Both the position numbers and the translations under genes were made by a program. The notes below the pieces were generated by a model that saw only the letters and a program-made list of their open reading frames with translations, was not told where the DNA came from and made no database searches. This document shows positions 1 through 64,000 of a stretch of DNA of 64,000 nt, one piece after another. Every line of letters starts with the position of its first letter. Positions within the stretch are counted from its first letter, which is position 1. This DNA comes from Streptosporangiales bacterium (lineage in GTDB: Bacteria > Actinomycetota > Actinomycetes > Streptosporangiales > WHST01), in assembly GCA_050698355.1 (NCBI GenBank), contig JBOHBN010000209.1, positions 663-64,662 of the forward strand. The letters are read 5' to 3'.

Positions 1-657
1 GTCGCGCAGCTGGGCGCAAAGCGCCGTGTCGTCGGCAGAGCCCCAGCGCAGGTGCCCGCCGAGCTGGTGGTTCTCCTCGGCCAGCAGCACCGAAGCGCCG
101 TCCTCCGCGGCGGCGATCGCTGCGGACAGACCGGCGGGACCGCCACCAGCGACCAGGACGTCGGGGTGCGCGTACCGCTTGTCGTAGTAGTCGTGCGGCG
201 TGTCCGGGCTGATCTCGCCTGCGTGTACGAACCGCTGCAGCACCCGCTCGTACGCCGGCCATAGGAACCGGGGCTTGATGAAGGTCTTGTAGTAGAAGCC
301 CGCGGACAGGAAGCGCTTCGCGAGCCCGTTGACCGACTTGGCGTCGAACCGCAGCGACGGCCAGGTGTTCTGCGAGCTGACCCGCATGCCCTCCCGTACG
401 AGGCGATGTCCGCCGCGTACGTTCGGCTCGTCGTCGACCTGCACCACGCAACCGGGGTCGATGTAGTCGGCGGTGAGCAGCCCGCGTGGCCGGTGGTACT
501 TGAAGCTGCGCGACATCATCCGCACACCGGACGCGGCCAGGGCGGACGCGATGGTGTCGCCCTCGTACGCGGGGTACGTGGTGCCGTTGAAGTCGAACCG
601 CAGCGGCCGCGCGCGGTCGATCACCTCACCGGGTCGGCGCTCCAACCGGTAACTCAT
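1..657 (-). CDS. soxA: Sarcosine-oxidase-type alpha subunit, N-terminal part (the gene runs off the window start). Probable N-methylglutamate dehydrogenase large subunit.
   Basis: I translated the minus strand by hand from the ATG at 657: MSYRLERRPGEVIDRARPLRFDFNGTTYPAYEGDTIASALAASGVRMMSRSFKYHRPRGLL...HPDVLVAGGGPAGLSAAIAAAEDG (dinucleotide-binding GGGPAG). The start overlaps the soxD stop (ATGA). The ORF track misses it because the window edge truncates it. Confidence 0.8.
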   Translation of the reverse strand, partial: MSYRLERRPGEVIDRARPLRFDFNGTTYPAYEGDTIASALAASGVRMMSRSFKYHRPRGLLTADYIDPGCVVQVDDEPNVRGGHRLVREGMRVSSQNTWPSLRFDAKSVNGLAKRFLSAGFYYKTFIKPRFLWPAYERVLQRFVHAGEISPDTPHDYYDKRYAHPDVLVAGGGPAGLSAAIAAAEDGASVLLAEENHQLGGHLRWGSADDTALCAQLRD

Positions 658-896
658 CGTGGCTCCTGTACACGGTTCTGCTCGGTGTGCCGCTCGACGG
701 CGAAGTACCGCCGGCAGCCCGCCTGGTGGTACCAGTTCTCTCGCGTCCAGCCGCGCACATTGCGCTTGTGGTAGAGGTACGACCGCCACGCGCCGGGCCC
801 GGCGGTGGCCGGGTCGGGGCGGTGTGTCGCCTCGCCCACATACTTGAACTCGGTGGCGTTGCGCGGCCCGCAGTGCGGGCAAGGCAGCAACATCAT
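654..896 (-). CDS. soxD: Sarcosine-oxidase-type delta subunit (small Zn/Cys subunit)
   Basis: 80-aa ORF MMLLPCPHCGPRNATEFKYVGEATHRPDP...YHQAGCRRYFAVERHT with the CxxC...C pattern typical of SoxD. It sits between the beta and alpha subunit genes. Confidence 0.85.
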   Translation of the reverse strand: MMLLPCPHCGPRNATEFKYVGEATHRPDPATAGPGAWRSYLYHKRNVRGWTRENWYHQAGCRRYFAVERHTEQNRVQEPR

Positions 897-916
897 CGCG
901 TGATCAGCTCCCTTTT

Positions 917-2179
917 CTAGTGGCCCACTGAGGCGGCGCCCTTTTCGCCGACCAGGTTGCCGCGCTCGAACCGGTCGAGCCCGAAGGCGGCGATGATCTC
1001 CGGCGTGCGTCGCTCGGCGATGCAGGCGGCCATCGCCTCACCGCTCACGGGACCCGCCTTGAACCCGTAGGTGCCCCACCCGACGTCGACGTAGAAACCG
1101 TCGACCGGAGTACGCCCCATGATCGGGCTGAAGTCGGGTGTCATGTCGCACAGACCGGCCCACTGCCGCAGCAGCCGCATCTTCGACAGCGCCGGCATCA
1201 GCTGGAGGACGTGGCCCGCAAGGCCCTCGATGAACTCCAGCGAACCGCGCATCGAGTACGAGGTGAACGGGTCGACGCTCGCCCCGAAGACCAGCTCCCC
1301 GCGGTCGGTCTGGCTGACGTACACGTGTAGGGACCCGGAGACGATCACGGTGTGCAGGAACGGCCGCACCGGTTCTGTGACCGCGGCCTGCAGCGGGAAG
1401 GTCTCGATGGGCAACGGCAGGTCGACCATGTCCGCGATCGTCGTGGCCCAGCCGGCGGTCGCGTTCAGCACCGTGCCCGCGGCGATGCGCCCCCTGTCGG
1501 TGACCACACCTGTGACCCGGCCGCCGGACACCTCGATGTCCTGCACGGTGGTGTGCTGGTGGATGTGCACCCCAGCGGCGTGCGCGCCACGTGCGTACCC
1601 CCACACGACCGCATCGTGCCTGATGATGCCGCCCGGAGGGTGGTACAGCGCACCCTGGATGGGGTGCCGTGCCTGCGGTGAGACGTCGAGGTACGGCACC
1701 CGCCGCTTGATCTCGTCGGGGCCGATCACCTTGGAGTCGACGCCCTGCACCTTGTTCACCTCGGCGCGCCACCGCATCGTGCGCAGCGACGAGTCGGTGT
1801 GCGCGAGGGTCATGTGCCCGCGCTGGGCGAACATGACGTTGAAGTTCAGGTCGGCGGCGAGTCCCTCGTACAGCTTGACCGACCGGTCGTAGAACGCGAC
1901 GCCCTCGGGCGTGAGGTAGTTGGACCGCACGATCGCGGTGTTACGGCCGGAGCCGCCGCTGCCGATGTAGCTCTTGTCGAGCACGGCGACGTTGGTGATG
2001 CCGTGGTTCTTCGCCAGGTAGTACGCGGCTGCCAGGCCATGCACGCCACCGCCGATGATGACCACATCGTAGCTGGAGCGGAGCTCGTCTTCCTGCCATG
2101 CGGCCGGCCACTCCTTCTTGGCAAGACCCTGTTTTAGCAGCTGAAACGCGGAGTACTTCGGCCCGCGTGCTCTGCTCAC
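917..2179 (-). CDS. soxB: Sarcosine-oxidase-type beta subunit (FAD-dependent oxidoreductase). Probable N-methylglutamate dehydrogenase catalytic subunit.
   Basis: 420-aa ORF with YDVVIIGGGVHGLAAAYYLAK (GxGxxG) and SoxB-like N-terminus SAFQLLKQGL..WPAAW. GTG start at 2179 is preceded by GGGAGA. Confidence 0.9.
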   Translation of the reverse strand: MSRARGPKYSAFQLLKQGLAKKEWPAAWQEDELRSSYDVVIIGGGVHGLAAAYYLAKNHGITNVAVLDKSYIGSGGSGRNTAIVRSNYLTPEGVAFYDRSVKLYEGLAADLNFNVMFAQRGHMTLAHTDSSLRTMRWRAEVNKVQGVDSKVIGPDEIKRRVPYLDVSPQARHPIQGALYHPPGGIIRHDAVVWGYARGAHAAGVHIHQHTTVQDIEVSGGRVTGVVTDRGRIAAGTVLNATAGWATTIADMVDLPLPIETFPLQAAVTEPVRPFLHTVIVSGSLHVYVSQTDRGELVFGASVDPFTSYSMRGSLEFIEGLAGHVLQLMPALSKMRLLRQWAGLCDMTPDFSPIMGRTPVDGFYVDVGWGTYGFKAGPVSGEAMAACIAERRTPEIIAAFGLDRFERGNLVGEKGAASVGH

Positions 2180-2313
2180 GATGTCTCCCTCGCGGTACCT
2201 GTGACCGCTGACCGTTGTCCTACAAGTCTAGGCGTCACAGGAAACACTGTCGCCTGCTGGTGAACACAATGCAACAACGAGCAACCCGCCGAACGCAATG
2301 CCTGCGCCCGAAT

Positions 2314-2913
2314 TCATCCGTTCGAAGGCAGCGCCTTGACGGTGAGGAACCTGACCGGCAGCTCGCCCATCTCCACCGGACCGTGCGGCACCTCGCCTGC
2401 GAACTGCAACGCGTCGCCCGGGTCGAGTTCGTACCTGTCGTCGCCGACCGAGTACGTCATCTTCCCTTCCAAGATGTACAGCAGCTCGGTGCCCTGGTGC
2501 TGGTACAGCGGGAAGATCTTGCTGCGTCTCGTGATCTCGACCAGCAACGGCTCCAGCAGGTCGTACGGGTACCGCATCCGGCCGAGCAGCTGGTACCGCG
2601 AGCCGGAGCGCGATCCGCGGTGCTCGATGTCGAGGCCGCGGCCCGCCTTGATGTGCAGGACGTCGTGCTCCTCGTCCAGGCCGCGGAAGAACGCGGTGAC
2701 CGGCACCGAGAGTGCCGCGCTGAGCCGGGCGAGCGTCCCGAGGCTGCTGGACGCCTTCGCATTCTCGATCTTCGACAGCATGCTCTTGGACAACCCGCTG
2801 CGCTCGGCGAGCTGGGTGACACTCCAGCCGAGCCCGGCACGAAACTCGCGTACCCGCTCCGCGATGAGCTGCTCGAGCGTGTCCTCGAGCTGTGTCTCGT
2901 CCTCCGCGGTCAC
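2314..2913 (-). CDS. XRE-family HTH transcriptional regulator with C-terminal cupin domain
   Basis: 199 aa. The HTH is LGWSVTQLAERSGLSKSMLSKIENAKASSSLGTLARLSAAL. The C-terminal cupin-like region is HQGTELLYILEGKMTYSVGDDRYELDPGDALQF. GGAGG lies before the GTG start. Confidence 0.85.
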   Translation of the reverse strand: MTAEDETQLEDTLEQLIAERVREFRAGLGWSVTQLAERSGLSKSMLSKIENAKASSSLGTLARLSAALSVPVTAFFRGLDEEHDVLHIKAGRGLDIEHRGSRSGSRYQLLGRMRYPYDLLEPLLVEITRRSKIFPLYQHQGTELLYILEGKMTYSVGDDRYELDPGDALQFAGEVPHGPVEMGELPVRFLTVKALPSNG

Positions 2914-3000
2914 GTGTCCTCCCCTCCATCCTGGCCTGGGACTTTACCGGTGCGAGGCACGGCAACTGCGGGGCCGTGGCGAAGGTTTACCCTGGCGGCC

Positions 3001-3717
3001 ATGGCAAGCCCGTTGACGTCGATGCGCCTGACGGAGGGGGTCGCGGAGCACATCCGCGGCATGATCCACCGCGGCGAGCTCGGCCCCGGCGACCGGCTGC
3101 CGTCCGAGCGCGAGCTCGCCGAGGAGCTCGGTGTGGCGCGCGCGAGCCTGCGAGAGGCCATCAAGTCGCTCGCGGCGCGCGGGTACGTGGAGGTACGGCG
3201 GGGCGCGAACGGCGGGACGTTCGTCACCGAGCTGTCCAGGCCGTTCAGCGAATGGCGCGAGCACGTGCGCGAGCAGCACGGTGAGATGGACGAGATCATC
3301 GACTTTCGCACGGCGTTGGAGCAACACGCTGCCGGCTTGGCCGCGCAGCGCCGGGACCGTGGCGATCTCACCCAGCTACGAAACGCGATCACGATGATGG
3401 AGTCCGCGGAGAGCCGGGCAAAGTTCCGGCTGTCCGACTCGCGGTTCCACAGTGCGGTGGCCCGAGCGTCGAAGAACACCCGCCTGCAGACGGGTATCGA
3501 CCAGGTGCGCGGGGAGCTGTTCAGTCCGCACGACCTGCTCGAATACGTCGAGCCCGTGGCGGAGTCGCTGACCGATCACCAAGAGATCTACGGGGCGATC
3601 CGGGACAAGGACGCCGCGCGTGCGTCGTCACTCATGGCGGAGCACATCGAGCGTACTCGCGAGCAGCTGCGGGTGATCGTCTTGCAGGATCATCGGCGCA
3701 AGCGCAAGCCCCGGTGA
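3001..3717 (+). CDS. GntR/FadR-family transcriptional regulator
   Basis: This is the internal ATG of the 500-aa track ORF; the upstream part of that ORF is antisense shadow of the XRE gene. The winged HTH is GDRLPSERELAEELGVARASLREAIKSLAARGYVEVRRG, followed by an FCD-like helical C-terminus. It is divergent from the XRE-cupin gene. Confidence 0.85.
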   Translation: MASPLTSMRLTEGVAEHIRGMIHRGELGPGDRLPSERELAEELGVARASLREAIKSLAARGYVEVRRGANGGTFVTELSRPFSEWREHVREQHGEMDEIIDFRTALEQHAAGLAAQRRDRGDLTQLRNAITMMESAESRAKFRLSDSRFHSAVARASKNTRLQTGIDQVRGELFSPHDLLEYVEPVAESLTDHQEIYGAIRDKDAARASSLMAEHIERTREQLRVIVLQDHRRKRKPR

Positions 3718-3766
3718 TCATGAAACATGTGCGTAGGCATAGCTACGACAAGTTTTCATGATCACC
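3713..3766. promoter_or_regulatory. 13-bp inverted repeat GGTGATCATGAAA-N28-TTTCATGATCACC between the GntR gene and mgsA
   Basis: The arms are at 3713-3725 and 3754-3766 and are perfectly complementary. The spacer is unusually AT-rich for this DNA. The left arm covers the GntR stop codon. Confidence 0.4.
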
Positions 3767-3891
3767 CAGGGGGCCGGAGGGGCAACTCTTGACAGGCGAC
3801 TGCGCCGCAGTGTTGCATCGCTTCGGGTGATTGGTCTGTGGTTTGGACCTTAGACCCATGATCGGTCATGTGTCTCGAGGAGCGATGGCGA

Positions 3892-4788
3892 ATGTGCGGA
3901 ATCGTTGGCCTTCATCTGAAGCAGCCGTCCCTGTGGCCGCAGCTGGGGGCAATGCTCACCCCCATGCTCGACTGCATGAGCACGCGCGGGCCGGACTCCG
4001 CCGGCATCGCGCTGTACGGGGACGTGGTTCCGGGCGATGGGCTCCGGTTCAGCGTGCGGCTGCCCGCAGGTACGGACCCTGCAACGGTCGCCGGCCGGGC
4101 GTCTGAGGTGCTGGGCGCCGAAGTCCGGCTCGAGTCGGTCTACTTCGGCGGTGCGTCCTATGTAGCGACGGGTACGGCGGAGGACATCCGCGATGCGCTT
4201 CTCGCGGCCGAGCCGGAGCTGGTGGTCGTGGGCTTCGGTACCGCGGTCGAGGTGTTCAAGGACGTCGGCTCGCCGCGGGAGATATGCGACCGGTTCGAGA
4301 TCGGGCGACGCACCGGGTACCAGGGAGTCGGCCATACCAGGTTGGCGACGGAGTCCGCGGTGACCACCGACCACTCGCACCCGTTCGTCACCGCTCCGGA
4401 CCTGGCGCTCGTACACAACGGTTCGTTTTCCAACTACGCGACCGTGCGCCGCAAGCTCGCGCGTGAGGGCATCGGATTCGTCACCGACAACGACACCGAG
4501 GTGTGTGCGCGTTACATCGCTTGGCAGATGCGCGGAGGCGCCAGCCTGGAGGATGCGCTGCGCATGGTGCTGAAGGACATGGACGGGTTCTACACCCTGC
4601 TCGTCGCCACGGCGACGGAGTTCGCTGTCCTGCGCGACTCGTTCGCTTGCAAGCCTGCGGTACTCGCCGAGACCGATGAGTACGTCGCGTTCGGCTCGGA
4701 GTACCACGCGCTCGCGTCGCTTCCCGGCGTGGAGAAGGCGGAGGTGTTCGAGCCGATGCCGGAGGAGATTCACGTATGGACGGTCTGA
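3892..4788 (+). CDS. mgsA: Class-II (Ntn) glutamine amidotransferase-like protein, N-methylglutamate synthase subunit A type (GlxB-like)
   Basis: The start was chosen at MCGIVGL, with the N-terminal nucleophile Cys directly after Met. The body resembles the GltB amidotransferase domain (THSHPF, LVHNGSFSNY). It is first of three translationally coupled genes. Confidence 0.8.
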   Translation: MCGIVGLHLKQPSLWPQLGAMLTPMLDCMSTRGPDSAGIALYGDVVPGDGLRFSVRLPAGTDPATVAGRASEVLGAEVRLESVYFGGASYVATGTAEDIRDALLAAEPELVVVGFGTAVEVFKDVGSPREICDRFEIGRRTGYQGVGHTRLATESAVTTDHSHPFVTAPDLALVHNGSFSNYATVRRKLAREGIGFVTDNDTEVCARYIAWQMRGGASLEDALRMVLKDMDGFYTLLVATATEFAVLRDSFACKPAVLAETDEYVAFGSEYHALASLPGVEKAEVFEPMPEEIHVWTV

Positions 4789-5471
4789 TGGGGCCCGCGG
4801 TGTTCGACTGCGCGGAGCAGTCCACCCGTGAGATCAACCGGGAGCTCGCGCAGTTGCCCGACGGCGCAGCGGCGCGGATCCTGCACCCCTCGGGTCGGCA
4901 CAACCTCGCGGTCGGACTGACGAACCGCATCGACGTACGCATCGAGGGCGCCGCCGGGTACTTCATCGGGGGCCTCGGCGACGGGCCGGATGTGACGGTG
5001 GACGGGTTCGTGGGCTGGTCGGTCGCGGAGAACCTGATGAGCGGGACGGTGTGGGTCAAGGGCAACGCGTCGGAGTGCGCCGGCGCGTCCAGCCACGGCG
5101 GTCTGCTCGTGATCGAGGGCGACGCGTCCTCGCGCGCGGGGATCTCGCTCAAGGGGGGCACCGTGCTGGTGGGCGGCGACGTCGGCCACATGAGCGGCTT
5201 CATGGCGCAGGCCGGCACGATCCTCGTCGGCGGCGATGCCGGGCACGCGCTCGGTGATTCGCTGTACGAGACGGTGATCTACGTGGCCGGCTCAATCGGG
5301 TCGTTGGGCTCCGATGCCCGCGTCGAGGACCTCACCGAGCGGGACGTCGAGACCGTCGAGACGCTCGTCAAGCAGGCGGCTTTCGACCACGTCGACCCGC
5401 AGAACGTCACCCGCATCGCCTCGGCCAAGCAGCTGTACAACTTCGACGCGCTGAAGGAGCAGAAGTACTGA
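4776..5471 (+). CDS. mgsB: GXGXG-motif protein (glutamate synthase C-terminal domain family), N-methylglutamate synthase subunit B type (GlxC-like)
   Basis: 231 aa with repeated beta-helix-type motifs VGWSVAENLMSGTVWVKGNAS..GGLLVIEGDAS..GGTVLVGGDVG..AGTILVGGDAG. It overlaps the stop of the previous gene and the start of the next. Confidence 0.8.
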   Translation: MDGLMGPAVFDCAEQSTREINRELAQLPDGAAARILHPSGRHNLAVGLTNRIDVRIEGAAGYFIGGLGDGPDVTVDGFVGWSVAENLMSGTVWVKGNASECAGASSHGGLLVIEGDASSRAGISLKGGTVLVGGDVGHMSGFMAQAGTILVGGDAGHALGDSLYETVIYVAGSIGSLGSDARVEDLTERDVETVETLVKQAAFDHVDPQNVTRIASAKQLYNFDALKEQKY

Positions 5472-6835
5472 TGAGCGAAGAAGTGGTGTCGGCCGACCAG
5501 CTGCGGGCGAGTCACACCTACCCGCCGCAGACCATCGCGCACATCCAGCAGATGGCCGAAGAGGGCAGGTACGAGATCCGTGGCTGGGGCGCCAAGCGGG
5601 CCCTGCCGACATTCGACGACCTGGTGTTCCTCACCGCGTCGGCGTCCCGCTATCCGCTTGAGGGATACCGGGAGAAGTGCGACACCGCGACCGTGCTCGG
5701 CAGCCGGTTCGCGAGCAAGCCGATCGAGCTCGCGATCCCGATAACCATCGCGGGCATGAGCTTTGGTGCGCTCTCCTCGCACGCCAAGGAGGCGCTCGGA
5801 CGGGCGGCGACGACGGTCGGCACCTCCACCACGACCGGTGACGGCGGCATGACCCAGGAGGAGCGCAAGGCGTCCAAGACGCTGGTCTACCAGTGCCTGC
5901 CATCGCGGTACGGGTTCAACCCGACCGATCTGCGCGCCGCGGACGCGATCGAGGTGGTGATCGGCCAGGGCGCGAAGCCGGGCGGTGGCGGCATGCTGCT
6001 CGGCCAGAAGGTGAGCGAACGTGTCGCGCAGATGCGCACGCTGCCACCCGGCATCGACCAGCGGTCGGCGAGCCGGCACCCGGACTGGGTCGGACCCGAC
6101 GACCTGCGCATCAAGCTGGAGGAGCTACGCGAGGCAACGTCCTGGGAGAAGCCGATCTACGTCAAAGTCGGTGCGACCAGGGTCACCAACGACGTCAAGC
6201 TCGCTGTCGCCTCGGGCGCGGACGTCGTTGTCGTCGACGGGATGCAGGGCGGCACGGCCGCGACCCAGGACGTTTTCCTCGAGAACGCGGGCATCCCGTC
6301 GCTTCCGGCCGTACGCCTGGCCGCCGAAGCACTGCGCGAGATCGGCATGGAAGACCAGGTGCAGCTCATCGTCTCCGGCGGCATCCGTACCGGAGCCGAC
6401 GTGGCCAAGGCGCTGGCGCTCGGCGCGGACGCGGTGTCGATCGGCGTCGCGTCGCTCATCGCGCTGGGCTGCAACAGCCGCACGTACGTCCAGGACGGCG
6501 AGGAGCACGACGCGACGGCGGACTACGCCGCGCTCGGTACGGCTCCGGGGTACTGCGACCGGATGCAGACAGGGCGCTGCCCGGTCGGCATCACCACCCA
6601 GGACCCCACGCTGGAAGCTCGCCTGGACCCGGAGTGGGGCGCCCGGCGGGTCACCGGCTACCTGAAGGCGCTGACGATGGAGCTGGCGACACTCGCGCGC
6701 GCCTGCGGCAAGTCGAACGTGCACAACCTGGAGCCGGAGGACCTTGCCGCCCTCACCATCGAGGCGGCGGCGATGGCGCAGGTGCCGCTGGTGGGGACCG
6801 ACTGGATACCGGGTCACCCGAAGGACGGCTGGTAG
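5471..6835 (+). CDS. mgsC: FMN-binding glutamate-synthase-family protein, N-methylglutamate synthase subunit C type (GlxD-like)
   Basis: 454 aa with GMSFGALS, GQGAKPGGGG, DVVVVDGMQGGTAA and SGGIRTGADVAKALALGADAV, typical of the GltB FMN domain. The start overlaps the mgsB stop (TGATG). Confidence 0.85.
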   Translation: MSEEVVSADQLRASHTYPPQTIAHIQQMAEEGRYEIRGWGAKRALPTFDDLVFLTASASRYPLEGYREKCDTATVLGSRFASKPIELAIPITIAGMSFGALSSHAKEALGRAATTVGTSTTTGDGGMTQEERKASKTLVYQCLPSRYGFNPTDLRAADAIEVVIGQGAKPGGGGMLLGQKVSERVAQMRTLPPGIDQRSASRHPDWVGPDDLRIKLEELREATSWEKPIYVKVGATRVTNDVKLAVASGADVVVVDGMQGGTAATQDVFLENAGIPSLPAVRLAAEALREIGMEDQVQLIVSGGIRTGADVAKALALGADAVSIGVASLIALGCNSRTYVQDGEEHDATADYAALGTAPGYCDRMQTGRCPVGITTQDPTLEARLDPEWGARRVTGYLKALTMELATLARACGKSNVHNLEPEDLAALTIEAAAMAQVPLVGTDWIPGHPKDGW

Positions 6836-6879
6836 GTGGTGGGCGTACCCGGACGAGTGGCGACGCGAGGAGGAGCACG

Positions 6880-8250
6880 GTGCATCCGGACCTGAACGAA
6901 GAGCGCGAACGCATGGTCAAGCAGGCCGAGGAGGACGGAATCGAGTTCTTCCTCGCCATGTTCGTGGACATGCACGGCAAGCCGTGCGCGAAGATGGTCC
7001 CCGCGCAGAGCGTGGAGGCCCTGCTCACCGACGGGGCCGGGTTCGCCGGGTTCGCCGCAGGCGCGTTGGGCCAGGACCCGTCCGACCCGGACCTGATGGC
7101 GATCCCGGACCCCTCCTCCTACACCAGGTTGCCGTGGCGTCCACAGGTGGCGGTGCTGCACTGCGATCCGCACGTCGAAGGCAAGCCCTGGCCGTACGCC
7201 CCGCGGGTGATCCTGCGCCGGCAGATGGACCGGCTGCGCGATGAGCGCGGCTGGTCGTTCAAGACGGGCATCGAGGCCGAGTACATGCTCGTACGGCGTA
7301 CCGGCGACGGTGGTATCGAGCTTGCCGACGAGCTCGACTACTCCGAGAAGCCCTGCTACGAGGTCAAGGGCCTGAGCCGGATGTGGGACCACCTCTCCGC
7401 GGTGTCGTCACACCTGAACGAGCTCGGTTGGTCGAACTACGCGAACGACCACGAGGACGGCAACGGCCAGTTCGAGCAGAACTTCGAGTACGCCGACGCG
7501 CTCACCACCGCCGACCGGGCGATCTTCTTCCGGTACATGGTGCACATGCTGGCGCACGAGGCCGGCATGGCGGCCACGTTCATGCCGAAGCCGTTCAGCC
7601 GGTTCACCGGCAACGGCTTGCACCTGCACGTCAGCCTGTGGGACGGCTCCGACTCCGCGCTGTTCGAGACCTCCTCCGACGCGCGGGGGCTCGGCCTCTC
7701 CGAGCTCGCGTACCAGTTCATGGGCGGCCTCATCGAACACGGCCGGGCGATCGCGGGCGTGATCTGCCCGACGGTGAACTCCTACAAGCGCATCGGCGTC
7801 GGCGCGCCGAACTCGGGATCGACCTGGGCGCCCGCGTACAACGCCTACGGCGGCAACAACCGTACGGTCATGCTGCGGGTGCCCGAAGGAGGACGGATCG
7901 AGCACCGCGGCGTGGACGGTTCGGCGAACCCGTACCTCGCCTCCACCGCGCTGCTCGCCGCGGGCATGGACGGCGTCGCCAGGAACCTCAGCCCGGGCGA
8001 GCCTGTGCACGACAACCTGTACGCCTGCTCGCTGGCCGAGACCGAGGCACGGGGCATCAGCAGGCTGCCGGCCATCCTGCCCGAGGCGATGGACGAGCTG
8101 ACCCGCGACGACGTCTTGCGCGCGGCGCTGGGCCAGGTCCGCGGCGGCGACTACGTCGACTACTTCGCCGAGGTGAAGCGCGCCGAGTTCGTCGACTACC
8201 ACAGTCGCGTCAGCGACTGGGAGATCAACAAGTACCTCACCATGTTCTGA
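6880..8250 (+). CDS. gmaS: Glutamine-synthetase-family enzyme, gamma-glutamylmethylamide synthetase type
   Basis: In-frame GTG at 6880 preceded by GAGGAGGAG. The 5' 330 codons of the 785-aa track ORF are shadow. GS-like motifs are present: GIEFFLAMFVDMHGK, FKTGIEAEYMLV, NGLHLHVSLW, NSYKRI, RVPEGGRIEHRGVDGSANPYL. Confidence 0.8.
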   Translation: MHPDLNEERERMVKQAEEDGIEFFLAMFVDMHGKPCAKMVPAQSVEALLTDGAGFAGFAAGALGQDPSDPDLMAIPDPSSYTRLPWRPQVAVLHCDPHVEGKPWPYAPRVILRRQMDRLRDERGWSFKTGIEAEYMLVRRTGDGGIELADELDYSEKPCYEVKGLSRMWDHLSAVSSHLNELGWSNYANDHEDGNGQFEQNFEYADALTTADRAIFFRYMVHMLAHEAGMAATFMPKPFSRFTGNGLHLHVSLWDGSDSALFETSSDARGLGLSELAYQFMGGLIEHGRAIAGVICPTVNSYKRIGVGAPNSGSTWAPAYNAYGGNNRTVMLRVPEGGRIEHRGVDGSANPYLASTALLAAGMDGVARNLSPGEPVHDNLYACSLAETEARGISRLPAILPEAMDELTRDDVLRAALGQVRGGDYVDYFAEVKRAEFVDYHSRVSDWEINKYLTMF

Positions 8251-8315
8251 CCTGTTCGCGCACGCCATCGCGTTGTGCGGCGCTGGCACTAAGGGGGCCG
8301 CAGGGAGGTAAGCGC

Positions 8316-9848
8316 ATGTCTGAAACTGGCCCTGGATCGACGGGGACCTCGGACGTCTCGTTCGGCAACGGCGAGAGCCTGGACAAGGGCACCAACTGGT
8401 GGGGTGCGTTCGTCATCGGCCTCGCCGGGACGATCCTCGTCACCGGCTCCGCGCCGGTCTTCGTGACGACGTTCGGTGCGTCCTACGTCCCCATCATCGT
8501 CTTCTTCACCCTGACCGGTTGGGTGCTGTGCCTGCTGCTCGCGGAGCTGTCCGGCATGATGCCCGACCGCACCGGCGGGTCGCCGACGTACGCGGCGCCC
8601 GCGTACCGCAAGTGGCCGCGGCTCGCCGGCCACGTCAACGGCGTGACCTCGTGGATGTACTGGCTCGGGTGGACGCCGGTGGCGCCGCTGAACATGATCC
8701 TCGCGTCGTTCTACATCGGCGAGCTGTTCGGCCTGGACATGACCAAGGGGTTCACGCCGATCAGTACGTTCGTGTCCTGGTGGACGATCGGCATTGCCCT
8801 CGTCGGGATCGCGCTGCTGGCCTCGGCGGCGTACATGGGCATCAAGTTCGGCACCGGTGTCGCGACCGTGCTGGCGATCCTGGCGATGCTGCCGCTCACT
8901 TTCCTGTCCATCGGCTGGGTCATCAGGCCGTCGGCGGCCGACTGGAGCGAGCTGATCGGTTTCCACCAGCTGGACGGGTCGTCCTTCGTGAGCCCGCTCA
9001 TGGGGCATCCGGCGTGGCTGGTCTACCTGGCGTTCGCGTTCCCGTTGACATGGACCGTGATCGCGATGGAGGCTGCGGCGTGCTACATCGGCGAGTGCCG
9101 GAAACCGGACCGGGACGCGAAGGTCGCGATGACGCTGGAAGGCGGCTACGGCGTCTTCGTCTACACGCTGCTGCCGATCTCGTTCATCGTCGTGCTCGGC
9201 GCGTCCGCGCTCACCGACCCTGATCTGGTCGACCCGAAGACCATCTTTGTGACGTTCGCGAGCCGCATCTTCCCCGGCGTGGCCGGCCACATCCTGGAGT
9301 GGGCGATCGCCCTCATGCTGATCGTCGCGCTCGCGCTGTCGGCGTTGAACGCGTTGATGGGGTGTTCACGCGCGCTGTACCAGATCTCGAGCGACGGCGA
9401 CCTGCCGCGGTGGTGGCAGCACAAGAACAAGCACGGCATCCCCGATCACGCGATGTTCACCAACGTCGGCCTGTCCGTTCTCGGCATCTTCATGGGCGGC
9501 GCCGCGGAGATCTACGCGTTCTCCAACGTCGGTTACCTGGGCTCGTTCGTGCCCGTCCTGGTGGGGTTCTACCTGCTGCGCAAGTACTACCCGGACGCGC
9601 GGCGACCGTTCAAGCTGCCGGAGTTCTCCAAGTACATCGCGCTGGGGATGGCGGTGCTGTACTTCGTCATCTGGTTGTTCGGCGGCATCATCTACTCGTT
9701 CATCGGCGGCAACGCCATCTACTACTTCCTCGGCTGGGTGATCGCCCTGTTGTACCTGCCGCTGTACTGGTACCGCACCCGGGTAGAGGACAAGAAGCAC
9801 GGGGCGGCCCTGGTTGCGACCGGGTCGCCGGGTGGGGAGGACCGATGA
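8316..9848 (+). CDS. APC-superfamily amino-acid/amine permease
   Basis: ATG at 8316 follows AGGGAGG. It is a polytopic hydrophobic protein of about 510 aa (WWGAFVIGLAGTILV.., 12 TM-like segments). The upstream part of the 821-aa track ORF is shadow of gmaS. Confidence 0.85.
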   Translation: MSETGPGSTGTSDVSFGNGESLDKGTNWWGAFVIGLAGTILVTGSAPVFVTTFGASYVPIIVFFTLTGWVLCLLLAELSGMMPDRTGGSPTYAAPAYRKWPRLAGHVNGVTSWMYWLGWTPVAPLNMILASFYIGELFGLDMTKGFTPISTFVSWWTIGIALVGIALLASAAYMGIKFGTGVATVLAILAMLPLTFLSIGWVIRPSAADWSELIGFHQLDGSSFVSPLMGHPAWLVYLAFAFPLTWTVIAMEAAACYIGECRKPDRDAKVAMTLEGGYGVFVYTLLPISFIVVLGASALTDPDLVDPKTIFVTFASRIFPGVAGHILEWAIALMLIVALALSALNALMGCSRALYQISSDGDLPRWWQHKNKHGIPDHAMFTNVGLSVLGIFMGGAAEIYAFSNVGYLGSFVPVLVGFYLLRKYYPDARRPFKLPEFSKYIALGMAVLYFVIWLFGGIIYSFIGGNAIYYFLGWVIALLYLPLYWYRTRVEDKKHGAALVATGSPGGEDR

Positions 9849-10366
9849 CGACCACACCTCGGCGCACCCTGGCGCCTCCCCGGCGCACGGCGGACGCGGG
9901 CGGCGACACCGGTCATGCGGATGATGCGGCGGCGCCCGCGGCACGGGTGCTGCTCGCGTCGGTCGACGGGTGGTTCAGCCGGCAGGCACTCCGCGAGGCG
10001 ATGCGGCTCGCCGGGCCACGCGGGGGTGTCTACGTCGTGAGCACCGCCCGCGTCTACGGTTCCGGGTTCGGCCTGCCGCACCCGGGCCTGTACCCCAACC
10101 GCAGCGAACGGGAGGCGCACAGGAAGGCGGTCGCGGACGCCGTACGGGCGGTCGAGCGGACCGGGCGTGCCGCGCGCGGTGAGGTACTCGCCACCCGGCA
10201 CGCGGCGAAGATGGTGGCGCGCAGCGCGCGCAAGCAGGGCTGTACCCGGATAGTGGTCGGCGCCGCGCCCCGACCCCGGTTCACCATGCTCAGCTGGGCC
10301 GGCGAGCCGTACCGGCTGGAGCGGCGAGCCAAGGTGCCGGTGCACCTGGTCGTCGACGACAGCTGA
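9845..10366 (+). CDS. Universal-stress-protein-like (adenine-nucleotide alpha-hydrolase fold) protein
   Basis: ATG at 9845 overlaps the permease stop (ATGA). The pattern RVLLASVDGW...AKMVARSARKQGCTRIVVGAA..VPVHLV fits the USP strand pattern. The family call is weak. Confidence 0.55.
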   Translation: MTTTPRRTLAPPRRTADAGGDTGHADDAAAPAARVLLASVDGWFSRQALREAMRLAGPRGGVYVVSTARVYGSGFGLPHPGLYPNRSEREAHRKAVADAVRAVERTGRAARGEVLATRHAAKMVARSARKQGCTRIVVGAAPRPRFTMLSWAGEPYRLERRAKVPVHLVVDDS

Positions 10367-10408
10367 GCTTGCCGCCTTTTGGGGGCCCTACCAAGATCCG
10401 TTCTTTCC

Positions 10409-10442
10409 GGCCGCGACGCGCAGGTTTCTACGCGTTGCGGCC
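10409..10442 (+). terminator. GC-rich hairpin downstream of the USP gene
   Basis: GGCCGCGACGCG-N10-CGCGTTGCGGCC (one G.U pair). It is nested inside an outer pairing CAAGATC (10392-10398) / GATCTTG (10453-10459). Confidence 0.5.
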
Positions 10443-10465
10443 AGGCGAAACAGATCTTGAACCCG

Positions 10466-10496
10466 GAGCTCGGTGCACTCGCCTCAGCGCGCTCGG
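10466..10496. repeat. Left copy of a perfect 31-bp direct repeat flanking the RelE/antitoxin cassette
   Basis: GAGCTCGGTGCACTCGCCTCAGCGCGCTCGG is identical to 11065-11095. It contains the last codons and stop of the toxin gene. Confidence 0.95.
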
Positions 10497-10762
10497 TACG
10501 CCGTCGATCGGTGGCGGATATCCAACACGACGACGGTGTGCGTGCGGTCGTCGACCTCGTACAGCACGCGCCAGTCGCGGCCGAGCCGAGCGCTGTAGAT
10601 GCCGACGAGTTCCTCGCCGAGCGGTTTGCCGACGCGGCGCGGGTTGTCGAGCAAGGGGCCGGTGATGAATTCTGCGGCCGCGGTGGCGACTTCAGGTGGT
10701 AGCCGTTCGCTAAGGGCACGACGAGCTGGCGGTGCCGTACCGAGTTCGTACGGCTCATTCAC
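10484..10762 (-). CDS. RelE/ParE-family type II toxin
   Basis: 92 aa ending ...GKPLGEELVGIYSARLGRDWRVLYEVDDRTHTVVVLDIRHRSTAYRAR, the typical RelE/ParE C-terminal beta-sheet. Its start overlaps the antitoxin stop by 4 nt. Confidence 0.8.
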   Translation of the reverse strand: MNEPYELGTAPPARRALSERLPPEVATAAAEFITGPLLDNPRRVGKPLGEELVGIYSARLGRDWRVLYEVDDRTHTVVVLDIRHRSTAYRAR

Positions 10763-11016
10763 GAGGCGCGGCGCCGCGCCACCAAGGCGTGCACCGCGTC
10801 GGCGCCGTAGGTCACGTCACCCGAGCGCACCGCTTCGCGTGCTTCTGCGAGCGCGCGTAACGTGTCGGGCTCGGACTTGATCTCGGCAGTTTCCCGCAAT
10901 GCAAGGTAGGTCTCGACTGCGTGCAGGACCGTTTGGTGCACGCTTCGGTGGTCTTCCTCGGCGGCCGCGCGCAACTCCGCCTCGAGATTGGTCGGAAGCC
11001 GTAACGTCATTGCCAT
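10759..11016 (-). CDS. Ribbon-helix-helix-type antitoxin
   Basis: 85 aa MAMTLRLPTNLEAELRAAAEEDHRSVHQTVLHAVETYL (RHH N-terminus). It is translationally coupled to the toxin. Confidence 0.7.
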   Translation of the reverse strand: MAMTLRLPTNLEAELRAAAEEDHRSVHQTVLHAVETYLALRETAEIKSEPDTLRALAEAREAVRSGDVTYGADAVHALVARRRAS

Positions 11017-11064
11017 ACTATTATGGTAGCAGAATGCACCATTAAGGTAAGCCCGGCCCGTGGC
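11017..11064 (-). promoter_or_regulatory. Putative promoter/operator of the TA cassette
   Basis: This is an AT-rich patch unusual for this DNA. Read on the minus strand it is TTAATG-N16-TAATAG, about 7 nt before the ATG, so the mRNA could be leaderless. It also carries short palindromes CCATA..TATGG and TGGT-N10-ACCA. Confidence 0.35.
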
Positions 11065-11095
11065 GAGCTCGGTGCACTCGCCTCAGCGCGCTCGG
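11065..11095. repeat. Right copy of the 31-bp direct repeat
   Basis: Identical to 10466-10496. It contains the last codons (..RAR) and stop of the AraC-family gene. Confidence 0.95.
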
Positions 11096-11865
11096 CCGGT
11101 GCGTCCCGGATCGTGCGGCGTCGAGAGGGCCGCGAGCGCGACGAGTACGGGCGGCTCCGTCGGATCGTGCGCGCGCAGCCGAACATCGCGGTGCAGGCAT
11201 TCGCCGCCGGTGCGCACCCGGCACGGTTCGAGCGCGGCGCCAACCAGCGTGCGGGCGTCTGGGAGCAGCCGCCAGAGCGCGTCGGTGCCGGCGGGGAAAC
11301 CAGCAGCGAGCAGCCGGTAGCTGCCGATGGGCATGCCCGTGATTTCGAACGGGCCCGGCCCCGGGAGGTACGCGCCCGCGACCGGACGCGCCTGCGCGAT
11401 CGCCTGTGGGAACAGCCCCACGTAGACCCCATCGCAGCCGGGGTCCTCGATCCGGCCGCGTACGACCGCACCCGGCGCTGGGCCGGGCACTGCGACACGG
11501 GCCGCGGGCTTGTCACCGGCGCTGTCCGGCAACCGCTGGAAGCCGACCGGGTTGACGCCGACCAGCTTGCTGAACCGGGACGAGAACGTGCCGAGGCTGT
11601 TGAACCCGACCTCGAAGCAGACGTCGGTCACCGACAGGTCGGTGCGAAGCAGCAGCTGTTTCGCGCGCTCGAAACGCAACGCCCGGCGGAACTCACCTGG
11701 GGGTACGCCGACGGTCGAGCGGAACAGCCGGGCCAGGTGGAACGGGCTGTAACCGACGGCGTCGCCCAGGTCCGTCAGCGTGAGCCGGGCATGGAGACCT
11801 GTCCGCAGTACCTCGACCGACCGGGCGATCACGCCCGGATGCTCGTCGGCGAGTGTGTCCGTCAT
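11083..11865 (-). CDS. AraC-family transcriptional regulator (N-terminal HTH, C-terminal effector domain)
   Basis: 260 aa with the double HTH LTLTDLGDAVGYSPFHLARLFRSTVGVPPGEFRRALRFERAKQLLLRTDLSVTDVCFEVGFNSLGTFSSRFSKLVG. Confidence 0.85.
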   Translation of the reverse strand: MTDTLADEHPGVIARSVEVLRTGLHARLTLTDLGDAVGYSPFHLARLFRSTVGVPPGEFRRALRFERAKQLLLRTDLSVTDVCFEVGFNSLGTFSSRFSKLVGVNPVGFQRLPDSAGDKPAARVAVPGPAPGAVVRGRIEDPGCDGVYVGLFPQAIAQARPVAGAYLPGPGPFEITGMPIGSYRLLAAGFPAGTDALWRLLPDARTLVGAALEPCRVRTGGECLHRDVRLRAHDPTEPPVLVALAALSTPHDPGRTGRAR

Positions 11866-11907
11866 CGGTGGCGACTGTACGGGCGAGTACGGGCGGCTCC
11901 ACCCGCG

Positions 11908-13278
11908 CTAGCCGGGCGAGGGCGCGGCCTCCTGCTTCTTGATGTCCGGCACCTCGGTGCCCCTGAGGGAGGCGCGCGCCGTCTCGGGTGCGCGCCACAC
12001 CGCGATGATGCCGACTACGCAGGCGCCCATCATGTAGTAAGCGGGCCACAGGGTGATGCCGTGCTCCGCAACGACGTACTTGTCGATGAGCGGCACCGTC
12101 CCACCGAACGCCGCTGTGGATATGTTGTACGCGAGCGCGAAGCCCGCGTACCTGACGTGGGTGGGAAAGAGCGCCGGGAAGGTCGCGGAGATGGTGCTCA
12201 GCTGCAACACGAGCAGCAGGCCCAGAACGAGGAAGCCGACCACGGCCCACCCGATGTTGATCCGCATCACAAGGAACGCCGGTATGGACAGTACGAGAAA
12301 GCCGACTCCGGAGATGTACCAGAGCGGTTTTCGGCCTATGTGGTCGGACCATCTCCCAGCGAGATTGATCACGCACATCATGCCCGCGTACACGCAGGCG
12401 GTGATGAGTAGCGCCGTGCTCGAGCTCAGGTGGATTGTGTCTCCGAGGTATGTCGGCATGTAGGTGAGCAGCGTGTAGTCGGTGACGTTCAGCATGATCA
12501 CCATGCCGCCGCAGACCAGCAACGGTCGCCACTGCCGGAAGATGTCCGCCCATTGGGTGGCGGTGCTGGTTTCCTTCTGCCCCGACTCCTCCAGCTCGCG
12601 GAACACCGGGGTGTCTTCGAGCTTTAGTCGCATGTAAAGACCGACGGCGCCGAGTGGGGCGGCGACCAGGAACGGGATGCGCCAACCCCATGCCTGCATC
12701 GCGTCCGGGCCGATGAGGAACGAGACGACCGTAGTGATGACGATGGCCAAGAGATAGCCGGACAGGGTGCCGAACTCCAGGAAGCTGCCGAGGAAGCCGC
12801 GGCGCCTGTTCGGCGCGTACTCGGCCATGAAGGTTGCAGCTCCCCCGTACTCGCCGCCCGTGGAGAAGCCCTGGACCATCCGGAGGAACACCAAGATGAT
12901 CGGCGCGGCGACACCGATGGTGTCGTAGCCGGGCACTACACCGAGCAGGAAGGTGCAGCTCGCCATCAGGATGATGGTGAGGGCGAGGATCTTCTGCCGG
13001 CCGAGCCGGTCGCCGAGTGGCCCGAAGACGATGCCGCCGAACGGCCGTACGGCGAAGGAGACGGCGAACACGCCGAACGCCGACAGGGTTTGCAGCGTCG
13101 GGTCGTCACCTGGAAAGAAGTTTGCGCCGATGGCCGACGCCACGTAGGCATACGAGCCGTAGTCGTACCACTCGGTGGCGTTCCCCATCGCCGAGCCGGC
13201 GATGGCCCGGCGAAGGGTGCTCTTGTCGGGCGCCGCGATGTCGTCGTCGCCCCGGGGTGCCGCGTACTCGTCTGCCAT
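11908..13278 (-). CDS. MFS transporter, metabolite:H+ symporter (ProP/KgtP-like) family
   Basis: Start chosen at ATG 13278 (MADEYAAP..), preceded by GGAGGC. MHS-type motifs include GNATEWYDYGSYAY, GPLGDRLGRQK and VQGFSTGGEYGGAATFMAEYAP. Confidence 0.85.
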   Translation of the reverse strand: MADEYAAPRGDDDIAAPDKSTLRRAIAGSAMGNATEWYDYGSYAYVASAIGANFFPGDDPTLQTLSAFGVFAVSFAVRPFGGIVFGPLGDRLGRQKILALTIILMASCTFLLGVVPGYDTIGVAAPIILVFLRMVQGFSTGGEYGGAATFMAEYAPNRRRGFLGSFLEFGTLSGYLLAIVITTVVSFLIGPDAMQAWGWRIPFLVAAPLGAVGLYMRLKLEDTPVFRELEESGQKETSTATQWADIFRQWRPLLVCGGMVIMLNVTDYTLLTYMPTYLGDTIHLSSSTALLITACVYAGMMCVINLAGRWSDHIGRKPLWYISGVGFLVLSIPAFLVMRINIGWAVVGFLVLGLLLVLQLSTISATFPALFPTHVRYAGFALAYNISTAAFGGTVPLIDKYVVAEHGITLWPAYYMMGACVVGIIAVWRAPETARASLRGTEVPDIKKQEAAPSPG

Positions 13279-13309
13279 CGGGTCGCCTCCTGTAGGTGAG
13301 CCCTTCGGC

Positions 13310-14566
13310 TCAGCCGTTGACCGCCAGGCCGACCGCCTTGGCCCAGATCTCGAGGGCCGCGTCGATCTGCTCGGCTCCCACGACAAGTGCGGGAATCATG
13401 CGTACGACGTTTCCGTGCGCACCGCAAGTTAGCAGCAACAGCCCGTTGTCCGCAGCGGCGCGCTGGGCCCGTTCCGCCGTGTCGGTGTCGGGGTTGCCGG
13501 CCTCGTCGGTGAACTCGTTGCCGAGCATCAGGCCCAGCCCGCGCACGTCGCCGATGACGGAGTGCTCCGCGGCTACGCTACGTAGCCCGTCGGCGAGGCG
13601 CTTGCCCATTCGGCCTGCGTTCTCGACCAGGCCCTCGTCCCTGATCACGTCGAGCGTGGCGCTCGCCGCCACGCACGCAACCGGGTTCGCTCCGTAGGTG
13701 CCGCCCTGCGAGCCGGGCCACGCCTTGGCCATCAGGGCTTCCGGAGCGGCGAGCGCGGAGAGTGGGAAACCGCTCGCGAGGCCCTTGGCGGTGACGAGCA
13801 CGTCGGCGCGGGTGCCGAAGTGGTCGTGCCCCCAGAACCGTCCGGTACGGCCGAAGCCGGTCTGCACCTCGTCCATGACGAGCAAGATGCCGAGCCTGTC
13901 GGCGCGCTCGCGCAGGCCGGCGAGGAAGCGCTCGTTGGCCGGTACGTACCCGCCCTCGCCGAGCTGCGGTTCGACGAAGAACGCCGCGGTGTCGGACGCG
14001 GGTGCGGTCGTCGCGAGCACGTAGTCCAACTCCCGCAACGCGAAGTCGGTGGCCGTGTCCTCATCCCAGCCGTACCTGTAGGCGTACGGGAAGGGCGAGA
14101 CCGCGACACCGGACGGCATCGGGCCGATGCCGGCGCGGAACTTGGTGCCGGAGGTGGTGAGCGCGGCGGCGCCGTACGTCCGGCCGTGGAAGGAGCCGTG
14201 GAACACCACGATGTTCTCCTTGCCGGTGGCCTGGCGTACGAGGCGCATCGCGGCCTCGATCGCCTCGCTGCCGGAGTTGACGAAGAACAGCGAGTCGATC
14301 CCGGGCGGCAGGACCTGGCCCAGCTTCTCGGTCAGGTCGCGCAGCGGCTTGCTGAGCACGGTCGTGTACTGGCCGTGGATCAGCGTCGCCACCTGCTCCT
14401 GCGCGGCGGCGACGACCGTCGGGTGGCAGTGCCCGGTGGAGGTGACGCCGATGCCCGCGGTGAAGTCGAGGTACTGGCGCCCGTCGTCGTCGTAGAGATA
14501 GACACCCTCCCCGCGGGACGCACGCACGGGCGTGGCTTGCTTGAGGTGCGGGGATAGCTGGGCCAT
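13310..14566 (-). CDS. gabT: Class-III PLP aminotransferase, 4-aminobutyrate aminotransferase type
   Basis: Start at ATG 14566 (MAQLSPHLKQ), preceded by GAGGAG. Motifs are GIGVTSTGHCHP, FFVNSGSEAIEAA, LVMDEVQTGFGRTG and TAKGLASG. It is divergent from gabD. Confidence 0.8.
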   Translation of the reverse strand: MAQLSPHLKQATPVRASRGEGVYLYDDDGRQYLDFTAGIGVTSTGHCHPTVVAAAQEQVATLIHGQYTTVLSKPLRDLTEKLGQVLPPGIDSLFFVNSGSEAIEAAMRLVRQATGKENIVVFHGSFHGRTYGAAALTTSGTKFRAGIGPMPSGVAVSPFPYAYRYGWDEDTATDFALRELDYVLATTAPASDTAAFFVEPQLGEGGYVPANERFLAGLRERADRLGILLVMDEVQTGFGRTGRFWGHDHFGTRADVLVTAKGLASGFPLSALAAPEALMAKAWPGSQGGTYGANPVACVAASATLDVIRDEGLVENAGRMGKRLADGLRSVAAEHSVIGDVRGLGLMLGNEFTDEAGNPDTDTAERAQRAAADNGLLLLTCGAHGNVVRMIPALVVGAEQIDAALEIWAKAVGLAVNG

Positions 14567-14581
14567 GGGTAACTCCTCGTA

Positions 14582-14597
14582 GGATTGTTGACAATCC
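14582..14597. promoter_or_regulatory. Palindromic operator-like 16-mer GGATTGTTGACAATCC in the gabT/gabD intergenic region
   Basis: 7-bp arms GGATTGT/ACAATCC with a 2-nt centre. The same core ATTGTTGACAATCC recurs at 23304-23317 and 24722-24735. Confidence 0.55.
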
Positions 14598-14691
14598 GCC
14601 ACGATACAGGCTGTGCTGCCGCCGGCAACAGTGACTCGCGGCGCTCGATACGCTGCGAAGTACGGCAACGTGAGCGAAGGAGTGGTGCGAG

Positions 14692-16161
14692 ATGTCGACC
14701 CTTGAACAGGAGACCTCGGTCGTCAAGGCGGTACCGAAGGACCTGTACATCGGGGGCTCGTGGCGCCCCGCGGAGGGTGGCGCGACGTTCGACGTCGAGG
14801 ACCCGGCGACCGGCAAGACGCTCTGTGCGGTCGCCGACGCGTCTCCCGCGGACGGCATGGCGGCAATGGATGCGGCCGTGGCCGCGCAGGGGGAGTGGGC
14901 GCAGTACCCGGCACGCGAGCGCGGCGAGATCCTGCGCCGTGGCTACGAGGCGTTGATGGACAGGCAGGACGAGCTCGGCCTGCTCATGACGCTGGAGATG
15001 GGCAAGCCGCTCGCGGAGGCGAAGGGCGAGATCGCGTACGCCGCGGAGTTCTTCCGCTGGTTCGCCGAGGAGGCGGTTCGCATCGACGGCGGCTACGCTC
15101 CGTCCGCGAACGGCCAGGACCGGGTCATCGTGATGCGTCAGCCCGTCGGCCCGACCATCCTCATCACGCCGTGGAACTTCCCGATGGCGATGGGCACGCG
15201 CAAGGTCGGCCCGGCGATCGCCGCCGGCTGCACCGTGGTGCTGAAGCCCGCCGACCTGACCCCGCTCTCGGCGCTCGCGATGACCGAGATGCTCGAGCAG
15301 GCCGGGCTGCCGGCCGGCGTGGTCAACGTGGTGACCACCAAGGACGCCGGCGGGGTGATGGAGCCGCTGATCCGCAGTGGCAAGGCGCGCAAGCTGTCGT
15401 TCACCGGCTCGACCGCGGTCGGCAAGAAGCTGCTGGAGCAGGCGTCGGAGAAGGTGCTGCGCACCTCGATGGAGCTGGGCGGCAACGCGCCGTTCCTCGT
15501 CTTCGACGACGCCGACCTCGACGCCGCCGTCGACGGCGCGATGCTCGCCAAGATGCGCAACGTCGGGGAGGCGTGCACGGCGGCCAACCGGTTCTACGTG
15601 CACGAGTCCGTCGCCGACGACTTCGCCCGCCGGCTCGCCGGGCGGATGTCGGCGTCCGTGGTCGGTCGCGGTACCGACGATGGCGTCACGGTGGGCCCGC
15701 TCGTCGAGGGGCGCGCGGTGGAGAAGGTCCAGGGCCTCCTCTCGGACGCTGTGGACAAGGGCGCGCGCGTCGTGACCGGAGGCGAGCCGACGAACGGCAC
15801 CGGGCACTTCTTCACCCCGACCGTGCTCACCGACATCCCCGAGTCGGCGCAGATGCGGCGAACCGAGATCTTCGGTCCGGTCGCCGCGATCTCCACGTTC
15901 ACGTCCGAGGACGAGGTGATCGCGGAGGCGAACGACACCGAGTACGGGCTGGTGTCGTACGTCTACACCCGTGACCTCGCCCGGGCGCTGCGGGTGTCCG
16001 AGCGGCTGGACTCCGGCATGGTCGGCCTGAACAAGGGCATGGTGTCGAACGCCGCGGCCCCGTTCGGCGGTGTCAAGCAGTCCGGCATCGGCCGCGAGGG
16101 CGGCCGGCTCGGCATCGAGGAGTTCCTCGAGGTCAAGTACGTCGCCGTACCCGCGCCGTAA
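14692..16161 (+). CDS. gabD: NAD(P)+-dependent succinate-semialdehyde dehydrogenase
   Basis: 489 aa of the aldehyde dehydrogenase family with ITPWNFP, FTGSTAVGKKL, ELGGNAP and EEIFGPV-like (TEIFGPV) motifs. GAAGGAG lies before the ATG. Confidence 0.85.
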   Translation: MSTLEQETSVVKAVPKDLYIGGSWRPAEGGATFDVEDPATGKTLCAVADASPADGMAAMDAAVAAQGEWAQYPARERGEILRRGYEALMDRQDELGLLMTLEMGKPLAEAKGEIAYAAEFFRWFAEEAVRIDGGYAPSANGQDRVIVMRQPVGPTILITPWNFPMAMGTRKVGPAIAAGCTVVLKPADLTPLSALAMTEMLEQAGLPAGVVNVVTTKDAGGVMEPLIRSGKARKLSFTGSTAVGKKLLEQASEKVLRTSMELGGNAPFLVFDDADLDAAVDGAMLAKMRNVGEACTAANRFYVHESVADDFARRLAGRMSASVVGRGTDDGVTVGPLVEGRAVEKVQGLLSDAVDKGARVVTGGEPTNGTGHFFTPTVLTDIPESAQMRRTEIFGPVAAISTFTSEDEVIAEANDTEYGLVSYVYTRDLARALRVSERLDSGMVGLNKGMVSNAAAPFGGVKQSGIGREGGRLGIEEFLEVKYVAVPAP

Positions 16162-16184
16162 CCGCGCGGGTGGTCCAGGCCTGT

Positions 16185-16240
16185 GGGCCGCAAAGTGCCC
16201 TTGGTGCCCCTATGAAGGCATCATGGGCACCTTGCGGCCC
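16185..16240. terminator. Bidirectional hairpin between convergent gabD and the gvp cluster
   Basis: GGGCCGCAAAGTGCCC (16185-16200) pairs with GGGCACCTTGCGGCCC (16225-16240). These are 16-nt arms with one mismatch. Confidence 0.55.
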
Positions 16241-16274
16241 CATGTGAGCGTGACGGGCACTATGCGCCCTGGCC

Positions 16275-16490
16275 CTAGGAGAGTGACTGGACGCGCTTGA
16301 GCATCGGGATGCTCGGGAAGCGATCGTCGCGGATCTTGGTGAGCAGTAGCTCGGCGTAAGCGGGCACCTCGTCGGGCTCGAGCAGCGACTCGATCATGTC
16401 GAGCATGGTGTACGAGGGGTAGATGTCCTCGTCGACCTTGCTGATGAGCATGTCCAGCAGCTGTTCGCGAACGGACTGGTCTTCTGCCAT
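16275..16490 (-). CDS. Small acidic hypothetical protein (71 aa), last gene of the gas-vesicle operon
   Basis: MAEDQSVREQLLDMLISKVDEDIYPSYTMLDMIESLLEPDEVPAYAELLL... It is preceded by a duplicated SD-like GGAAGGACAGGAAGGACAGG. I recognise no family. Confidence 0.5.
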   Translation of the reverse strand: MAEDQSVREQLLDMLISKVDEDIYPSYTMLDMIESLLEPDEVPAYAELLLTKIRDDRFPSIPMLKRVQSLS

Positions 16491-16529
16491 TGCCTGTCCT
16501 TCCTGTCCTTCCTGGCTCCTGCGCCGGCG

Positions 16530-16817
16530 TCACGCCAGCAGGGTTCCGAGCGGGCCGAGATCGATGTTCAGGTCCTCGGGGTTGATGCCGTACCGCTCCT
16601 CCAGCTGTGTCATGGCCTGCTCGAGCCGCATCAGCCCACGCCCGAGGTCCTCGACCTGCTCCTCGGTCAGGTCGCCCTGGTCGACGCGGCGCAGCGCCTG
16701 CCGTTCCATCAGCTGCCGCACCAGCTCCACGATGGTGAGCACCAGCCGCAGCAGGTCGCGCTCGACCGCGTCCGGGTCGGTCTCCAACCGGTGGGGAAGG
16801 GTGCGTACGTCACTCAT
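16530..16817 (-). CDS. gvpK: Gas vesicle protein K
   Basis: 95 aa with RDLLRLVLTIVELVRQLMERQALRRVDQGDLTEEQVEDLGRGLMRLEQAM, a classic GvpK core. Confidence 0.85.
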   Translation of the reverse strand: MSDVRTLPHRLETDPDAVERDLLRLVLTIVELVRQLMERQALRRVDQGDLTEEQVEDLGRGLMRLEQAMTQLEERYGINPEDLNIDLGPLGTLLA

Positions 16818-17005
16818 GTCTCTGCCTCCAGCTCGCTGCGTACGGACATCAGCAGCGCGTGCAGCTTGATCTGGACGAGGTCGACGCCGGACAACGAGAT
16901 GGTGATGTCGCCGGCGAGCACGACCCCCGTGCCCAGCAGCCGGTCGAGCAGGTCGACCAGCGCGACCTGCCGCCTCGGCTGCTCGGTGACGGTGTCAGCT
17001 GTCAT
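16814..17005 (-). CDS. gvpS: Gas vesicle protein S (small GvpA/J-family member)
   Basis: Internal ATG at 17005 of the 192-aa track ORF gives a 63-aa product MTADTVTEQPRRQVALVDLLDRLLGTGVVLAGDITISLSGVDLVQIKLHALLMSV. It overlaps both neighbours by 4 nt. Confidence 0.8.
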   Translation of the reverse strand: MTADTVTEQPRRQVALVDLLDRLLGTGVVLAGDITISLSGVDLVQIKLHALLMSVRSELEAET

Positions 17006-17763
17006 GCGTTCTCCAGCTCCGCGAACGAGTAGGGGGGCCACGGCCCGGTCAGCTCGAACCGTACGCTCGGCAGCCGCGACTCCAACCGGCTGACGGCTGC
17101 CTCGAGGTCCCCGGTTCGGTCCCGTTCCACCAGGTACGCACCGTTGAGGATCATCCGGCCCGCGTAACCGCCGAGCCGCTGGTCCTGCGCCGGATGGCGC
17201 CGGCTCGCCACGCCGACCGCGGCCAGCTCGGCGTGGATCTCCTCGCCCGTCGCGGCGGCCGCCCGCTCGTGCTCCTCGCGCTGCGTGGTCTCGGCCCGGC
17301 GCCGCTGCAGGTACGCGGTCCCGGACTCCGTGGCGGAGTCCTCCGGGACGCTGCGCGCGGCGGCGTCGTCCAAGTACGCCTTGATGCCGCACTCGGTGCG
17401 GCCGTCCAGCCGGGCGAGGGTGCTCTCGATGCTGTCGCGCCGCTCGTCCAGCGTGCGGCGCACCCCGTCGTCGTCCAGATAGACAGTGGCGAGGCGCAGC
17501 GGCGCGACCGAACCGCTCGCCGCCAGCGCCCCCACGACCTGGTTGTGTGCACGCGCGACCCGTTCGAGCCAGCCGAGATCCTCCAGGTTCGCGCGCAGCG
17601 CCTCCTCGCCGAACTCATCCAGGCTCACCGTGCTGACCGCCGCGGCGAGGCCGTCCTGGTCGAGGGTTCGCACCGGCGCGTCCGAAACCCCGCGTACGTC
17701 CTCGAGGGAAGCGGCGGCCTCGCCGCGCGTGATCGCGTAGAGGTAGGTGCCGGTCTCAGCCAT
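17002..17763 (-). CDS. gvpL: Gas vesicle protein L (GvpF/L family)
   Basis: YLYAITRG...VRTLDQDGLAAAVSTVSLDEFGEEAL..NLEDLGWLERVARAHNQVV matches the GvpL/F family. Start is ATG 17763, or GTG 17772 as an alternative. Confidence 0.8.
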   Translation of the reverse strand: MAETGTYLYAITRGEAAASLEDVRGVSDAPVRTLDQDGLAAAVSTVSLDEFGEEALRANLEDLGWLERVARAHNQVVGALAASGSVAPLRLATVYLDDDGVRRTLDERRDSIESTLARLDGRTECGIKAYLDDAAARSVPEDSATESGTAYLQRRRAETTQREEHERAAAATGEEIHAELAAVGVASRRHPAQDQRLGGYAGRMILNGAYLVERDRTGDLEAAVSRLESRLPSVRFELTGPWPPYSFAELENA

Positions 17764-18124
17764 CGCGGTCACCCCCTTCGTCTGTACCGGGTTCCAGCGC
17801 CGACACGCGCTGGCGCAGGCGCTCGTTCTCCTCCTCCAGCTCGCGGTTACGCGCGGCAGAGCTCAGCGAGGGGTCGTCTTTCCACCAGTCGATCCCCATC
17901 TCGGCCGCCTTGTCGACCGACGCGACCAGCAGGCGGATCTTCACTGTCAGCAGCTCGATGTCGAGCAGGTTGACCTTGATGTCGCCCGCGACGACGATGC
18001 CCTTGTCGAGGACACGTTCCAGCACGTCGGCGAGGTTCGCCGGCTGGGGAGCCGGCGTCGTCGACGCCCTGCTGGCCGGGGCCTGGTAGCCGTCGCGGCC
18101 ACGAGCGAGCTGGTCCACGGTCAC
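17756..18124 (-). CDS. gvpJ: Gas vesicle protein J
   Basis: 122 aa with NLADVLERVLDKGIVVAGDIKVNLLDIELLTVKIRLLVASVDKAAEMGIDWW (GvpA/J fold). Confidence 0.85.
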   Translation of the reverse strand: MTVDQLARGRDGYQAPASRASTTPAPQPANLADVLERVLDKGIVVAGDIKVNLLDIELLTVKIRLLVASVDKAAEMGIDWWKDDPSLSSAARNRELEEENERLRQRVSALEPGTDEGGDRDG

Positions 18125-18441
18125 TCCTCGTGTAGTTGGGCGCGGGTGTACCGCCTGAGCCGCCGGTACGAGAGCAGGTCACCGTTCTCGTCCAGGTCGG
18201 CCTGGTAGACGGCCATGACATCGGCGGTCTCCGGAACCCGGTGGATCTCCAGGACCTCCACCTCCAGCTGCCAGCCGTCGTCCGTACGCGACAGCGCCGT
18301 GACCGCCTCCGCGTTACGCTGCGTCAGCTCGGCCAGCTGCTGTGCGCCCGTCCGCGCCACGGCGGCGGCTCCCCGCTTGCGGCCCGCGGTTCGCGACTGC
18401 GTGCGCCCTTGCTTGTTGGTGTTCTCGTCGGCGGTCGTCAT
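18121..18441 (-). CDS. gvpO: Gas vesicle protein O
   Basis: 106 aa with AQQLAELTQRNAEAVTALSRTDDGWQLEVEVLEIHRVPETADVMAVYQADLDENGDLLSYRRLRRY, a typical GvpO. Confidence 0.8.
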   Translation of the reverse strand: MTTADENTNKQGRTQSRTAGRKRGAAAVARTGAQQLAELTQRNAEAVTALSRTDDGWQLEVEVLEIHRVPETADVMAVYQADLDENGDLLSYRRLRRYTRAQLHEE

Positions 18442-18463
18442 TGGCTCCCTCCGTCCGCCGGCC

Positions 18464-18688
18464 TCATGCCCGCAGCAAGCGGGCCATCAGCTGGTTCTCC
18501 AGCTCGTCGGCCTCTTCGTCGCTGAGCACGCCCGCCGCGCGGGCCTCGTCGACCTCCTCCAGCTGGCGTCGGATCGTCGCCGGGTCGTAGTACTCGGCCT
18601 CTGCCTGCTCGCGTACCCGCTCCGCGATCCACGCGGTCGCGCGTACCGGTGCAAGCGGCAACGTCAGCAGTCCGGTGAACAAGCCCAT
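18464..18688 (-). CDS. gvpG: Gas vesicle protein G
   Basis: 74 aa MGLFTGLLTLPLAPVRATAWIAERVREQAEAEYYDPATIRRQLEEVDEA..., a GvpG signature. Confidence 0.85.
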   Translation of the reverse strand: MGLFTGLLTLPLAPVRATAWIAERVREQAEAEYYDPATIRRQLEEVDEARAAGVLSDEEADELENQLMARLLRA

Positions 18689-18689
18689 G

Positions 18690-19442
18690 TCAGTCGCCCG
18701 GTACGAAGTCGTACGGTGCCTGTGGACCGATCAGGCGCAGCCTCATCCGTGCCGACTCTCGCTTGCCGAGGCTCTCCACCGCTTCCTCCAGGCCCGTGTG
18801 CCCGGTGCGGTCCACGAGCAAGGCGGCGTCCAGCACGTCCTCTGGCGTCCCCGGCTCGCGGCTCTCGACGGCGCGGATGTGAGGATCAAGCGCGTCGAGC
18901 ATCGCCGCCGCGTCGGCCGCGGCCTTGCGGCCCAGCACTCCGACGACGAGTTCGCCCAAGCGGACGCTCTGCCCGTACACCGGCTGTTCTCGCGTGGCGG
19001 TGCTGAGGTGCTCGATCTCCGGGTCCTCTGCGACGATCTCGCGCAGCAACGGCTCCTCGAGGTAGCGAGCCCGCAGCGTGTACTGCACCGCTCCCGCGAG
19101 CTCGGCGAGCAGCTCGGCATACCGGTCGAGCGCGGGCCCCAAGCCCGCCTCGAGGGTGCCCTCGTCCGCGACGGTGCCGAACCGCAGCGGCAGAACATCG
19201 CTTCGCGCCGCGACCGCGTCGAGCACCCGGCTGTGCGCGAGCAGGTCGTCGCGGGTCGTGATGTCCCGGCCGGCCTCGATCGGGCTGGCGAGCAGCGCCA
19301 GGTCAGCGGCATCCAGCAGCACGAGGTCGCGCGCGCCGCCGACACCCACCAGATCGCCCGGAAGGTCACCGCGTGCGGCCATGACGCCGTACAGGTAGTA
19401 CGCGGTCGCCTGGCTCGCCTGGCTCGCCTGCGCCGCGGTCAT
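18690..19442 (-). CDS. gvpF: Gas vesicle protein F (GvpF/L family)
   Basis: 250 aa with [49 protein letters not shown] overlap with gvpA. Confidence 0.8.
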
Positions 19443-19894
19443 CGCTCGCTCGAGGATCTACGGCGCGTCTGTTGTTGGCGCGGCTTCTCTGTTTGCTGGG
19501 ACCGTCGCCTGGGCTGGCGCTCGGATTCGCTCTCGTCCTTGTCCTCGTCGGAATCGCCGGTCAGCGTTTCCTTGATGCCCGACAGCGCGCCGGCGGTCTT
19601 GCCCTTCGCGCCGCCCTCGGTCATGCTCTCCATCATCTCGGGCAGGTCCTTGCCGCCCTGCTGCGTGAGGTCCAGCCTGCTCGTCGCCTCCGCGAAGCGC
19701 AGGTAGGTGTCGACGCTCGCGATGACGATGCGGGCGTCGATGGTGAGCAGCTCGATGCCCACCAGCGAGACGCGGACGTAGGCGTCGATCACCATGCCCT
19801 TGTCGAGGATGGTGTCGATGACGTCGGCGAGTGAGCTCGCCTGCGGGCGGTCGACGTACCCGCCTCTGGAACGCTGCGTCGTTGCGACAGTCAT
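19439..19894 (-). CDS. gvpA: Major gas vesicle structural protein GvpA with a long charged C-terminal extension
   Basis: 151 aa. The core [51 protein letters not shown] is near-canonical GvpA. About 75 further residues are rich in D/E/K/R/Q/S. Confidence 0.9.
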
Positions 19895-19897
19895 GGG

Positions 19898-21019
19898 TCA
19901 CCTGCTCCTTCCAGACGTCGCCGGGCGGCGAGTCCTGCGATTGCGGGGTGCTTCCTCGGCCGGTTCTTCCGGCGCTTCCTCTTCCTCGTCCTCCGGCGCT
20001 TCCTCTTCCTCGTCCTCCGGCTGTTCCTCGTCCTCGTCCTCCGGCTGTTCCTCGTCCTCGGCTGCCGGCTCCTCCTCGGGCGACTCCTCGTCGTCCTCGT
20101 CCTGTGGCTCATCTTCAGACCCGGGCGGCTCCTGATCGTCTCGGCCCTCGCCGCTCTCGTCCTGGTCTTCCTCTTCCTCGGCCAGCGCGTCCTCGTGGCT
20201 CTTGACGACCTCGCTGTCACGGATCTCGCCGCGCCAGCCCTCGACGTCGTCGGGGTCGAGGATCGTCTGGGTCATCACGTGCCGGCGGAAGTGCTTGAGC
20301 TCGAGCCGGGCACGGCGCCCCTGCGCGCGCCACAGGTTCCCCGTCTTCTCGAAGAAGCCCTGCGGGTGGTACTCGAGCACCACCAGGATCCGGGTCAGGC
20401 GCGGGCCGAGCTCGTGGAAGGTGACGGTTCCGTCGACGTGGCCCTTCTGTCCCGATGAGCGCCACACGATGCGGTCGTCGGGAACCTGCTCGGTGATGGT
20501 CGACTCCCAGGATCGGTGCGACCAGAAGACCTGAGCCTTCAGGTTGACCTTCCCGTCCTCCTCCTGCTCGGCGTGCTCCACCTTCTTCATGAAGCTGGTC
20601 CAGTCCTGGTACTGCGTCCACTGGTTGTACGCGACCCGCACCGGTACGCCGACGTCGATGTCCTCGACGATGTTGGTGACCTTCACGTCACCACCTCCTC
20701 CGCCGCTCGAGCCGCCGCCCAGCGCTTCCTTCACCTTGTCCCCGACGCCGGAGAAGACCCCCTTGAGCGCACCCTTCGCCGGGGACCCACCCTGAGCGCC
20801 TTCCTGTGCCCCCCGTATCGCGGCCATCAGGCCCGGGCCGCCCTTGTCGTTCGCGTACTCGGTGAGCCGCTCGGTGAGACCCTGTGCCTGATCTACCAGG
20901 GAGTTGGCGCCCCGCTCCGCGAATGCGAGTGCCACGTTCTTCAGCTCGTCCTTCAGCCGGTCGGTGGGAAGGTCGCGGGCAAGCTCGCCCAGGCCGGGTG
21001 TGCTCTTCGCGTCAGCCAT
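19898..21019 (-). CDS. SRPBCC (cyclase/dehydrase-like) domain protein with helical/Gly-rich N-terminus and a poly-acidic, then basic, C-terminal tail
   Basis: Start at ATG 21019 (MADAKSTPGL). The central part VKVTNIVEDIDVGVPVRVAYNQWTQYQDWTSFMKKVEH...IVWRSSGQKGHVDGTVTFHELGPRLTRILVVLEY looks SRPBCC-like. The tail is EEEDQDESGEGRDDQEPP..EDEEEEAPEDEEEEAPEE..RNRRTRRP. It lies directly upstream of gvpA. Confidence 0.65.
   Translation of the reverse strand: MADAKSTPGLGELARDLPTDRLKDELKNVALAFAERGANSLVDQAQGLTERLTEYANDKGGPGLMAAIRGAQEGAQGGSPAKGALKGVFSGVGDKVKEALGGGSSGGGGGDVKVTNIVEDIDVGVPVRVAYNQWTQYQDWTSFMKKVEHAEQEEDGKVNLKAQVFWSHRSWESTITEQVPDDRIVWRSSGQKGHVDGTVTFHELGPRLTRILVVLEYHPQGFFEKTGNLWRAQGRRARLELKHFRRHVMTQTILDPDDVEGWRGEIRDSEVVKSHEDALAEEEEDQDESGEGRDDQEPPGSEDEPQDEDDEESPEEEPAAEDEEQPEDEDEEQPEDEEEEAPEDEEEEAPEEPAEEAPRNRRTRRPATSGRSR
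19971..20060. repeat. Tandem 24-bp repeats (about 3.75 units) inside the acidic-tail coding region
   Basis: GGCGCTTCCTCTTCCTCGTCCTCC occurs twice (19971-20018). GGCTGTTCCTCGTCCTCGTCCTCC follows about 1.75 times (20019-20060). Together they encode the EEEAPEDE/EDEEQPED repeats. Confidence 0.9.
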
Positions 21020-21566
21020 TGGACTTGCTCCCTCGCTGCCGCGACGAGCTCTTGGTCGACCTGCTCGAGCTCGTCGACTTGCGGCGGGAACTCGTCGAAC
21101 CCCCGCGACTGGAGCTGCTGCGCTTGCGCGCCGGCTGCGGTTCGGGTTCGGGCTCGGGCTCTTCCTCGTCGTCGGCCGATTCCTCGTCGTCGTCGGCAGG
21201 TTGCTCATCGGACGGCGGTTCCTCGTCCGCGGGCGGCTCCTCCTCGCCGGTACCCTCCGATCCGGGGGACCGCAACTGCGTCGCGCGCTGCTGGAGCCGA
21301 TCGCTCAGCGCGTCCATGCCCTTGCCGGCAGCCGCTGCCGCGGCCTCGCGGCCCGCGTCGGCGAGGCGGCCGCGTGCGTCACCGCCAATGCGCTGCAGCG
21401 CCGGTGAGGACTCGAGCAGGTTCTTGCCCTGCTCGAGCAGCGCGGTTCTGTCCAGACGCTTGCCGGCGGCAACCGCGCCGAGCATCAAGGCGAGCTTCAT
21501 CTTCTTGGTCCGGCCGAGGGCGTAGCCGATGGCTATGCCGAGCGCGACCGTACCTTGCGATTTCAT
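21012..21566 (-). CDS. Hypothetical protein: N-terminal hydrophobic segment, Ala-rich helical region, poly-acidic stretch, Ser/Arg/Lys-rich tail. First gene of the gvp operon.
   Basis: Start at ATG 21566 (MKSQGTVALGIAIGYALGRTKKMKLALMLGAVAAGK), preceded by GGAGAG. The C-terminus is ..EEEPEPEPEPQPARKRSSSSRGGSTSSRRKSTSSSRSTKSSSRQRGSKSNG. It overlaps the next gene by 8 nt. Confidence 0.55.
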   Translation of the reverse strand: MKSQGTVALGIAIGYALGRTKKMKLALMLGAVAAGKRLDRTALLEQGKNLLESSPALQRIGGDARGRLADAGREAAAAAAGKGMDALSDRLQQRATQLRSPGSEGTGEEEPPADEEPPSDEQPADDDEESADDEEEPEPEPEPQPARKRSSSSRGGSTSSRRKSTSSSRSTKSSSRQRGSKSNG

Positions 21567-21858
21567 CGTCGGCTCTCCAACCTTTGTATGGCATTGGTAC
21601 AGCTGCCCCCCGGTTGGCGAGCGGCACGTCATGGTGACGCCGCCCTTCATCAAAACGCGGGCCTTTGGCTGGCGACCTCCCCAGAGCCGACGCTATGGGC
21701 CTGTCGTTCTCGGTACCCAAGGGCGCACGGGGCAATCACGCTGGTGCCCGCTTTTACCCGATATTGAGAAATGATCACGGTATGTACTCGTTACCGGCTT
21801 CCCACGACCTGCCGACCGTGAGGGGTAGGACCCGTGTACGGGCAGTAGCGCCCGCTCG

Positions 21859-22524
21859 TCAGGCCTGGTGTGGCGCCAAGCGGCCGATCGCGTCGTGCAT
21901 GTGGTCCTCGAGCAGCGCCAACGCGCGGTCGGTGTCCTGCTCCTTGATCGCTTCGACAATGCTCGCGTGCTCGGCGGCGAGGTCCGCGGGCGCGTGGTAC
22001 TTGCTCGGCAGCGCGGCCATGCACATGCGTGTCTCGACGAGCAGCGTACGCGCCATGCGTTCCAGTCGCGCGCTGCCCGACTCGGCGACGAGCACCTCGT
22101 GGAAATCGAGGTCGCTGCGGCTCAGCGCCGCGTGGTCGCGTTTCTTCGCGGCCCGCTCCATCCGGGCGGCGGCCTTGCCGAGGCGGTTCGCCGCACCCGG
22201 GTCCGCCTGCTGGACGATCATCGTCACCGCGGCGCCCTCGACCGCCATCCTGGCGGCGTAGATGTCGTCAATGTCCGCTGGGGTCAACTCCGTTACGAAA
22301 AGGCCGCGGTGCCGGACGCTGCGAAGCAGGCCCTCCTGCACCAGCCGCTGCATCGCCTCGCGCAACGGTCCGCGGCTCACGCCGAAGCGGGCGGCGAGGT
22401 CCGCCTCGCCGAGCTGGTCACCCTGGGCCAGCGCGCCGGACATGATCGCCTCGCGCAGTTGGTCGGCGATGAGGCCCGCGGTCGGTTCGCGGCTGATCGG
22501 CTTGAGCGAGTCGGCTGGCGCCAT
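21859..22524 (-). CDS. GntR/FadR-family transcriptional regulator
   Basis: 221 aa with GDQLGEADLAARFGVSRGPLREAMQRLVQEGLLRSVRHRGLFV (wHTH) plus an FCD-type C-terminus. It starts 3 nt after the stop of the upstream isomerase-like gene. Confidence 0.85.
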   Translation of the reverse strand: MAPADSLKPISREPTAGLIADQLREAIMSGALAQGDQLGEADLAARFGVSRGPLREAMQRLVQEGLLRSVRHRGLFVTELTPADIDDIYAARMAVEGAAVTMIVQQADPGAANRLGKAAARMERAAKKRDHAALSRSDLDFHEVLVAESGSARLERMARTLLVETRMCMAALPSKYHAPADLAAEHASIVEAIKEQDTDRALALLEDHMHDAIGRLAPHQA

Positions 22525-22527
22525 CGC

Positions 22528-23286
22528 CTATGCCCTTGCGCGATCCGGCGACAGGCGGAACAGCGCGCCGAGCCCGGCGGCCCGCTCGTGGTGGCCGGCG
22601 AGCCGCAGCCCCTCCCAGGCGGTGACCTGGTTCGCGGTGAGCACGGGCTTGCCCGCCGCGGCCTCCATCGCGTCGAGCCATGCGACGGTGTGCAGGGCTG
22701 TGTCGGGCAGGAGCACGGCCTCGGCGTCAGCGGCACCGCTCTCGGCGGTCGACGCCGCGAGCTCCAGCACCGCCTCCCGGCCGAGGTCACCGACGTCGGC
22801 GGCCTGCAGGATGTCCTTGCTGGTGAACGACACCACCTCGATGCCGCCGGCCGCGAGGAACTCCACGAACCTGGCGGCGATGCCCTCGGGGTACGTAGCC
22901 GCGACCGCGACCCGGCGCACGCCGAGCGCGTGCGCAGCCTCGACGAACGCGATGGACGTGCTGGACGCGGGTACGTCGGCGGTCGAGGCCAGGGTGTCGG
23001 CCTGGTCACGCGCGCCGTCCCAGCCGAACACGAAGCTGCCGCTCGTACACGCCCACATCACGGCGTCCGGGCGGTGCGGTGCCAGCTGACGCCACCCTGC
23101 GGCCAGCTCGTCCGGCTGACCGACGGCGAGCAGGTTGTCCTCGGTGTGGGCGACGTCGTCCGGCGTGGTGTGCACGAGCGGGAGCGCGACGCTGGAGCCG
23201 AGCAGCCGCTCGACGCCTGCGTAGTCGTCCTCGGCCGCGTAGCCGGGGTAGAGCATGCCGACGGTCGTGTTCTCGGCCACGAACAC
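22528..23286 (-). CDS. Asp/Glu/hydantoin-racemase-superfamily protein (maleate cis-trans isomerase / arylmalonate decarboxylase-like)
   Basis: 252 aa with VGMLYPGY..., MWACTSGSFV (first Cys motif), RRVAVAATYP and GKPVLTANQVTAWEGLRL, typical of the maleate isomerase family. Confidence 0.7.
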   Translation of the reverse strand: MFVAENTTVGMLYPGYAAEDDYAGVERLLGSSVALPLVHTTPDDVAHTEDNLLAVGQPDELAAGWRQLAPHRPDAVMWACTSGSFVFGWDGARDQADTLASTADVPASSTSIAFVEAAHALGVRRVAVAATYPEGIAARFVEFLAAGGIEVVSFTSKDILQAADVGDLGREAVLELAASTAESGAADAEAVLLPDTALHTVAWLDAMEAAAGKPVLTANQVTAWEGLRLAGHHERAAGLGALFRLSPDRARA

Positions 23287-23302
23287 CTCCAGGGCAGTCG
23301 CT

Positions 23303-23336
23303 GATTGTTGACAATCCTACTGGCCCTTCCTAGCGT
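23303..23336 (+). promoter_or_regulatory. Sigma-70-type promoter (TTGACA-N17-TAGCGT) embedded in an ATTGT-N2-ACAAT operator, upstream of the DUF3830 gene
   Basis: GATTGTTGACAATCCTAC-N9-CTAGCGTCA. The -35 is at 23308-23313 and the -10 at 23331-23336. The 18-mer and the CTAGCGTCA are identical to the copy at 24721-24754. Confidence 0.6.
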
Positions 23337-23383
23337 CAACACCTACCATCGTCGGCACGTCGAAACGAAGGTGGAGGCCCAGA

Positions 23384-23884
23384 TTGGCCAGATACATCGA
23401 GATCTCCTTGGACAAGCGGGGCGTGACCTGTGTCGCGCAGCTGCTCGACGACCTCGCTCCGCGTACGTGTGAGGCGATCTGGAAGGCGCTGCCGGTGGGG
23501 TCCGACGCGTACCACGGCAAGTACGCGCGCAACGAGATCTACACCCTCGTCCAGGCGTTCGCCGACCCCGAACCGGGTGCGGAGAACACCACCATCACCC
23601 CCATCCCCGGCGACCTGTGTTACTTCTCGTTCCCGAAGGCGGAGATAGCGACGCCCTCGCACGGGTACGGCACGTCCGAGGAACCGTACAAGGCGGATCG
23701 GATCGTCGACCTCGCGCTGTTCTACGAGCGGAACAACCTGCTGTTGAACCCGGACTCCGGCTTCGTTCCCGGCAACGTGTTCGCCACCATCACACAGGGC
23801 CTGGCCGACATGCGGGAGGCGAGCGAGGACCTGTGGAAGCGCGGCGTCGAGGGGGAGACGCTGACGCTCCGCCGCAAGGAGTAG
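23384..23884 (+). CDS. DUF3830-family (cyclophilin-like fold) protein
   Basis: 166 aa MARYIEISLDKRGVTCVAQLLDDLAPRTCEAIWKALPVGSDAYHGKYARNEIY..PGDLCYF. TTG start after GAAGGTGGAGG. The family call is from memory of DUF3830 sequences. Confidence 0.6.
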   Translation: MARYIEISLDKRGVTCVAQLLDDLAPRTCEAIWKALPVGSDAYHGKYARNEIYTLVQAFADPEPGAENTTITPIPGDLCYFSFPKAEIATPSHGYGTSEEPYKADRIVDLALFYERNNLLLNPDSGFVPGNVFATITQGLADMREASEDLWKRGVEGETLTLRRKE

Positions 23885-23894
23885 GCCGGGCAAC

Positions 23895-23938
23895 GTGTCA
23901 GTAGCTCAGCCCGCTACAGCGAGCTGAGCTACTGACAC
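23895..23938. terminator. Perfect 16-bp-stem hairpin between convergent genes. Member of the ACTGACA palindromic repeat family.
   Basis: GTGTCAGTAGCTCAGC (23895-23910) / GCTGAGCTACTGACAC (23923-23938). Confidence 0.6.
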
Positions 23939-23942
23939 CCGG

Positions 23943-24686
23943 TCAATCGAACAGGCGCTGGCCGTTCGGCGCCGCTGTGCCGCCGCAGCTGCGCAGCGCC
24001 GACCAGATGCTCACCTGGTTGGCGGTGAGGACCGGCTTGCCCAACGCGCGCTCGAGCGGCGTGATCGCGTCGAAGGTCGGCAGGTTCGTGCAGCTGACGA
24101 ACACCGCCTCCGCGTCCGGCCGGTCGGCGGCGAGCACGAGCTGTACGAGCTCCGCGTACGGCACGAGCCAGATGTGCTCGAGCAGCCCGAGGTGCGCGCT
24201 GGACACGACGGTGACGCCCGCCTCGGCGAGGAAGTCGTGCAGGCGAGTCGTCATGCTCTCCACGTACGGTGTCGCGACCGCGAGCCGGCTGATGCCGAGG
24301 TAGTTCACGGCGTCGAGCAGCGCGCCGGAGGTCGTAACCGCAGCGGGCGCGCCCACCGACCCGATGGCCTCCCGCAAGTCGCGCTCGCCGGCCATGCCGT
24401 GCACGAAGCTGCCCGAGGTGCACAGGTAGACGACCACCTCGGGCTCTGCAGTCAGCACCTCGGCGGTACCTGCCTGGACGGTCGCGTAGTCGCTCACGAG
24501 CTCGGCCATCTCGACGGTGACGGGGACGGCGAGACGCGGCGTGCGCGTGATGTGCAGCGATGTGGTGTCCGGCACCCATCGCCAGACCTCCCGGTCCAGC
24601 GCGAAGTCGTACGGGGTCACGATGCCGATCCCGTGTTGAGGCAGGACTTCTGCCACCTCGACGGGAACGCGCACGGTCTGCTCCAA
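23943..24686 (-). CDS. Second Asp/Glu-racemase-superfamily (maleate-isomerase-like) protein
   Basis: 247 aa with IGIVTPYDF, VVYLCTSGSFV, SRLAVATPY, FVSCTNLPT and GKPVLTANQVSIWSALR. It is a paralogue of 22528-23286. Confidence 0.7.
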   Translation of the reverse strand: MEQTVRVPVEVAEVLPQHGIGIVTPYDFALDREVWRWVPDTTSLHITRTPRLAVPVTVEMAELVSDYATVQAGTAEVLTAEPEVVVYLCTSGSFVHGMAGERDLREAIGSVGAPAAVTTSGALLDAVNYLGISRLAVATPYVESMTTRLHDFLAEAGVTVVSSAHLGLLEHIWLVPYAELVQLVLAADRPDAEAVFVSCTNLPTFDAITPLERALGKPVLTANQVSIWSALRSCGGTAAPNGQRLFD

Positions 24687-24720
24687 CCAGCCACCTCCGC
24701 TTCCGACGACGCCGCCGCGA

Positions 24721-24754
24721 GATTGTTGACAATCCTACGGTCGCTGTCTAGCGT
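24721..24754 (+). promoter_or_regulatory. Second copy of the promoter/operator module (TTGACA-N17-TAGCGT)
   Basis: GATTGTTGACAATCCTAC-N9-CTAGCGTCA. The -35 is at 24726-24731 and the -10 at 24749-24754. A GTG at 24762 lies 7 nt after the -10. Confidence 0.6.
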
Positions 24755-24761
24755 CACGGCG

Positions 24762-25733
24762 GTGGCCAACCCTCCAGAACTCGTCGTGCTGTGCGATGAC
24801 TCCCGCCCGTCCGGCATGGAGGAGGTCGAGCGGCTCGCGCGTGTCCGGTACGTACAGCCCGCCGAGCTGCCCGACGCGATCGGTGACGCCGACGCGCTGT
24901 TCATGTGGGCGTTCCAGTCGACCGCGCTGGCCGATGCGTGGCCGCGCGCCCACCGGCTGCAGTGGGTGCACACGGCGAGCGCCGGCGTCGACCGGGTCCT
25001 GATCCCGGAGGTCGCGAAGAGCGACGTGGTGGTAACCAACTCCCGTGGCGTGTTCGACGACGCGATCGCCGAGTACGTGCTCGGCCTCGTCCTGCTGTTC
25101 GCCAAGGGCATGCACGACACGCTCGCCCGGCAACGCACCCGTACCTGGGAGCACCGGGATACCGAGATGGTGGCCGGCCGGTCGGCCCTCGTCGTCGGTG
25201 TCGGGCCGATCGGCCGGGCGGTGGGGCGGCTGCTGGCCGCCGCCGGCATGCACGTGAGCGGGGTCGGGCGTACGGCGCGTAGCGAAGACCCGGACTTCGG
25301 TACGGTGCTGGGGTCGGCGGACCTCGCCGACGCGTTGCCGGCGGCCGATTACGTGGTGGCCGTGGCGCCGCTCACCGAGGAGACGAGGGGGATGTTCGAT
25401 GCGGCCGCGTTCGCCCGGATGCGGTCCACCGCACGATTCATCAACGTCGGGCGCGGTCCGCTCGTGGTGGAGCGCGACCTGATCGCGGCGTTGCGCGAGG
25501 AACGGATCGCCGGCGCGGGACTCGACGTGTTCGAGGAGGAGCCCTTGTCGTACGATTCCCCGCTGTGGTCGATGTCCAACGTCGTCGTGTCCCCGCACAT
25601 GTCCGCCGATTACGTCGGTTGGCTGGATACGCTCGCCCGCGTGTTCGTCGATAACTTCCATCGCTGGCATGGTGGAGAAGAGTTGCGAAACGTCGTCGAC
25701 AAGTGGCTCGGTTACGTGCCGTCAGCCCCATAG
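24762..25733 (+). CDS. D-isomer-specific 2-hydroxyacid dehydrogenase family protein
   Basis: NAD-binding motif VVGVGPIGRAVGRLLAAAGMHV, plus INVGRGPLV and AGLDVFEEEPL. The start was set at in-frame GTG 24762 (MANPPELVVLCDD) and the mRNA is probably leaderless. The track ORF start at 24174 is antisense shadow. Confidence 0.8.
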   Translation: MANPPELVVLCDDSRPSGMEEVERLARVRYVQPAELPDAIGDADALFMWAFQSTALADAWPRAHRLQWVHTASAGVDRVLIPEVAKSDVVVTNSRGVFDDAIAEYVLGLVLLFAKGMHDTLARQRTRTWEHRDTEMVAGRSALVVGVGPIGRAVGRLLAAAGMHVSGVGRTARSEDPDFGTVLGSADLADALPAADYVVAVAPLTEETRGMFDAAAFARMRSTARFINVGRGPLVVERDLIAALREERIAGAGLDVFEEEPLSYDSPLWSMSNVVVSPHMSADYVGWLDTLARVFVDNFHRWHGGEELRNVVDKWLGYVPSAP

Positions 25734-25746
25734 GAGGTAGCCGAGC

Positions 25747-27153
25747 ATGGCAGACACTGAGGGTGCGCTGCGCACCGCGGCGCAGCTCGTCGCCGCGTAC
25801 AAGCAGGGCGACCTCTCCCCGGTCGAGGCCACCCAGGCGACCCTAGACCGCATCGACCAGCTGAACGACACGGTCAACGCGTACTGCCTCGTCGACCGCG
25901 ACGCCGCCCTCGCCTCCGCGCGCGCGTCCGAGGCGCGCTGGCGACGCGGCGAGCCGAGCGGCCCGGTGGACGGCGTCCCGACCTCGATCAAGGACATGTT
26001 CCTCACCGCGGGCTGGCCGACGCTACGCGGTTCACACACGGTGAGCGAGGACCAGAACTGGGACGAGGACGCGCCGTGCGTCGCCCGGCTTCGCGAGACC
26101 GGCGCGGTGCTCGTCGGCAAGACCACGACGCCCGAGATGGGCTGGAAGGGCGTCACGGACAGCCCGCGTACCGGGGTCACCCGCAACCCGTGGGACCTGT
26201 CGAAGACCCCCGGCGGGTCGAGTGGGGGGAGCGCGGCGTCGGTCGCCCTCGGCATGGCACCACTCAGCGTCGGCACCGACGGGGGTGGCTCGGTACGCAT
26301 ACCAGGCGCGTTCAGCGGCGTCTTCGCGCTGAAGCCGACGTACGGCCGGATCCCGATCTACCCGCCGAGCGCGTTCGGCACGCTGTCGCATGCGGGTCCC
26401 ATGACGTGGACCGTTGAGGACGCGGCGCTGCTGCTCGACGTGGTTACCGGGCCCGACGGCCGGGACTGGTCCGCGCTCCCCGAGCCCGTGGGCTCGTACA
26501 CCGGCGGGCTCGGCAGCGGCGTTCTCGGCCGGCGCGTCGCGTTCAGCCCGGCACTCGGCTACGTCGACGTCGACCCGGAGGTCGCCGCCGTGGTCGCGTC
26601 CGCGGTCGACGTCCTCTCCGGGCTCGGCGCGCAGGTGGAGGAACGCGATCCGGGCTTCACCGACCCCATCGATGCCTTCAACGTGCTCTGGTACTCCGCC
26701 ACCGCGAAGATCGTGGAGCCGCTGTCCGACGAGGATCGTGCGCGCCTGGATCCGGGGTTCGCGGAGGTCGCCGAACTGGGTGCCGGCTACTCCGCGGTGG
26801 ACTATCTCGGTGCCAACGCCGAGCGGATGAGCCTGGGCTCGATGATGGGCAGGTTCCACGAGACGTACGACCTGCTCATCACACCGACCGTCCCGATCCC
26901 GGCGTTCGACGCCGGGCAGGAGGTACCGACCGGCTGGCCGCACAAGAGGTGGACGAGCTGGACGCCGTTCAGCTACCCGTTCAACATGACCCAGCAGCCG
27001 GCAGCGACGGTTCCTTGCGGGTTCACCTCGGGTGGGCTTCCGGTCGGGTTGCAGATCGTGGGCCCGCGGCACGCGGACGGACTCGTGCTCTCGGCTGCCA
27101 AGGCCTTCGAGGACGCCCGGCCCTGGACGGATCACCGGCCGCAGCCCGCGTAG
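25747..27153 (+). CDS. Amidase-signature (AS) family amidase
   Basis: 468 aa with GVPTSIKD, GGSSGGSAASVA and GTDGGGSVRIPGAFSGVFALKPTYGRIP (the Ser-cisSer-Lys signature region). Confidence 0.9.
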   Translation: MADTEGALRTAAQLVAAYKQGDLSPVEATQATLDRIDQLNDTVNAYCLVDRDAALASARASEARWRRGEPSGPVDGVPTSIKDMFLTAGWPTLRGSHTVSEDQNWDEDAPCVARLRETGAVLVGKTTTPEMGWKGVTDSPRTGVTRNPWDLSKTPGGSSGGSAASVALGMAPLSVGTDGGGSVRIPGAFSGVFALKPTYGRIPIYPPSAFGTLSHAGPMTWTVEDAALLLDVVTGPDGRDWSALPEPVGSYTGGLGSGVLGRRVAFSPALGYVDVDPEVAAVVASAVDVLSGLGAQVEERDPGFTDPIDAFNVLWYSATAKIVEPLSDEDRARLDPGFAEVAELGAGYSAVDYLGANAERMSLGSMMGRFHETYDLLITPTVPIPAFDAGQEVPTGWPHKRWTSWTPFSYPFNMTQQPAATVPCGFTSGGLPVGLQIVGPRHADGLVLSAAKAFEDARPWTDHRPQPA

Positions 27154-27191
27154 CTGTACGGGACTGCTGTCGTGCGAGGACGGGTGACGGG

Positions 27192-27592
27192 TTACGGGCC
27201 AGCGGACCGCATTGTGTGCTCCGCGATGGAACGCCGGAAGGCCTCGAGATCACCGAGCCTGGTGTGCAACAGCTCGACGACGCCCTCGTCGTCCACCCGT
27301 GCGTAGCCGTGCACGAGCAGGTCTCGGAACCCTGCCATGCGTTCCAGCAGGAAACGCAGCCGGGCCGCGTCCACCATCAGCGGCGGCCTGCGGCGATCTC
27401 GGCAAGCAGCTCTTTTTCGAAGCCGCGGAAGGCGATGTTGAAGTCCTCGAACTCCCGGAAGACGCGGCTCTCGAGTTCGACCCGGCCCGGCTCGTCGACC
27501 GAGTAGATCGTCTCGTGGCGCTGCACGATGCGACCGCGCAGCGGCAACGGTGCGTCGTTGAGGACGACCATGCTAGTACCGACGCGTCGCAC
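27192..27592 (-). pseudogene. HepT/DUF86-type toxin apparently split into 71-aa and 61-aa ORFs by a frame change. No MntA-like partner is visible.
   Basis: The 61-aa ORF carries the RX4HXY motif (FRDLLVHGY). The upstream 71-aa ORF ends ..FRGFEKELLAEIAAGRR, which continues the HepT-like helix across a 1-nt TGATG junction. The combined length of about 132 aa equals a typical HepT. Confidence 0.45.
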
Positions 27593-27694
27593 AGATGACT
27601 TACCACGACGTACAGGGATCTACCAGGAGCTGTGGACCGAGGTAAGTCCCGGTTGATCACGGTACCGTGACCAACCGGGACGGGTTGTGTTCCT

Positions 27695-29008
27695 CTACCA
27701 GTTGTGCTCGTCGCTCACGTTCGGCGGCAGCGGGACGTTCGCCGGGTGGATGACGTACGCGATGCCGCCGGAGTGCGGCACCCACGCGTTCTCGACCTGG
27801 TCGCGCCTGTAGACGCGGGTGACGCTCGCGTCGTGCGCGGTCGCCGGGTCGTTGATGATGACGTCGCCGTCGGCGGTGAACCCGGTGATGACGAACAGGT
27901 GCCCGTTGGTGGAGTACCCGGCGCCGTCCATGTCCTCCGCGTCGAACGACACCGAGATCACCAGCGGGATGCCCGCCTTGATGAACTGCTCGGCCTCGGC
28001 CAGTGACCGCAACCGCGTGACGAACGACTCCATGTGCGGGAACTCCGCGGCGTACGCGGCGTTGAACGGCCAGTTGCCCGCACCGTCGTAGTTGTAGTCG
28101 AAGGTGTACCGGGCGGCGTAGTCGACCTGCGGGTCGACGTGCGGCTTCGGCTCCACCCACCGCAGCTTGGCCTGCGGCACCCGACGGTTCCAGGAGTACA
28201 CGTCCATCGTGGTGGAGGTCGGTGAGCACCAGGCCTCGCCGCCGTTGTCGTACTGCGGGTAGTGGCCGACGTGCTCGTCCTGGGAGAACTCCGGCACGTC
28301 GAGCGCGACCCGCTTGCCCAACGTGAATTTGCTCGTCGGTACGGTCTCGGTGCCCGGCAGCCGGGACGCCATCAGGCCGATCTTGGACAGCCGCGGCGTC
28401 GCGTTCGTGCCCTTCGGGCGCAGCAGCGTCACCTTGAGCTGGTACGCGTCGATGCTCGTGCCGTCGCTCGCCTTGTAGGTGTCGATCGCGATGTAGCCGT
28501 CGTCATCGCCCTGGCTGGGTACGGACGTGCGGTGGATGTCCCCGTGCGCGTAGTCGTCGCCGGACGCCCAGCGCCCCATGATGTACCACTTCGTCCAGCC
28601 CGGGTGGTTCGCGCGGCGGCCACGCATCTGGATCTGCACCCAGGTGCCGGTGGGCGTCCGCGCGTTCCAGGAGGCCACCGCCTCGGTCGCGCCGAAGCCG
28701 AGCTGATGCACCGGCGAGGTCCAGGTGCCGGAGTCGTACGTGCGCGCGCCGGCGTCGCCGAACGGGTCGGTGTAGGAGAACGGTTCGGCGTGCTTGCCGA
28801 GCCGCAGGCGGTTGCCGAGCACGCGGGTGCCGTCGGTCTCACCGTGCTGCAGGCCGCGCGTCCCCTTCCACTGGTGGTAGGAGACGTGCCTGTCCGGCAC
28901 GCTCTGCTGGCTGGGGGCGGCCGCGGCCGCCCCGGGAAGGACGAGCGCGGTGGTCGCCGCGGCAGCCGTGGCTGCCAGCAGCAGTTTGGTATGAAGCCTT
29001 CGTGCCAT
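27695..29008 (-). CDS. Secreted papain-like cysteine peptidase (peptidase C39-like domain) with an N-terminal beta-rich domain
   Basis: Signal peptide MARRLHTKLLLAATAAAATTALVLPGAAAAAP. Candidate catalytic residues are GEAWCSPTS (Cys), STNGHLFVITG (His) and IINDPA (Asp). Confidence 0.6.
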   Translation of the reverse strand: MARRLHTKLLLAATAAAATTALVLPGAAAAAPSQQSVPDRHVSYHQWKGTRGLQHGETDGTRVLGNRLRLGKHAEPFSYTDPFGDAGARTYDSGTWTSPVHQLGFGATEAVASWNARTPTGTWVQIQMRGRRANHPGWTKWYIMGRWASGDDYAHGDIHRTSVPSQGDDDGYIAIDTYKASDGTSIDAYQLKVTLLRPKGTNATPRLSKIGLMASRLPGTETVPTSKFTLGKRVALDVPEFSQDEHVGHYPQYDNGGEAWCSPTSTTMDVYSWNRRVPQAKLRWVEPKPHVDPQVDYAARYTFDYNYDGAGNWPFNAAYAAEFPHMESFVTRLRSLAEAEQFIKAGIPLVISVSFDAEDMDGAGYSTNGHLFVITGFTADGDVIINDPATAHDASVTRVYRRDQVENAWVPHSGGIAYVIHPANVPLPPNVSDEHNW

Positions 29009-29115
29009 CTCGGGCCTCCCGAGAGCAAGCCGGGGTCGGACAGTGGCTCAGCGTAGACCCTCGGCCACGCCTGTCGCACCTATCTGACCCGATTACGGCG
29101 GAGCGTGAAGGTTTC

Positions 29116-29601
29116 CTACGCGTCCGCGCGCTCCCCCTTGCCGCCATCGAGCATCTCGCGGGTCGCCTCGCGCAACGCCGTGGTGCTGAGTCGCAGGTAC
29201 CGGACGACCACCTCGACGTCGGCGTCGCTGAACTCGGGCGCCAGCGCCAGTAGCCGCTGCCGTACCGGTTCGAACACGGCCTCCGCGTGCCGCGTGCGTT
29301 CCGGATCGATCTTCACGATGACGCGCCGCCGGTCGCCTGGGTCGCTGGCGCGGTGCACGTAGCCGGCAGCTTCCAGGCGGTCGATCATCCGGGTGGTCGC
29401 GCCCGTGCTGATCCGCGTGCGGGCGGCGAGCTCGCCGGCGGTAAGCGGGCCAGTCGCGATCAGGATGTTGAGCCCGTCGACGTCGGTGAGGTTGAGTCCG
29501 AGCAGCTCTGCGCCGACCTGGCTGTTGAGCGAGACGGCCGCGATGAACTCGCGATACAGCGGCTCGACGTCGGCGTGAGGAATCTCGCGGTCCGTTGACA
29601 T
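29116..29601 (-). CDS. MarR-family transcriptional regulator
   Basis: 161 aa with LTAGELAARTRISTGATTRMIDRLEAAGYVHRASDPGDRRRVIV. It is divergent from an efflux pump gene. Confidence 0.9.
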   Translation of the reverse strand: MSTDREIPHADVEPLYREFIAAVSLNSQVGAELLGLNLTDVDGLNILIATGPLTAGELAARTRISTGATTRMIDRLEAAGYVHRASDPGDRRRVIVKIDPERTRHAEAVFEPVRQRLLALAPEFSDADVEVVVRYLRLSTTALREATREMLDGGKGERADA

Positions 29602-29686
29602 CCTGTCCTTTCACTGCACAGTATCTGCGCAGTGCAGATAATTCCTGTGCGCAATGGTACCGGTACGAGCAGCGAGGAAGGACCAC

Positions 29687-31369
29687 GTGGCCTCACCCGT
29701 GGCAGGTCCGCCGAGTCCGCAAGCAACGCAGGACGCCGATCCGCGGCGGTGGTGGGCGCTGGCCGTGATGCTGCTTGCGGCCCTGATGGACCTGCTCGAC
29801 ACGACGATCGTAAATGTCGCGATCCCCTCCATCCAGCGTGAGCTGGAGACGACGTACGCGACGGTCCAGTGGCTGGTGGTTGGTTACGTGCTGGCCTTCG
29901 CCCTGCTGCTGGTGACCGGTGGGCGGCTCGGTGACGTGTTCGGGCGCAAGCGGGTGTTCCTCGCCGGCGTGGGTTGCTTCACCCTCGCCTCGCTCGGCTG
30001 CGGGCTCGCGCCGTCCTCGGGCATGCTCGTCGGCGGCAGGATCGTGCAGGGCGCGGCCGCCGCGGTCATGGTGCCACAGGTTCTCGCCATGGTGCAGGCG
30101 AGCTTCCCACCGGCCGAGCGCAGGCGGGCCATCGGCATGTACGCAGGCGTGGGCGGGCTCGCTACGGTGCTCGGCCCGCTCGTCGGTGGCCTCTTGATCC
30201 GCGCCGACCTGTTCGGGTGGGGCTGGCGGCCGATCTTCCTGGTGAACGTGCCGGTCGGCGTGGTCACCCTCGTACTCGCCAGCGCGCTCGTGCGCGAGTC
30301 GCGCTCACCCGATCCGCTCCGCCTCGATCCCGGCGGCGTGCTGGTCCTGACGGCGGGCCTGTTCGCGCTCGTCTACCCGCTGGTGCAGGGGCGAGAACAG
30401 GGCTGGCCGTGGTGGTCGTACGCGATGCTCGGCGCGTGCGTGCCGGTGCTCGCCGGGTTCGCCTGGTACGAGCGGTGGAAGACCAGGCGCGACAACTCCC
30501 CGCTGGTGCGGCTCGGGCTGTTCGGCAACCGCGGGTTCGCCGCCGGGCTGCCCGTGGTGCTCGTCTACTTCGCCGGCGTGGGAGCGTTCTTCCTCGTCTT
30601 CGTCCTGTACCTGCAGGTGGGCCTCGGCTTCAGCGCGTTGCACGCGGGGGTCACGACGATCCCGTTCTCGGTCGGCACGGCCTGCGCCGCGGCGCTGGCG
30701 ACCAGGCTGTCCGGCGCCCACTCCCGCCGCGCCCTGGTGTCCGGAGCGCTGCTCAGCGCCGCCGGCATGATGGCTGTCTGGGGCACGGTGCGGTGGCTCG
30801 GCGACGACATCACGTCCTGGTGGCTCGTGCCAGGGCTGCTGGTCGCCGGCCTGGGTATGGGGTTCGCGCTCGTACCGGTCGCGGACGTGGTGCTCGGCGA
30901 TGTGTCCCGCGGCGACGAGGGTACGGCGTCCGGAGTGTTGTCGACGATGCAGCAGGTTGGCAACGCGATCGGCGTGGCGGTCGTCGGTGTGATCTTCTTC
31001 GGTGCGCTGTCCAACGGCGCGGCGAACGCGGTCGACGACAGCGTCCCGGCATTGCGCGCGGATCTCTCCGCGGCGCACGTACCGTCGCCCGCCGCCGACA
31101 GGATCGTCGCGACGTACCGCCACTGCGGTCGCGTGTCCGCCCGGTCCAACGACCCCGCCGAGGTCCCGGCACGGTGCAAGCATGCCGGCGACGGCAACGG
31201 GCGCGTCGCGGCCGCGATCTCCGATGCCAGCGCGAGCGCCCGCGCGGACCTGTTCGACACCGCGTTCCGCGAGGCGCTGTGGTGGGTTGCGGCGGCGTTC
31301 GCGGCCACACTCTTGCCCATGCCGCTCCTCCCGCGGACCGTACGTAGGAGCGACGCACCGCTCGTCTGA
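29687..31369 (+). CDS. MFS efflux transporter, DHA2 (EmrB/QacA, 14-TM) family
   Basis: LLAALMDLLDTTIVNVAIPSIQ, GGRLGDVFGRKRVF and VQGAAAAVMVPQ. GTG 29687 after GAGGAAGGA is preferred over the track ATG at 29654. Confidence 0.85.
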   Translation: MASPVAGPPSPQATQDADPRRWWALAVMLLAALMDLLDTTIVNVAIPSIQRELETTYATVQWLVVGYVLAFALLLVTGGRLGDVFGRKRVFLAGVGCFTLASLGCGLAPSSGMLVGGRIVQGAAAAVMVPQVLAMVQASFPPAERRRAIGMYAGVGGLATVLGPLVGGLLIRADLFGWGWRPIFLVNVPVGVVTLVLASALVRESRSPDPLRLDPGGVLVLTAGLFALVYPLVQGREQGWPWWSYAMLGACVPVLAGFAWYERWKTRRDNSPLVRLGLFGNRGFAAGLPVVLVYFAGVGAFFLVFVLYLQVGLGFSALHAGVTTIPFSVGTACAAALATRLSGAHSRRALVSGALLSAAGMMAVWGTVRWLGDDITSWWLVPGLLVAGLGMGFALVPVADVVLGDVSRGDEGTASGVLSTMQQVGNAIGVAVVGVIFFGALSNGAANAVDDSVPALRADLSAAHVPSPAADRIVATYRHCGRVSARSNDPAEVPARCKHAGDGNGRVAAAISDASASARADLFDTAFREALWWVAAAFAATLLPMPLLPRTVRRSDAPLV

Positions 31370-31512
31370 CCGGCAACGTGTCGGCTCGACCCCGGTTGGT
31401 TACCGCGCGGTAGCTGACCGGGCCCGCGGGAAGGCGCGCGGAAACCGACCGGGGTCCAGGCAGCCAGCTGAGATACTGACACTTCGGGTAGGGCAAAGGC
31501 TCGGGAGCGACC

Positions 31513-31758
31513 ATGGACGACACGACGATTCTCGGGCAGGTACGCGGCCTGGTCGCCGAGGAGCGCGGGCTGCGCGACCAGATGCGGCGCGGCCAGATCG
31601 ACGGCGCGGCGGAGCGGGAGCGGCTGCAGCACCTGGAGGAGCAGCTCGACCAGTGCTGGGACCTGCTGCGCCGCAGACGCGCGGCGGTCGACGCTGGGCA
31701 GGACCCCGACGCCGCGACCGTACGCAACGTCGGCGAGGTCGAGGGCTACCTGCAATAG
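31513..31758 (+). CDS. DUF2630-like small helical protein
   Basis: 81 aa MDDTTILGQVRGLVAEERGLRDQ...LEEQLDQCWDLLRRRRA. The family call is from memory. Confidence 0.55.
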   Translation: MDDTTILGQVRGLVAEERGLRDQMRRGQIDGAAERERLQHLEEQLDQCWDLLRRRRAAVDAGQDPDAATVRNVGEVEGYLQ

Positions 31759-31761
31759 CGC

Positions 31762-31813
31762 CACGTTGTCAGTGTCTGGTCGAGCTATGGCTCGACCAGA
31801 CACTGACAACGTG
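31762..31813. terminator. Perfect 24-bp-stem, 4-nt-loop hairpin between convergent genes (ACTGACA repeat family)
   Basis: CACGTTGTCAGTGTCTGGTCGAGC-TATG-GCTCGACCAGACACTGACAACGTG. Confidence 0.7.
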
Positions 31814-31824
31814 CGGCGCCCCGG

Positions 31825-32748
31825 CTAACTCGCGAGGCCGTTCTGGTCGAGGAACTGCTTGGCGACTACCGCGGGCGCGGTCTTGTCGACCGTGATCTGC
31901 TTGTTCATCTTCTTCAGCTTGCCGGTGGTGAGCTTGGCAGATATGGCGTTCAGCGTGCTCCGCACCTTGGGGGTTGTCACCTTCTTGGAGATCCACGGCA
32001 CGACGTTCTGGGCCAGGAACAGGTGCTTGGGGTCCTGCAGTGCGACGAAGTTGTTCTGTGCGATCGCGCTCTGCGTGGTGAAAAGGTCGGCGGCGTCCAC
32101 CGAGCCGTCCTTCAGTGACTTCACGGTGATCGGGCCGGCGGTGTCGAGCGCCTTGAACTGCTTCCAGTCGAGGCCGTACACCCGCTTCTGGCCCTTCGGG
32201 CCGTCGGGACGCTTCGGCCACTCGGGCGGACCGCCGAGGACCATCTTCGGCGCGTACGGCTTGAGGTCGCCGATCGCCTTCAGGTTGTACTTGTTCGCGG
32301 TTTCCTGGGTGACGGCGATGGCATCCTTGTCCTCGGCGCTCGACATCTTGAGTACCGTCTGCCCCTTGGGCATCGACTTCTTCAGCTTTGCGTACACCTG
32401 TTCGGGGCTGAGGCTCCGACCGCTCTTGCTCTTGCTCAGGTAGAGCCACAGGTTTCCGGTGTATTCCGGGATCAGGTTGATCGAGCCGTCCTGCATTGCG
32501 TGCGCGTACGCCTCACGGGCGCCGATGTTGAACTTTCGCTTCACCTGCAGCCCCTTGCCCTCGAGCGCCTGTGCGTAGATCTCGGCGATCAGGGCGTCCT
32601 CAGGGAAGTTGGCCGAGCCCACGATCATCTTCTTGCTTGAGCCGCCGCCGTTACCGCCGCCACCGGACAGCGGGTTGCCACCGCCACCGCAGCCGGCCAG
32701 CGTCAGCGCAAGCACCGCCGCGGCGAGGACCGCAAACAGACGTCGCAT
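31825..32748 (-). CDS. Glycine betaine/choline-type ABC transporter substrate-binding lipoprotein (OpuAC/OpuCC family)
   Basis: Lipobox LTLAGCGGG. Also IVGSANFPEDALIAEIYAQAL..IPEYTGN. Confidence 0.8.
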   Translation of the reverse strand: MRRLFAVLAAAVLALTLAGCGGGGNPLSGGGGNGGGSSKKMIVGSANFPEDALIAEIYAQALEGKGLQVKRKFNIGAREAYAHAMQDGSINLIPEYTGNLWLYLSKSKSGRSLSPEQVYAKLKKSMPKGQTVLKMSSAEDKDAIAVTQETANKYNLKAIGDLKPYAPKMVLGGPPEWPKRPDGPKGQKRVYGLDWKQFKALDTAGPITVKSLKDGSVDAADLFTTQSAIAQNNFVALQDPKHLFLAQNVVPWISKKVTTPKVRSTLNAISAKLTTGKLKKMNKQITVDKTAPAVVAKQFLDQNGLAS

Positions 32749-32765
32749 TCATTGCTCCTTCTCGG

Positions 32766-33488
32766 TCACGCTGCGGCAGTCGCCTGCCGCGCGGTTGTCA
32801 ACGTGTTGCGGCGTGCCGCGAGCCCACCTGGGGCCGTGACATACCTGAGCCCGACGATCGAGACGTCGAGCAGGATCGCTAGGACCGCGACGAGCACGGC
32901 GCCGCCAAGCATCTGCGCGTAGTCGTGCTGGGCGAGCCCGTCGATAAGGAACCGGCCGAGCCCGCCGAGTCCGACGTACGCGGCGACGGTCGCGGTGGAG
33001 ACGACCTGGAGGGTCGCGCTCCGCAGCCCACCGAAGATGACCGGTAGCGCGGCCGGCAGCTCGGCGGAGAACAGCACCTGCCGCTCGGTCATGCCCATGC
33101 CGCGTGCGGCGTCGACGATGTCCGGCTCGACACTACGGATCCCGGCGTACGTCGCGGTGAGGATCGGCGGGATTGCGAGTACGACAAGCGCGATGAGCAC
33201 TGGTAGCAGGCCGATCGACAGCAGTAGCACGAGAAGCACCAGCAACCCGAGCGTGGGCAGCGCCCGGGCCGCGTTACCGATGTTGATGGCGAGGAACGCG
33301 GCCCTGCCGGTGTGCCCGATGTATAGGCCGACGGGAAAAGCGATCGCCCACGCGACGAGCAGGCTGAGGAACGTGTACCAGAGGTGCTGGACGACTCGGT
33401 GCGGGATACCGTCAGGTCCCGCCCAGTGGGTGGGATCGGAGAAGAACGCGGTGAGGAAGTGCATCACCGGCTCGCCAGTCTCGTCCAT
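32766..33488 (-). CDS. ABC transporter permease (osmoprotectant OpuCB/CD type)
   Basis: BPD-type permease with TATYAGIRSVEPDIVDAARGMGMTERQVLFSAELPAALP. An alternative start at 33464 would overlap the upstream stop by 1 nt. Confidence 0.8.
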   Translation of the reverse strand: MDETGEPVMHFLTAFFSDPTHWAGPDGIPHRVVQHLWYTFLSLLVAWAIAFPVGLYIGHTGRAAFLAINIGNAARALPTLGLLVLLVLLLSIGLLPVLIALVVLAIPPILTATYAGIRSVEPDIVDAARGMGMTERQVLFSAELPAALPVIFGGLRSATLQVVSTATVAAYVGLGGLGRFLIDGLAQHDYAQMLGGAVLVAVLAILLDVSIVGLRYVTAPGGLAARRNTLTTARQATAAA

Positions 33489-34111
33489 GGCGTGGTCGCT
33501 CGCTGCACCAGCACGATGGCGACGTCGGTGAGCAGCGCGAGCAGCACCGAGAGCACGATTCCGGTGACGATCAGCACGTAGGAGCTGATCTGGAAGCCGG
33601 TGGTGAACAGGCCTCCGAGCCCGCCTATCCCGATCAGCGCTCCAACACTGACCATCGAGATGGTGGTCACCGCCACGACCCGTAGGCCGGCCGCAATCAC
33701 TGGGATGGCGATCGGGAACTCGACGGTGAACAGCTGTCGTGCACGCTTCATGCCCATCGCCGTGGAGGCCTGCCGCACCGGCTCCGGTACTGACTGCAGC
33801 CCGTCCTTGACGCTTCGGAACAGCAGTGCCACCGCGTAAAGGGTCAACGCGACGATCACGTTCGTGGGGCTGAGGATCTTGGTGCCCAAGATGCTCGGCA
33901 GCACGATGAACAGTGCAAGCGATGGGATTGCGTACGCCACGCTGGACGCACCGAGCAGCGGCGCGTTCGCCCAGCGGGTGCGGGCGGCGAGCATGCCGAG
34001 CGGTATAGCGATCACCAGCCCGAGGACGATCGGGACGAATGCCAGGTAGAGGTGCTGCAGCAGGTCACTGATGATCTGCGGTTGGTACGCCTGTAGAACC
34101 TTGATGATCAC
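33464..34111 (-). CDS. ABC transporter permease (osmoprotectant type)
   Basis: 215 aa with FRSVKDGLQSVPEPVRQASTAMGMKRARQLFTVEFPIAIP. Confidence 0.8.
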   Translation of the reverse strand: MIIKVLQAYQPQIISDLLQHLYLAFVPIVLGLVIAIPLGMLAARTRWANAPLLGASSVAYAIPSLALFIVLPSILGTKILSPTNVIVALTLYAVALLFRSVKDGLQSVPEPVRQASTAMGMKRARQLFTVEFPIAIPVIAAGLRVVAVTTISMVSVGALIGIGGLGGLFTTGFQISSYVLIVTGIVLSVLLALLTDVAIVLVQRATTPWTRLASR

Positions 34112-34154
34112 CGGTAGCTCGTCTCCCCAGCGGTGACGTGGGCCGCGCTACGGG

Positions 34155-35267
34155 TCATGGCGTGTACTCCACCTCCGCGGACCGTTGGGCGGTCACGTAC
34201 TTCGCGATCTCGTCGTGCCCGACACCGCCGAGCACCGCACCATCCTGGTCGACGCGTACGGCGAGGCCGGCGGGAGACGCCAGCGCACCGTCGAGGGCGG
34301 CGCGGCAGGAGTCGCTCGCGGTGAACGTGGTGCCGACGGGGATGCTCGTCGGTTCCTCGCTGACGGGGCCCCGGCCGTCCACCCAGGCGACCGGCCGCCT
34401 CGCCTCGTCGAGCGACAGGATCCAGTGCTTGCCGGACTCTGTCGACACCTGACGGGGAGCCTCGGCGCCCGCGTCCGCCGCGACCGTGACGAGCTCCTGC
34501 AGCGGCAGGTCGTGGGCCGCCACGAACGACAGCCAGCGGTAGCCACGGTCGCGCCCGATGAGGCTCTCGACGAACGCGCTGTTCGGCGTGGCGAGCAGCT
34601 GGTCGGGCGGGTCGACCTGGACGAGCTTGCCGCCGGGACCGAAGACCGCGACGAGGTCGCCGAGCTTGACCGCCTCGTCCACGTCGTGGGTCACGAACAC
34701 GATCGTCTTCGACAGCTCGCCTTGCAGCCGGAGGAACTCCTCTTGCAGGCTTTCGCGGACGATCGGGTCGACGGCGCTGAACGGCTCGTCCATCAGCATG
34801 ACCGGTGGGTCGGCCGCGAGCGCCCTGGCCACGCCCACTCGCTGCTGCTGGCCACCGGACAGCTGCGCAGGGTAGCGCTTGGCCATCTGCGGATCGAGTC
34901 CGACGCGCTCGAGCAGCTCCATCGACCGCTCGCGCGCGGCGGACTTCGACCAGCGGAGCAGCAACGGGACCGTGCAGACGTTGTCGACCACGGTGCGGTG
35001 CGGCAGCAGGCCGACCTGCTGGATGACGTAGCCCATACCGCGTCGCAGGCGGGCAAGGTTCATGGTCGCGGTGTCGTCGCCGTCGTGCAGGATACGGCCG
35101 GACGTCGGCTCGACCATTCGGTTGATCATCCGCAGCGACGTGGTCTTGCCGCACCCGGACGGCCCGACGAACACCGTGATCTTGCCGGTCGGCATGGTCA
35201 GGTCGACCCCGTCGACTCCGACCACGCCTCCAGGGAAGCGTTTAGTGACGGACTGGAACTCGATCAT
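34155..35267 (-). CDS. ABC transporter ATP-binding protein with C-terminal tandem CBS region (OpuCA/ProV type)
   Basis: Start at ATG 35267 (MIEFQSVTKRF). Walker A is GPSGCGKTT, the signature is LSGGQQQRV and Walker B is LMDEPFSAVD. The upstream part of the 886-aa track ORF is shadow across the MFS gene. Confidence 0.9.
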   Translation of the reverse strand: MIEFQSVTKRFPGGVVGVDGVDLTMPTGKITVFVGPSGCGKTTSLRMINRMVEPTSGRILHDGDDTATMNLARLRRGMGYVIQQVGLLPHRTVVDNVCTVPLLLRWSKSAARERSMELLERVGLDPQMAKRYPAQLSGGQQQRVGVARALAADPPVMLMDEPFSAVDPIVRESLQEEFLRLQGELSKTIVFVTHDVDEAVKLGDLVAVFGPGGKLVQVDPPDQLLATPNSAFVESLIGRDRGYRWLSFVAAHDLPLQELVTVAADAGAEAPRQVSTESGKHWILSLDEARRPVAWVDGRGPVSEEPTSIPVGTTFTASDSCRAALDGALASPAGLAVRVDQDGAVLGGVGHDEIAKYVTAQRSAEVEYTP

Positions 35268-35386
35268 GCCGACCCTCTCGCCACCTGGAGCAGTCACGTA
35301 ACCCTTACGATCACCGGCGGCCGTGTCAAGTAACGACCCGGTCGCGGCCACGTGGCGTCGACCGCGACGAGCTAGACGTGGCGGTG

Positions 35387-36877
35387 TCAGGGACTTATCG
35401 GCGGCGGCTCGTACGAGCCGGTGGCTCTGGCGCGGCCGGTGGAGGAGAGCGGGTCGGCGATGTCCTCCAGCGACTTGCGCGCGGCGTCGACGCCGAAGAT
35501 CAGGGCGATGACGCCTCCGGCCGCCATGACCGCCGCCCCGACGAAGTAGCCGATGGTCAGCGGGAACCGGCTGCTTGCGTCGCCGATGAGAGCGGCGAAG
35601 ATCCGCGGTGCCGCCACGCCGCCGACGAGCTGTGCGATCGCGAAGAAGAACGAGATCGCCTGACCGCGTAGCTCCAGGGGGAAGATCTCGCTGACCGTCA
35701 GGTAGGCCGAGGAAGCCCCTGCGGACGCGAAGAAGAAGCAGACGCACCAGAAGATGGTCTGCGTCGTCGCGCTGAGCATGCCGGCGTCGAACAGGACGGC
35801 ACTGGCCGCCAGGACGATCGCCGAGATGATGTAGGTGCCGAAGATCATCTGTCGCCGTCCCCAGGTATCGAACAGCGGCCCGAGGACGAGCGGTCCCAGC
35901 AGGTTGCCAGCGGCAAAGGGGAAGAAGAACAGGCCGAGCGACGCGCTTTTGATGTCGTAGAAGTCCGCGAGTACCAGCGCCTGGGTGAAGAAGATGGCGT
36001 TGTACAAGAACGCCTGGGTCACCATCATCGAGAACCCGAGGAACGAGCGGGACGGGTACTCCTTCAGCATCACCTTGGCGATTTGGGTGTAGCTCACCGG
36101 TGGGCGGTGGGTGACCTCGAGCGCCTTGCTGTCGTCGACGCGCTCGAGCTGGATGCCCTGGCGCTCTACGCGCGCCTCGATGTCCGCGACGGTCGCTTCC
36201 GCCTCGTCTTCCCTGCCGTGTGTCATCAGCCAGCGCGGGCTCTCCGGGATGTGCCGGCGCAGGAAGATGATGAACAGGCCGATGACGGGTCCGATGAAGA
36301 AGCCGATCCGCCAGCCCCAGCCGATCGGTATCAGGTTCTCGTTGAATAGCAGGAGCGACGCGGCGGCGCCGATACCGGCGCCACCCCAGTAGGTGCCGTT
36401 CACCGCGATGTCGACCCGGCCGCGGTACCGGGACGGGATGAGCTCGTCGATGGCGGAGTTGATGGCGGTGTACTCGCCGCCGATGCCCATACCGGCGATG
36501 AACCGGAACACGAGGAGGAACCAGAGGTTGAACGACAGGCCGGCGATGCCGCTGGCGAGCAGGTAGATGGCGAGCGTGACGATGAACAACTTCTTGCGCC
36601 CGAGCCGGTCGGTGATGCGCCCGAAGACAAGCGCGCCGACGACCTCGCCGCCGAGGTACACCGAGGCCATCAGCCCGACCTGGCCCGTGGTGAGGGCGAG
36701 CGTCTGCGGCTCTTGGAGGACGGGGCCGACGAGAGAGACGATCTGGATTTCCAGCCCGTCCAGGATCCAGGAGACCCCGAGCCCAACCACGACGAGCCAG
36801 TGGAACCGCGCCCACGGTAGGCGGTCCATCCTGGCCGGTACCAGACTGCGGACCGCTCCTGAAGCCGCGGTCGTCAT
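35387..36877 (-). CDS. MFS transporter (sugar-porter/metabolite symporter-like)
   Basis: GRITDRLGRKKLF, ESPRWL, AGMGIGGEY and PLELRGQA. ATG 36877 after GGTGAGG is preferred over the GTG at 36892. Confidence 0.85.
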   Translation of the reverse strand: MTTAASGAVRSLVPARMDRLPWARFHWLVVVGLGVSWILDGLEIQIVSLVGPVLQEPQTLALTTGQVGLMASVYLGGEVVGALVFGRITDRLGRKKLFIVTLAIYLLASGIAGLSFNLWFLLVFRFIAGMGIGGEYTAINSAIDELIPSRYRGRVDIAVNGTYWGGAGIGAAASLLLFNENLIPIGWGWRIGFFIGPVIGLFIIFLRRHIPESPRWLMTHGREDEAEATVADIEARVERQGIQLERVDDSKALEVTHRPPVSYTQIAKVMLKEYPSRSFLGFSMMVTQAFLYNAIFFTQALVLADFYDIKSASLGLFFFPFAAGNLLGPLVLGPLFDTWGRRQMIFGTYIISAIVLAASAVLFDAGMLSATTQTIFWCVCFFFASAGASSAYLTVSEIFPLELRGQAISFFFAIAQLVGGVAAPRIFAALIGDASSRFPLTIGYFVGAAVMAAGGVIALIFGVDAARKSLEDIADPLSSTGRARATGSYEPPPISP

Positions 36878-37067
36878 AACCTCACCCCACACTCCGTCGC
36901 CGGACGGCGTGGCGCGCGGCGCCCTCTGCGGGCTCCGTGGTCACGGTTTTACCGCTGATCATGGTGCACCCGAAGTGCCCGCACGGTCCAGGATCTGAGT
37001 GACCTTCCTACGATCCGCATCCGACGGGGGAGCCCCGGACGGGCGTGCACCCGCTGGGGGATCCCCC

Positions 37068-38441
37068 TCAGCGGCCCGCCGCGCAGGCGCTGAGGAGGTT
37101 GTCCGCGACTCGCTGCCAGCACCAGCGATCATGTGCCAGCTTGACCAGCGCCGTTTCGATTCCCGCGCGCTTCGCGCCGGTCAACGCGAACAGTGCGTCG
37201 ATGCGGTCCGCGATTCCGCGCACCGAGTCGTCGGGGTCGTACGTGAGTAGTCCCGGCATGTCGATGGCCTCCTCGCACGCCACGCCGATCTCGCCGATGC
37301 CGGAGTGGCGCGGCACCACGGGGATGACCCCGGCCGCGGCGGCTTCGGCGGCGACCATGCCGAATGCCTCGGGGACCTCCGACGGCACGACCAGGAGGTC
37401 GAAGCTGGGCAGCACGTCGACCAACCGGTCGTGGTCGAGCCGTCCGGTCCAGCGCACCGGTACGGCTGCCACCCTTGCGAGGTAGTCAGGCGTCACGTCC
37501 TTCGATTCGAGGAACGCTCGGCACCGTACGGCGTGGGGGTCGTCGGCGAGCAGCGACTCGGCCGCGTCCACGTCGCCCGTAACCAGGGCGTCGTGCAGGC
37601 GGTGCAGCATGTCCTCGGACTCGCCGTAGCCGACCACCACGGCGCCCAGGTCCGGTGCGCCGGTGCGGCCCAGTGCGGCAAGCAGGTTCTGCGGGCCCTT
37701 CGCCGTGATCAGCTTGCCGACGAAGCCGACCGTCGGCGGTGCGGCGGGCTCACGCTCCCGCGGCGAGAACGTCTCGACGTCGCAGCCCGGGTTGACCACC
37801 GTGGAGCGGTCCACCCAGTCGCCGGGTACGACCGCGGCCGCCGTGTCGCGCAGGTAGCGGCTCGTGCCGACGATGGTGTCGGCGGCCGCGAACCCGTCCC
37901 TTGCGTACCCGACGTAGCGCTCCTGCACCTTGACCGCGTACTCCAGGGCGCTGCCGTGCAACTTGACCGAGTACGGCACGCCCGTCCGCTCCCGCGCAAG
38001 GCGGCCGATGTACGGGCCCATCACCTCGTGGCCGATGACGACCGCCTCAGGCCGGTGGACGCGCACCGCCGCCTCCAGCGCATCCACGTTGGTGGCCACG
38101 TAGTGCTCGAGCTGCTCGTCGGTCAGGTCGACGAACCGCCTGGCGGTGAACCCCTCGTACGGGTCCCACACGTAGACGGGCAGCAGCTCGCCGATGGCCG
38201 GACGCACCACCCGGAGCCGTCCTGGTGCCTGGTCGGCGTCGGTGGGGTGGCAGGCGAACCTGTCGTTCTCGGGTGCGAACTCGCCGTACTCGTCGACGAA
38301 CGGCAGCTCGTCGGCGTGCCGGTCCTGGCACAGCAGCAGCACATCGTGGCCCTGCTCGCGCCACACCCGGGCGACGTTCGCGGTGTACACGTTCGAGCCG
38401 GACCCGGAGAGCAGGTAGCCGTGCCACAGCAGGATGTTCAA
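37068..38441 (-). CDS. GT4-family (GT-B) glycosyltransferase
   Basis: (M)NILLWHGYLLSGSGSNVYTANVARVWREQGHDVLLL at the N-terminus and PSEVPEAFGMVAAEAAAAGVIPVV (the E-x7-E region) at the C-terminus. The start is uncertain: TTG 38441 after GGAAGGA, or 38504. Confidence 0.75.
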   Translation of the reverse strand: MNILLWHGYLLSGSGSNVYTANVARVWREQGHDVLLLCQDRHADELPFVDEYGEFAPENDRFACHPTDADQAPGRLRVVRPAIGELLPVYVWDPYEGFTARRFVDLTDEQLEHYVATNVDALEAAVRVHRPEAVVIGHEVMGPYIGRLARERTGVPYSVKLHGSALEYAVKVQERYVGYARDGFAAADTIVGTSRYLRDTAAAVVPGDWVDRSTVVNPGCDVETFSPREREPAAPPTVGFVGKLITAKGPQNLLAALGRTGAPDLGAVVVGYGESEDMLHRLHDALVTGDVDAAESLLADDPHAVRCRAFLESKDVTPDYLARVAAVPVRWTGRLDHDRLVDVLPSFDLLVVPSEVPEAFGMVAAEAAAAGVIPVVPRHSGIGEIGVACEEAIDMPGLLTYDPDDSVRGIADRIDALFALTGAKRAGIETALVKLAHDRWCWQRVADNLLSACAAGR

Positions 38442-38544
38442 CGAGTGTCGTCCTTCCACAGATTGGCCGCGCGGAATCCCCGGCGTGCTGAGCGGTGGTA
38501 TCAATCAGTAGGGAAGTGATACCACACCGAGCTACCATCGGAGG

Positions 38545-38742
38545 ATGGCCATGACGCTGCGGCTCAGTGACGAACAGACCGAGGCACTGCGCGAGACCGC
38601 CGAGCGCGAGGGACGTTCCATGCAGGACGTCGCCCGTGCGGCTATCGAGGAGTACGTCGGCCGCCGGTCCAGGTTGCGCGACGAGATTCTCGACCGTGTG
38701 ATGGAGCGCGACGCGGGCCTGCTCGCGCGCTTGGCCGAGTGA
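38545..38742 (+). CDS. RHH/Phd-type antitoxin
   Basis: 65 aa MAMTLRLSDEQTEALRETAEREGRSMQDVARAAIEEYV. 4-nt overlap with the doc-like gene. Confidence 0.75.
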   Translation: MAMTLRLSDEQTEALRETAEREGRSMQDVARAAIEEYVGRRSRLRDEILDRVMERDAGLLARLAE

Positions 38743-39125
38743 TGCCGGAGTATTTGACCGTCGAGGACCTGATGGTGGCGGCTCGTCGTTACCTCGGCGC
38801 CGAGCCAGAGATCCGCGATGCCGGCCTCCTGGACTCGGCCGTCGCGCGGCCACTAACGACCGTGTTCGGGCAAGAGGCGTACCCAGACCTCGACTCGAAG
38901 GGGGCGGCGCTGTTGCACTCGATTGTGGGCAACCATGCCCTCGTCGACGGCAACAAAAGGCTCGGCTGGACGGCGACGCAGCTCTTCTACGGGCTCAACG
39001 GGTACGAGCTGGTCGCCGATGAGGACGCCGAGTACGAGTGCGTCATCGGGGTGGCGGCCGGGCGCATCGACGACGTCACCGAGATCGCGAGCAGGCTCGC
39101 TGGTTGGAGGCGGCCGTGGCGATGA
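38739..39125 (+). CDS. doc: Fic/Doc-family toxin (death-on-curing type)
   Basis: 128 aa with the Fic-motif variant HALVDGNKRLG and the Doc-like context AALLHSIVGNHALVDGNKRLGWTA. Confidence 0.85.
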   Translation: MMPEYLTVEDLMVAARRYLGAEPEIRDAGLLDSAVARPLTTVFGQEAYPDLDSKGAALLHSIVGNHALVDGNKRLGWTATQLFYGLNGYELVADEDAEYECVIGVAAGRIDDVTEIASRLAGWRRPWR

Positions 39126-39222
39126 GACCCGAACGGTGGAGCTCTGTGCGGCACGACCTTGGGGGCTGTGGGTAGGTTGTGCCGTAGCTGCCGCACACCA
39201 CGAGAAGACGGGCGCGCCACGC

Positions 39223-39585
39223 ATGTCCAAGGCAAGTCTCGACGAGGCCGACGAGGTTCTCGCGCGCGTCCTGCGCCAGCGGGAGCGCCACCGCGCGCGA
39301 CCGATGCCCGTACGGATCGCCCTCGCCGTCGCGGGCGTCTGCACCTCGATCGTCGGCGCGATCCTCCTCATCGAGCCCGAGCTCGGCCTCCCTGTCCTGC
39401 TCGTCGGCCTCCGGCTGCTCGCTTACGAGTTCGACTGGGCGGCGCGCCTCTACGCGCGTGTCGCGCGTTCCTGGCAGCGCCTGCGCGAGCGCTACCGGCG
39501 CCTTTCACCGGCGACGAAGTACGCGACCTGGATCATCACCGCGTTGGTCGTCGCCGCGTTCATCGCCTGGCTCGTACTCCGTTAG
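39223..39585 (+). CDS. Small two-TM membrane protein (PGPGW/TIGR02611-like)
   Basis: ATG 39223 lies within the 220-aa track ORF. Sequence: MSKASLDEADEVLARV...VAGVCTSIVGAILLIEPELGLPVLLVGLRLLAYEFDWAARL...ATWIITALVVAAFIAWLVL. Confidence 0.45.
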   Translation: MSKASLDEADEVLARVLRQRERHRARPMPVRIALAVAGVCTSIVGAILLIEPELGLPVLLVGLRLLAYEFDWAARLYARVARSWQRLRERYRRLSPATKYATWIITALVVAAFIAWLVLR

Positions 39586-39590
39586 GGCTG

Positions 39591-39640
39591 GTTGTGTCCG
39601 AGGAACCGGCCGCAATCGCGACCGGTTCCTCGGACACAAC
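39591..39640. terminator. Perfect 19-bp-stem hairpin between convergent genes
   Basis: GTTGTGTCCGAGGAACCGG-N12-CCGGTTCCTCGGACACAAC. Confidence 0.7.
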
Positions 39641-39661
39641 AATGAGGGAGGTACGGCAAGC

Positions 39662-40525
39662 TCACGTGTCCGCGGACGGGCGACGCCGGCGAACGAGCCG
39701 GTAGCCGCGCCAGCTCCCGTACGCGACGGCGCCGAGGATGAGCACGAACGGCGCGACGGCGCCGAGGGCGGTGAGTAGCCACACCACCGTTGTCTTGAAC
39801 GCGGCCCAGCCGGCGGAGAGGCCGGAGAGGAAGCCCGCTTCCTTGACGTGGGTCGCCGCCGGAGCCTTGAGCCGCAAGGTGATCGTGGCGTAGCTCGTCT
39901 TGGTGTCGAGGGCCTTCTGCCGCGCCTCCAGGGCTTCGAGGTCGGCTTCTCGCTTGCTGAGCCGCTTCTCGACCTTGAGGACCTCACCGACGGTGTCGGC
40001 CTTGCCGAGCAGGGTGCGCAGCTGGTCGATCGTCGCGCGGGCCGATCGTACCCGGCTGTCGACGTCCGCGACCTTCTCGGTCACGTCACGCGCCCGCCGC
40101 TTGAGCGACAGCTGGTTGCCCAGCTGGGTGGACAGCCGGTGGAGCACGACGGGGTAGCGGTCGACGGGAACCTTGAGAGTGAGCCTGGACGTCGCGCCGT
40201 CGCCGTCCGGGTCCTTGCTGGTGCGCTCGCGGGCGGTGTAGCCGTGCGCCTTGGTGACGATCGACGTGGCCCCGTGCCTGGCCTTGGTGGCGTCGCCGAC
40301 GCGGACGGTGAGCCTGGCGGTGTAGATGACCGAACGATCCTGCGGGGCGAGCGTCACCTTCGCACCGCCGCCCCCGCCCTTGCTCAACAGGCGGTCGGCG
40401 GCGCTGCCGCCGCCCCCTCTCTCGGCGGACATGGACTGCCCTCCGCTGCCGCCGGTCGAACAGCCGCCGACCAGGAGACCTCCGGCGAGCAGGGCCGCCG
40501 CTGTGACCACGATGCGAGAGCTCAT
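39662..40525 (-). CDS. DUF4349-like lipoprotein with coiled-coil region and C-terminal TM helices
   Basis: Start at MSSRIVVTAAALLAGGLLVGGCS (lipobox). Also YTARLTVRV..RLTLKVP..ATITLRL, and a C-terminal hydrophobic pair. Confidence 0.5.
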   Translation of the reverse strand: MSSRIVVTAAALLAGGLLVGGCSTGGSGGQSMSAERGGGGSAADRLLSKGGGGGAKVTLAPQDRSVIYTARLTVRVGDATKARHGATSIVTKAHGYTARERTSKDPDGDGATSRLTLKVPVDRYPVVLHRLSTQLGNQLSLKRRARDVTEKVADVDSRVRSARATIDQLRTLLGKADTVGEVLKVEKRLSKREADLEALEARQKALDTKTSYATITLRLKAPAATHVKEAGFLSGLSAGWAAFKTTVVWLLTALGAVAPFVLILGAVAYGSWRGYRLVRRRRPSADT

Positions 40526-40622
40526 GCCCCAGGGATGCCGGGCGAGGGTGCATTGGTTGCCCCGCGGGCGGGTCACGATTTGACCAACGCCGGCCGCGCC
40601 GGCGTACGCGCGCCTCCCGCCC

Positions 40623-42041
40623 TCAGGTCTCCAGGCGGTGGATCGCGCGCATCTTGTTGGTGGCGTCGAGTGCTGCGACCTTGTACGACTCCGCGAGCGT
40701 CGGGTAGTTGAACACCGTGTCGACCAAATAGTCGACGGTACCGCCGCAGCCCATCACCGCCTGCCCGATGTGCACCAGCTCGGTCGCGCCGCTGCCGAAG
40801 ACGTGCACGCCGAGCAGCTCGCCGGTGTCGGTGTGCACGAGTAGCTTCAGCATGCCGTACGAGTCGCCGATGATCTGGCCGCGGGCGAGCTCGCGGTACC
40901 GCGCGATGCCCACCTCGAACGGCACGCTCGCCTCGGTCAGCTCGTCCTCGGTGCGCCCGACATAGGAGATCTCCGGGATGGTGTAGATGCCGATCGGCTG
41001 CAGCGGCGTCAGGTCGTCCGCGGGCTCGCCGCAGGCGTGGTACGCGGCGAGCCGTCCCTGCTCCATCGACGTCGATGCGAGCGCGGGGAAGCCGATCACG
41101 TCGCCCACCGCGTAGATGTGCGGCACCTCGGTGCGGTAGTGCTCGTCCACCTTGACCCGACCGCGATCGTCGACGTCGAGTCCCGCGTTCTGCGGGTCGA
41201 GGGCGCCGAGCACCCCCTGCCGGCCGGCGGAGTACATCACCGTGTCGGCGGGGATCTTCTTGCCGCTCTCCAGGATCGTGAGCGTGCCGTTCTCGAACTT
41301 CTCCACCGCCGAGACGGTCTCGCGGAACCGGAACGTCACGGCGAGGTCGCGCAGCTGGTACTTCAGCGCCTCCACGACCTCCAGGTCGCAGAACGGCAGC
41401 ATTCGCTGGTGGCGTTCGACGACGGTGACCTTGGTGCCGAGCGCGGCGAACATCGATGCGTACTCGATGCCGATGACGCCCGCACCCACGACGACGATGG
41501 AGCTGGGCATCTCCTCCAGCGCGAGTACCTGGTCGGAGTCGACGATCGTCCTGCCGTCGAACGCGACGCTGTCGGGACGGGCGGGCCGCGTGCCGACGGC
41601 GACGATCACCTTGTCCGCGCTGAGGTGCCGCTCGGTGCCGTCGTCGGTGTCGACGACGACCGTGTGCGGGTCATTGAACCGCGCCGTGCCGACGTAGACG
41701 TGTACGCGGTTGCGCGTCAGTTGGCTGCGTACGACGTCGATCTCCCGGCCGATGACGTAGTGCGTGCGGGCGTGCAGGTCGCCCATGCCGATCTCGTCCT
41801 TCAGCCGGTAGCTCTGCCCGTACACCTCGCGCTGGTTGAGCCCGGTCAGGTAGAGGACGGCCTCGCGCAGCGACTTGGACGGGATCGTGCCGGTGTTGAT
41901 GCACACCCCGCCGACCATGTCCTTGCGCTCCACGATCGCGACGCGCCGGCCGAGCTTCGCCGCGGCGATCGCGGCCTTCTGCCCGCTCGGTCCGGAGCCG
42001 AGCACGACAAGGTCGTAGTCCTGCCCATCGTGGTCGGTCAT
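40623..42041 (-). CDS. sthA: Soluble pyridine nucleotide transhydrogenase / FAD-dependent disulfide-oxidoreductase family
   Basis: 472 aa starting at ATG 42041: [36 protein letters not shown] (no CxxxxC, as in SthA), [13 protein letters not shown] and [13 protein letters not shown]. Confidence 0.8.
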
Positions 42042-42058
42042 CGGCTCAGTCTCCCAGG

Positions 42059-43261
<1,203 letters not shown>

Positions 43262-43262
43262 G

Positions 43263-44297
43263 TCAGCTCCTACTCGCCCATTCCAGGATCACCTTGCCGC
43301 AGGCGCCGGAACGGCAGATATCGAACGCCTTCTCGTACTCCTCGTACGGCAACCGGTGGCTGATGACCGGCGAGATGTCGAGGCCGCACTGGAGCAGCAC
43401 GGACATCTCGTACCAGGTCTCGAACATCTCCCGACCGTAGATGCCGCTCACCGTGAGCATGTTGAGTACGACCTGGCCCCAGTCGATCGCGAAGTCCTCC
43501 GCGGGGATGCCGAGCAATGCGACCCTGCCGCCATGCGCCATGTTCGCGAGCATGTCGCGCAGCGCGACCGGCATGCCGGACATCTCCATGCCGATGTCGA
43601 AGCCCTCACGCATGCCGAGCTGCCGCTGCGCGTCGGCGGCTGCCCGTACGCGGGCGTCCAACGCGAGCGTCACGCCCATCCGCTCAGCCAGCTGCAGCCG
43701 GTAGTCGCTCACATCGCTCACGACGACGTACCGGGCCCCCGCGTGCATGACGACGGCCGCCGCCATCAGCCCGATCGGTCCGGCCCCGGTGATGAGCACG
43801 TCCTCACCGAGCACGGGGAACTTCAGCGCCGTGTGCACGGCGTTGCCGAACGGGTCGAAGATCGACGCGACGTCCAGGTCGGTGTTGGGCTCGTGGCGCC
43901 ACACGTTGCCGGCGGGCAGCGCGACGTACTCGGCGAAGCACCCGGCGCGGCTCACGCCCAGGCCTTCGGTGTTCGCGCACATCACCCGCCGCCCGGCCAT
44001 GCAGTTGCGGCAGCGGCCACAGACGATGTGGCCCTCTCCGCCTACCAGCTCACCCGGCTCCAAGTGGACGATCCGGTCGCCCGTCGCGACGATCTCGCCG
44101 ACGAACTCGTGCCCGATGACCAGCGGTGCGGACACGTTCTCGGCGGCCCAGTCGTCCCACGCCTGGATATGCAGGTCGGTGCCGCAGATGCCCGTACGCA
44201 GCACCCGGATCAGCACGTCGTCGGGGCCGACGTCCGGCTCCGGGACGTCGGCGAGCGTCAAGCCCGGCGCTGCCTTCTCCTTGACCAGAGCCCTCAT
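43263..44297 (-). CDS. tdh: L-threonine 3-dehydrogenase (Zn-dependent MDR family)
   Basis: 344 aa with [30 protein letters not shown] and [14 protein letters not shown]. It ends 1 nt before the kbl start. Confidence 0.9.
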
Positions 44298-44342
44298 GCC
44301 GTCGAGCTTCTCACGCGGCCCGATACCGGTCCTGCCTGGTTC

Positions 44343-44393
44343 GTCACGGGGCGTCCCCGTGACGGTAGGTTTGTCACGGGGCGTCCCCGTGAC
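44343..44393. promoter_or_regulatory. Two tandem copies of the 21-nt palindrome GTCACGGGGCGTCCCCGTGAC, 30-nt period, upstream of tdh-kbl
   Basis: The copies are at 44343-44363 and 44373-44393. Each is 9-bp arms plus a 3-nt centre. They lie 46-96 nt upstream of the tdh start, in the divergent region shared with the LolA-like gene. Confidence 0.5.
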
Positions 44394-44515
44394 GAGCGGA
44401 ATCCCGAGACCCCACGGTGCGCAGCGGCGAGAAATACCCCTTGAGGAGTACGCACGGTCGGCGGGACGCGGTTACCGTTGAAGCACGCCGACCACGAGGA
44501 ACCACCGAGGTGATC

Positions 44516-45586
44516 ATGGCTAGCCGCAAGACAAGGTCCCGCCTGCGCTGGCTCTTGCCCGCGGGCATCACCGCCCTCGCCGTGGGCGGGGCCGTCGGGT
44601 GGCCGGCACTCTCCGCCAGCGCGGAGCCGGCGCTGCCGAACGTGACCGCCCAGACGTTGGTGTCGCGGGCGCTCAGCTCGGGCGTCGACACGTTCTCGGG
44701 GACCGTACGCAACACCTCCAACCTGGGCCTGCCGCCGCTGCCGGAGCAGGCGCGCGGCACCGAGTTCGCGTCGCTGCTCAGCGGCTCCACAACGCTGCGC
44801 GTCGCCGAATCGGGCGACCACAAGCAGCGCCTTGCCGTGCTCGGTTCGAGCGGCGAGAAGAACATCGTGCGCAATGGCAGGGACGTCTGGACGTACGACA
44901 GCGGCGAGCGGGAGGCCGTGCACCGTACGCTCCCGGCCAAGGTCGACGATCACCGTACGGATGCGGCAAACCAGATCACCCCGGACAAGCTCGCCAAGCA
45001 GGCGCTCCGCTCGCTGCGCGACGACACCGCCATCACGGTCGGCCGCGCCGCCGAGGTCGCCGGGCGGCCGGCGTACCAGCTCGTCCTGCACCCGAACTCC
45101 GACAAGTCGCTGGTCGGGTCGGTCTCCACCTACATCGACGCGAAGACCTGGATGCCGCTCGGCGTGCAGGTGCTGCCGCGGGGTTCGTCCGACCCGGCGA
45201 TCGACTCGAGGTTCACCAAGCTGTCGTACGCGAAGCCGGACGCGTCCACCTTCGAGTTCACACCGCCGGCTGGTACGGACGTCAAGCAGGAGCCGGTCCA
45301 CGCCTGGAAGCACCCGGACCACGCGAGGCACCAGCAGGCTACCGGCGCCGACCACGAGTTCTCCTGGACGAAGGTCGTCCGGGTGGGCGACGTGTCGGAC
45401 GCCAAGGGCAAGCACGCCGGGTTCGTGCGCCAGCTGCGCGCCATGGGCACCAAGGTCAGCGGCGACTTCGGCAGCGGCACGCTGATCAGGTCCCGCCTCG
45501 TGACCGTGCTCGTGCTCGACGACGGCCCCGTGTACGCGGGCGCGGTCACGCCGCGGGCGGTCGAGGCAGCGGCGGCGGACAACTGA
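44516..45586 (+). CDS. Secreted LolA/RseB-like (DUF2092-type) protein
   Basis: ATG 44516 after GAGGTGA. Signal-like MASRKTRSRLRWLLPAGITALAVGGAVGWPALSASA. The body resembles the LolA-fold proteins that precede ABC-2 transporters in actinobacteria. Call from memory. Confidence 0.5.
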   Translation: MASRKTRSRLRWLLPAGITALAVGGAVGWPALSASAEPALPNVTAQTLVSRALSSGVDTFSGTVRNTSNLGLPPLPEQARGTEFASLLSGSTTLRVAESGDHKQRLAVLGSSGEKNIVRNGRDVWTYDSGEREAVHRTLPAKVDDHRTDAANQITPDKLAKQALRSLRDDTAITVGRAAEVAGRPAYQLVLHPNSDKSLVGSVSTYIDAKTWMPLGVQVLPRGSSDPAIDSRFTKLSYAKPDASTFEFTPPAGTDVKQEPVHAWKHPDHARHQQATGADHEFSWTKVVRVGDVSDAKGKHAGFVRQLRAMGTKVSGDFGSGTLIRSRLVTVLVLDDGPVYAGAVTPRAVEAAAADN

Positions 45587-45633
45587 CCGAGACAAGCCGC
45601 CGCCCCGCCGCCCCGTTCGAGAGATCGGCCGCC

Positions 45634-46596
45634 ATGGCGGCCGGACCGTCGGACGCGACGGAGCAGCCGTACGCGGTTGCGACCCGCGGGCTGTCGAAGC
45701 GGTTCCGCGGCGGGCAGTACGCCGTGCGCGACCTGGCGCTGCTCGTGCCCGAGGGCAGCGTGTTCGGTTTCCTCGGCCCGAACGGGTCGGGCAAGACCAC
45801 GACCATACGGATGCTGCTCGGCCTGGCGGCACCGACCGCGGGCGAGATCGCCGTATTCGGCCGGTCGGTGCCCGAACGCGCGGAGCAGGTGCTGCCGGAC
45901 GTCGGGGCGCTGATCGAGGGGCCGGCCGGCTACCCGCACCTGCCGGGCCGCGAGGTGCTCGTACGGATGGACGCCGCGGACCCGACCGCCGACCCGCGCA
46001 CCCGCAGGGAGCGGATCGCGCGGGCGCTCGAGCGGGTGGGCCTGGCCGCGTCGGCGGGTAAGAAGTACCGCGCGTACTCGCTCGGCATGCGGCAGCGGCT
46101 CGGCCTCGCCGCCGCGCTGCTGCGCCCGCGCCGCCTGCTCGTGCTGGACGAGCCCACCAACGGCCTCGACCCGCAGGGCACCCGCGAGATCAGGGCACTG
46201 ATCCGCGACCTCGCCGGTGACGGGACGACCGTGCTGCTGTCGTCCCACCTGCTCGCCGAGGTGGAGCAGGTCTGCACGCACGTCGCCGTGCTGAGCCACG
46301 GCGAGCTCGTCCGTCAGGGCACCGTCGACGACCTGCGCGAGCGGAGCGCGGCGCGGCTCTCCGTGTGTACGCCCGACGTCGAGCTGGCCGCCGCAACCAT
46401 GCGCGACCTGGGCCTCGCGGACGTCTCTCCCGCGCAGGAACGTGTCGAGGTCGATCCGGGGGAGGTCGCCGCCGAGGACGTGTGCGCGGCGCTCGTGCGT
46501 GCCGGGGTACGGGTCCGCGAGCTCACCTCGGTGGTGCCGTCGCTGGAGGACTCGTTCGTTCGGTTGACCGGGGAGGGCTTCGATGTCGTCCCCTGA
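45634..46596 (+). CDS. ABC transporter ATP-binding protein (ABC-2/DrrA-like)
   Basis: GPNGSGKTT, LGMRQRLGLAAAL and LVLDEPTNGLD. Confidence 0.9.
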   Translation: MAAGPSDATEQPYAVATRGLSKRFRGGQYAVRDLALLVPEGSVFGFLGPNGSGKTTTIRMLLGLAAPTAGEIAVFGRSVPERAEQVLPDVGALIEGPAGYPHLPGREVLVRMDAADPTADPRTRRERIARALERVGLAASAGKKYRAYSLGMRQRLGLAAALLRPRRLLVLDEPTNGLDPQGTREIRALIRDLAGDGTTVLLSSHLLAEVEQVCTHVAVLSHGELVRQGTVDDLRERSAARLSVCTPDVELAAATMRDLGLADVSPAQERVEVDPGEVAAEDVCAALVRAGVRVRELTSVVPSLEDSFVRLTGEGFDVVP

Positions 46597-47458
46597 CACG
46601 CTCGCGCGCGACCAGACCCCCACTGCCGCGGCCGCCCGGCCGAACCGGCTGGGCCTTTTCACCAACGAGCTCGCGGTAGTGTTCCGGCGCTTGCGGACGA
46701 TCGTCCTGCTTGCCTGCTACGCCGCCGTCCCCGTCCTGTTCGGCTTCGTGCTGCGGTTCGCCGCCGACCCGGGCGCGAGCGGCGGCGACGCGCCGGGGTT
46801 CATCGCGAGCGTCACGCAGAACGGCCTGTTCCTGCCGTTCCTCGCCATGTTCTTCCTGCTGCCGCTGTTCCTTCCGGTCGGCGTGGCGGTCGTCGCGGGG
46901 GACAGCGTCGCCGGCGAGGCGCACCTCGGCACGCTGCGCTACCTGCTCGTCGCCCCGGCAGGGCGGGTGCGCCTGCTCGCCGCGAAGCTCGTGTCGGTGT
47001 TCGCGTTCTGCCTGGTGGCACCGGTCGTCGTGGCGGTCTTCGGGCTGCTCGTCGGCCTGGCACTGTTCCCGCACACCGGCATGCCATTGCTGACCGGCAC
47101 CACCATCTCGTACGGCCAGGGCCTGTGGCGGGTGTTCCTCGTGACCTGCTACGTGGCCGCCAGCCTCACCGGCATCGGCATGATCGGTCTGTTCGCGTCC
47201 ACGCTCACCGAGGCGCCGCTCGGGGCGATGGCCGCGACGGTGGCGACGCCACTCGTCAGCCAGATACTGGGCGCCGTGCCGCAGCTCGCGGTGATCCAGC
47301 CGTACCTGCCGACGCACCAGTGGCTCACCTTCGTCGACCTGCTCCGCGACCCCATCTACACGCCCAACCTGCTGAACGGGCTGCTGATCCAGCTGGTCTA
47401 CGTCCTCGTCTTCACCTCCGCCGCGTACGCGCGCATCACCACCCGCGACGTCGCCTGA
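46583..47458 (+). CDS. ABC-2-type transporter permease
   Basis: 291 aa with six hydrophobic segments. It overlaps the ATPase gene by 14 nt. Confidence 0.75.
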   Translation: MSSPDTLARDQTPTAAAARPNRLGLFTNELAVVFRRLRTIVLLACYAAVPVLFGFVLRFAADPGASGGDAPGFIASVTQNGLFLPFLAMFFLLPLFLPVGVAVVAGDSVAGEAHLGTLRYLLVAPAGRVRLLAAKLVSVFAFCLVAPVVVAVFGLLVGLALFPHTGMPLLTGTTISYGQGLWRVFLVTCYVAASLTGIGMIGLFASTLTEAPLGAMAATVATPLVSQILGAVPQLAVIQPYLPTHQWLTFVDLLRDPIYTPNLLNGLLIQLVYVLVFTSAAYARITTRDVA

Positions 47459-47488
47459 GCCGTCTGCGGCCAGGGCGCCGCGACACTG

Positions 47489-49600
47489 CTAGTCCAGGTG
47501 CCTGGGCAACTGCTTGCCGAGCCAGTGGTCGAGCGTTCGCACGTACGTCGCGGTGAGGTGGCCGGCGTTGCGGTAGACGAGAACGTTGCCGATGACGGCG
47601 GGACACTCGCCGTTCTGGCAGAGCTTGGGCGTCGGGTCGATGACCTTGACGCCGTCGGTCTTCTTCGCCGCCTCCGCGCCGACCGGCGCGAAGTCGAACC
47701 CGGTCTTCTTCGAGAACGCGCAGGTGCGCAGATCCTTCAGGTGTTGGGAGACGCAGTCGGGCATCTCCTGCGGCGGATGCGGCACCTCGTGCACCACGAA
47801 CACCCGGGCGCCGGTCGAGCGCAACCGCTCCAGCGTCCTGGCGTACCCGGCCTCGAACGCGTTGTCGCTCGCGTCGGAGGGGAGCTTGCGGTCGCCTTCC
47901 ATGACCGTGTAGTCGGTCAAGCTGCTGGTCAGGACCATGTCCGGCGCGATCCCGTCGATCTGTTGCAGCGCGTCCTTCCGCCAGTCGCCGCACTCGGTGT
48001 ACGCGCGCCGGAGGTCGGCCTTGTATCTGGCGATGTCCGCCGGCGGGCAGCCGGCCTTGGCGAAGACGACGAGCCGCCAGTGCCTGTCCTTGGCCACCTT
48101 GTTCAGCGCGGTGGACCACTGCATGGCATGCGAGTCACCGAACAGCACGACCGTGTGCTTGCTCGACTTGTCGCCGTACACGCACTTCTTCGCCGACGTG
48201 TCCTTGGTGCCGGCCAGGCACCCGGAGTTCTGGATCGGTCCACGGTCGTCGGCGGCCTCCTGCGGGGCGGGGCGCACCGCGGCGGCCCTCGGCTGCGGCG
48301 GCTTCGTCTGCTCCAGCGCCCGCGCGCCCTTCGCGTCCTCCTTCGAGGCGGTCGGCATGGTCGGCGTGGCAGCGTGCAGCCCCGCGCCGAGCAGCACGAC
48401 GAAGCAGGTCGAGGCCATCCCGAAGCGCAGCGCCCTGGCCGGAACCCGGCTGAAACCACGGAACCGCCGGAACGGCTCCTCCACGAGGCGGTGCGTCAGC
48501 AGGGCCGGCACGTACGACGCGGCGACCACAAGCACCGCCTGCAGCGCGGACAGGTGCCCCCAGTGGGCCTGGGCGAAGACGATGAACGGCCAGTGCCACA
48601 TGTACCAGACGTACGAGACCCGGCCGACGTGTCGAAGCGGCGGGAGGGACAGGAGGCGGTGCGGCCAGGCGGTCGTCGTCGTGGAGCCGGCCACGATGAG
48701 CGCGCCGGCGCCGAGCGTCGGGACGAGCGCCAGGGCGCCGGGGAAGCTCGTGTCGTCGCCGAACGCGACGGCCGACCAGCCGATCGCCGCGAACCCGCAG
48801 GCGGACAGCAGGGCTGCGAGCCACCGCGGCAGCGTGCGGGGCGAGGCGAGCACGAGCGCGAGCACCCCGCCCAGAGCCAGCTCCCAGCCCCGGGTGAGCG
48901 TCGAGAAGTACGCCCGACCGGCCTCCGCGTACGTCAGGTAGACGCACCAACCGAAGGACGCGGCCGCGACGGTTGCCAGGGCACCGGCGAGCACCGGCCG
49001 GATGTTGCGGCCGGAGCGCCGCCACCACCAGGTGACGAGCAGCAGCAGTGCGGGCCACGCCAGGTAGAACTGCTCCTCGACGGCCAGCGACCAGAAGTGC
49101 TGGACGGGGCTTTCCTGCGTGCCCGCCGCGAGGTAGTCGATGGCGCGGGAGACCAGCCGCCAGTTGATGACGTACACGCCGGACGCGATCACGTCGCCGG
49201 CCACGATGAGCCGCCGTACCGGGGAGAACAGCGCCCAGGAGAGCGCCGCGACCGCGACCAGGACGACGGTGAAGGACGGCAGCAACCGTTTCGCGCGGCG
49301 CGCGTAGAACCCCCGGATCGAGATCGTTCCGGTGCCCTCGATCTCGCGCAGCAGCAGCCCGGTGATCAGGAACCCGGAGATGACGAAGAAGATGTCGACG
49401 CCCACGTAGCCGCCGGTGACGAACGGCAGGCTCGCGTGGTACAGCAGCACCGCCACCACGGCGATGCCGCGCAGCCCCTCCACGTCCGGGCGGAAGGCCT
49501 TCCTGGCGGGCTCCCTGCGCTGCGACCCGGCTCGGTGCCGGCCGGCTGGCCGTCGACCAGTTGCGTGCGCGTGCGGGACGCGCTCACGAGAGGGTGCCAT
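47489..49600 (-). CDS. Acyltransferase-3 family membrane protein fused to a C-terminal SGNH hydrolase domain (OafA/YrhL-like)
   Basis: 703 aa. N-terminus LRGIAVVAVLLYHASLPFVTGGYVGVDIFFVISGFLIT, about 10 TM segments, then C-terminal VVLFGDSHAMQW...NAGHLT. Confidence 0.85.
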   Translation of the reverse strand: MAPSRERVPHAHATGRRPAGRHRAGSQRREPARKAFRPDVEGLRGIAVVAVLLYHASLPFVTGGYVGVDIFFVISGFLITGLLLREIEGTGTISIRGFYARRAKRLLPSFTVVLVAVAALSWALFSPVRRLIVAGDVIASGVYVINWRLVSRAIDYLAAGTQESPVQHFWSLAVEEQFYLAWPALLLLVTWWWRRSGRNIRPVLAGALATVAAASFGWCVYLTYAEAGRAYFSTLTRGWELALGGVLALVLASPRTLPRWLAALLSACGFAAIGWSAVAFGDDTSFPGALALVPTLGAGALIVAGSTTTTAWPHRLLSLPPLRHVGRVSYVWYMWHWPFIVFAQAHWGHLSALQAVLVVAASYVPALLTHRLVEEPFRRFRGFSRVPARALRFGMASTCFVVLLGAGLHAATPTMPTASKEDAKGARALEQTKPPQPRAAAVRPAPQEAADDRGPIQNSGCLAGTKDTSAKKCVYGDKSSKHTVVLFGDSHAMQWSTALNKVAKDRHWRLVVFAKAGCPPADIARYKADLRRAYTECGDWRKDALQQIDGIAPDMVLTSSLTDYTVMEGDRKLPSDASDNAFEAGYARTLERLRSTGARVFVVHEVPHPPQEMPDCVSQHLKDLRTCAFSKKTGFDFAPVGAEAAKKTDGVKVIDPTPKLCQNGECPAVIGNVLVYRNAGHLTATYVRTLDHWLGKQLPRHLD

Positions 49601-49654
49601 CTTTACGGAATCGTAACAGAAGCGTGCCCTGCTCGAGACGTGCGGTTTCCTTGT

Positions 49655-50143
49655 CTACGGGCTTCGCTCCATCGTCACCACGACCTGTGCCGGGCGGAAG
49701 ACGCGCGACCCGTGCGCGAAGCCGCGCCGCCGCAGCTCGACCACGCGGCCGGCGGGTGCGCCGCCCGTAGCCGCGGAGGCGACCGCCTCGTGCCGGTCGG
49801 GGTCGAACACGTCGGCCTCGACCTGGGTCACCCCGTGTCGCGCGAGCACGTCGAGCAGCTCGTCGCGCACCGAGCGGACGAACTGCGGGTCCGCGCCGTC
49901 GTAGCGATCGAGCCGGTCGATGACCAGGGCGAGGCCGTGAATGAGCGGTTCGAGGAACTCCCGGAACGGGCCGTCCTTGGCCTGCCGTAGCTCTTCGCGC
50001 AGCGTCTCGATCGCCTCGCGCTTGCCCCGGTCGTCGAGCAGGCGCCGCTGGAACAGGTCGCGGAGCTCATCCAGCCGATTGACGACATCGACGTGGCCGG
50101 CATCCTCGACATAGTCGACCTGCTCTTGATCAGACGAGCTCAC
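49655..50143 (-). CDS. Short GrpE-like nucleotide-exchange factor
   Basis: GTG at 50143 overlaps the Hsp70 stop (GTGA). The 162-aa product has a coiled-coil (NRLDELRDLFQRRLLDDRGKREAIETLREEL), then GVTQVEADVFDPDRHEAVASA...VVELRRRGFAHGSRVFRPAQVVV, which matches the GrpE C-terminal beta-domain pattern. Confidence 0.7.
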   Translation of the reverse strand: MSSSDQEQVDYVEDAGHVDVVNRLDELRDLFQRRLLDDRGKREAIETLREELRQAKDGPFREFLEPLIHGLALVIDRLDRYDGADPQFVRSVRDELLDVLARHGVTQVEADVFDPDRHEAVASAATGGAPAGRVVELRRRGFAHGSRVFRPAQVVVTMERSP

Positions 50144-51684
50144 TCGACCTCCACGCTGCCCATCGCGACCCGCATCTGGTCGACCTCGGAACGGTCCAGG
50201 TTGAGCGGGCGGTCCAGCTCGATCTCGCCGAGCGACTTGTTGTTGGTGAGGTCGACGATCTCGACGTGCACCACGCCGTCGATGTCGTAGGACATGATGA
50301 CCTTCATGTTCGACCCCCTCCGCAAGCCGGTCGGCAGGTCGATCGGTCGCTCCAGCAGGATCGTGACGTACTCCGGCTCCGGGTCGTCGCCCTCGGTCAC
50401 CTGGAACAGCCATTGCCGCTGATCGTCCGACAGCGTGTGGAAGGTGTTCTCGTGCTTGCACGGGATCTTGCTGTTCTTCGGGATGACCGGGAAGTTGCGC
50501 AGCGGGTCACCCTCGTTCCCCCCGCCGGCGACGGCGAGCACGCCGAGGCTCTGCGAGGTGACGTCCTTGATGGAGATAGCCGCCGCTTGAGCGCCCTCGC
50601 CGCGACTCCTCTCGGTGGGGCCGCTTCCCTCGGCCGCTGCCATGTCGGCGACGGTCGCGGCGCCGAGCGCCACCGCCTCGTCGGGATTGATCCGCGACTC
50701 CGGCACCAACCCCCCGACCCGCTCGATCATCTGCGCGATCATCGGCATCCGGGTCGAGCCACCGACGAGCAGGATGCGGTCGATCTGTGACCACTGGAGT
50801 CCCGCGTCGTCCATGACGCCTTCGAGCGTCACCTCCGTACGGTCGAGCAGGGGCTTGGTCATCGCCTCGAACTGCTCGCGGGTCACCTGGATGCGGTGGC
50901 TGCTGCCGCCTGCGGTGATGAACACCGACGCCTGACCCACGCCCGTGAGCGTGCGCTTGGCGAGCTCGCACTTCTCCCGCAGGTCGGTCTCCATCGCGCC
51001 ACTGTCGAGCAGGTCGGGCCCGCCGGCCCGCCGCACCTGGTTCGCCACGTGCTTCATCAGCTCGTTGTCGAAGTCGAAGCCGCCGAGGTTGCGGTCGCCG
51101 TCGGTGGCGATGACCTCGAACTCGCCCTTGTCGACCTTCATCGCGGTCACGTCGAACGTGCCGCCGCCGAGGTCGTAGACAAGGATCGTGCCGCTGTCGA
51201 GGCCCTGCAGCCCGTACGCGACGGCGGCGGCGGTCGGTTCGTTGATGAGGCGCAGGACGTTCAGGCCGGCGATCTCGCCCGCGTCCTGGGTCGCCTTGCG
51301 CCGCGCGTCGTCGAAGTACGCCGGGACGGTGATGACGACGTCCTCGATGCGTTCGCCCTGCAGCAGCTCGGCGTCGTCGACGAGGTGCTTGAGGATGAAC
51401 GCCGAGACCTGTTCCGCGCGGTACTCGTTGCCCTGGGTGTCGACGAACCGCCAGTGCGGGTCGCCCATGAAGCGCTTCACGAACGCGGCGGAGTCGTCGG
51501 GCATGGCCGCCGCGCTGCGCTTCGCGGTGGACCCGACCAGCACTTGGCCGCCCTGCGACAGCACCACGGAGGCCGTGATGTTCTCGCCTTCCCGGTTGCG
51601 CAGGATCTGCGGCGTGCCGTCGCTGTCGACGGCCGCAACGGCCGAGAAAGTCGTACCCAGGTCGATTCCCAGGGCTCGCGTCAC
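50140..51684 (-). CDS. Atypical Hsp70-family ATPase lacking the alpha-helical lid (HscC-like)
   Basis: NBD motifs GIDLGTTFSAVA, VITVPAYFDDARRKATQDAG, DLGGGTFDVT and LVGGSTRMP. A beta-sandwich SBD follows (IKDVTSQSLGV...) and the protein ends about 130 aa later. The start was set at GTG 51684 (VTRALGIDLG) because the 45 upstream codons of the track ORF translate a repeat element. Confidence 0.85.
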   Translation of the reverse strand: MTRALGIDLGTTFSAVAAVDSDGTPQILRNREGENITASVVLSQGGQVLVGSTAKRSAAAMPDDSAAFVKRFMGDPHWRFVDTQGNEYRAEQVSAFILKHLVDDAELLQGERIEDVVITVPAYFDDARRKATQDAGEIAGLNVLRLINEPTAAAVAYGLQGLDSGTILVYDLGGGTFDVTAMKVDKGEFEVIATDGDRNLGGFDFDNELMKHVANQVRRAGGPDLLDSGAMETDLREKCELAKRTLTGVGQASVFITAGGSSHRIQVTREQFEAMTKPLLDRTEVTLEGVMDDAGLQWSQIDRILLVGGSTRMPMIAQMIERVGGLVPESRINPDEAVALGAATVADMAAAEGSGPTERSRGEGAQAAAISIKDVTSQSLGVLAVAGGGNEGDPLRNFPVIPKNSKIPCKHENTFHTLSDDQRQWLFQVTEGDDPEPEYVTILLERPIDLPTGLRRGSNMKVIMSYDIDGVVHVEIVDLTNNKSLGEIELDRPLNLDRSEVDQMRVAMGSVEVE

Positions 51685-51698
51685 TGTCCCACCGTCCT

Positions 51699-51791
51699 TA
51701 CCGAGGAGATCATCACTAGCTGGACCGCCGAGACGCCATTGTTGCAGTTCAGCGAGCCTCGACAGTCGGGCAACTAATGATCTCCTCGGTA
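51699..51791 (-). ncRNA. Copy 1 of a ~90-nt conserved rod-like hairpin element (candidate cis-regulatory RNA or palindromic DNA element), sense to the downstream Hsp70 gene
   Basis: 15-bp terminal arms TACCGAGGAGATCAT/ATGATCTCCTCGGTA. By hand alignment its reverse complement matches 57850-57938 without gaps at 69 of 89 positions, and the stem differences are compensatory. The 5' arm covers the stop codon of the J-like gene. Confidence 0.5.
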
Positions 51792-52970
51792 CCGAAGCCT
51801 CTTCCGGTTGCGCTTCCAACCCGGAACTCGCGTGTTGAAGTACAGCAGCACAAGGATGCCAGCCGCCAGGACGAATGCGGTGACACCGGTGCCCAGCTCA
51901 TCTCCCAGCCAAGTCACGCCTGCGATGACGAGCGCGACGGCCAGGCCGAGCACGACGAGCAGGAACCTACGCATCAGCCCGGTCGCGACGTGCCACTGCC
52001 GCCGCTCGCACCACCGCAGGTACCCGCGTACGTCGCCCGCTCGATCGCGTACGTCCGGATCGTCGGTTACCCGCTCGGCCTCCTGCACGAGGCCGCGCAT
52101 CCGGGCGATCTCGGCCTTGCTGGTCACGAAGTAGTTGCTGCCGTCGCGATACCTGGGTACGAGCTCGGCCAACGTGATCAGGCAGTTCCCGAGGGCCACG
52201 CCCGCGGCCTGCTTGTCGTGGCCGCGCTCCACGATGTCCTCGAGAACCGGACGCGCCTGCGCCGGCTTCCCGGCTTGCATCCAGGCGTTCGCGGCGGCGA
52301 GGCGCGGCCTCTCGTCGCTACGGTCGAGGTCCGCGGCCGAGGAGTAGACGCCGGCCGCGTCGTCCCACTGTCCCAGCGCCTCGTGGATGCCGCCGAGGTC
52401 CAGGTGGAACTGCAGGTAGTTCGGCGCGAGCTCGATCGCCCGCTGCATCTCGAACAGCGCGTCGTCGGCGTTGCCCAGCCCCAGGTTCGCGCGCGCCAGG
52501 ACGCTCCACGCCGCCGCGGACCGCGGGTCGCGCTCGCGCGCCTCGCGCGCGGCGTACACGGCCGACCGGTGATCGCGCTTGGCCAGGTAGTCGAACGCCT
52601 GTCCGACCCAGTCGATGCCGTCCTGCGGCGGCTGGGGTGCGGGCCGCTGCCGCGGCGCGGGGGCCGGCTGCCCTCCCGGCTGCGGCGCCGGTTCGGGTCG
52701 GGGCTCGGGTTCCGGCTCGCTCGGCCCCCTCTCCAGCCTGCGCAGGTACGCGGCGCGGCGCGCGTCGTCGAGCAGGACCTCCTTGGCCTCGCTTAGGAGC
52801 TGGACCTTCTTCTCGGCCTCCTGGCGGCGGGCGAGGTCGGGGTTGCTCGTGCGCTTCTGCCAGGTGCGCAGCTCCTGCTTGACCCGCCGGGAGATCTCCT
52901 CGGCCGCTGCACCGCGTGGTATTCCGAGGGCCTCGAAGTAGTCGAGGGCGGGGCCCCCGTGGTCGTTCAC
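51774..52970 (-). CDS. J-domain-like / TPR-repeat protein with two C-terminal TM helices. The HPD motif is replaced by NPD.
   Basis: 398 aa. The N-terminus is LDYFEALGIPRGAAAEEISRRVKQELRTWQKRTSNPDLARRQEAEKKVQLLSEAKEVLLDDARRAAYLRRL. A Pro-rich linker follows, then TPR-like AWSVLARANLGLGNADDALFEMQRAIELAPNY.. and C-terminal FLLVVLGLAVALVIAGV / AFVLAAGILVLLYF. GTG start after GGGAGG. Confidence 0.7.
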   Translation of the reverse strand: MNDHGGPALDYFEALGIPRGAAAEEISRRVKQELRTWQKRTSNPDLARRQEAEKKVQLLSEAKEVLLDDARRAAYLRRLERGPSEPEPEPRPEPAPQPGGQPAPAPRQRPAPQPPQDGIDWVGQAFDYLAKRDHRSAVYAAREARERDPRSAAAWSVLARANLGLGNADDALFEMQRAIELAPNYLQFHLDLGGIHEALGQWDDAAGVYSSAADLDRSDERPRLAAANAWMQAGKPAQARPVLEDIVERGHDKQAAGVALGNCLITLAELVPRYRDGSNYFVTSKAEIARMRGLVQEAERVTDDPDVRDRAGDVRGYLRWCERRQWHVATGLMRRFLLVVLGLAVALVIAGVTWLGDELGTGVTAFVLAAGILVLLYFNTRVPGWKRNRKRLRYRGDH

Positions 52971-53059
52971 CGCTGGACCTCCCAGTCCCGTTCTCGGATC
53001 AGTATCTCAGCCCATCTACAGCGGGGTTCGCGATACTGGCACGTTGGCAGGCTCAGCCA

Positions 53060-54190
53060 TCAGGGGGCGCGGTGGCCGACCCACTGGCCGCAGGCGAGCA
53101 CCGCGCGTACGGACAGGTCGGCGTCGAGCACGACCGCGTCGGCGCGCTTGCCCGCCTCGAGGCTGCCCACCCGGTCCGCGAGCCCGAGCGCGGTCGCGGG
53201 CGTGAGGGACGCAGCGCGTACGACCTCCGGCCACGACGCACCGACCTCGCGCACTCCGCGGCGCACTGCCTGGTCCATGGTCAGGGTGCTGCCCGCTATC
53301 GAGTCGCCGTCGGCCAGCCTGGCGACGCCATCCTCGACCCGCACCGCCACCCCACCGAGCATGTACGTGCCCTCGCCGACGCCGGCGGCGCTCATGGCGT
53401 CGGTGACGAGCGCGGCGTTGCTGCTGGCCAGCCCGAAGCCCACGACCCGGTCGTGCAGGTGTACGCCGTCGTTGATCAGCTCGCAGGTGACCTCCGGGGC
53501 CGTGAGGCATGCGAGCACGGGTCCCGGCTCGCGATGGTGCAGACCCCGCATGCCGTTGAACAGGTGCGTGGCGACGGTCGCACCGGCGTCGATGGCCGAC
53601 GCGGTTTGGTCGTACGTCGCGTCGGTGTGCCCGACTGCGGCGATGAGCCCCGCGGCGACGGCGCGGCGTACGAGGTCGACCCCGCCGGGGCGCTCGGGCG
53701 CGATCGTCACCATGCGCGCGTGCCCGCCTGCCGCCTGCACCATCGCGTCCAGGGCGGCCGGGTCCGGTTCGCGCAGGTGCGCGGGGTCCTGGGCGCCGCA
53801 CCGGGCCGCGCTCAGGAACGGGCCCTCGAAGTGGACGCCGGCGACCACCCCTTCCGCGGCGAGCCGGCCGAGCATCGCCCCGTGCGCGGCCAGGTCGGCT
53901 ACGGGTGCGGTGACCAGGCTGGCGAGCAGTGTGGTCGTCCCGTGCCGCAGGTGGAAGCCGGCGACGGACCGCGCCTCCGCCTCGTCACCGGAGGTGAACG
54001 CCGCGCCGCCGCCGCCGTGGCAGTGCATGTCCACCAGGCCCGGGAGCAGGTAGCCGGCCCCGACGTCCACGCGGTGCGGGTCGTCCGGCGGCTCGCCCTC
54101 GCCGACTGCCGCGATGCGGTCGCCGTCGACGCGTACCCAGCCGGCGACCACCCGATCGGGCAGCACGACGTGGGAGCAGATGAGCAGCAT
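53060..54190 (-). CDS. nagA: N-acetylglucosamine-6-phosphate deacetylase
   Basis: GLVDMHCHGGGG, GVHFEGPF, GHTDATY and THLFNGM. ATG 54190 after GGAGGAGAGGA is preferred over 54253. Confidence 0.85.
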   Translation of the reverse strand: MLLICSHVVLPDRVVAGWVRVDGDRIAAVGEGEPPDDPHRVDVGAGYLLPGLVDMHCHGGGGAAFTSGDEAEARSVAGFHLRHGTTTLLASLVTAPVADLAAHGAMLGRLAAEGVVAGVHFEGPFLSAARCGAQDPAHLREPDPAALDAMVQAAGGHARMVTIAPERPGGVDLVRRAVAAGLIAAVGHTDATYDQTASAIDAGATVATHLFNGMRGLHHREPGPVLACLTAPEVTCELINDGVHLHDRVVGFGLASSNAALVTDAMSAAGVGEGTYMLGGVAVRVEDGVARLADGDSIAGSTLTMDQAVRRGVREVGASWPEVVRAASLTPATALGLADRVGSLEAGKRADAVVLDADLSVRAVLACGQWVGHRAP

Positions 54191-54486
54191 GGGCGCATCC
54201 TCTCCTCCCGGGTCGGCGGGACGACGCCCGGGCACGTCGTCGATGGAGTTCACATGGGGTTCCCATGATCACTTGGCAGGGGGCAAACTGGCGAGGCGAC
54301 CGCTCGCGTCGAACACTGATCGCCGACCGCACCGCCGTTCGTCCGCGGGCGGTACAGTTACCGCAACAATCAGTGAGTACGTGGGCGCCGGCGGGCGGTC
54401 GGTCTCGGTGAAGCATTGACCGAAAACGTCGCATCAGCGACCATTACGCTCACGCACGTGCACAGGGTCCGCGAAGGAGCAGGTCT

Positions 54487-55578
<1,092 letters not shown>

Positions 55579-55717
55579 GCCGGTTCATCCGGGTGGGTAG
55601 CTAGGTCCACCCGGATGTGCCGGTCACGACGTCGCCTGCAGGCCGTGAGAAGCAGGAAATGGTCGTGGGAAGTACGCCCGATTCTGGTTGCCGCGGAGGC
55701 TGTTCACCGCCGCTTGG

Positions 55718-56149
55718 TCACAACGGCCGGGCGAAGTGATGCGCGGTGATCCCGTAGCCCGCGTTCAGGTACAGCCGGTGGGCCGGGTGTCGGCCCGGGC
55801 CGACACCGGAGTCCAGGTGCACCTGTGCGCAACCCAGGCGTACGGCCTCGTCGCGGACCCATGCGAGCAGCTGGCGGGCGAGGCCCCGGCCGCGGGCGGA
55901 CGGCATCGTCGAGAGGTCGTCCACGTACACGTGCCGACCCCAGCTCAGGCAGGTTGCCACCCGGAAGCCGGCGACCGCCACGGCGTCGGCGCCCGACCCG
56001 GGAAACGCCCCGACCAGGCGATAACCCTCGGCCCGCTGGACGGTGTCGACCTGCTCGACGAACGCCTCCAGGCTGGCCAGGTGGGGTCGTAGCTCGCGCA
56101 TGGCTGCGTACGCCGCACCCGTATCGGGCGGCACGATCTCCCTCGGCAC
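55718..56149 (-). CDS. GNAT-family N-acetyltransferase
   Basis: 143 aa with VDDLSTMPSARGRGLARQLLAWVRDEAVRLGC (acetyl-CoA binding motif A). Confidence 0.85.
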   Translation of the reverse strand: MPREIVPPDTGAAYAAMRELRPHLASLEAFVEQVDTVQRAEGYRLVGAFPGSGADAVAVAGFRVATCLSWGRHVYVDDLSTMPSARGRGLARQLLAWVRDEAVRLGCAQVHLDSGVGPGRHPAHRLYLNAGYGITAHHFARPL

Positions 56150-56156
56150 TGGGCCA

Positions 56157-56633
56157 TCATCGCACTGGCTCGCGCGCCGGGGTGCGCAAGAGGTTCACGG
56201 CCAGCAGGATGAACGCGGCGGTGAACAGGGCGAAGCCGACGGCGTGCCCCAGCTCCCACCGATCCCGCAGCGCGGCCCACCCCGCCGGTACGGCGCCGGA
56301 CCCGTGCACGGGGAATTGGAGGTTCACCGGGTACACGATGGTGAGGAACGTGATCAGCGCGATTACTTCCAGCGCGGCGGCGGCTGTTACCAGCCCGCGC
56401 GACGACCGTTCCTTGCGTAGTGCGACGGCCAACGCGACGCTCGCGACGATGGCGAGCACGTAGATCACGCTGCCGACGTTGCCGAACCAGATGTACAGCG
56501 ACTCCTGCAGCCGTACGTACAGCGCTGCAGGGTAGTGCGTCTTCGGCTGCCATTCCAGGACGTGCGCGAACTCGAGGCCCATCGTACACGCCGACAGGAG
56601 CATTGCGCCGAAGTAGATACCGCGACGCAGCAT
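56157..56633 (-). CDS. DUF1772-like four-TM membrane protein
   Basis: 158 aa with four hydrophobic helices. The family call is from memory. Confidence 0.5.
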   Translation of the reverse strand: MLRRGIYFGAMLLSACTMGLEFAHVLEWQPKTHYPAALYVRLQESLYIWFGNVGSVIYVLAIVASVALAVALRKERSSRGLVTAAAALEVIALITFLTIVYPVNLQFPVHGSGAVPAGWAALRDRWELGHAVGFALFTAAFILLAVNLLRTPAREPVR

Positions 56634-56773
56634 GGTCCCCGCCCTTCGATCCGATCAGCTGTTGTACGAATGGTGCAGCTGCACGAGGCCGTGCGCATCG
56701 GGGAGATCCCGGTTTCTGACCCGGAAACCGCGCCCGCGGCCGGCCGACCCCGGCTGTGGGATCATCGTCTCCT

Positions 56774-57736
56774 ATGGGAGAACGCGTCGTCCCGTCTGTC
56801 GAAGAGATCGAGTACGCCGCCGACGAGCTGGACCCGGTGTTCGCCGACTCGCCGCTGCTGACCGGCACCACCCTGGATGATCTGGGGACGCGTATCGCGG
56901 TCAAGGTCGAAACGCTGAACCCGATCAGGTCGTTCAAGGGTCGCGGGGCGATGACCTGGATGCGGCAGGTCGGCGCCGGCGCACCCGGAGTGGTGTGCGC
57001 CTCGGCGGGCAACTTCGGCCAGGGCCTCGCGTACGCGGCCCGCCGCGCCGGGGCCCGCTGCGACGTCTTCGTCGGCGAGTCCGCGAACCCGGCCAAGGTG
57101 GACGCCATTCGCCGGCTCGGTGCGCAGGTCGAGGTCGGTGGTGCGGACTACGACGCGGCGATCGACACCGCACGGAGTTTCGCCGCGGACAACGACCTCC
57201 GCTTCGTCCAGGACGGCCGCGACCCGTGGATCTCCGCCGGAGCCGCGACGATGGCCGTGGAGACGACCCGGGCAGGTGTCGTACCGGACGTCGCGGTCGT
57301 GCCGGTCGGCAACAGCGCGCTGATCCTGGGGATCGCGCGATGGTTGCGCCACCAGTCTCCCGGTGTGCGCATCGTCGGCGTGTGCGCCGAAGCTGCCCCG
57401 GCACCGGCCCTGTCCTGGCGGCGGGGCGCGCCCGTAGCGGCACAGGCGAACACCGTGGCGGACGGCATCGGCATCGGCGCGCCGTTTCCCGAATCGGTGG
57501 CCGCGATGGGTGATCTGGTCGACGCCATGGTGCTGGTCAGCGAGCCCGAGCTCACGGCGGCGAGCCGCCAGGTCGCAGCCGACCTCGGCCTGCTGGTCGA
57601 GGCGGCCGGCGTCGCCGGCGTGGCGGCGCTGCGGGCGGACCCCGAGGCGTATGAGGGCCGCACCGTGTTCACCCCGCTGTGCGGCGCGCACCTGCCACCC
57701 GACGCCATCCAGTGGGGGCCGGGCTGGCGTCTGTGA
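56774..57736 (+). CDS. PLP-dependent threonine/serine dehydratase family protein
   Basis: KVETLNPIRSFKGRGA (PLP Lys), SAGNFGQGLAYAA and VPVGNSALILG. Confidence 0.8.
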   Translation: MGERVVPSVEEIEYAADELDPVFADSPLLTGTTLDDLGTRIAVKVETLNPIRSFKGRGAMTWMRQVGAGAPGVVCASAGNFGQGLAYAARRAGARCDVFVGESANPAKVDAIRRLGAQVEVGGADYDAAIDTARSFAADNDLRFVQDGRDPWISAGAATMAVETTRAGVVPDVAVVPVGNSALILGIARWLRHQSPGVRIVGVCAEAAPAPALSWRRGAPVAAQANTVADGIGIGAPFPESVAAMGDLVDAMVLVSEPELTAASRQVAADLGLLVEAAGVAGVAALRADPEAYEGRTVFTPLCGAHLPPDAIQWGPGWRL

Positions 57737-57849
57737 ACCCGGTGGTCCGCTCCCGGTCGAGCGCTGTCGGCGCCGCCCCATAAGGTACTAACGTCTTAGG
57801 CGCGACCGCAGCGGCTGAATGACAGCGCTGTGGTTCACGCTGTACGATG

Positions 57850-57938
57850 CTAGGGAGATCATTAGTTGTCCGACAATCGAGGCCTACTGGTCTGCAGCAA
57901 TATCGTCTCGACGGTCCAGCCAGTAATGATCTCCCTAG
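57850..57938 (+). ncRNA. Copy 2 of the ~90-nt rod-like hairpin element, sense to the downstream DUF3263 gene
   Basis: 15-bp terminal arms CTAGGGAGATCATTA/TAATGATCTCCCTAG. It ends 40 nt before the ATG at 57979. Confidence 0.5.
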
Positions 57939-57978
57939 TAGGGCCGAACCCCGACCCGCAGTCGCCGGAGGATCGCAG

Positions 57979-58272
57979 ATGGACGCGACCGCACGAACGC
58001 ACGAGGACGCCCCGATGACCGGCGAGCTGTCGGATCGCGACGTCGAGATGCTCGCGTTCGAGCGGCGGTGGTGGAAGTACGCCGGCGCCAAGGAGCAGGC
58101 GGTGCGTGACCTGTTCGGCATGTCGGGCACCCGCTACTACCAGGTCCTCAATGCCCTCATCGACCACCCGGAGGCCCTCGCCCACGACCCGATGCTGGTC
58201 AAGCGGCTGCGCCGGATGCGGTCGGCCCGGCAGCGCGCCAGGTCGGAGCGCCGCCTCGGCACCGGCAGCTAG
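57979..58272 (+). CDS. DUF3263-like small protein
   Basis: 97 aa MDATARTHEDAPMTGELSDRDVEMLAFERRWWKYAGAKEQAVRDLFGMSGTRYYQVLNALIDHPEAL. ATG after GGAGGAT. The upstream 44 codons of the track ORF are the repeat element. Confidence 0.65.
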   Translation: MDATARTHEDAPMTGELSDRDVEMLAFERRWWKYAGAKEQAVRDLFGMSGTRYYQVLNALIDHPEALAHDPMLVKRLRRMRSARQRARSERRLGTGS

Positions 58273-58435
58273 GACTGTCTGGCAATGACTGTCCGGCTCG
58301 CGACTCCCCGCATCGCCGCTGGCTGCGTTGTCCTCGTCCCAAGTGCTCCAGTACGAGGTCGTCGTCCGCCTTGCCAGCAGCGCGCGGATGAGCCGCTCGC
58401 TTCTCGAACGCCATTACCAGACATGCCCTAGCAGG

Positions 58436-58825
58436 TCAGGCGCTGTACTCCTGCTGGCAGCCCGGGCAGAACCGGGCATGCGGGATGACCTCCAACCGCT
58501 CCACAGTGATCGGCTCGCCGCAGCGCGTGCACGTACCGTAGCTGCCCTGGTCGATCCGGTGCAGGGCGTCCCTCGTCTCGTCCAGCGTCCATTGCGCAGC
58601 TCGCTCCAGCTCCGCGTCGACCTGGCGTCGGGCCGCGGAGCCCTCACTGCCGTTGATCGCGTACAGCTCGCGCAGCTGCTCGCTACGGAACGCGACCTGA
58701 GCCTCGAGTTGCTCGCGCAAGCTGGGCAGCAGCGCAGCGAGGCGCTCGCGCCGCGGCAAGGTCGCGGTCGCCTCGTCATCCATGTCATAGCCGGTCGAAC
58801 CCGGCTGGTCGGTCTTCGTTGCCAT
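58436..58825 (-). CDS. DksA/TraR-family C4 zinc-finger protein
   Basis: Start at ATG 58825 after GGAGCGGGA. Coiled coil plus CTRCGEPITVERLEVIPHARFCPGCQ. Confidence 0.8.
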   Translation of the reverse strand: MATKTDQPGSTGYDMDDEATATLPRRERLAALLPSLREQLEAQVAFRSEQLRELYAINGSEGSAARRQVDAELERAAQWTLDETRDALHRIDQGSYGTCTRCGEPITVERLEVIPHARFCPGCQQEYSA

Positions 58826-58881
58826 TCCCGCTCCGATCGGTTTCCGACCACGCGCTACCAACGGGGTAGCGCTCGCACACG

Positions 58882-59217
58882 TCAAGCGGTGCGGGGCGGT
58901 GCACGAGACGGTGCCGCGGCGAGACACACCCGGCGACGGCCGCGAACGGTCACCGCCCCAGTGGCAATGGCCACGAGGACGGCTCCGAGCACGATCGCGG
59001 TCGGCAGCGGTCCCGCTGGCGCGGGTGTCTTATCCACAGCGACGCGGACCGGGACGATCGTCGTGGCCTTGACCAGCTTGCCCCCGCCGTGCATCGCCGT
59101 GCTGGCGGGACCGGCCGGTCCCGCGTCCGCCAGGGCGTGGACGGGAAGGAGCACGCCGGCCACCGCGAACAGCAGTACCGCGGCCGCTGTGCGGACCGGG
59201 CTGCTCACCTGGGCCAT
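58882..59217 (-). CDS. Hypothetical secreted / C-terminally anchored small protein
   Basis: MAQVSSPVRTAAAVLLFAVAGVLLPVHALA (signal). C-terminal LPTAIVLGAVLVAIATGAVTVRGRRR (TM plus basic tail). I recognise no family. Confidence 0.4.
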   Translation of the reverse strand: MAQVSSPVRTAAAVLLFAVAGVLLPVHALADAGPAGPASTAMHGGGKLVKATTIVPVRVAVDKTPAPAGPLPTAIVLGAVLVAIATGAVTVRGRRRVCLAAAPSRAPPRTA

Positions 59218-59405
59218 GCCCAACACCGTACGCGGACGATCCGACAAGTGGATAGAGCTCGTGCTGTGAGTTCCCTGGGAGTTCACCTCCGCTCGCCGGG
59301 TACGGTGGCGAGGTGTCTGCAGGTGATGCGTGCGTAGGAACGTGCTGGGAATCTGCTGGTCACTGCTGGGTTAACCTTGGGCAGACGACAGGCAGGGGCA
59401 AGTGA

Positions 59406-60260
59406 GTGGCGGGGCCACAAGGGTTTGAGGCTGAGTCGAGTTTCCCAGCATGTTCCAAGGCGGGCCGGGAGGGGCTGAGCACGATCCGGGCCGCTCCCGA
59501 GCACGCGCTGGTCGCCCTGGACTTCGACGGCACCCTCGCCCCGATCGTCTCCGACCCCACCCAGGCGCGCCCGGTCGAGGGCACGCTGGAGACCCTCGCG
59601 CGGCTCGCCGCAACCGTCGGCACCGTCGCTGTGCTGACCGGCAGGCCCGCCCGCACCGCCGTGGAGTACACGGGACTTGCCGAGCTCACCGGCGCGGCCG
59701 GGTTGCTCGTGCTCGGCCACTACGGGCTGGACCGCTGGGAGGCGGCGACGGGCTCGTACCATGCCGCGCCCGCACCCGCGGGGCTCGCCGCCGCGCATGC
59801 CGAGCTACCCGGCGTGCTGGACGCTGCCGACCTCCCGCCGGGCGTCACGGTCGAGGACAAGGGGGTCTCGGTGGCCGTGCACACCCGCAGGTCCGCCGAC
59901 CCCGCCGCGGCGATGACCGCCCTGCAGGGACCGCTCGCCGCGCTCGCCGAGCGCCACGACCTCACCGTGCAGCCCGGCCGGATGGTCGTGGAGCTGCGGG
60001 GCCACGGGTCGGACAAGGGCGCCGCGCTCGCGGCGCTCGTCGCCGAACGGGAGGCACGGTCGGTGCTGTTCGCCGGCGACGACCTCGGCGACGTGCCCGC
60101 GTTCGACACGGTGGAGAGGCTGCGCGCGGCAGGGACGCCCGGCGTCACCGTCGCGAGCGCCGGCCCGGAACCCGTACCAGCCCTGTCCGACCGCGCCGAC
60201 CTCGTCCTCGACGGGCCGTCCGCCGTCGTCGCCTACCTGCGCACACTTGTCAGTGCCTGA
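59406..60260 (+). CDS. otsB: Trehalose-6-phosphate phosphatase (HAD family)
   Basis: LDFDGTLAPIV (HAD motif I), VLTGRP, GSDKGAAL and FAGDDLGD. The GTG start is uncertain. Confidence 0.8.
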   Translation: MAGPQGFEAESSFPACSKAGREGLSTIRAAPEHALVALDFDGTLAPIVSDPTQARPVEGTLETLARLAATVGTVAVLTGRPARTAVEYTGLAELTGAAGLLVLGHYGLDRWEAATGSYHAAPAPAGLAAAHAELPGVLDAADLPPGVTVEDKGVSVAVHTRRSADPAAAMTALQGPLAALAERHDLTVQPGRMVVELRGHGSDKGAALAALVAEREARSVLFAGDDLGDVPAFDTVERLRAAGTPGVTVASAGPEPVPALSDRADLVLDGPSAVVAYLRTLVSA

Positions 60261-60292
60261 TCGAGTCATAGGTCGATGAGACACTGACAACC

Positions 60293-61336
60293 TCAGTGAC
60301 CGCGGAGGACCTCGGGGTTGACGCAGTGCTGCAGGGGCTCGCCGCGTACGTACCGGCCGACCTCCGCGGCGACGCTGCTCGCGGCCTTCTGCGCGGTCTG
60401 CTTGCTCGCGCCCGCCAGGTGCGGGGTCAGCACCGTACGCGGTGCCTTGCGCAGCCGCGCGCCTGCCGGTAGCGGCTCCTCGGGGTAGACGTCGAGCGCG
60501 GCGGCGAACAGCTTGCCGACCTCGAGGGCGTCGCAGAGCGCGTCGTAGTCGAGCAGCGCGCCGCGCGCGGCGTTCACCAGGATCGCCCCGTCGGGCAGGT
60601 GTGCGATCTGGTCCGCGCCGATGAGTCCCCTCGTCTCCGGGGTGAGGCGCGCGTGCAGCGTGATGATCCGCGACCGGGAGAGCAGTTCGTCGAGCGAGCC
60701 GACCGCCTCGGCCGCGTCCGGCAGCGTTACCCGGTCCACGTACGGGTCGTGCACCAGGACGTTGGCGCCGAAGCCGGCGAGCATCCGCGCGACGCGGCTG
60801 CCGATCGCGCCGTAACCGACGAGCCCGACGATGCTGTTTTCCAGTTCCGGGCCGACCTGGTCGTAGCGGTAGTAGTCGCTGCGCCAGTCACCGGCGAGCA
60901 GCTCCGCCTGCCGCTGCGGAACCTGGCGTACGGCGGCGAGGATCAGCGCCAAGGTGTGCTCCGCGGTCGCGGTGGCGTTGCGCCCCGGCGCGTTGCACAC
61001 CGCCACCCCGCGTGCCGTGGCCGCATCCAGGTTGGCGTTGACCGGGCCGCCCCTCCCGATGCAGGCCAGCCGCAGTGTCCGGCACGATGCGAGTACACGC
61101 TCGGTCAGCGGTGCCTGGTGCATCACGCACACCTCCGCGTCGCCGAGCGCGTCGATGACCTGCTGCTCGGTGCCGGTCGCCTCGTCCACCTCGGCGACCG
61201 GGCCGAACGGCTCGGTCGGCCACGGGAAGGCCAGCTCGCGTACGTCGATGTCGTCGCCGAGCTCGCGGGTGAGCGCGTCGCGCAGCAGCGAGGGGAGGAC
61301 GAACTCGTCGCCCGCGGCGAGTACGCGCAGTGTCAT
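60293..61336 (-). CDS. D-isomer-specific 2-hydroxyacid (phosphoglycerate-type) dehydrogenase
   Basis: 347 aa with VGLVGYGAIGSRVARMLAGFGANV, VNAARGALLD and PHLAGAS. Confidence 0.85.
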   Translation of the reverse strand: MTLRVLAAGDEFVLPSLLRDALTRELGDDIDVRELAFPWPTEPFGPVAEVDEATGTEQQVIDALGDAEVCVMHQAPLTERVLASCRTLRLACIGRGGPVNANLDAATARGVAVCNAPGRNATATAEHTLALILAAVRQVPQRQAELLAGDWRSDYYRYDQVGPELENSIVGLVGYGAIGSRVARMLAGFGANVLVHDPYVDRVTLPDAAEAVGSLDELLSRSRIITLHARLTPETRGLIGADQIAHLPDGAILVNAARGALLDYDALCDALEVGKLFAAALDVYPEEPLPAGARLRKAPRTVLTPHLAGASKQTAQKAASSVAAEVGRYVRGEPLQHCVNPEVLRGH

Positions 61337-61355
61337 GCCTTGTGCAGCCCTTCGT

Positions 61356-62000
61356 TCAGCGGCGGTCGCCGGCCGGCCCGCCGTACCTGTCGTTGAGGTC
61401 GGTCGGGGTGTTGTACTCCAGCAGAGACACCCGGTCGCCGCGGACGAGCACCTCGGTGAGCCCGCAGTTGCGGATGAACGGGAACACGCGGCGGTACTCG
61501 CTGAGCGGAAGGCCGAGCAGCCGGCACAGCATGAGCCGGATCAGCGTGGTGTGCGCGACGACGAGCACCCGGCCGGTGCACTGGGCGCCGCAGATGTCGT
61601 GCAGCGCCGCCATCCCGCGCTCGACCGCCTTCTTGGGCTCTTCGCCGCCGGGCAGCGGGCTGTTCGCCGGATCCTCGACGAACGCCGCGTACGCCTCCGG
61701 GAACCGATCCCGCATCTGGGCGGTGGTGAGGCCCTCGGCGTCGCCGAAGTCCAGTTCGCGCAGCCGCGGGTCGATGCGCAGCTCGAGATCGGCGACGTCG
61801 ACGCACGGTTGCGCGGTGTCCCGCGCGCGACCCAGGTCGGACGACACCACACCGTCGAGCCCCGCGCGTGCGGCCCACTGCGCGAGCAGCCAGGCCTGCG
61901 CCTGACCGCGGTCGGTGAGCGGCACGTCGGTGCGGCCGGTGTACCGGTTCTCCGCATGTGTGGTGGTTTCGCCGTGCCGGACGAGGATGAGGTTGGTCAC
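61356..62000 (-). CDS. Histidine phosphatase (phosphoglycerate-mutase-like) family protein
   Basis: GTG 62000 after AAGAGGTGGG. LILVRHGET (RHG motif) and VVAHTTLIR. Confidence 0.8.
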   Translation of the reverse strand: MTNLILVRHGETTTHAENRYTGRTDVPLTDRGQAQAWLLAQWAARAGLDGVVSSDLGRARDTAQPCVDVADLELRIDPRLRELDFGDAEGLTTAQMRDRFPEAYAAFVEDPANSPLPGGEEPKKAVERGMAALHDICGAQCTGRVLVVAHTTLIRLMLCRLLGLPLSEYRRVFPFIRNCGLTEVLVRGDRVSLLEYNTPTDLNDRYGGPAGDRR

Positions 62001-62178
62001 GAGGCGTCCCACCTCTTTCCGAATGAGGCTCTCCGAATCACCCACACAAGTGACCGGAGAACCCCAATTGACCACGTTATGGATGCGTAGCCGGCCCTCT
62101 CGATGCCTGCAGCCATCGAGAAGGCGGAGTAAGCCCACATAACGTGGTCATTTGGATAAGGGCTGTGCTGGTGCGCGG

Positions 62179-63675
62179 TCATGTATGCCCCATTCTTCCC
62201 CGAGCGTGCGCGGCGACATGCTCGGCCAGCCACCCGCGCGCGGCCAGCTCGTCGACAAGGCGTAGGTACGGCCCGTGGAATGCGGCGGCCTTGCCCGTGC
62301 GCGGTTCGACGGTCCCCGCCGGGCGGACCATGCCGGCGGCGTACGTGGCGAGCGGTGACTGGTTGCCCGCGTCGGCTCCCGCGCCGTACGCGGCGAGCAC
62401 GGCCATGCCGAGCGCCGGTTCGGCGTTCTCCACCAGCGTCAACGGCCGTTCGAGCACGTCCGCGCGGACCTGGCGGACGTACGGGCTCCGGGTGCTGCCG
62501 CCGGTCAGGACCACCCGGCCGCCGGTCGGCGCGCCGAGCAGGTCGAGGTAGTCGAAGCAGAGGCGTTCCACGTACGCGATGCCTTGCACAAGCGCGGCGT
62601 ACAGCTCGGCGTCGCTCTCGGGCCGGCCTAGGACGAACCCGGTTGCGTCGGGTGCGACGAACGGGAACCGCTCGCCGCGAGCGGACGCCAACGGGTACGC
62701 GAGCGCGCTGCTGGGCTCGTACTCGGGTGCCGCCTGTGCGAGGGCGTCCAGGTCGCGACCCGGAAGCTGGGCGGTGATGGCGCCCGCCCCGCTGCTCGAC
62801 GCGCCGCCGGGCAGCCAGGCGCCGTCCGGCGACCGGTGCGAGTAGACGGCGCCGTACGGGTCGCGTACGAGCTCCGGCACGACCCCCTTGAGCACAAGCG
62901 TGGTGCCGAGGACGGAGTTCCAGGAACCGGGCTCCAGCGCGCCGGAGCCGAGCTGGGCAGCGCACCCGTCGGTCATGCCCGCCACGATGAGCGCTTGTTG
63001 CGGCAACCCGGTCGCGTCGCTCGCGGCAGGGGAGACCCGGCCGACGGGCGTGCCGGGCAGCACCAGGCCGGGCAGCATCCGCGTGGGCACGGCTAGCTGG
63101 TCGAGCAGGTCGCCCGGCCAGGTCAGGTCCCTCGCGTCGCAGCCGGTCTTGAGTGCGGTGCTGGTGTCGACAGGGACGACCCGCCCGGCGAGCAGGCCCG
63201 TGATGTAGTCGCCCTGGTGCGCGACCCGTGCCGCGTCAGGAGGGGGCTGGTGGCGCAGCAACCAGGCGAGCTTCGGCAGCGCCCACGCCGGTTGCATGCG
63301 CCCGTAGCCGAGAGCGGTCCAGAGCTCGCGGCCGGCCTCGCTGATCTCCGCGGCTTCATCGACCGCGCGGATGTCGTCGTACATCAACCCGGGCGTGACG
63401 GCGTCACCGTTCGCGTCGGTCAGGAGCACGGTGCCGGAGGTCGCGTCGACCGCGACCGCCCGCACCGCATCGGCGGGCACGCCCGCCAGCGCCTTCGTGC
63501 AGGCGGTTGTCACCGCGTCCCCCCACTGGCCGGGGTCCTGCTCGTGCCGCGGCCCGTCGCGGCGGCTCGTGAGCGGCGCGCTCCCGGCACCGTGCACCTC
63601 ACCGTCGGCGTCGACGACGAGAGCGCGAACGCTCTGCGTACCCACGTCGATGCCGGCGTACAGGTCGGTCGCCAT
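62179..63675 (-). CDS. FGGY-family carbohydrate kinase
   Basis: 498 aa MATDLYAGIDVGTQSVRALVVD..., with C-terminal LTGGSTRSP. Confidence 0.85.
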   Translation of the reverse strand: MATDLYAGIDVGTQSVRALVVDADGEVHGAGSAPLTSRRDGPRHEQDPGQWGDAVTTACTKALAGVPADAVRAVAVDATSGTVLLTDANGDAVTPGLMYDDIRAVDEAAEISEAGRELWTALGYGRMQPAWALPKLAWLLRHQPPPDAARVAHQGDYITGLLAGRVVPVDTSTALKTGCDARDLTWPGDLLDQLAVPTRMLPGLVLPGTPVGRVSPAASDATGLPQQALIVAGMTDGCAAQLGSGALEPGSWNSVLGTTLVLKGVVPELVRDPYGAVYSHRSPDGAWLPGGASSSGAGAITAQLPGRDLDALAQAAPEYEPSSALAYPLASARGERFPFVAPDATGFVLGRPESDAELYAALVQGIAYVERLCFDYLDLLGAPTGGRVVLTGGSTRSPYVRQVRADVLERPLTLVENAEPALGMAVLAAYGAGADAGNQSPLATYAAGMVRPAGTVEPRTGKAAAFHGPYLRLVDELAARGWLAEHVAAHARGRMGHT

Positions 63676-64000
63676 CAGGCTCCGGCCTCCTCGAGCCGTG
63701 CACGTACCTGTCGCAGCCGTGACCAGCCGCGACTGGCATCCGCGCGGGTGGCGAGGAAGGACGAGAACAGCTCGGCGTACCGGTCGGACCAGTCGGCGTC
63801 GGGCTCGAAGGTGTCGGCGGCGTTCACGCAGCGGGCGACGGCGGCCTCGTGGTCGCGCTCGCGGCCGGTGGCGACGAGCGCGGTGAGGTACGCGCCCCGT
63901 GCGCCCGCCTCCGTACCGGACGTACGCCTGGTAGGAACGCCTGTGACGTCGGCGATAAGTTCACACCACTCCGCGCTGTTCGCGCCGCCACCGCTGAGGC
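63675..64000 (-). CDS. C-terminal part of a second FGGY-family carbohydrate kinase (the gene runs off the window end)
   Basis: I translated the minus strand by hand: LSGGGANSAEWCELIADVTGVPTRRTSGTEAGARGAYLTALVATG... The stop TGA overlaps the next ATG (TGATG). Confidence 0.7.
   Translation of the reverse strand, partial: LSGGGANSAEWCELIADVTGVPTRRTSGTEAGARGAYLTALVATGRERDHEAAVARCVNAADTFEPDADWSDRYAELFSSFLATRADASRGWSRLRQVRARLEEAGA

Follow-up and report, generated by a model that had tools for sequence, protein, structure and literature searches.

A GntR-controlled actinobacterial gene cluster that may serve uptake and catabolism of ectoine-type osmolytes

The genes at positions 21859-27153 of the 64-kb window (the whole stretch of DNA analysed) appear, on balance, to be the core of an uptake and catabolism regulon for ectoine-type tetrahydropyrimidine osmolytes in Actinomycetota, repressed by a FadR-type GntR regulator. 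Judging from neighbouring genes in other genomes, the candidate solutes are most likely ectoine, 5-hydroxyectoine and their N-acetyl-diaminobutyrate derivatives, and the five core genes would probably serve the hydroxylated branch. Genomic context supports this predicted substrate class, while the individual step assignments are guesses; the regulon includes three enzymes of unassigned reaction.

Gene content and transcription units

Pfam and NCBIfam profile matches confirmed, at unchanged coordinates, the six open reading frames and protein families that the initial annotation had listed, and its description as a compact co-regulated catabolic cluster is supported. We found four transcription units rather than the three that it had counted, driven from two bidirectional modules: Iso1-GntR (minus strand), DUF3830 (plus), Iso2 (minus) and HADH-amidase (plus). 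The FadR-type GntR/FCD regulator (21859..22524, minus strand; PF00392 and PF07729) is the second gene of its operon, separated by 3 nt from Iso1 (22528..23286, minus strand); profile matches and alignment placed both Iso1 and Iso2 (23943..24686, minus strand) among Amdase-like proteins of the Asp/Glu-racemase superfamily. DUF3830 (23384..23884, plus strand; PF12903), a 166-aa protein of cyclophilin-like fold, is monocistronic in the window and convergent with Iso2. Between the two lies a near-perfect inverted repeat (repeat I12, 23895..23938; 21 nt, 95% complementary, 2-nt loop), which probably forms a hairpin terminating transcription from both sides but has no T-tract; the consensus terminator scan, for which a T-run is required, did not call it.

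The last unit joins, across a 13-nt gap, an NAD-dependent, D-isomer-specific D-2-hydroxyacid dehydrogenase (HADH; 24762..25733, plus strand; PF02826 and PF00389) and an amidase-signature (AS) amidase (25747..27153, plus strand). The HADH translation carries a GxGxxG motif and the Arg/Glu/His triad, and its best PDB match was the Haloferax D-2-hydroxyacid dehydrogenase 5MH5. The amidase translation shows a GGSSGGS motif and the residues Lys/cis-Ser/Ser; the enzyme scored 330 bits against PF01425 and, with 741 bits, exceeded the NF004815 equivalog cut-off of 506, its nearest solved enzymes being aryl acylamidase, GatA and NylA.

A shared operator extends the regulon upstream

The promoter/operator module described in the initial annotation, GATTGTTGACAATCCTAC...CTAGCGTCA, was identified by repeat analysis and promoter inspection in two bidirectional copies (23303-23338 and 24721-24756) that are 86% identical over 36 nt. 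Its palindromic operator, ATTGT-NN-ACAAT, overlaps an element of each promoter, the -35 in the rightward and the -10 in the leftward one. In copy 1 the operator ATTGTTGACAAT overlaps a TTGACA -35 hexamer, and TAGCGT follows after a spacer of 17 nt; in copy 2 the minus-strand Iso2 promoter (TAGACA-17-AACAAT) overlaps the same operator. The likely start codon of the dehydrogenase is GTG 24762, some 7 nt past the -10 hexamer, so that the mRNA would be leaderless and is probably translated as such.

The module was thus shared as proposed, but the unit is not confined to 21859-27153, since a third operator lies 9 kb upstream. This site, GGATTGTTGACAATCC (14583..14598, found by motif scan; exact core at 14584-14595), falls in the divergent region between a class-III aminotransferase and an aldehyde dehydrogenase, and therefore the unit is larger. 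The three sites in the window, at three divergent promoter regions (six matches, as the palindrome matches both strands), compare with 0.41 expected. Across loci, 185 sites were found in 74 of 81 sequences against 0.06 expected, with conserved operators upstream of HADH/Iso2, Iso1, DUF3830, ALDH/AT3, EhuB and the DoeA-like module; the AT3/ALDH position is itself occupied in most orthologous loci.

The aminotransferase AT3 (13310..14566, minus strand) is a GabT-like, 2-oxoglutarate-type omega-aminotransferase, with GABA aminotransferases as best PDB matches (E = 1e-83) and 446 bits against NCBIfam PRK08117, and is 68% identical to an Amycolatopsis gene translationally coupled to DUF3830. ALDH (14692..16161, plus strand) is a GabD/SSADH-like semialdehyde dehydrogenase (583 bits against TIGR01780; E. 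coli GabD, PDB 3JZ4, E = 1e-160). Both most resemble ordinary GABA-shunt enzymes, a counterpoint to the ectoine reading. AT3 would correspond functionally to Atf/DoeD, and ALDH to Ssd/DoeC. Directly downstream of AT3 is a ProP-like MFS metabolite/H+ symporter (11908..13386, minus strand; true start probably near 13300), for which NCBIfam ProP was the best match, at 443 bits under a cut-off of 544, with 393 bits for the MHS subfamily TIGR00883. Orthologues of this carrier (53-58% identity) adjoin AT3 in Mycolicibacterium, Nocardioidaceae and Arthrobacter loci, and MFS genes occupy the same position in two further loci, L088 and L089.

Conserved linkage and osmolyte transporters in other genomes

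A gene-neighbourhood survey of DUF3830 had been proposed as a check, with lack of conserved linkage counting against the proposed pathway; we ran it and found DUF3830 clearly linked to these enzyme families in at least eight actinobacterial orders. Among the 62 loci in which DUF3830 had 8 kb or more of flanking sequence on each side, the partners within 10 kb were HADH (57/62), Iso1 and Iso2 (56/62 each), GntR (53/62), AT3 (51/62), and the amidase and ALDH (48/62 each), counts that overstate the number of independent observations because most sampled loci are from Amycolatopsis. Look-ups from Iso1 recovered the same gene set with DUF3830 in Microlunatus and Bounagaea, and the set in Nonomuraea with DUF3830, HADH and the amidase absent from the stretch read; two Microbacteriaceae loci had an M20 deacylase in apparent substitution for the AS amidase, which was absent from the stretch read. 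Distant DUF3830 members had unrelated gene contexts. In Amycolatopsis, Arthrobacter, Nonomuraea, Bounagaea and Fodinicola, AT3/ALDH were accompanied by a tartrate/D-malate dehydrogenase (505 bits, cut-off 470) or an FAD D-2-hydroxyacid dehydrogenase, a recurrent link to hydroxy acids that counts in favour of the ectoine-type reading.

Several of these clusters carry their own osmolyte transporters. The in-cluster EhuB, EhuC, EhuD and EhuA of Cryobacterium scored 245, 249, 255 and 374 bits against NCBIfam equivalog cut-offs of 191, 197, 205 and 345; those of Streptomyces meridianus, encoded divergently from DUF3830, also exceeded them (273, 239, 250 and 382 bits), as did the Arthrobacter EhuB. 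The Cryobacterium binding protein matched the S. meliloti EhuB structure 2Q88 with 199 bits, the next match having 49. Other orthologous clusters contain BCCT and ProP-like carriers; Ehu, BCCT and ProP-like carriers are all among the known ectoine importer families (PMC5924519). In addition, 11 of 80 genome loci encode an M24/Creatinase_N protein that matched the ectoine hydrolase DoeA much better than any other family (416 bits, under the cut-off of 613), accompanied in eight of the 11 by an M20 deacylase. In further loci, found from Iso1, the DoeA-like gene is part of the Iso2...Iso1-GntR operon (Bounagaea and Microlunatus) or lies downstream of an Amdase-like gene, next to Ehu genes (Nonomuraea). 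The 64-kb window contains neither Ehu genes nor a DoeA-like gene, its own transporter being the ProP-like carrier scoring below cut-off. It is the combination of these transporters, the DoeA-like hydrolase and the GabT/GabD-like pair that points to ectoine-type tetrahydropyrimidines.

Diverged active sites of Iso1 and Iso2

The two paralogues, 39% identical, had both been described as keeping paired Cys motifs. This held for Iso2, in which both catalytic Cys (C89, C199) are kept in 63/63 orthologues, but not for Iso1, which has Cys80 at the first site and, in the alignment to arylmalonate decarboxylase (AMDase), Asp195 at the position of Cys188; its P-D-T-A motif is invariant in 63/63 orthologues. 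EutA was the top NCBIfam match of both, yet their scores, 98 and 110 bits, were far below the cut-off of 318, and neither reached the NCBIfam equivalog cut-offs for maleate isomerase, AMDase (225 bits, against about 89 scored here) or EutA. The Pfam match to the racemase superfamily (PF01177) was weak. Public records label the paralogues, Iso1 among them, "maleate cis-trans isomerase".

Among solved structures the best matches were AMDase and its G74C racemase variant. The first-site motif C-T-S-x-S-F aligns with AMDase G74-T75-S76. The Cys/Cys arrangement engineered into the variant occurs naturally in Iso2, while an Asp at the Cys188 position, as in Iso1, has no described counterpart among the solved homologues matched here. 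The proline-racemase superfamily, of unrelated fold, likewise pairs a two-thiol epimerase with a paralogue that has another residue in place of one thiol, both acting on hydroxylated cyclic amino acids: 4-hydroxyproline 2-epimerase is Cys/Cys and trans-3-hydroxyproline dehydratase Cys/Thr, the latter turning proton abstraction into beta-elimination of the hydroxyl. For Iso2 and Iso1 this analogy is a mechanistic lead, nothing more.

Fold of DUF3830

DUF3830 scored 197 bits against PF12903 (cut-off 26) and matched PDB 3KOP (E = 6.5e-68); its structure model had a pLDDT of 92. After 3KOP, the folds nearest to this model are the bacterial Pictet-Spenglerases KslB and McbB, with the small cyclophilin-like TM1367 and AF2241 also among the closest (Foldseek E ~1e-6, TM ~0.6); a profile match to the McbB N-terminus was weak (E = 0.085). 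The likeness to McbB and KslB is at fold level, with no established catalytic-residue correspondence, between a 166-aa protein of catabolic context and enzymes of about 300 aa, at 14-22% identity. These two enzymes, which are related to cucumopine synthase, have as ligands an amino acid plus an aldehyde or a 2-oxo acid, for example succinic semialdehyde.

Proposed pathway and alternative substrates

The solute would enter through the ProP-like MFS carrier, or EhuABCD or BCCT in other genera. Ring opening and N-acetyl removal would follow, by the DoeA-like M24 hydrolase and M20 deacylase in fuller clusters; in the window DUF3830 and the AS amidase, acting together, are the candidates. Conversion of the omega-amino group into a carboxylate, yielding a C4 dicarboxylate, could then be the work of the GabT-like transaminase and the GabD-like dehydrogenase. 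The EutA-like paralogues and HADH would most likely handle the 5-hydroxyl/alpha-carbon chemistry of the hydroxylated solute by way of a 2-oxo or D-2-hydroxy acid intermediate, with Iso2 as an epimerase of the two-thiol type and Iso1, of the Cys/Asp type, possibly a cofactor-independent beta-eliminating or decarboxylating enzyme. In clusters that have the DoeA-like hydrolase, M20 deacylase, AT3 and ALDH together, these already complete an ectoine-to-aspartate route, and hence the five core genes might serve a different co-regulated substrate.

Degradation of another zwitterionic N-acyl or omega-amino compound, ending in the GABA shunt, is possible although we think it unlikely. The substrate might be N-acetyl-GABA, 4-guanidinobutyrate, an N-acetyl-diamino acid, an opine, or a hydroxylated aminobutyrate (4-amino-2- or 4-amino-3-hydroxybutyrate), its amide or lactam, the Ehu-like transporters and DoeA-like hydrolase having shifted in specificity. 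Such a route would suit AT3 and ALDH, which are closest to true GabT and GabD, the sub-cut-off DoeA score and the opine-type Pictet-Spengler enzymes among the structural relatives of DUF3830, and oxidation of a hydroxy-aminobutyrate to D-malate would fit the attached tartrate/D-malate or FAD D-2-hydroxyacid dehydrogenases. It is harder to reconcile with all four Ehu subunits exceeding curated equivalog cut-offs in two divergent lineages, with the recruitment of three different ectoine-type carrier families to one regulon, and with EutA as best-matching family of both paralogues.

The initial annotation rightly held that the substrate cannot be deduced from the window sequence alone, and comparative context was needed; its own reading now seems very improbable. 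In that reading the cluster degrades an unsaturated or substituted dicarboxylate in amide or imide form (maleamate, succinamate or a cyclic imide). There the amidase would make a diacid that a maleate-isomerase-like enzyme isomerises, as in the last nicotinate steps, and the juxtaposition does recall NicF/NicE and Ami/Iso of nicotinate and nicotine degradation, where an amide hydrolase sits beside an Asp/Glu-racemase-superfamily protein. The public label of the paralogues agrees with this, as do the attached dehydrogenases able to use D-malate, the product of maleate hydration, in some genera. However, the amidase here is of the AS family rather than isochorismatase-like, and the paralogues are not orthologues of the maleate isomerases. 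They fall below cut-offs, Iso1 is without the second catalytic Cys, and Iso2 is closer to AMDase (82 bits) than to maleate isomerase (63 bits). The neighbouring genes seen included none for ring cleavage, a deformylase or a NicF-type enzyme. The conserved partners are different ones, and maleamate logic leaves unexplained why a GabT-like/GabD-like pair is conserved under the shared operator and why Ehu, BCCT and ProP transporters and a DoeA-like hydrolase occur in the clusters. These same partners, and HADH, would be unaccounted for by a system for D/L-amino-acid amides, hydantoins or N-carbamoyl compounds, in which racemase-like proteins equilibrate stereoisomers ahead of a stereospecific amidase; the superfamily, weakly matched through PF01177, does hold hydantoin and Asp/Glu racemases, the two thiols of Iso2 are typical of racemases and an AS amidase is present, but hydantoinase and carbamoylase are not conserved in the neighbourhoods, and we regard this proposal as scarcely credible.

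Comparison with known ectoine clusters

Proteobacterial clusters for ectoine/5-hydroxyectoine catabolism comprise ehuABCD or uehABC, eutABCDE, asnC, ssd and atf, with the alias doeABCD, and Gram-positive EutD-based clusters were tentatively reported in 2026 (PMC5924519, PMC13188858). The regulon favoured here for ectoine-type solutes has in common with them the EhuABCD equivalog, BCCT and MFS carriers and the EutA-like racemase-superfamily genes; AT3 and ALDH, a class-III aminotransferase and an SSADH-like enzyme, parallel atf and ssd (PMC13188858). Some actinobacterial genomes also share the DoeA/EutD-like M24 hydrolase and the M20 amidohydrolase, which matches "abgB" of the Gram-positive clusters. 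Most versions, including the 64-kb window, are without a EutD homologue, and EutD-based surveys would therefore miss them. In contrast to the known clusters, EutB (PLP dehydratase), EutC (OCD-like reductase), EutE, EnuR and AsnC are absent, and in their place stand the two diverged EutA-like paralogues (Cys/Cys and Cys/Asp), HADH, the AS amidase and DUF3830. Control by a GntR-superfamily repressor is shared, with a FadR/FCD-type regulator and its own operator here instead of the MocR-type EnuR.

Organization and shared operator of the gene cluster

All six genes named in the initial annotation were found in the window, namely a GntR/FCD regulator (21859-22524, minus strand; Pfam), Iso1 (22528-23286, minus; Pfam, NCBIfam), DUF3830 (23384-23884, plus; Pfam PF12903), Iso2 (23943-24686, minus; Pfam, NCBIfam), a D-2-hydroxyacid dehydrogenase (plus strand, from GTG 24762, its most likely start, to 25733; Pfam) and an amidase-signature (AS) amidase (25747-27153, plus; PF01425, NF004815/PRK06169), Iso1 and Iso2 being paralogues of the Amdase/Asp-Glu-racemase superfamily. 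The shared promoter/operator module proved real as well: a 36-nt block at 23303-23338 is repeated at 24721-24756, and in it the palindrome GATTGT-TG-ACAATC overlaps a TTGACA -35 element, followed after 17 nt by TAGCGT, with TAGACA-17-AACAAT on the opposite strand. Each module is, as read from these elements, a putative face-to-face bidirectional promoter with a single operator for both directions, which gives four transcription units (Iso1-GntR, DUF3830, Iso2 and dehydrogenase-amidase) instead of the three originally claimed.

The regulator (PF00392, 67 bits; PF07729, 81 bits) belongs to the FadR subfamily, as it combines an N-terminal GntR winged HTH and a C-terminal FCD domain with a palindromic TNGT-N-ACNA-type operator, to which binding is predicted. 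The predicted GntR operator is GGATTGTTGACAATCC, and its core occurs at 3 sites in the window (6 matches, palindromes being counted on both strands) versus 0.41 expected. The third, exact copy of the core (14584-14595) lies between a class-III aminotransferase gene (AT3; 13310-14566, minus; best relatives GABA aminotransferases) and an aldehyde dehydrogenase gene (ALDH; 14692-16161, plus; best relative succinate-semialdehyde dehydrogenase GabD), so the extent first assigned to the cluster (21859-27153) was too narrow. By family-level match, AT3 and ALDH are candidate counterparts of Atf/DoeD and Ssd/DoeC, and they share the operator of the core genes. The gene next after that of the aminotransferase encodes a ProP-like MFS symporter, which scores below its NCBIfam cut-off.

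The dehydrogenase mRNA would most likely be leaderless, because GTG 24762 directly follows the -10 element, about 7 nt past TAGCGT, with no space for a ribosome-binding site (24749-24764), unlike the DUF3830 start, which is preceded by a clear GAAGGTGGAGG ribosome-binding site. The plus-strand module promoters were not called by a sigma-70 promoter scan, since TAGCGT matches TATAAT at only three of six positions. Between the convergent DUF3830 and Iso2 genes lies a near-perfect hairpin with a 21-nt stem; a terminator scan requiring a T-tract made no call.

Conserved linkage of the gene set

Scanning genomes with an alignment of DUF3830 gave at least 589 species-level matches, of which the best 80 loci were taken, and neighbors were found by tblastn with window-derived and defined query proteins together with targeted Pfam and NCBIfam scans. 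Linkage was counted as a copy within 10 kb of DUF3830 in the 62 loci having at least 8 kb on each side. The dehydrogenase was present in 57 of these 62 loci, Iso1 and Iso2 in 56 each, GntR in 53, AT3 in 51, and the AS amidase and ALDH in 48 each, figures that are inflated because about half of the loci are from Amycolatopsis. The set also occurs in Streptomyces, Mycolicibacterium, Arthrobacter, Cryobacterium, Glaciibacter and Nesterenkonia, among others, and in Jiangellaceae, Nocardioidaceae and Rubrobacteraceae. When look-ups were started from Iso1, its usual partner genes turned up in Nonomuraea, Microlunatus and Bounagaea, with DUF3830 seen in the latter two. Moreover, 185 ATTGT-NN-ACAAT sites were found, spread over 74 of the 81 sequences, where composition alone predicts 0.06, and those listed lie in the promoter regions of cluster genes. 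A catabolic cluster had been proposed on the understanding that DUF3830 should be linked with these families in other genomes; given the linkage counts and the conserved operator, it clearly is.

Cluster content varies: Amycolatopsis rifamycinica and Mycolicibacterium flavescens have a reduced cluster, Arthrobacter globiformis and Bounagaea algeriensis the full one. Some loci carry additional genes. An ELFV (Glu/Leu/Phe/Val-type) amino-acid dehydrogenase is inserted beside DUF3830 or Iso genes in several lineages (L001, L002, L005, L008 and L086), where it may recycle transaminase-made glutamate or deaminate an alpha-amino intermediate. A DUF4262 protein, encoded between GntR and the tartrate-dehydrogenase/ALDH genes (L029, 5606-6100, minus), is conserved in Amycolatopsis.

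The Iso1 and Iso2 paralogues

Iso1 and Iso2 share 39% identity, and in the alignment both carry C-T-S at the Gly74-Thr75-Ser76 site of arylmalonate decarboxylase (AMDase), whereas the Cys188 site reads S-C-T-N in Iso2 and P-D-T-A in Iso1. C89 and C199 of Iso2 are invariant in 63 orthologues; in Iso1, C80 is kept in 62 of 63 and D195 in all 63. The statement that both proteins keep the paired cysteines thus holds for Iso2 and fails for Iso1, which has Cys80 and, at the second site, Asp195. Since the second site differs (Cys versus invariant Asp) across 63 orthologues each, sequence conservation argues that the two are functionally distinct, co-conserved enzymes rather than duplicate isomerases.

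Three known identities were considered for the pair. Maleate cis-trans isomerase calls for two catalytic cysteines, which Iso2 has and Iso1 does not, and both paralogues are closer to AMDase (48 bits for Iso1, 82 for Iso2) than to characterized maleate isomerase structures (32 and 63 bits, respectively). AMDase itself (NF052327) was rejected at 89 bits for both against a cut-off of 225, with Cys instead of Gly at the first site. EutA (TIGR02990) is the top-scoring NCBIfam family for both, though far under its equivalog cut-off (98 bits for Iso1 and 110 for Iso2 versus 318). By analogy with the proline-racemase superfamily, in which the counterpart of a Cys/Cys epimerase is a hydroxyproline dehydratase of the Cys/Thr type, Iso2 could be an epimerase of a stereocenter and Iso1 (Cys/Asp) could eliminate a beta-hydroxyl or decarboxylate.

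Iso1 orthologues in NCBI and JGI are named 'maleate cis-trans isomerase' despite the absent second catalytic Cys, which looks like systematic over-annotation. Of the 8000 candidates scored as Iso1 relatives, 5288 matched at E <= 1e-10, and the label probably misnames several thousand related proteins in the databases.

Substrate class

We examined the variable parts of the orthologous clusters for evidence of the substrate. In Cryobacterium ruanii, an ABC transporter with its own operator copy is encoded between the dehydrogenase and Iso2, and all four of its subunits exceed the NCBIfam equivalog cut-offs for EhuABCD (ectoine/hydroxyectoine). Its binding protein scores 199 bits against S. meliloti EhuB (2Q88), the next match reaching 49 bits, and the alignment conserves the Glu, Phe/Tyr, Tyr, Phe and Arg positions that we take to be ligand-contacting in EhuB. 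A second, divergent EhuABCD set (again 4/4 above cut-offs) is transcribed divergently from DUF3830 in Streptomyces meridianus, and the Arthrobacter globiformis cluster has an Ehu-type transporter too. Jiangellaceae and Rubrobacteraceae clusters contain a BCCT transporter, and other lineages a ProP-like MFS, as does the window, where this below-cut-off protein is the only candidate for a dedicated ectoine/hydroxyectoine transporter; ABC, BCCT and MFS proteins each represent one of the four families of known ectoine importers (PMC5924519). An M24/Creatinase_N protein is encoded in 11 of the 80 sampled loci, its best family by far being the ectoine hydrolase DoeA/EutD (416 bits versus a cut-off of 613), and most of these 11 loci also contain an ArgE/DapE-type M20 deacylase and a class-I/II aminotransferase. 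This DoeA-like module lies inside the Iso2...Iso1-GntR operon in Bounagaea and Microlunatus and beside the Ehu genes in Nonomuraea; tblastn found no DoeA-like gene in the 64-kb window. Furthermore, the AT3 and SSADH-like pair resembles the atf/ssd pair of known ectoine clusters (PMC13188858). An acetate-CoA-ligase-like gene follows DUF3830 in Cryobacterium.

Together, the Ehu, BCCT and MFS carriers, the DoeA-like module and the EutA/AT3/ALDH parallels point, on comparative-genomic grounds, to ectoine-type tetrahydropyrimidines as the probable substrates, and the maleamate-like amide or imide chemistry initially put forward is not supported. The combination of amidase, transaminase, ALDH and Iso_dh also recalls the pantothenate, arginine-oxygenase, lysine (Dav) and oxidative-pyrimidine pathways, each of which was rejected, as it leaves the racemase-like pair, DUF3830 and the osmolyte transporters unexplained.

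Core enzymes and a candidate route for 5-hydroxyectoine

By the textbook route, aspartate is formed from ectoine via N-acetyl-DABA, DABA and aspartate semialdehyde. Since this route is already complete in loci that have the DoeA-like hydrolase, the M20 deacylase, AT3 and ALDH together, the five always co-regulated core genes (Iso1, Iso2, dehydrogenase, amidase and DUF3830) must add something. The obvious candidate for a second substrate would be 5-hydroxyectoine, because Ehu imports this compound, because EutA has been tied to it, by proposal only (PMC5924519), and because enzymes oxidizing D-2-hydroxy acids recur beside AT3/ALDH. One is the NAD-dependent dehydrogenase of the core. Amycolatopsis also has a tartrate/D-malate dehydrogenase that passes its equivalog cut-off, and Bounagaea and Fodinicola have an Iso_dh-family gene at that position; FAD dehydrogenases resembling GlcD or YdiJ occur in Amycolatopsis, Arthrobacter and Nonomuraea. 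Their recurrence suggests that a hydroxylated C4 acid is an intermediate or product.

The core dehydrogenase is a D-isomer-specific 2-hydroxyacid dehydrogenase (PF02826, 173 bits; PF00389, 38 bits) whose translation contains GVGPIG, VGRG, FEEEP and SPHMS (the GxGxxG NAD site and Arg/Glu/His); it passes no specific NCBIfam equivalog, the best reaching 240 bits versus a cut-off of 400. The AS amidase (PF01425, 330 bits; NF004815/PRK06169, 741 versus 506) has GGSSGGS and TDGGGS motifs in its translation, in keeping with the GGSS(G/S)GS signature and the Lys/cis-Ser/Ser residues. Two Microbacteriaceae loci carry the M20 deacylase and no AS amidase within the stretch read, which fits a possible role of the amidase as an N-deacetylase.

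DUF3830 scores 197 bits against a gathering cut-off of 26 (PF12903). Its family is small, with 447 representatives at E < 1e-3 in a search of 1.84 billion proteins, and is strongly constrained, with 60-78% identity across orders and many invariant charged residues; the invariant positions include H44, K46, R49, E51, E67, D77, R116, N117 and D124. Its nearest solved structure is an uncharacterized Arthrobacter protein (3KOP, E = 6.5e-68), and, 3KOP apart, the folds closest to its predicted model (pLDDT 92) are those of the Pictet-Spenglerases KslB and McbB (Foldseek E ~1e-6), enzymes that condense amino acids with aldehydes or 2-oxo acids. A weak profile match supports a putative remote kinship with McbB; the profile search against the PDB gave no residue-level correspondence with McbB catalytic residues. 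DUF3830 usually follows the amidase or, in Amycolatopsis, is translationally coupled to AT3. Our preferred guess is that it would perform a C-N ring-opening or iminium-handling step together with the amidase. Distant members (36-46% identity) have uninformative or different contexts (amidohydrolases, class-III aminotransferase, RidA), which show only a tendency of DUF3830 to accompany C-N hydrolases and class-III transaminases.

Some distant DUF3830 members form tandem pairs preceded by genes for an Amidohydro_1 protein and an ABC transporter of the peptide type (L084, 7467-8498), and one is a fused double-domain protein of 333 aa (P0157, L085), which hints at a dimer or pseudo-dimer working alongside amide hydrolases. 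In Fodinicola acaciae (L081, 6986-17433), DUF3830 occurs without the amidase, dehydrogenase and Iso genes, after AtuA and an FAD monooxygenase; its other neighbors are genes for TetR, urease, Iso_dh, ALDH and a class-III aminotransferase, so that the DUF3830/AT3/ALDH trio is wired differently here.

An overall scheme can be offered only as a speculative one, with a rather low chance of being right: Actinomycetota would degrade 5-hydroxyectoine and/or ectoine without EutD/EutE/EutB/EutC, DUF3830, whose fold resembles cyclophilins and Pictet-Spenglerases, acting as a new C-N ring-opening enzyme with the AS amidase, the Cys/Asp racemase-superfamily member as a cofactor-independent dehydratase or decarboxylase beside a two-thiol epimerase, and the carbon passing via a D-2-hydroxy acid.

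Relation to known ectoine clusters

Ectoine and hydroxyectoine rank with the most abundant osmolytes of microbes; actinomycetes produce them in a major way, and 5-hydroxyectoine was first discovered in Streptomyces. Bacteria predicted to consume them were long believed to occur in Proteobacteria only (PMC5924519), and for Gram-positives only tentative EutD-based clusters were reported in 2026, in a survey that mentions no amidase (PMC13188858). On gene content, the present cluster is best regarded as a putative new version, from actinobacteria, of the gene clusters for ectoine/hydroxyectoine catabolism, in which unrelated enzymes stand in place of the canonical EutB/C/E and, in contrast to clusters with an EutD/DoeA hydrolase, the window version lacks EutD. 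Our literature searches found no paper on DUF3830, nothing relevant on AMDase with amidase, hydroxyacid dehydrogenase and GntR or on EutA with amidase, and no experimental work on EutABC since 2019. To our knowledge, the roles of EutABC have never been demonstrated. As EutD is missing from most versions of this gene set, it may have escaped notice although it is widespread in actinobacteria and under tight regulation. Three orphan enzymes, DUF3830 with its solved structure 3KOP and the two 'maleate isomerase' paralogues, become accessible to study, with a bearing on the biochemistry of hydroxyectoine removal.

Neighboring genes in the window

Downstream of the amidase, the 27695-31369 region encodes a Peptidase_C39_2 protein, which is probably secreted, and a divergent, drug-efflux-like MarR/MFS pair; these genes have no operator copy and appear unrelated to the regulon. 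An AraC-family regulator (11083-11865, minus) lies directly downstream of the ProP-like transporter. A gas-vesicle cluster (16275-21208, minus), which was not seen at that position in the other loci examined, splits the regulon into two halves in this genome, and comprises two GvpL/F genes, two of GvpA/J type, one for GvpO and one for an SRPBCC (Polyketide_cyc) protein whose acidic tail is long.

Follow-up and report, generated by a model that had tools for sequence, protein, structure and literature searches.

Gene Organization of the Locus

The window (the whole stretch of DNA analyzed here, 64 kb long) encodes a transcriptional regulator of the GntR/FCD type (FadR subfamily, 221 aa; 21859-22524, minus strand), which is the last gene of an amdA-gntR operon. 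The N-terminus of this regulator matches the GntR winged helix-turn-helix (wHTH) domain (PF00392, E = 9.7e-19, residues 19-77), its C-terminus matches the FCD effector/oligomerisation domain (PF07729, E = 9.7e-23, residues 87-210), and the nearest solved structures are likewise GntR/FCD proteins. The gene preceding it in the operon, amdA (22528-23286, minus strand), is an Amdase/EutA-like gene according to domain and family profile matches; of its two possible starts (GTG 23280 or 23286) the likely one is GTG 23280, which has a Shine-Dalgarno sequence (GGAGG, 23290 to 23286), and its stop codon lies 3 nt ahead of the GntR start.

Facing away from this operon is a DUF3830 gene (23384-23884, plus strand, starting at TTG 23384), which is followed by a second Amdase/EutA-like gene, amdB (23943-24686, minus strand, starting at TTG 24686; domain and family profile matches). 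Divergent from amdB there is an operon (24762-27153, plus strand; profile matches) formed by a D-2-hydroxyacid dehydrogenase gene (24762-25733, starting at GTG 24762) and an amidase gene (25747-27153), the amidase scoring 741 bits against NF004815, above the cut-off of 506. A further pair of divergent units, also assigned by profile matches, comprises a class-III aminotransferase gene (13310-14566) followed by a ProP-like MFS transporter gene (ORF 11908-13386, true start uncertain), together spanning 11908-14566 on the minus strand, and an aldehyde dehydrogenase (ALDH) gene at 14692-16161 on the plus strand. The ALDH is similar to succinate-semialdehyde dehydrogenases (583 bits against TIGR01780, below the cut-off of 646). 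The order of aminotransferase and MFS genes is the same in the orthologous loci L001 and L009, and an AraC-family gene (11083-11865) may belong to the same unit.

A 14-bp Inverted Repeat in Three Divergent Intergenic Regions

An inverted repeat of 14 bp, GATTGT-TG-ACAATC, occurs in three exact copies in the 64-kb window (chance expectation 0.00), and all three lie in intergenic regions between divergent genes that are functionally linked. The first copy (O1, 23303-23316) lies between amdA, which begins 22 nt away, and the DUF3830 gene; the second (O2, 24721-24734) lies between amdB and the 2-hydroxyacid dehydrogenase gene; and the third (14-mer at 14583-14596) lies between the aminotransferase and ALDH genes, 4 nt upstream of the aminotransferase Shine-Dalgarno sequence, and is there part of a perfect 7+2+7 inverted repeat (O3, GGATTGT-TG-ACAATCC, GGATTGTTGACAATCC, 14582-14597). 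No strand is assigned to any of the three.

The original prediction described two intergenic sites sharing an identical 18-mer and, after a variable 9-nt spacer, an identical 9-mer, and this description was correct when the sequence was re-read. The 18-mer GATTGTTGACAATCCTAC is found at 23303-23320 and 24721-24738 (with up to three mismatches, it is expected 0.00 times in the shuffled window), the spacers that follow it, TGGCCCTTC and GGTCGCTGT, are unrelated to each other, and CTAGCGTCA comes after the spacer at 23330-23338 and 24748-24756. The palindrome noted within the 18-mer, ATTGT-N2-ACAAT, is real but had been stated too short, its arms being 6 bp long (GATTGT-N2-ACAATC), and the copy number of two has to be corrected to three, the copy at 14583-14596 having been missed.

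The best of the further sites, GATTGTGGGCAACC at 38921, has two mismatches, and we treated it as a chance occurrence, since the number of such matches equals that expected by chance; it is overlapped by long ORFs on both strands and may be coding sequence. Between 11000 and 28000 there was no match to any Rfam family at gathering thresholds, and thus no indication of a known riboswitch or small RNA.

GntR/FadR-type operators are reportedly inverted repeats with a GT-N2-AC core, and the three divergent regions each carry a short GT-Nx-AC inverted repeat close to predicted promoter elements. The 14-mer is very probably the operator of the GntR/FCD regulator encoded at 21859-22524, a prediction made from the sequence.

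Predicted Promoter Elements Overlapping the Inverted Repeat

At two of the sites, the center of the repeat provides a consensus -35, TTGACA, with TAGCGT exactly 17 nt further on, as had been predicted (TTGACA at 23308-23313 and TAGCGT at 23331-23336 in site 1; 24726-24731 and 24749-24754 in site 2). Both sites thus show the hexamers of the actinobacterial principal sigma factor (TTGACA-like, 16-18 nt, TAnnnT). Based on the sequence and on the orthologues, we assign them as the putative plus-strand promoters of the DUF3830 gene (23308-23336) and of the dehydrogenase-amidase operon (24726-24764). TAnnnT is present 16-18 nt past TTGACA in all 17 orthologous sites that face a dehydrogenase or DUF3830 gene (15 of 15 for the dehydrogenase), with T1, A2 and T6 as the only invariant positions, and the DUF3830-type sites of L001 (TACCGT), L009 (TAGCCT) and L120 (TAGCCT) keep the complete TTGACA-N17/18-TAnnnT arrangement.

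TAnnnT -10 elements and leaderless mRNAs are said to be typical of actinobacteria. At O2, GTG 24762 is placed 7 nt past TAGCGT and has no Shine-Dalgarno sequence, so that the dehydrogenase-amidase mRNA is probably leaderless. An in-frame start codon 6-9 nt past TAnnnT, with no intervening stop, is found in 9 of the 15 dehydrogenase sites (O2 and eight orthologues), which indicates leaderless transcripts there. The arrangement at O1 is of the other kind: transcription of the DUF3830 gene is predicted to start around 23341-23345, so that a 5'UTR of some 40 nt, with a Shine-Dalgarno sequence (GGTGGAGG), would precede TTG 23384. Transcription start maps exist for M. smegmatis and M. tuberculosis; the DUF3830 homologues and cluster members listed come from environmental Mycolicibacterium, M. 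decipiens and Kribbella, and none from M. smegmatis or M. tuberculosis.

In the sites facing an ALDH or aminotransferase gene, TAnnnT at 16-19 nt was found in none of 13, and O3 itself has none at that distance from TTGACA, which argues that the operator does not bring the TAnnnT pattern with it. The proposal that TTGACA acts as a promoter -35 is therefore well supported by the 17 of 17 sites with a correctly spaced TAnnnT and by the nine dehydrogenase start codons, as far as sequence patterns can indicate it. The central TG is, on the other hand, also kept by the betaproteobacterial sites and by those between ALDH and aminotransferase genes, which lack a -10 at 17 nt, so that TTGACA must partly be an operator feature and not purely a -35. 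A scanner based on the E. coli consensus did not call TTGACA-N17-TAGCGT at either site, since TAGCGT matches TATAAT in three of six positions and the scanner needs at least four; its sole call at O2 was TAGACA-N17-AACAAT on the minus strand. We judged this scanner unsuited to actinobacterial -10 elements and did not count its result against the promoters.

The shared segments also bear promoter elements for the opposite strand, both in the 18-mer tail and in the 9-mer. The tail CCTAC reads TAGGAT on that strand (23314-23319 at site 1 and 24732-24737 at site 2, both minus), and, judging from the orthologous sites, this hexamer, which overlaps the operator arm, is the likely -10 of the amdA-gntR operon at site 1 and of amdB at site 2. 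Across the orthologous sites, TAnGAT covers the operator arm in 16 of 20, eight of which have a perfect TTGACA 16 nt upstream on the same strand, and it is missing at the sole site without a divergent gene (L004, position 7474). In the window, even the best opposite-strand -35 candidates of TAGGAT are poor (two of six positions at 16 nt; TTGACG at 14 nt only). O3 has the CCTAC extension on the other strand and lacks a -10 at 17 nt; the -10-like hexamers there are TAGGAT facing the ALDH gene (14580-14585, plus strand) and TATCGT facing the aminotransferase gene (14606 to 14601, minus strand), both with a putative promoter role. Alternatively, the operator arm could be longer, with CCTAC as its outer part; in Betaproteobacteria, some sites have GTAGATTGT and ACAATCTAC on either side.

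Conservation in Orthologous Loci and in the Genome-Wide Scan

Orthologous loci were obtained by means of GntR homologues with 58-67% identity, and hence independently of the motif, from Streptosporangiales, Aeromicrobium, a Thermocrispum-like organism, Haloglycomyces, Amycolatopsis and Nocardioidaceae. In these distant actinomycetes the cluster comprises genes for GntR/FCD, EutA-like Amdase, DUF3830, 2-hydroxyacid dehydrogenase, amidase, ALDH and aminotransferase, and the order Amdase-GntR is kept, the stop and start codons (3 nt apart in the window) overlapping elsewhere. In the loci retrieved in this way, the 14-mer (with at most one mismatch) is confined to the stretches between cluster genes, the DNA around it cannot be aligned, and every orthologous locus examined has both the 14-mer and a GntR/FCD orthologue. 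All three positions are represented: the O1 14-mer recurs in the orthologous Amdase|DUF3830 (or ELFV-DUF3830) intergenic regions of L001 and L009, the O2 14-mer in the Amdase|2-hydroxyacid dehydrogenase intergenic region of 14 other genomes, and O3 between ALDH and aminotransferase genes in ten loci, L001 and L009 among them. Additionally, four loci (L004, L077, L092 and L127) have a predicted site directly upstream of the GntR gene itself.

A genome-wide scan gave a consistent picture. Among the 119 exact 14-mer matches listed, 17 adjoin orthologous clusters and a further 13 have the start of a more distant GntR/FCD homologue (29-49% identity) within 10-165 bp. In these listed matches, an association with GntR/FCD genes or with the cluster was seen for 27 of 42 at a G+C content of at least 60% and for 0 of 59 below 50% G+C, and it extends beyond actinomycetes, to Betaproteobacteria, Gammaproteobacteria and Verrucomicrobia. 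The scan-derived sites were picked by the exact 14-mer, so that invariance inside the 14-mer is circular for that subset. The original assignment of the repeat to the neighboring GntR is nonetheless borne out, at the level of sequence, by the co-occurrence in orthologous loci and by the independent genome scan.

Relationship to the PhnR_burk Family

The best NCBIfam match of the regulator is TIGR03338 (phnR_burk), with 143.1 bits against a cut-off of 271.5, which it does not reach; its scores against CsiR (58 bits), LldR (54 bits) and NanR (66 bits) are all far below the respective cut-offs. The TIGR03338 family concerns 2-aminoethylphosphonate utilisation in Betaproteobacteria, whereas the predicted targets of the window GntR include no phosphonate genes: phnW, phnX, phnA and phnY were not found among the neighbors of the regulator, and the phosphonoacetaldehyde dehydrogenase model reaches 277 bits at the locus against a cut-off of 636.

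The likeness to this family lies in the DNA-binding part. The window GntR and TIGR03338 have the wHTH sequence GVSRGPxREA...GLxR...RGxFV in common, whereas overall identity to TIGR03338 proteins is 28-31% and the FCD domain is divergent. In TIGR03338 members from Ramlibacter, Bordetella and a Burkholderiales MAG, the 14-mer GATTGTTGACAATC is found just 5' of the regulator's own gene, with TTGACA facing that gene. The betaproteobacterial GntRs adjoining the 14-mer score 275-342 bits against TIGR03338, above the cut-off, and the three regulators tested among the 13 distant matches listed are bona fide TIGR03338 PhnR_burk proteins. In Polaromonas and further Betaproteobacteria, similar GntR/FCD genes and the 14-mer are arranged in the same way; the family scores cover the proteins from Ramlibacter, Bordetella and the Burkholderiales MAG.

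Taken as sequence evidence, these data indicate that the module is an operator type common to the PhnR_burk-like GntR/FCD clade and not peculiar to one genome or regulator, and they suggest what the operator of the PhnR_burk family in Betaproteobacteria may be; we found none described for that family in the literature. Our literature search likewise returned no paper on the operator motif, on DUF3830 or on the GntR regulator of the window, and nothing pertinent for the nearest solved structure. PmiR was considered for comparison and set aside, its sites being GC-rich and unrelated (PMC9728974). More speculatively, the -35-centered GntR operator might be a portable operator-promoter element, kept nearly unchanged by PhnR_burk-like GntR/FCD regulators of Actinomycetota, Beta- and Gammaproteobacteria and Verrucomicrobiota while effector domains and regulons diverged, the actinomycete regulon being an unrecognized catabolic route under FCD control; we hold this wider reading to be possible but somewhat doubtful.

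A Model for the Switch and Its Alternatives

We consider it likely that O1, O2 and O3 are operators of the GntR/FCD regulator, each at the center of two divergent, mutually overlapping promoters, and that a regulator dimer represses both promoters of each pair, its own included. In this model, the central TTGACA of O1 and O2 would act as the -35 of the plus-strand promoter, leading to DUF3830 at O1 and to the 2-hydroxyacid dehydrogenase-amidase operon at O2, while the right arm plus three bases would supply TAGGAT, the -10 from which the Amdase-like genes would be read on the opposite strand, one of them together with the regulator. Transcription of amdA-gntR is accordingly predicted to start inside O1. 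O3 would lie at about +1 of both the aminotransferase-transporter promoter and the ALDH promoter. Without inducer, a dimer on a single operator would keep both promoters closed to RNA polymerase, so that six transcription units (including that of the regulator) would be repressed, and a pathway metabolite acting on the FCD domain would release it. Control of its own divergent operon, as originally proposed, agrees with the GntR gene lying 3 nt past the amdA stop and with TAGGAT overlapping the operator arm, both read from the sequence. The small regulon that had been proposed appears to exist but was underestimated in size, since the window has three predicted operators and six transcription units, those of aminotransferase-MFS and ALDH among them.

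Several features of this model are familiar. FadR, PdhR, LldR, CsiR, NanR and the window GntR all combine an N-terminal wHTH with a C-terminal all-helical FCD domain, and the FadR-subfamily repressors share with the present system a short inverted-repeat operator with a GT...AC core that overlaps core promoter elements, as well as a regulator gene placed within or beside catabolic genes, with autoregulation likely. The operator differs from those of the FadR subfamily in its sequence and 2-nt center, in having the consensus -35 as its center and in serving, as a single site, two overlapping divergent promoters.

From the position of the operators we infer repression rather than activation, and as the sign of regulation is read from position alone, an activator or a protein with a dual role has to be weighed. 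Some FadR-family proteins do activate (FadR at fabA being an example), and the center of O2, at about -34.5, is close to the positions of class II activators. Activation is nevertheless unlikely in our view: with a perfect -35 inside the operator and an overlap with the opposite -10/+1, a dimer sitting there would be in competition both with sigma region 4 and with open-complex formation, O3 is placed between a -10 and the aminotransferase Shine-Dalgarno sequence, and catabolic FadR-subfamily regulators are mostly repressors released by an inducer. That the palindrome is instead read by another protein (the AraC-family product of 11083-11865, the MarR of 29116-29601 or an unlinked factor) is very improbable. 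An AraC gene does follow the aminotransferase-MFS genes in both the window and L001, but the AraC and MarR genes are missing from most loci that keep the operator (L004, L005, L006, L007 and L009), AraC proteins usually read direct repeats and not a short symmetric inverted repeat, and the identical 14-mer is independently tied to GntR/FCD genes in Betaproteobacteria, Gammaproteobacteria and Verrucomicrobia among the matches listed.

The remaining alternatives dispense with a dedicated regulator or with selection on the module. TTGACA is a consensus -35 and TTGACA-N17-TAnnnT a complete promoter, so the module might simply be a strong housekeeping-type promoter at unrelated genes, with an incidental palindrome. 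This is hard to reconcile with a full 14-mer that occurs only three times in 64 kb and always in one functional cluster, with the conservation of both arms, GATTGT and ACAATC, where a -35 requires six bases only, with O3 and the 13 orthologous ALDH|aminotransferase sites, where the palindrome persists although a -10 at 16-19 nt is lacking, or with the way in which the 14-mer follows GntR/FCD genes across phyla among the matches listed, and we give this explanation hardly any weight. A recent duplication or gene conversion of the Amdase gene with its upstream region would explain why the two modules are identical, both lying upstream of minus-strand Amdase-family paralogues. Yet AmdA and AmdB are only 39% identical, the 9-nt spacer and all flanking DNA differ and are unalignable around the motif, and the elements are kept at both positions in other actinomycete orders; these comparative data effectively refute it, leaving it a next to negligible probability.

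A Putative Catabolic Regulon

In the wider, more speculative reading given above, the actinomycete regulon would bring together two EutA-like enzymes, DUF3830, an amidase, a D-2-hydroxyacid dehydrogenase, an aminotransferase, an ALDH and ProP- or Ehu-type uptake as components of one route, which might serve to break down a compatible solute related to ectoine, or else another omega-amino compound. Ectoine and hydroxyectoine catabolism is repressed by EnuR/EhuR, a GntR protein of the MocR type, which has a PLP-dependent aminotransferase-like effector domain where the window regulator has FCD. EnuR-controlled clusters contain EutA, a class-III aminotransferase (Atf/DoeD), an SSADH-like dehydrogenase (Ssd/DoeC), EhuABCD and an M24 hydrolase (PMC8739950, PMC13188858), and look-alikes of these components are present in the window regulon. 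Ectoine catabolism itself, suggested by the EutA-, DoeD-, DoeC-, ProP- and EhuB-like parts, was rejected, with EutD and EutE absent and most matches below cut-off: neither EutD/DoeA nor EutE/DoeB was found among the genes at 11083-31369, and the matches to EutA and DoeA fall short of the respective cut-offs. The window differs from ectoine clusters in being without EutD/DoeA, EutE/DoeB, EutB and EutC and in having an amidase, DUF3830 and a 2-hydroxyacid dehydrogenase instead. In the Aeromicrobium locus, an EhuB-type binding protein scores above its family cut-off, while the M24 protein reaches 221 bits against a cut-off of 575.

A switch of this kind is ordinary in bacteria and does not change how such switches are understood; what is new is its assignment to this regulator and to the uncharacterized breakdown pathway concerned. 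For an uncharacterized GntR/FCD regulator that is widespread in actinomycetes, the analysis provides a precise predicted operator and a predicted regulon whose six transcription units comprise some ten genes. The proposed design is compact: a 14-bp site would combine the operator with the -35 used in one direction and the -10/+1 region used in the other. Additionally, DUF3830 (an orphan family) and two EutA-like proteins would be tied to an amidase, a dehydrogenase, an aminotransferase and an ALDH in a co-regulated pathway, a link that narrows the search for the substrate. Regulators of this type are carried by, among others, Streptosporangiales, Pseudonocardiales, Nocardioidaceae, Mycolicibacterium, Kocuria and Arthrobacter.

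Predicted operator copies and gene organisation

The 18-mer GATTGTTGACAATCCTAC occurs at 23303-23320 and 24721-24738, followed, after 9 nt that are unrelated between the two copies, by the 9-mer CTAGCGTCA (23330-23338 and 24748-24756), and both modules contain TTGACA and, 17 nt later, TAGCGT, exactly as described in the original prediction. The 18-mer includes an inverted repeat with 6-bp arms, GATTGT-TG-ACAATC (predicted operators O1, 23303-23316, and O2, 24721-24734). The search that allowed up to three mismatches to the 18-mer (chance expectation 0.00) also found a third copy of this 14-mer, previously overlooked, at 14583-14596, embedded in the perfect 7+2+7 repeat GGATTGTTGACAATCC (O3, 14582-14597).

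The G+C content of the window is 69%. All three operators are located in short divergent intergenic regions. O1 lies between the Amdase/EutA-like gene amdA (22528-23286, minus strand) and a DUF3830 gene (23384-23884, plus); the GntR/FCD regulator gene (21859-22524, minus) follows amdA. O2 lies between a second Amdase/EutA-like gene, amdB (23943-24686, minus), and the genes for a D-2-hydroxyacid dehydrogenase (24762-25733, plus) and an amidase (25747-27153, plus), while O3 separates a class-III aminotransferase gene (13310-14566, minus) from an SSADH-like aldehyde dehydrogenase (ALDH) gene (14692-16161, plus). Beyond the aminotransferase gene are a ProP-like MFS transporter gene (longest ORF 11908-13386, minus) and an AraC-family regulator gene (11083-11865, minus). 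The transporter ORF overlaps the aminotransferase 3' end by 77 nt (13310-13386), and its true start is probably further downstream, since family matches begin only at residue 48-66.

The amdA and amdB products are only 39% identical and no alignment was found between the DNA surrounding the module copies, which rules out a recent duplication as the source of the module identity and argues that it is kept by selection. The closest remaining operator match in the window, GATTGTGGGCAACC (38921-38934, two mismatches), is probably non-functional: such matches are as numerous as expected by chance, and this one is overlapped by long ORFs on both strands and may be coding.

Association with the GntR cluster

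Orthologous loci were selected by homology to the GntR protein (58-67% identity), hence independently of the motif. All fetched loci share genes for Amidase, 2-Hacid_dh, Amdase, GntR, ALDH, Aminotran_3 and DUF3830, and in every one the 14-mer (with 0-1 mismatch) is confined to intergenic regions of this gene set; in Aeromicrobium, further 14-mers precede an Ehu-type ABC transporter operon and lie between M24 hydrolase and GntR genes. The AraC and MarR genes showed no conservation across the fetched orthologous loci.

In the reverse direction, the exact 14-mer was searched for in 185,579 species genomes in a single scan, with at least 119 matches. Among the 119 matches listed, 17 adjoin orthologous clusters (in Kocuria, Mycolicibacterium, Amycolatopsis, Pseudonocardia, Arthrobacter, Nocardioides, Nocardiopsis, Haloechinothrix and others) and 13 are found near a more distant GntR/FCD gene, at 10-165 bp from its start. 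One or other association holds for 27 of the 42 listed matches at ≥60% G+C and for none of the 59 in DNA below 50% G+C. One more match, in the high-G+C locus L065, is flanked by a different GntR/FCD gene on one side and by one for an M24 hydrolase on the other. Two unrelated genomes also have the exact 14-mer ahead of a PIG-L/LmbE-family deacetylase gene: Rhodococcus opacus (L047, 7774), where an RraA-like aldolase gene follows, and Cohnella ginsengisoli (L080, 2564), where a GntR-like HTH fragment is nearby; these sites may belong to further regulons served by the same operator type.

Three betaproteobacterial regulators encoded near the 14-mer score above the curated TIGR03338 (phnR_burk) cut-off, and this family is likewise the best match of the window GntR (143 bits, under the cut-off). 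Because the distant regulators share with it this family match and the recognition region GVSRGPxREA...GLxR...RGxFV (their FCD domains are divergent), the palindrome is, judging from sequence comparison, the type of operator predicted for a clade of GntR/FCD proteins resembling PhnR_burk, and the strongest candidate to bind it in the window, by a wide margin, is the local GntR. The latter is 100% identical to a protein of a Streptosporangiales MAG. In the betaproteobacterial phnR_burk loci (L024, ~2990-3010; L054, ~5885-5905; L114, ~1525-1545) the 14-mer is preceded, at a distance of about 7 nt, by a related element, TTGTCAATTGTTT (TGTCAATGGTTT in L114), which may be a second operator.

Predicted overlapping divergent promoters

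For promoter comparison, every site was oriented by its TTGACA. The motif TAnnnT lies 16-18 nt downstream in 17/17 sites (15 genomes facing the 2-hydroxyacid dehydrogenase gene and two sites facing DUF3830), with a spacing of 17 nt in 12 of them. The hexamers (TAGCGT, TACCGT, TAGCCT, TAGAGT, TAACGT, TAGGGT, TACGGT and TAAGGT) are invariant at T1, A2 and T6 and variable in the middle three positions, and the spacer sequence is unconserved. By its pattern, this predicted element is an actinobacterial -10 signature and not a second protein-binding site. Two sites outside this set (L001, 9184; L009, 9214), whose downstream gene was not automatically assigned, have the same hexamer; there a glutamate-dehydrogenase-like (ELFV) gene lies downstream, with DUF3830 after it. 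In 9/15 dehydrogenase sites, including the window (GTG, 24762), an in-frame start codon without intervening stop follows 6-9 nt after the hexamer, a spacing that predicts a leaderless mRNA. TAnnnT at the promoter spacing is absent from all 13 sites that face ALDH or aminotransferase genes, so the -10 belongs to particular promoters and not to the operator. This presence in 17/17 and absence in 13 lends strong comparative support to the -35/-10 assignment originally made at O1 and O2.

On the opposite strand, the ATC of the palindrome and the next three bases read TAGGAT in the window and TATGAT or TACGAT elsewhere (TAnnnT in 16/20 sites); the sole site without a divergent gene (Aeromicrobium, L004, 7474) is without this hexamer. 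The opposite-strand transcription start is predicted to lie inside the operator, with 5'UTRs of ~27-39 nt that include the GGAGG Shine-Dalgarno of amdA and amdB. CCTAC could instead be the outer part of an operator arm rather than an opposite-strand -10; some betaproteobacterial sites have GTAGATTGT..ACAATCTAC on both sides. Regarding an opposite-strand -35, the candidates in the window are weak, and eight genomes, mostly Pseudonocardiales, have a perfect TTGACA 16 nt upstream of the hexamer on this strand, the complement of a conserved TGTCAA after the top-strand -10. The bases at this position (GCGTCAACAC at 23334-23343; 'GTGTCAAC' in Pseudonocardiales) repeat the GT-CA-AC core of the operator in opposite orientation (in the window and in L005, L006, L007, L026, L035, L039, L069 and L096), and could be either the -35 of the opposite promoter or a weak auxiliary operator.

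O3 resembles O1 and O2 in layout, with TAGGAT (14580-14585) toward ALDH and TATCGT (14606 to 14601) toward the aminotransferase. As it is only 4 nt from the aminotransferase Shine-Dalgarno, it would lie at or just past the transcript start.

Proposed mechanism

In the best-supported model, one dimer per operator would block two overlapping divergent promoters, the operator spanning the top-strand -35 (about -41 to -28 at O2) and the bottom-strand -10/+1 region. The regulator would also repress its own gene, which follows amdA after a 3-nt gap, and by analogy with its family a pathway metabolite would act through the FCD domain to cause release. A GntR acting as an activator fits this geometry poorly. 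The comparative evidence supports the proposed control of both plus-strand promoters and of the regulator's own divergent operon, probably by repression; of the small two-site regulon, both sites stand, and its extent grows to three operators and six predicted transcription units. Bidirectional control and an operator type common across phyla go beyond what had been proposed. The system is typical of FadR-subfamily repressors and would not surprise a specialist; its interest lies in a neat promoter-operator design and a clean, experimentally tractable regulon prediction. Our literature search brought up no earlier account of the operator, its regulon or DUF3830.

Pathway and neighbouring genes

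Several components resemble, in sequence, parts of compatible-solute or omega-amino-acid catabolism: there are two EutA-like proteins, the aminotransferase resembles GabT/DoeD, the ALDH resembles SSADH/DoeC and the transporter is ProP-like. Nevertheless, the cluster was not assigned as an ectoine cluster, because EutD, EutE, EutB and EutC are absent from the window and ectoine catabolism is known to be regulated by EnuR, which is of the MocR type (PMC8739950), whereas the regulator here is GntR/FCD. In Aeromicrobium (L004, 6514-9868) the additional operator-preceded genes encode an MR_MLE enolase-superfamily protein, a DoeA-like M24 hydrolase (under the family cut-off) and an ABC transporter together with its ectoine/hydroxyectoine binding protein of the EhuB type, which scores 225 bits against a cut-off of 191; this set of genes hints at a compatible-solute-like substrate. 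The Haloglycomyces cluster adds a tartrate dehydrogenase.

Downstream of the cluster, beyond a peptidase C39-like gene (27695-29008), a divergent MarR and MFS (571 aa) pair (29116-31369) has no operator-like site and looks like an unrelated efflux module. Gas-vesicle genes (17002-21208, minus; two GvpL/F, GvpO, GvpG, GvpA-like and a Polyketide_cyc-domain protein) sit between the ALDH-aminotransferase pair and the GntR cluster, and a related Streptosporangiales locus (L001) has four small unannotated genes in their place. In Aeromicrobium, Amycolatopsis and Nocardioidaceae the ALDH gene comes immediately after the GntR gene. In Kocuria aegyptia (L013, 1489), one operator lies directly between the aminotransferase and 2-hydroxyacid dehydrogenase genes, so that the regulon halves separated by 9 kb in the window are fused.

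Follow-up and report, generated by a model that had tools for sequence, protein, structure and literature searches.

Three adjacent genes occupy positions 49655-52970 on the minus strand of the window, by which we mean the whole 64,000-nucleotide stretch of DNA that was analysed, and encode a J-like/TPR protein with two transmembrane (TM) helices, an Hsp70 and a GrpE (Table 1). Open reading frames and direct reading of the sequence agree with a preliminary description in placing the genes at these coordinates. The triad is surrounded by housekeeping genes; in the ten flanking genes, Pfam identified only metabolic and transport functions, with no DO-GTPase, GAP1 or FNIII-repeat protein.

Table 1. 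Features of the three-gene locus, with positions in the window
Feature	Position	Strand	Basis or remark
J-like/TPR/two-TM co-chaperone gene, 398 aa	51774..52970	-	ORF and sequence; GTG start, TAG stop
J-like domain, aa 9-80, four helices, best-conserved segment	52731..52946	-	Pfam DnaJ, AlphaFold2, identity
N43-P44-D45 codons AAC CCC GAC, HPD position	52836..52844	-	Direct read of sequence
Pro-rich disordered linker, aa 82-116	52623..52727	-	pLDDT <50 over residues 82-114
TPR domain, aa 117-270, four repeats and capping helix	52161..52622	-	Pfam TPR_19, TPR_2, TPR_16, TPR_14
Two predicted TM helices, aa 332-378, loop GDELGTG, then basic tail (predicted cytoplasmic)	51837..51977	-	Hydropathy peaks
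Long RNA hairpin	51699..51791	-	Covers J-like stop codon, ends just before Hsp70 ribosome-binding site
Lid-less Hsp70 gene, 514 aa	50140..51684	-	Pfam HSP70, model, residue conservation
Hsp70 NBD (approximate), followed by extended linker	50635-51684	-	
Hsp70 SBD-beta (approximate)	50200-50574	-	
Hsp70 single C-terminal helix and tail (approximate)	50143-50193	-	
GTGA overlap of GrpE start and Hsp70 stop	50140..50143	-	GTG 50143-50141, TGA 50142-50140, direct read
Dedicated GrpE paralogue gene, 162 aa	49655..50143	-	Pfam GrpE, phmmer, family alignment

The first gene, whose GTG start is preceded by GGGAGG, encodes a protein 100% identical to one from a Streptosporangiales MAG. A J-fold was found at its N-terminus by both profile search and structure prediction. 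Pfam DnaJ (PF00226) matches residues 10-75 with 31.6 bits (cut-off 27.8), phmmer matches the protein to solved J-domains, and an AlphaFold2 model (pLDDT 80.4; pTM 0.53, from an alignment of 9 sequences only) places J helices I-IV at residues 11-15, 23-40, 46-67 and 69-80, with predicted pLDDT of 80-90. At the helix II-III loop, the His-Pro-Asp of J-domain proteins is replaced by N43-P44-D45. Because homologues from Spirillospora and Actinomadura still read HPD in this same column, the NPD is the true equivalent of HPD, as the preliminary description had claimed. The features of class A and B DnaJ proteins (G/F region, zinc finger, C-terminal beta-sandwich domains) are absent, and the rest of the protein consists of linker, TPR and TM segments. 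The TPR region is modelled as nine helices at residues 121-270 with pLDDT >90, for which Foldseek returned consensus TPR proteins as the best matches. Hydropathy maxima are centred at residues 337-350 and 366-374, within C-terminal helices modelled at 305-355 and 359-380, and the positive-inside rule predicts the membrane topology given in Table 1.

The J-like family comprises 509 cluster representatives. In the family statistics, the column of the HPD histidine reads A in 68, S in 32, N in 28 and H in 24; histidine is kept in only about 11% (~18 of ~160 family domains), and the proline (77%) and aspartate (62%) vary as well. Other positions are held far more tightly (W37 93%, R40 86%, R49 89%, A52 99%, E53 94%), giving the family a motif of its own, RxWxxR...PDLxRRQEAE. 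Mean pairwise identity is 52% in the J-like domain versus 38% in the TPR region, and the Pro-rich linker varies in length with an identity of only 17%. The J-like domain of the triad lacks a histidine thought indispensable, yet conservation within the protein is highest there, and calling it degenerate, as had been done, is misleading.

The longest open reading frame of the Hsp70 gene begins at a TTG at 51819, but translation most likely begins at a GTG at 51684, for a product of 514 aa: this is where every homologue starts (MxxAxGIDLGTT), and the codon has a Shine-Dalgarno sequence upstream. Pfam HSP70 (PF00012) matches the protein with an E-value of 1.3e-119 over profile positions 2-514 of 599. 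The model (pLDDT 91.8) contains a nucleotide-binding domain (NBD), a beta-sandwich substrate-binding domain (SBD) and one 12-residue helix at 498-509; the alpha-helical lid (helices A-E) is absent from it, and DnaK can be aligned with the protein only as far as residue ~515. This is the lid-less Hsp70 with intact NBD and beta-sandwich that had been proposed. In a comparison of 121 family sequences (median length 508 aa) with E. coli DnaK, residues D8, K70, E171, D194, T199, D201, P143, D148, R151, N170, D393, D481 and Q433 (DnaK numbering) are invariant, R167 is conserved in 115 of 121, and the nucleotide-cleft salt-bridge residues K55/R56 and E264/E267 are retained. Residue conservation of this kind shows that the predicted ATPase and interdomain allostery are intact and that both salt bridges known to slow the release of ADP are kept, which fits a need of this Hsp70 for a dedicated GrpE. 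The beta-sandwich is predicted to be hydrophobic and peptide-binding.

Such a GrpE is encoded by the third gene. Pfam GrpE (PF01025) matches the protein at 2.1e-14 (54 bits versus a cut-off of 25.8), phmmer matches it to GrpE structures from Thermus, E. coli and Geobacillus, and its residues 23-160 align with Thermus GrpE 34-170. Sequence comparison recovers the GrpE architecture, in which a long helix at the N-terminus leads to a helical bundle and a beta-domain at the C-terminus, and the motifs FDPxxHEAV and RPAxVxV are conserved in the family alignment with E. coli GrpE. The protein is short, as the term "minimal GrpE-like" had implied, but it is a complete GrpE and not a minimal fragment. 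Its GTG start does overlap the Hsp70 stop codon (GTGA), as first noted, and a 4-nt overlap of this type (GTGA or ATGA) recurs in seven related loci, which suggests translational coupling of Hsp70 and GrpE.

The junction between the J-like and Hsp70 genes contains a long hairpin with arms of 34 nt, unique within the window, whose folding energy (MFE z-score -4.15) was equalled by 0 of 200 shuffled sequences. A 94%-identical relative retains the hairpin with one compensatory pair. It was not found at the other related loci, and Rfam has no family for it. The "conserved structured element" of the preliminary description is therefore a real hairpin, but one common to the closest relative only and not family-wide.

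The triad forms a conserved operon in a small sample of approximately 16 independent actinomycete loci. The three genes are adjacent in seventeen loci, and in every related locus with enough sequence to judge, in the order J-H-G or H-J-G (J-like, Hsp70, GrpE), with recurrent overlapping stop and start codons. This adjacency indicates that the arrangement is no chance juxtaposition, and the expectation of synteny across Actinobacteria was upheld. Members of the Hsp70 family are also present in Streptomyces, Nocardia and Rhodococcus.

The triad is a second, specialised Hsp70 chaperone set, distinct from the housekeeping dnaK operon. We consider it fairly probable that it represents a conserved actinomycete operon for a specialised Hsp70 machine at the inner face of the cytoplasmic membrane; domains, models and synteny support the dedicated, three-component, membrane-tethered module proposed at the outset. 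In such a machine, the TM hairpin would keep the J-like and TPR domains cytoplasmic, beside the membrane, and the J-like domain would dock onto ATP-bound Hsp70 via a family-specific interface formed by W37, R40, PD and R48-R49-Q-E-A-E on one side and by R167, N170 and charge-inverted surface residues of Hsp70 on the other. These putative interface sites were placed by conservation and by the arrangement of the DnaK-DnaJ complex 5NRO. Docking would most likely still set off ATP hydrolysis, while the TPR domain may pick a client or adaptor, possibly including the conserved C-terminal tail of the Hsp70. With no lid, trapped clients would be held only briefly, and GrpE would reset the cycle.

An alternative reading concerns the stimulation of hydrolysis. 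The HPD-less J-like domain might instead provide no ATPase stimulation and merely anchor or restrain Hsp70 at the membrane, like Pam16, in which case the trigger for hydrolysis would come from the client by itself or from a different J-protein, for example the housekeeping DnaJ. In canonical J-domains even a change of H to Q abolishes ATPase stimulation (PMC13254874), so the J-like domain may only tether or regulate; some 89% of the family lacks the histidine, with P and D variable too. HPD substitutions are described as eliminating stimulation, and "type IV" J-domain proteins of this sort may not activate Hsp70 (PMC13254874). We nevertheless hold this to be possible rather than probable. The residues flanking the loop (W37, R40, RRQEAE) exceed all other parts of the protein in conservation, the partner Hsp70 keeps the J-responsive R167 and N170, and a designed HPD-less sequence functions as a J-domain (cited in PMC13254874). 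In addition, some members keep HPD in the same operon context, which argues for one continuous function.

A second alternative, to a self-contained machine, comes from the neighbourhoods of the relatives. About one-third of the loci have a longer operon, in which genes for an EccC-like ATPase, for small helical proteins and for polymorphic effectors come after the triad. The ATPase gene stands immediately behind the triad in six loci, including one on a Rhodococcus plasmid; the small proteins are WXG100-like, the effectors have a common N-terminal domain and one is fused to an ART toxin, and nSTAND1-WD40 and DO-GTPase2 genes adjoin some triads. The window's Hsp70 clusters with two of the EccC-extended loci. 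The triad could accordingly be the chaperone arm of an EccC-like/WXG100-like/polymorphic-effector cassette (T7SS-like export or conflict) or of a GTPase/STAND conflict system whose other genes lie elsewhere or were lost. Modules of HSP70, GrpE and DnaJ/TPR proteins had been noted computationally in 2020 inside GAP1-N2 GTPase systems (Kaur, Burroughs, Iyer, Aravind, PMC7159879), and lid-truncated DnaK paralogues are discussed in general in a 2026 review (PMC13580251); given the 2020 listing, the label "undescribed system" was too strong. We hold this reading, too, to be possible rather than probable, as approximately 11 of the 16 sampled loci, including Streptomyces, Spirillospora, Actinomadura, Natronosporangium and the window, carry the triad only, among housekeeping genes. 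Searches of the 64-kb window by tblastn with the relatives' EccC-like ATPases and small proteins, and with the DO-GTPase2 fragment of locus L004, yielded no match; the EccC/EssC FtsK-SpoIIIE ATPase and WXG100 genes that mark type VII secretion occur only in the relatives. None of the three proteins matched any PADLOC-DB family at E <= 1, no occurrences were found on viral contigs or phages, and the flanking genes of the loci revealed no client or recurrent neighbour beyond the optional EccC-like module. The linkage in relatives suggests an ancestral or alternative job in handling effector or secretion substrates. "Stand-alone" describes the window but not the third of related loci with the cassette, and the triad may have a "signalling or conflict" role, of which the window itself shows no sign.

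Among described systems, E. coli HscC with DjlB/DjlC could suggest orthology, which we regard as very improbable. In both systems a specialised Hsp70 paralogue, whose SBD has an insertion in loop L1,2 and whose lid is reduced, is paired with a dedicated class C J-protein that has an altered HPD and a membrane anchor, predicted in the case of the triad, at its C-terminus; the E. coli locus also contains repeat proteins (Sel1). The window's Hsp70 is, however, 34% identical to HscC, no higher than its 36% to DnaK, and HscC retains part of the lid (556 aa). With V/S/A/E in place of K55/R56/E264/E267, HscC has none of the cleft salt bridges, and it does not require a nucleotide exchange factor (NEF), whereas the triad keeps the bridges and has its own GrpE. 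DjlB and DjlC keep the histidine (HPE) that the window protein loses (NPD), and a TPR domain is absent from both; comparison of DjlC with the J/TPR protein gave no significant similarity, with no detectable homology outside the J region.

That the triad is itself the housekeeping DnaK-DnaJ-GrpE system, as an operon of Hsp70, J-type protein and GrpE might suggest, is scarcely conceivable, and the preliminary description was right to reject it: scores fall below NCBIfam equivalog cut-offs for DnaK (NF001413 385.9 versus 648; TIGR02350 371.5 versus 822.55), DnaJ (DnaJ_bact 33.7 versus 377.2) and GrpE (best 36.2 bits versus 184), no HAIR (HspR) or CIRCE (HrcA) operator was matched in the whole window with <=3 mismatches allowed, and Streptomyces, Nocardia and Rhodococcus, genera that possess a canonical dnaK-grpE-dnaJ-hspR operon, carry members of this family too.

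The canonical system does share with the triad its three roles, its catalytic and allosteric residues, and a GrpE with coiled-coil, bundle and beta-domain. It differs in that the triad's Hsp70 has no alpha-helical lid and a longer, less hydrophobic interdomain linker, and in that its J partner is membrane-tethered and lacks the G/F, zinc-finger and C-terminal client-binding domains. By gene content, the GAP1-N2 DO-GTPase modules (PMC7159879) are similar, with an actinobacterial Hsp70, a dedicated GrpE and a J- or TPR-bearing partner that is predicted to be membrane-proximal, and locus L004 adjoins a DO-GTPase2 gene; near the window's triad, however, no GTPase, GAP1 or FNIII protein was found, and the partner is a J-like-TPR-2TM protein and not an FNIII fusion. 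The mitochondrial PAM motor (mtHsp70, Pam18, Pam16, Mge1) likewise has a membrane-tethered Hsp70 cycle, an HPD-less J-like protein in Pam16 and a GrpE-type NEF in Mge1, but its Hsp70 is full-length and it also contains Pam18, a functional J-protein with HPD, and the resemblance is one of analogy, not of assembly homology. Eukaryotic DNAJC3/p58IPK, which was among the phmmer matches of the 398-aa protein, and DNAJC7/TPR2 also combine TPR and J-domain in one polypeptide; theirs is a C-terminal J-domain with intact HPD in a soluble or lumenal protein, whereas the window protein has an N-terminal J-like domain without HPD and is predicted to be anchored by two TM helices. Finally, type IV ("pseudo") J-domain proteins such as DNAJB13 have a recognisable J-fold with a non-conservative HPD change but no adjacent dedicated Hsp70 and NEF genes, whereas the triad links an HPD-less domain genetically to one Hsp70.

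The three co-directional genes at 49655-52970 on the minus strand encode a J-like/TPR protein, an Hsp70 and a GrpE, and the architecture given for them in the preliminary description (a J/TPR protein with transmembrane segments, a lid-less Hsp70 and a GTGA gene overlap) was recovered from the sequence, from Pfam searches and from structural models. Residues 10-75 of the J-like protein pass the Pfam DnaJ cut-off (31.6 bits against 27.8), and several Pfam TPR families match the same 398-aa protein. Its AlphaFold2 model (pLDDT 80.4, with an input alignment of only nine sequences) has four J-domain helices at residues 11-15, 23-40, 46-67 and 69-80, with N43-P44-D45 in the loop between helices II and III. 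Residues 82-114 are a Pro-rich linker modelled as disordered, and residues 121-270 form nine helices of the TPR type, beyond which lie a small hairpin/helix region and, at the C-terminus, two long helices. Hydropathy places two transmembrane segments with centres at 337-350 and 366-374, with seven loop residues between them and a basic tail behind the second. The positive-inside rule would place the J-like and TPR domains in the cytoplasm, tethered to the membrane. A Foldseek search with this model matched TPR proteins only, none of them informative for the C-terminal region.

For the Hsp70, a GTG at 51684 was preferred over the upstream TTG of the longest open reading frame and is most likely the true start codon, as the MxxAxGIDLGTT motif begins there in all homologues and a Shine-Dalgarno sequence precedes it. 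The Pfam HSP70 match of the 514-aa protein (1.3e-119) covers only positions 2-514 of the 599 in the profile, and the protein's alignment to solved DnaK structures ends at about residue 515 of the E. coli protein. The model (pLDDT 91.8, pTM 0.88) likewise contains a nucleotide-binding domain (NBD), an extended low-confidence linker, a beta-sandwich and one 12-residue helix, with the lid absent. The GrpE, whose GTG start overlaps the TGA stop of the Hsp70 gene, aligns through residues 23-160 with residues 34-170 of Thermus GrpE. Compared with E. coli GrpE, its N-terminal helix and bundle are shorter and the beta-domain motifs are kept, so that the protein is a short GrpE but a complete one, for which the label "minimal GrpE-like" is not really apt.

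Features of the triad locus in the window and of related loci (L-numbers denote loci carrying a related triad; L021 is the closest relative)
Feature	Sequence	Position	Strand	Description
J-like/TPR gene	window	51774-52970	-	398 aa
Intergenic hairpin	window	51699-51791	-	34-nt arms; runs across the stop codon of the J-like gene to just short of the Hsp70 ribosome-binding site
Hsp70 C-terminal tail	window	50143-50160	-	[LV]-[ED]-[VI]-x-COOH in family members P0001-P0120
GrpE gene	window	49655-50143	-	162 aa; GTG start; Pfam GrpE match
AT3-SGNH acyltransferase gene	window	47489-49600	-	OafA-like; directly downstream of GrpE
AT3-SGNH acyltransferase gene	L021	7612-9723		OafA-like; directly downstream of GrpE
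Extended cassette	L004	7970-11882
Extended cassette	L005	9171-13539
Extended cassette	L012	13322-17376
Extended cassette	L018	6079-9991
Extended cassette	L028	10627-15648
nSTAND1-WD40 gene	L009	13283-16999		large; flanks the triad
WD40-repeat and DO-GTPase2 genes	L004	1776-5162 and 11895-13509		large WD40-repeat gene; both adjoin the triad

The J-like protein reads NPD in place of HPD. Four homologues from Spirillospora and Actinomadura read N-H-P-D in exactly the NPD column; this agrees with the loop position of NPD in the model, and the original assignment of NPD to the HPD position was right. A gap-free register placing HPD on Q38-K39-R40 was excluded on the same two grounds. An exhaustive phmmer search with residues 1-82 against 1.84 billion cluster representatives (E <= 1e-3) found 509 proteins, mostly of 360-420 aa. 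Among the best ~150 of these 509, the histidine position is occupied by Ala in 68, Ser in 32, Asn in 28 and His in 24, with six of the 24 His counts contributed by one unrelated six-J-domain protein. In the same set, the Pro and Asp of the motif are kept in 77% and 62%, respectively, and W37 (93%), R40 (86%), R49 (89%), A52 (99%) and E53 (94%) are near-fixed. One protein recovered by the J-like search, P0131 (679 aa), has the unusual architecture of six tandem canonical J-domains with HPD in each and is unrelated to the triad.

Mean pairwise identity is highest in the J-like domain (52%, rising to 62% across helix II, the loop and helix III), compared with 38% for the TPR region and 17% for the transmembrane hairpin. 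The domain is thus a constrained variant of the J-domain and not a decaying one, and the term "degenerate" used previously does not suit a segment better conserved than the rest of its protein. Its conserved surface is the same apical region that contacts Hsp70 in canonical pairs. In canonical J-domains, H-to-Q or D-to-N substitution abolishes function (PMC13254874), and a designed HPD-less sequence functions as a J-domain (cited in PMC13254874); according to that 2026 review (PMC13254874), it "remains enigmatic" whether a disrupted HPD in a J-domain is an evolutionary accident or the product of selection. Several longer J-like/TPR members (P0148, P0156, P0230, P0255, P0167, P0194 and P0178) carry added extracytoplasmic or N-terminal modules, including LprI, SH3_3 (bacterial SH3), ankyrin, MORN and DUF4309, as well as N-terminal zinc-ribbon and GYF_2 domains, and the scaffold may accordingly be open to coupling with a varying set of sensing or binding domains.

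Conservation in the partner Hsp70 was assessed over 121 members of its family, with DnaK of E. coli as the reference. The ATPase residues D8, K70, E171, D194, T199 and D201 are invariant, as are the allosteric residues P143, D148, R151, N170, D393 and D481 and Q433 of the substrate-binding domain (SBD), and R167 is retained in 115 of the 121. Also kept in the family are the pairs K55/E267 and R56/E264, which we take to be the nucleotide-cleft salt bridges of Brehmer et al. 2001; E. coli HscC reads V/S/A/E at these positions. The contrast agrees with Mayer's account (PMC8215388), in which HscC is without both bridges and hence needs no nucleotide exchange factor. Retention of the bridges may explain why this specialised Hsp70 has its own GrpE, unlike HscA and HscC. 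The triad would contradict the view that bacterial Hsp70s with specialised roles do without an exchange factor. Relative to DnaK, the family has a less hydrophobic linker ([VLI][STA][IV]xD against VLLLD) with an insertion ahead of it, an insertion in loop L1,2 (HscC has one too), Arg or Lys in place of E206, an acidic loop (EGDD) at the position of QGERKR in DnaK, and a conserved C-terminal tail. The substrate cleft remains hydrophobic. As lid-less DnaK constructs release peptides quickly, client binding by this Hsp70 is expected to be brief.

The C-terminal tail could be a ligand of the partner's TPR domain, in the manner of EEVD. Position -2 of the tail is Val or Ile in 84% of family members P0001-P0120. 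An alternative in which the Glu-Val of the tail is a mere by-product of the GrpE ribosome-binding site encoded by the same nucleotides was rejected, as the Val is often replaced by Ile, which argues for at least some constraint on the protein; the overlapping ribosome-binding site would account for only part of the conservation.

The preliminary description also placed a conserved structured element between the J-like and Hsp70 genes. A hairpin is indeed present, with a folding z of -4.15 and none of 200 shuffles as good, and it occurs only once in the window. In the 94%-identical locus L021 the hairpin is preserved, and one of its pairs has changed in a fully compensatory way: the 5' change replaces Arg by Gln in the protein, and the 3' arm follows. 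In more distant loci, however, the spacers range from -4 to 79 nt with no common structure, and an Rfam search with the hairpin found no family. It is therefore a lineage-specific element, outside the definition of the family, and probably influences how the transcript is processed, how stable it is or how strongly one cistron is expressed relative to the other.

That the locus is not the housekeeping dnaK-grpE-dnaJ operon was borne out. None of the three proteins comes near the NCBIfam equivalog cut-off for its family (DnaK, DnaJ or GrpE), and neither an HspR (HAIR) nor an HrcA (CIRCE) operator was found across the window. Searches for a sigma-70 promoter or intrinsic terminator consensus found neither. 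The ~505-aa Hsp70 family also occurs in Streptomyces, Nocardia, Rhodococcus, Nonomuraea, Actinomadura and other genera, and a canonical dnaK-grpE-dnaJ-hspR operon is known in those genera. The window Hsp70 shares 36% identity with E. coli DnaK and 34% with HscC, and so has no specific relationship to HscC. The dnaK2 and dnaK3 genes of Streptomyces incarnatus were set aside as not relevant, being monocistronic, lid-bearing paralogues (PMC13284173). In E. coli K-12 (676000-690000; comparison locus L022), the hscC-djlC-djlB region also contains two Sel1-repeat (TPR-like) proteins, YbeQ and YbeT, and two DUF1266 proteins, and repeat-protein partners may be a recurring theme at specialised Hsp70 loci.

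Related loci were gathered through exact-protein look-ups and pattern scans with the J/TPR alignment; a whole-protein J/TPR search was dominated by TPR words and gave 10 matches only. The alignment scans found 13 loci in the genome collection and three in the metagenome collection, with none among the viral contigs or in the phage collection. Hosts include Streptomyces, Nocardia, Actinosynnema, Allorhizocola, Spirillospora, Actinomadura, Glycomyces, Natronosporangium, Rhodococcus and several metagenome-assembled genomes. In every locus with enough sequence the three genes are adjacent by tblastn, so that the triplet is syntenic in Actinobacteria, and the 4-nt stop/start overlap of Hsp70 and GrpE recurs among them. 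The order is J-Hsp70-GrpE in most loci and Hsp70-J-GrpE in Streptomyces, in loci L005 and L026 and on the plasmid L028; in L006 an FtsK-like gene directly follows Hsp70, with no GrpE up to the contig end. The AT3-SGNH acyltransferase gene next to GrpE in the window and in L021 is absent from that place in more distant loci, and its linkage is therefore probably recent synteny only.

In five of ~16 independent loci and on one Rhodococcus plasmid, the triad is followed by a gene for a 905-964-aa FtsK/SpoIIIE protein whose top matches are the type VII secretion ATPases EccC and EssC. Beyond this EccC-like ATPase lie genes for a protein of ~150-240 aa, an 86-aa helical protein and a third protein with a ~100-residue N-terminal domain common to longer proteins, which is either free-standing or joined to variable C-termini, one of them an ADP-ribosyltransferase-like domain. 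This layout appears to have the grammar of a polymorphic-effector system. The plasmid copy, on the 102-kb Rhodococcus pseudokoreensis plasmid NZ_CP070617.1 (62145-80333), has the order Hsp70-TPR-GrpE-FtsK and adjoins TniB, TniQ and recombinase genes, which puts at least this version on mobile DNA. Two triads, in L009 and L004, neighbour nSTAND1-WD40 (L009) or WD40-repeat and DO-GTPase2 genes (L004); the nSTAND1 and DO-GTPase2 families are known from conflict systems. HSP70 with GrpE and DnaJ/TPR is one theme of the GAP1-N2 GTPase systems (Kaur et al. 2020, PMC7159879). In a crude neighbour-joining tree with two outgroups only, from which sister-group status of HscC is not readable, the window Hsp70 groups with two FtsK-linked loci. 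The 64-kb window itself holds no homologues of the accessory genes of these relatives, and the neighbours of its triad are the acyltransferase, a NagA-like amidohydrolase, ABC transporter components and metabolic enzymes; a PADLOC search with the triad gave no match. The description "stand-alone" thus stands for the window but not for the loci with the EccC-like extension.

Taken together, the evidence best supports a specialised Hsp70 cycle that is tethered to the membrane, has its own nucleotide exchange factor and uses a J-like targeting factor that lacks HPD yet is under strong constraint. The J-like domain may stimulate the Hsp70 or may only tether it, and stand-alone triads may act by themselves or in concert with unlinked EccC-like or conflict modules. 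A more far-reaching proposal, which we consider unlikely, is that the J-like domain, without HPD, still switches on its lid-less Hsp70 through a re-invented interface and that the membrane-tethered triad forms the chaperone arm of an unrecognised EccC-like export or conflict apparatus delivering polymorphic effectors such as ADP-ribosyltransferases, with the stand-alone triads serving a related membrane-proximal task. The EccC-like ATPase and polymorphic effectors of the relatives do hint at an unexplored coupling of Hsp70 to secretion or inter-bacterial conflict in actinomycetes. As a specialised membrane-tethered cycle, the triad is of interest mainly as a natural test case, with its partners genetically paired, of J-domain function in the absence of HPD: the J-like domain is operon-locked to one Hsp70, catalytically intact by its residues, with its own GrpE, and relatives supply natural H, N, A and S variants at the key position. 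This pairing, the stronger constraint on the domain and the natural variants make the HPD question testable with three small bacterial proteins. In kind, it stands alongside other specialised Hsp70 systems, for which HscC/DjlC is one example and the Hsp70-GrpE modules listed computationally by Kaur et al. are another.
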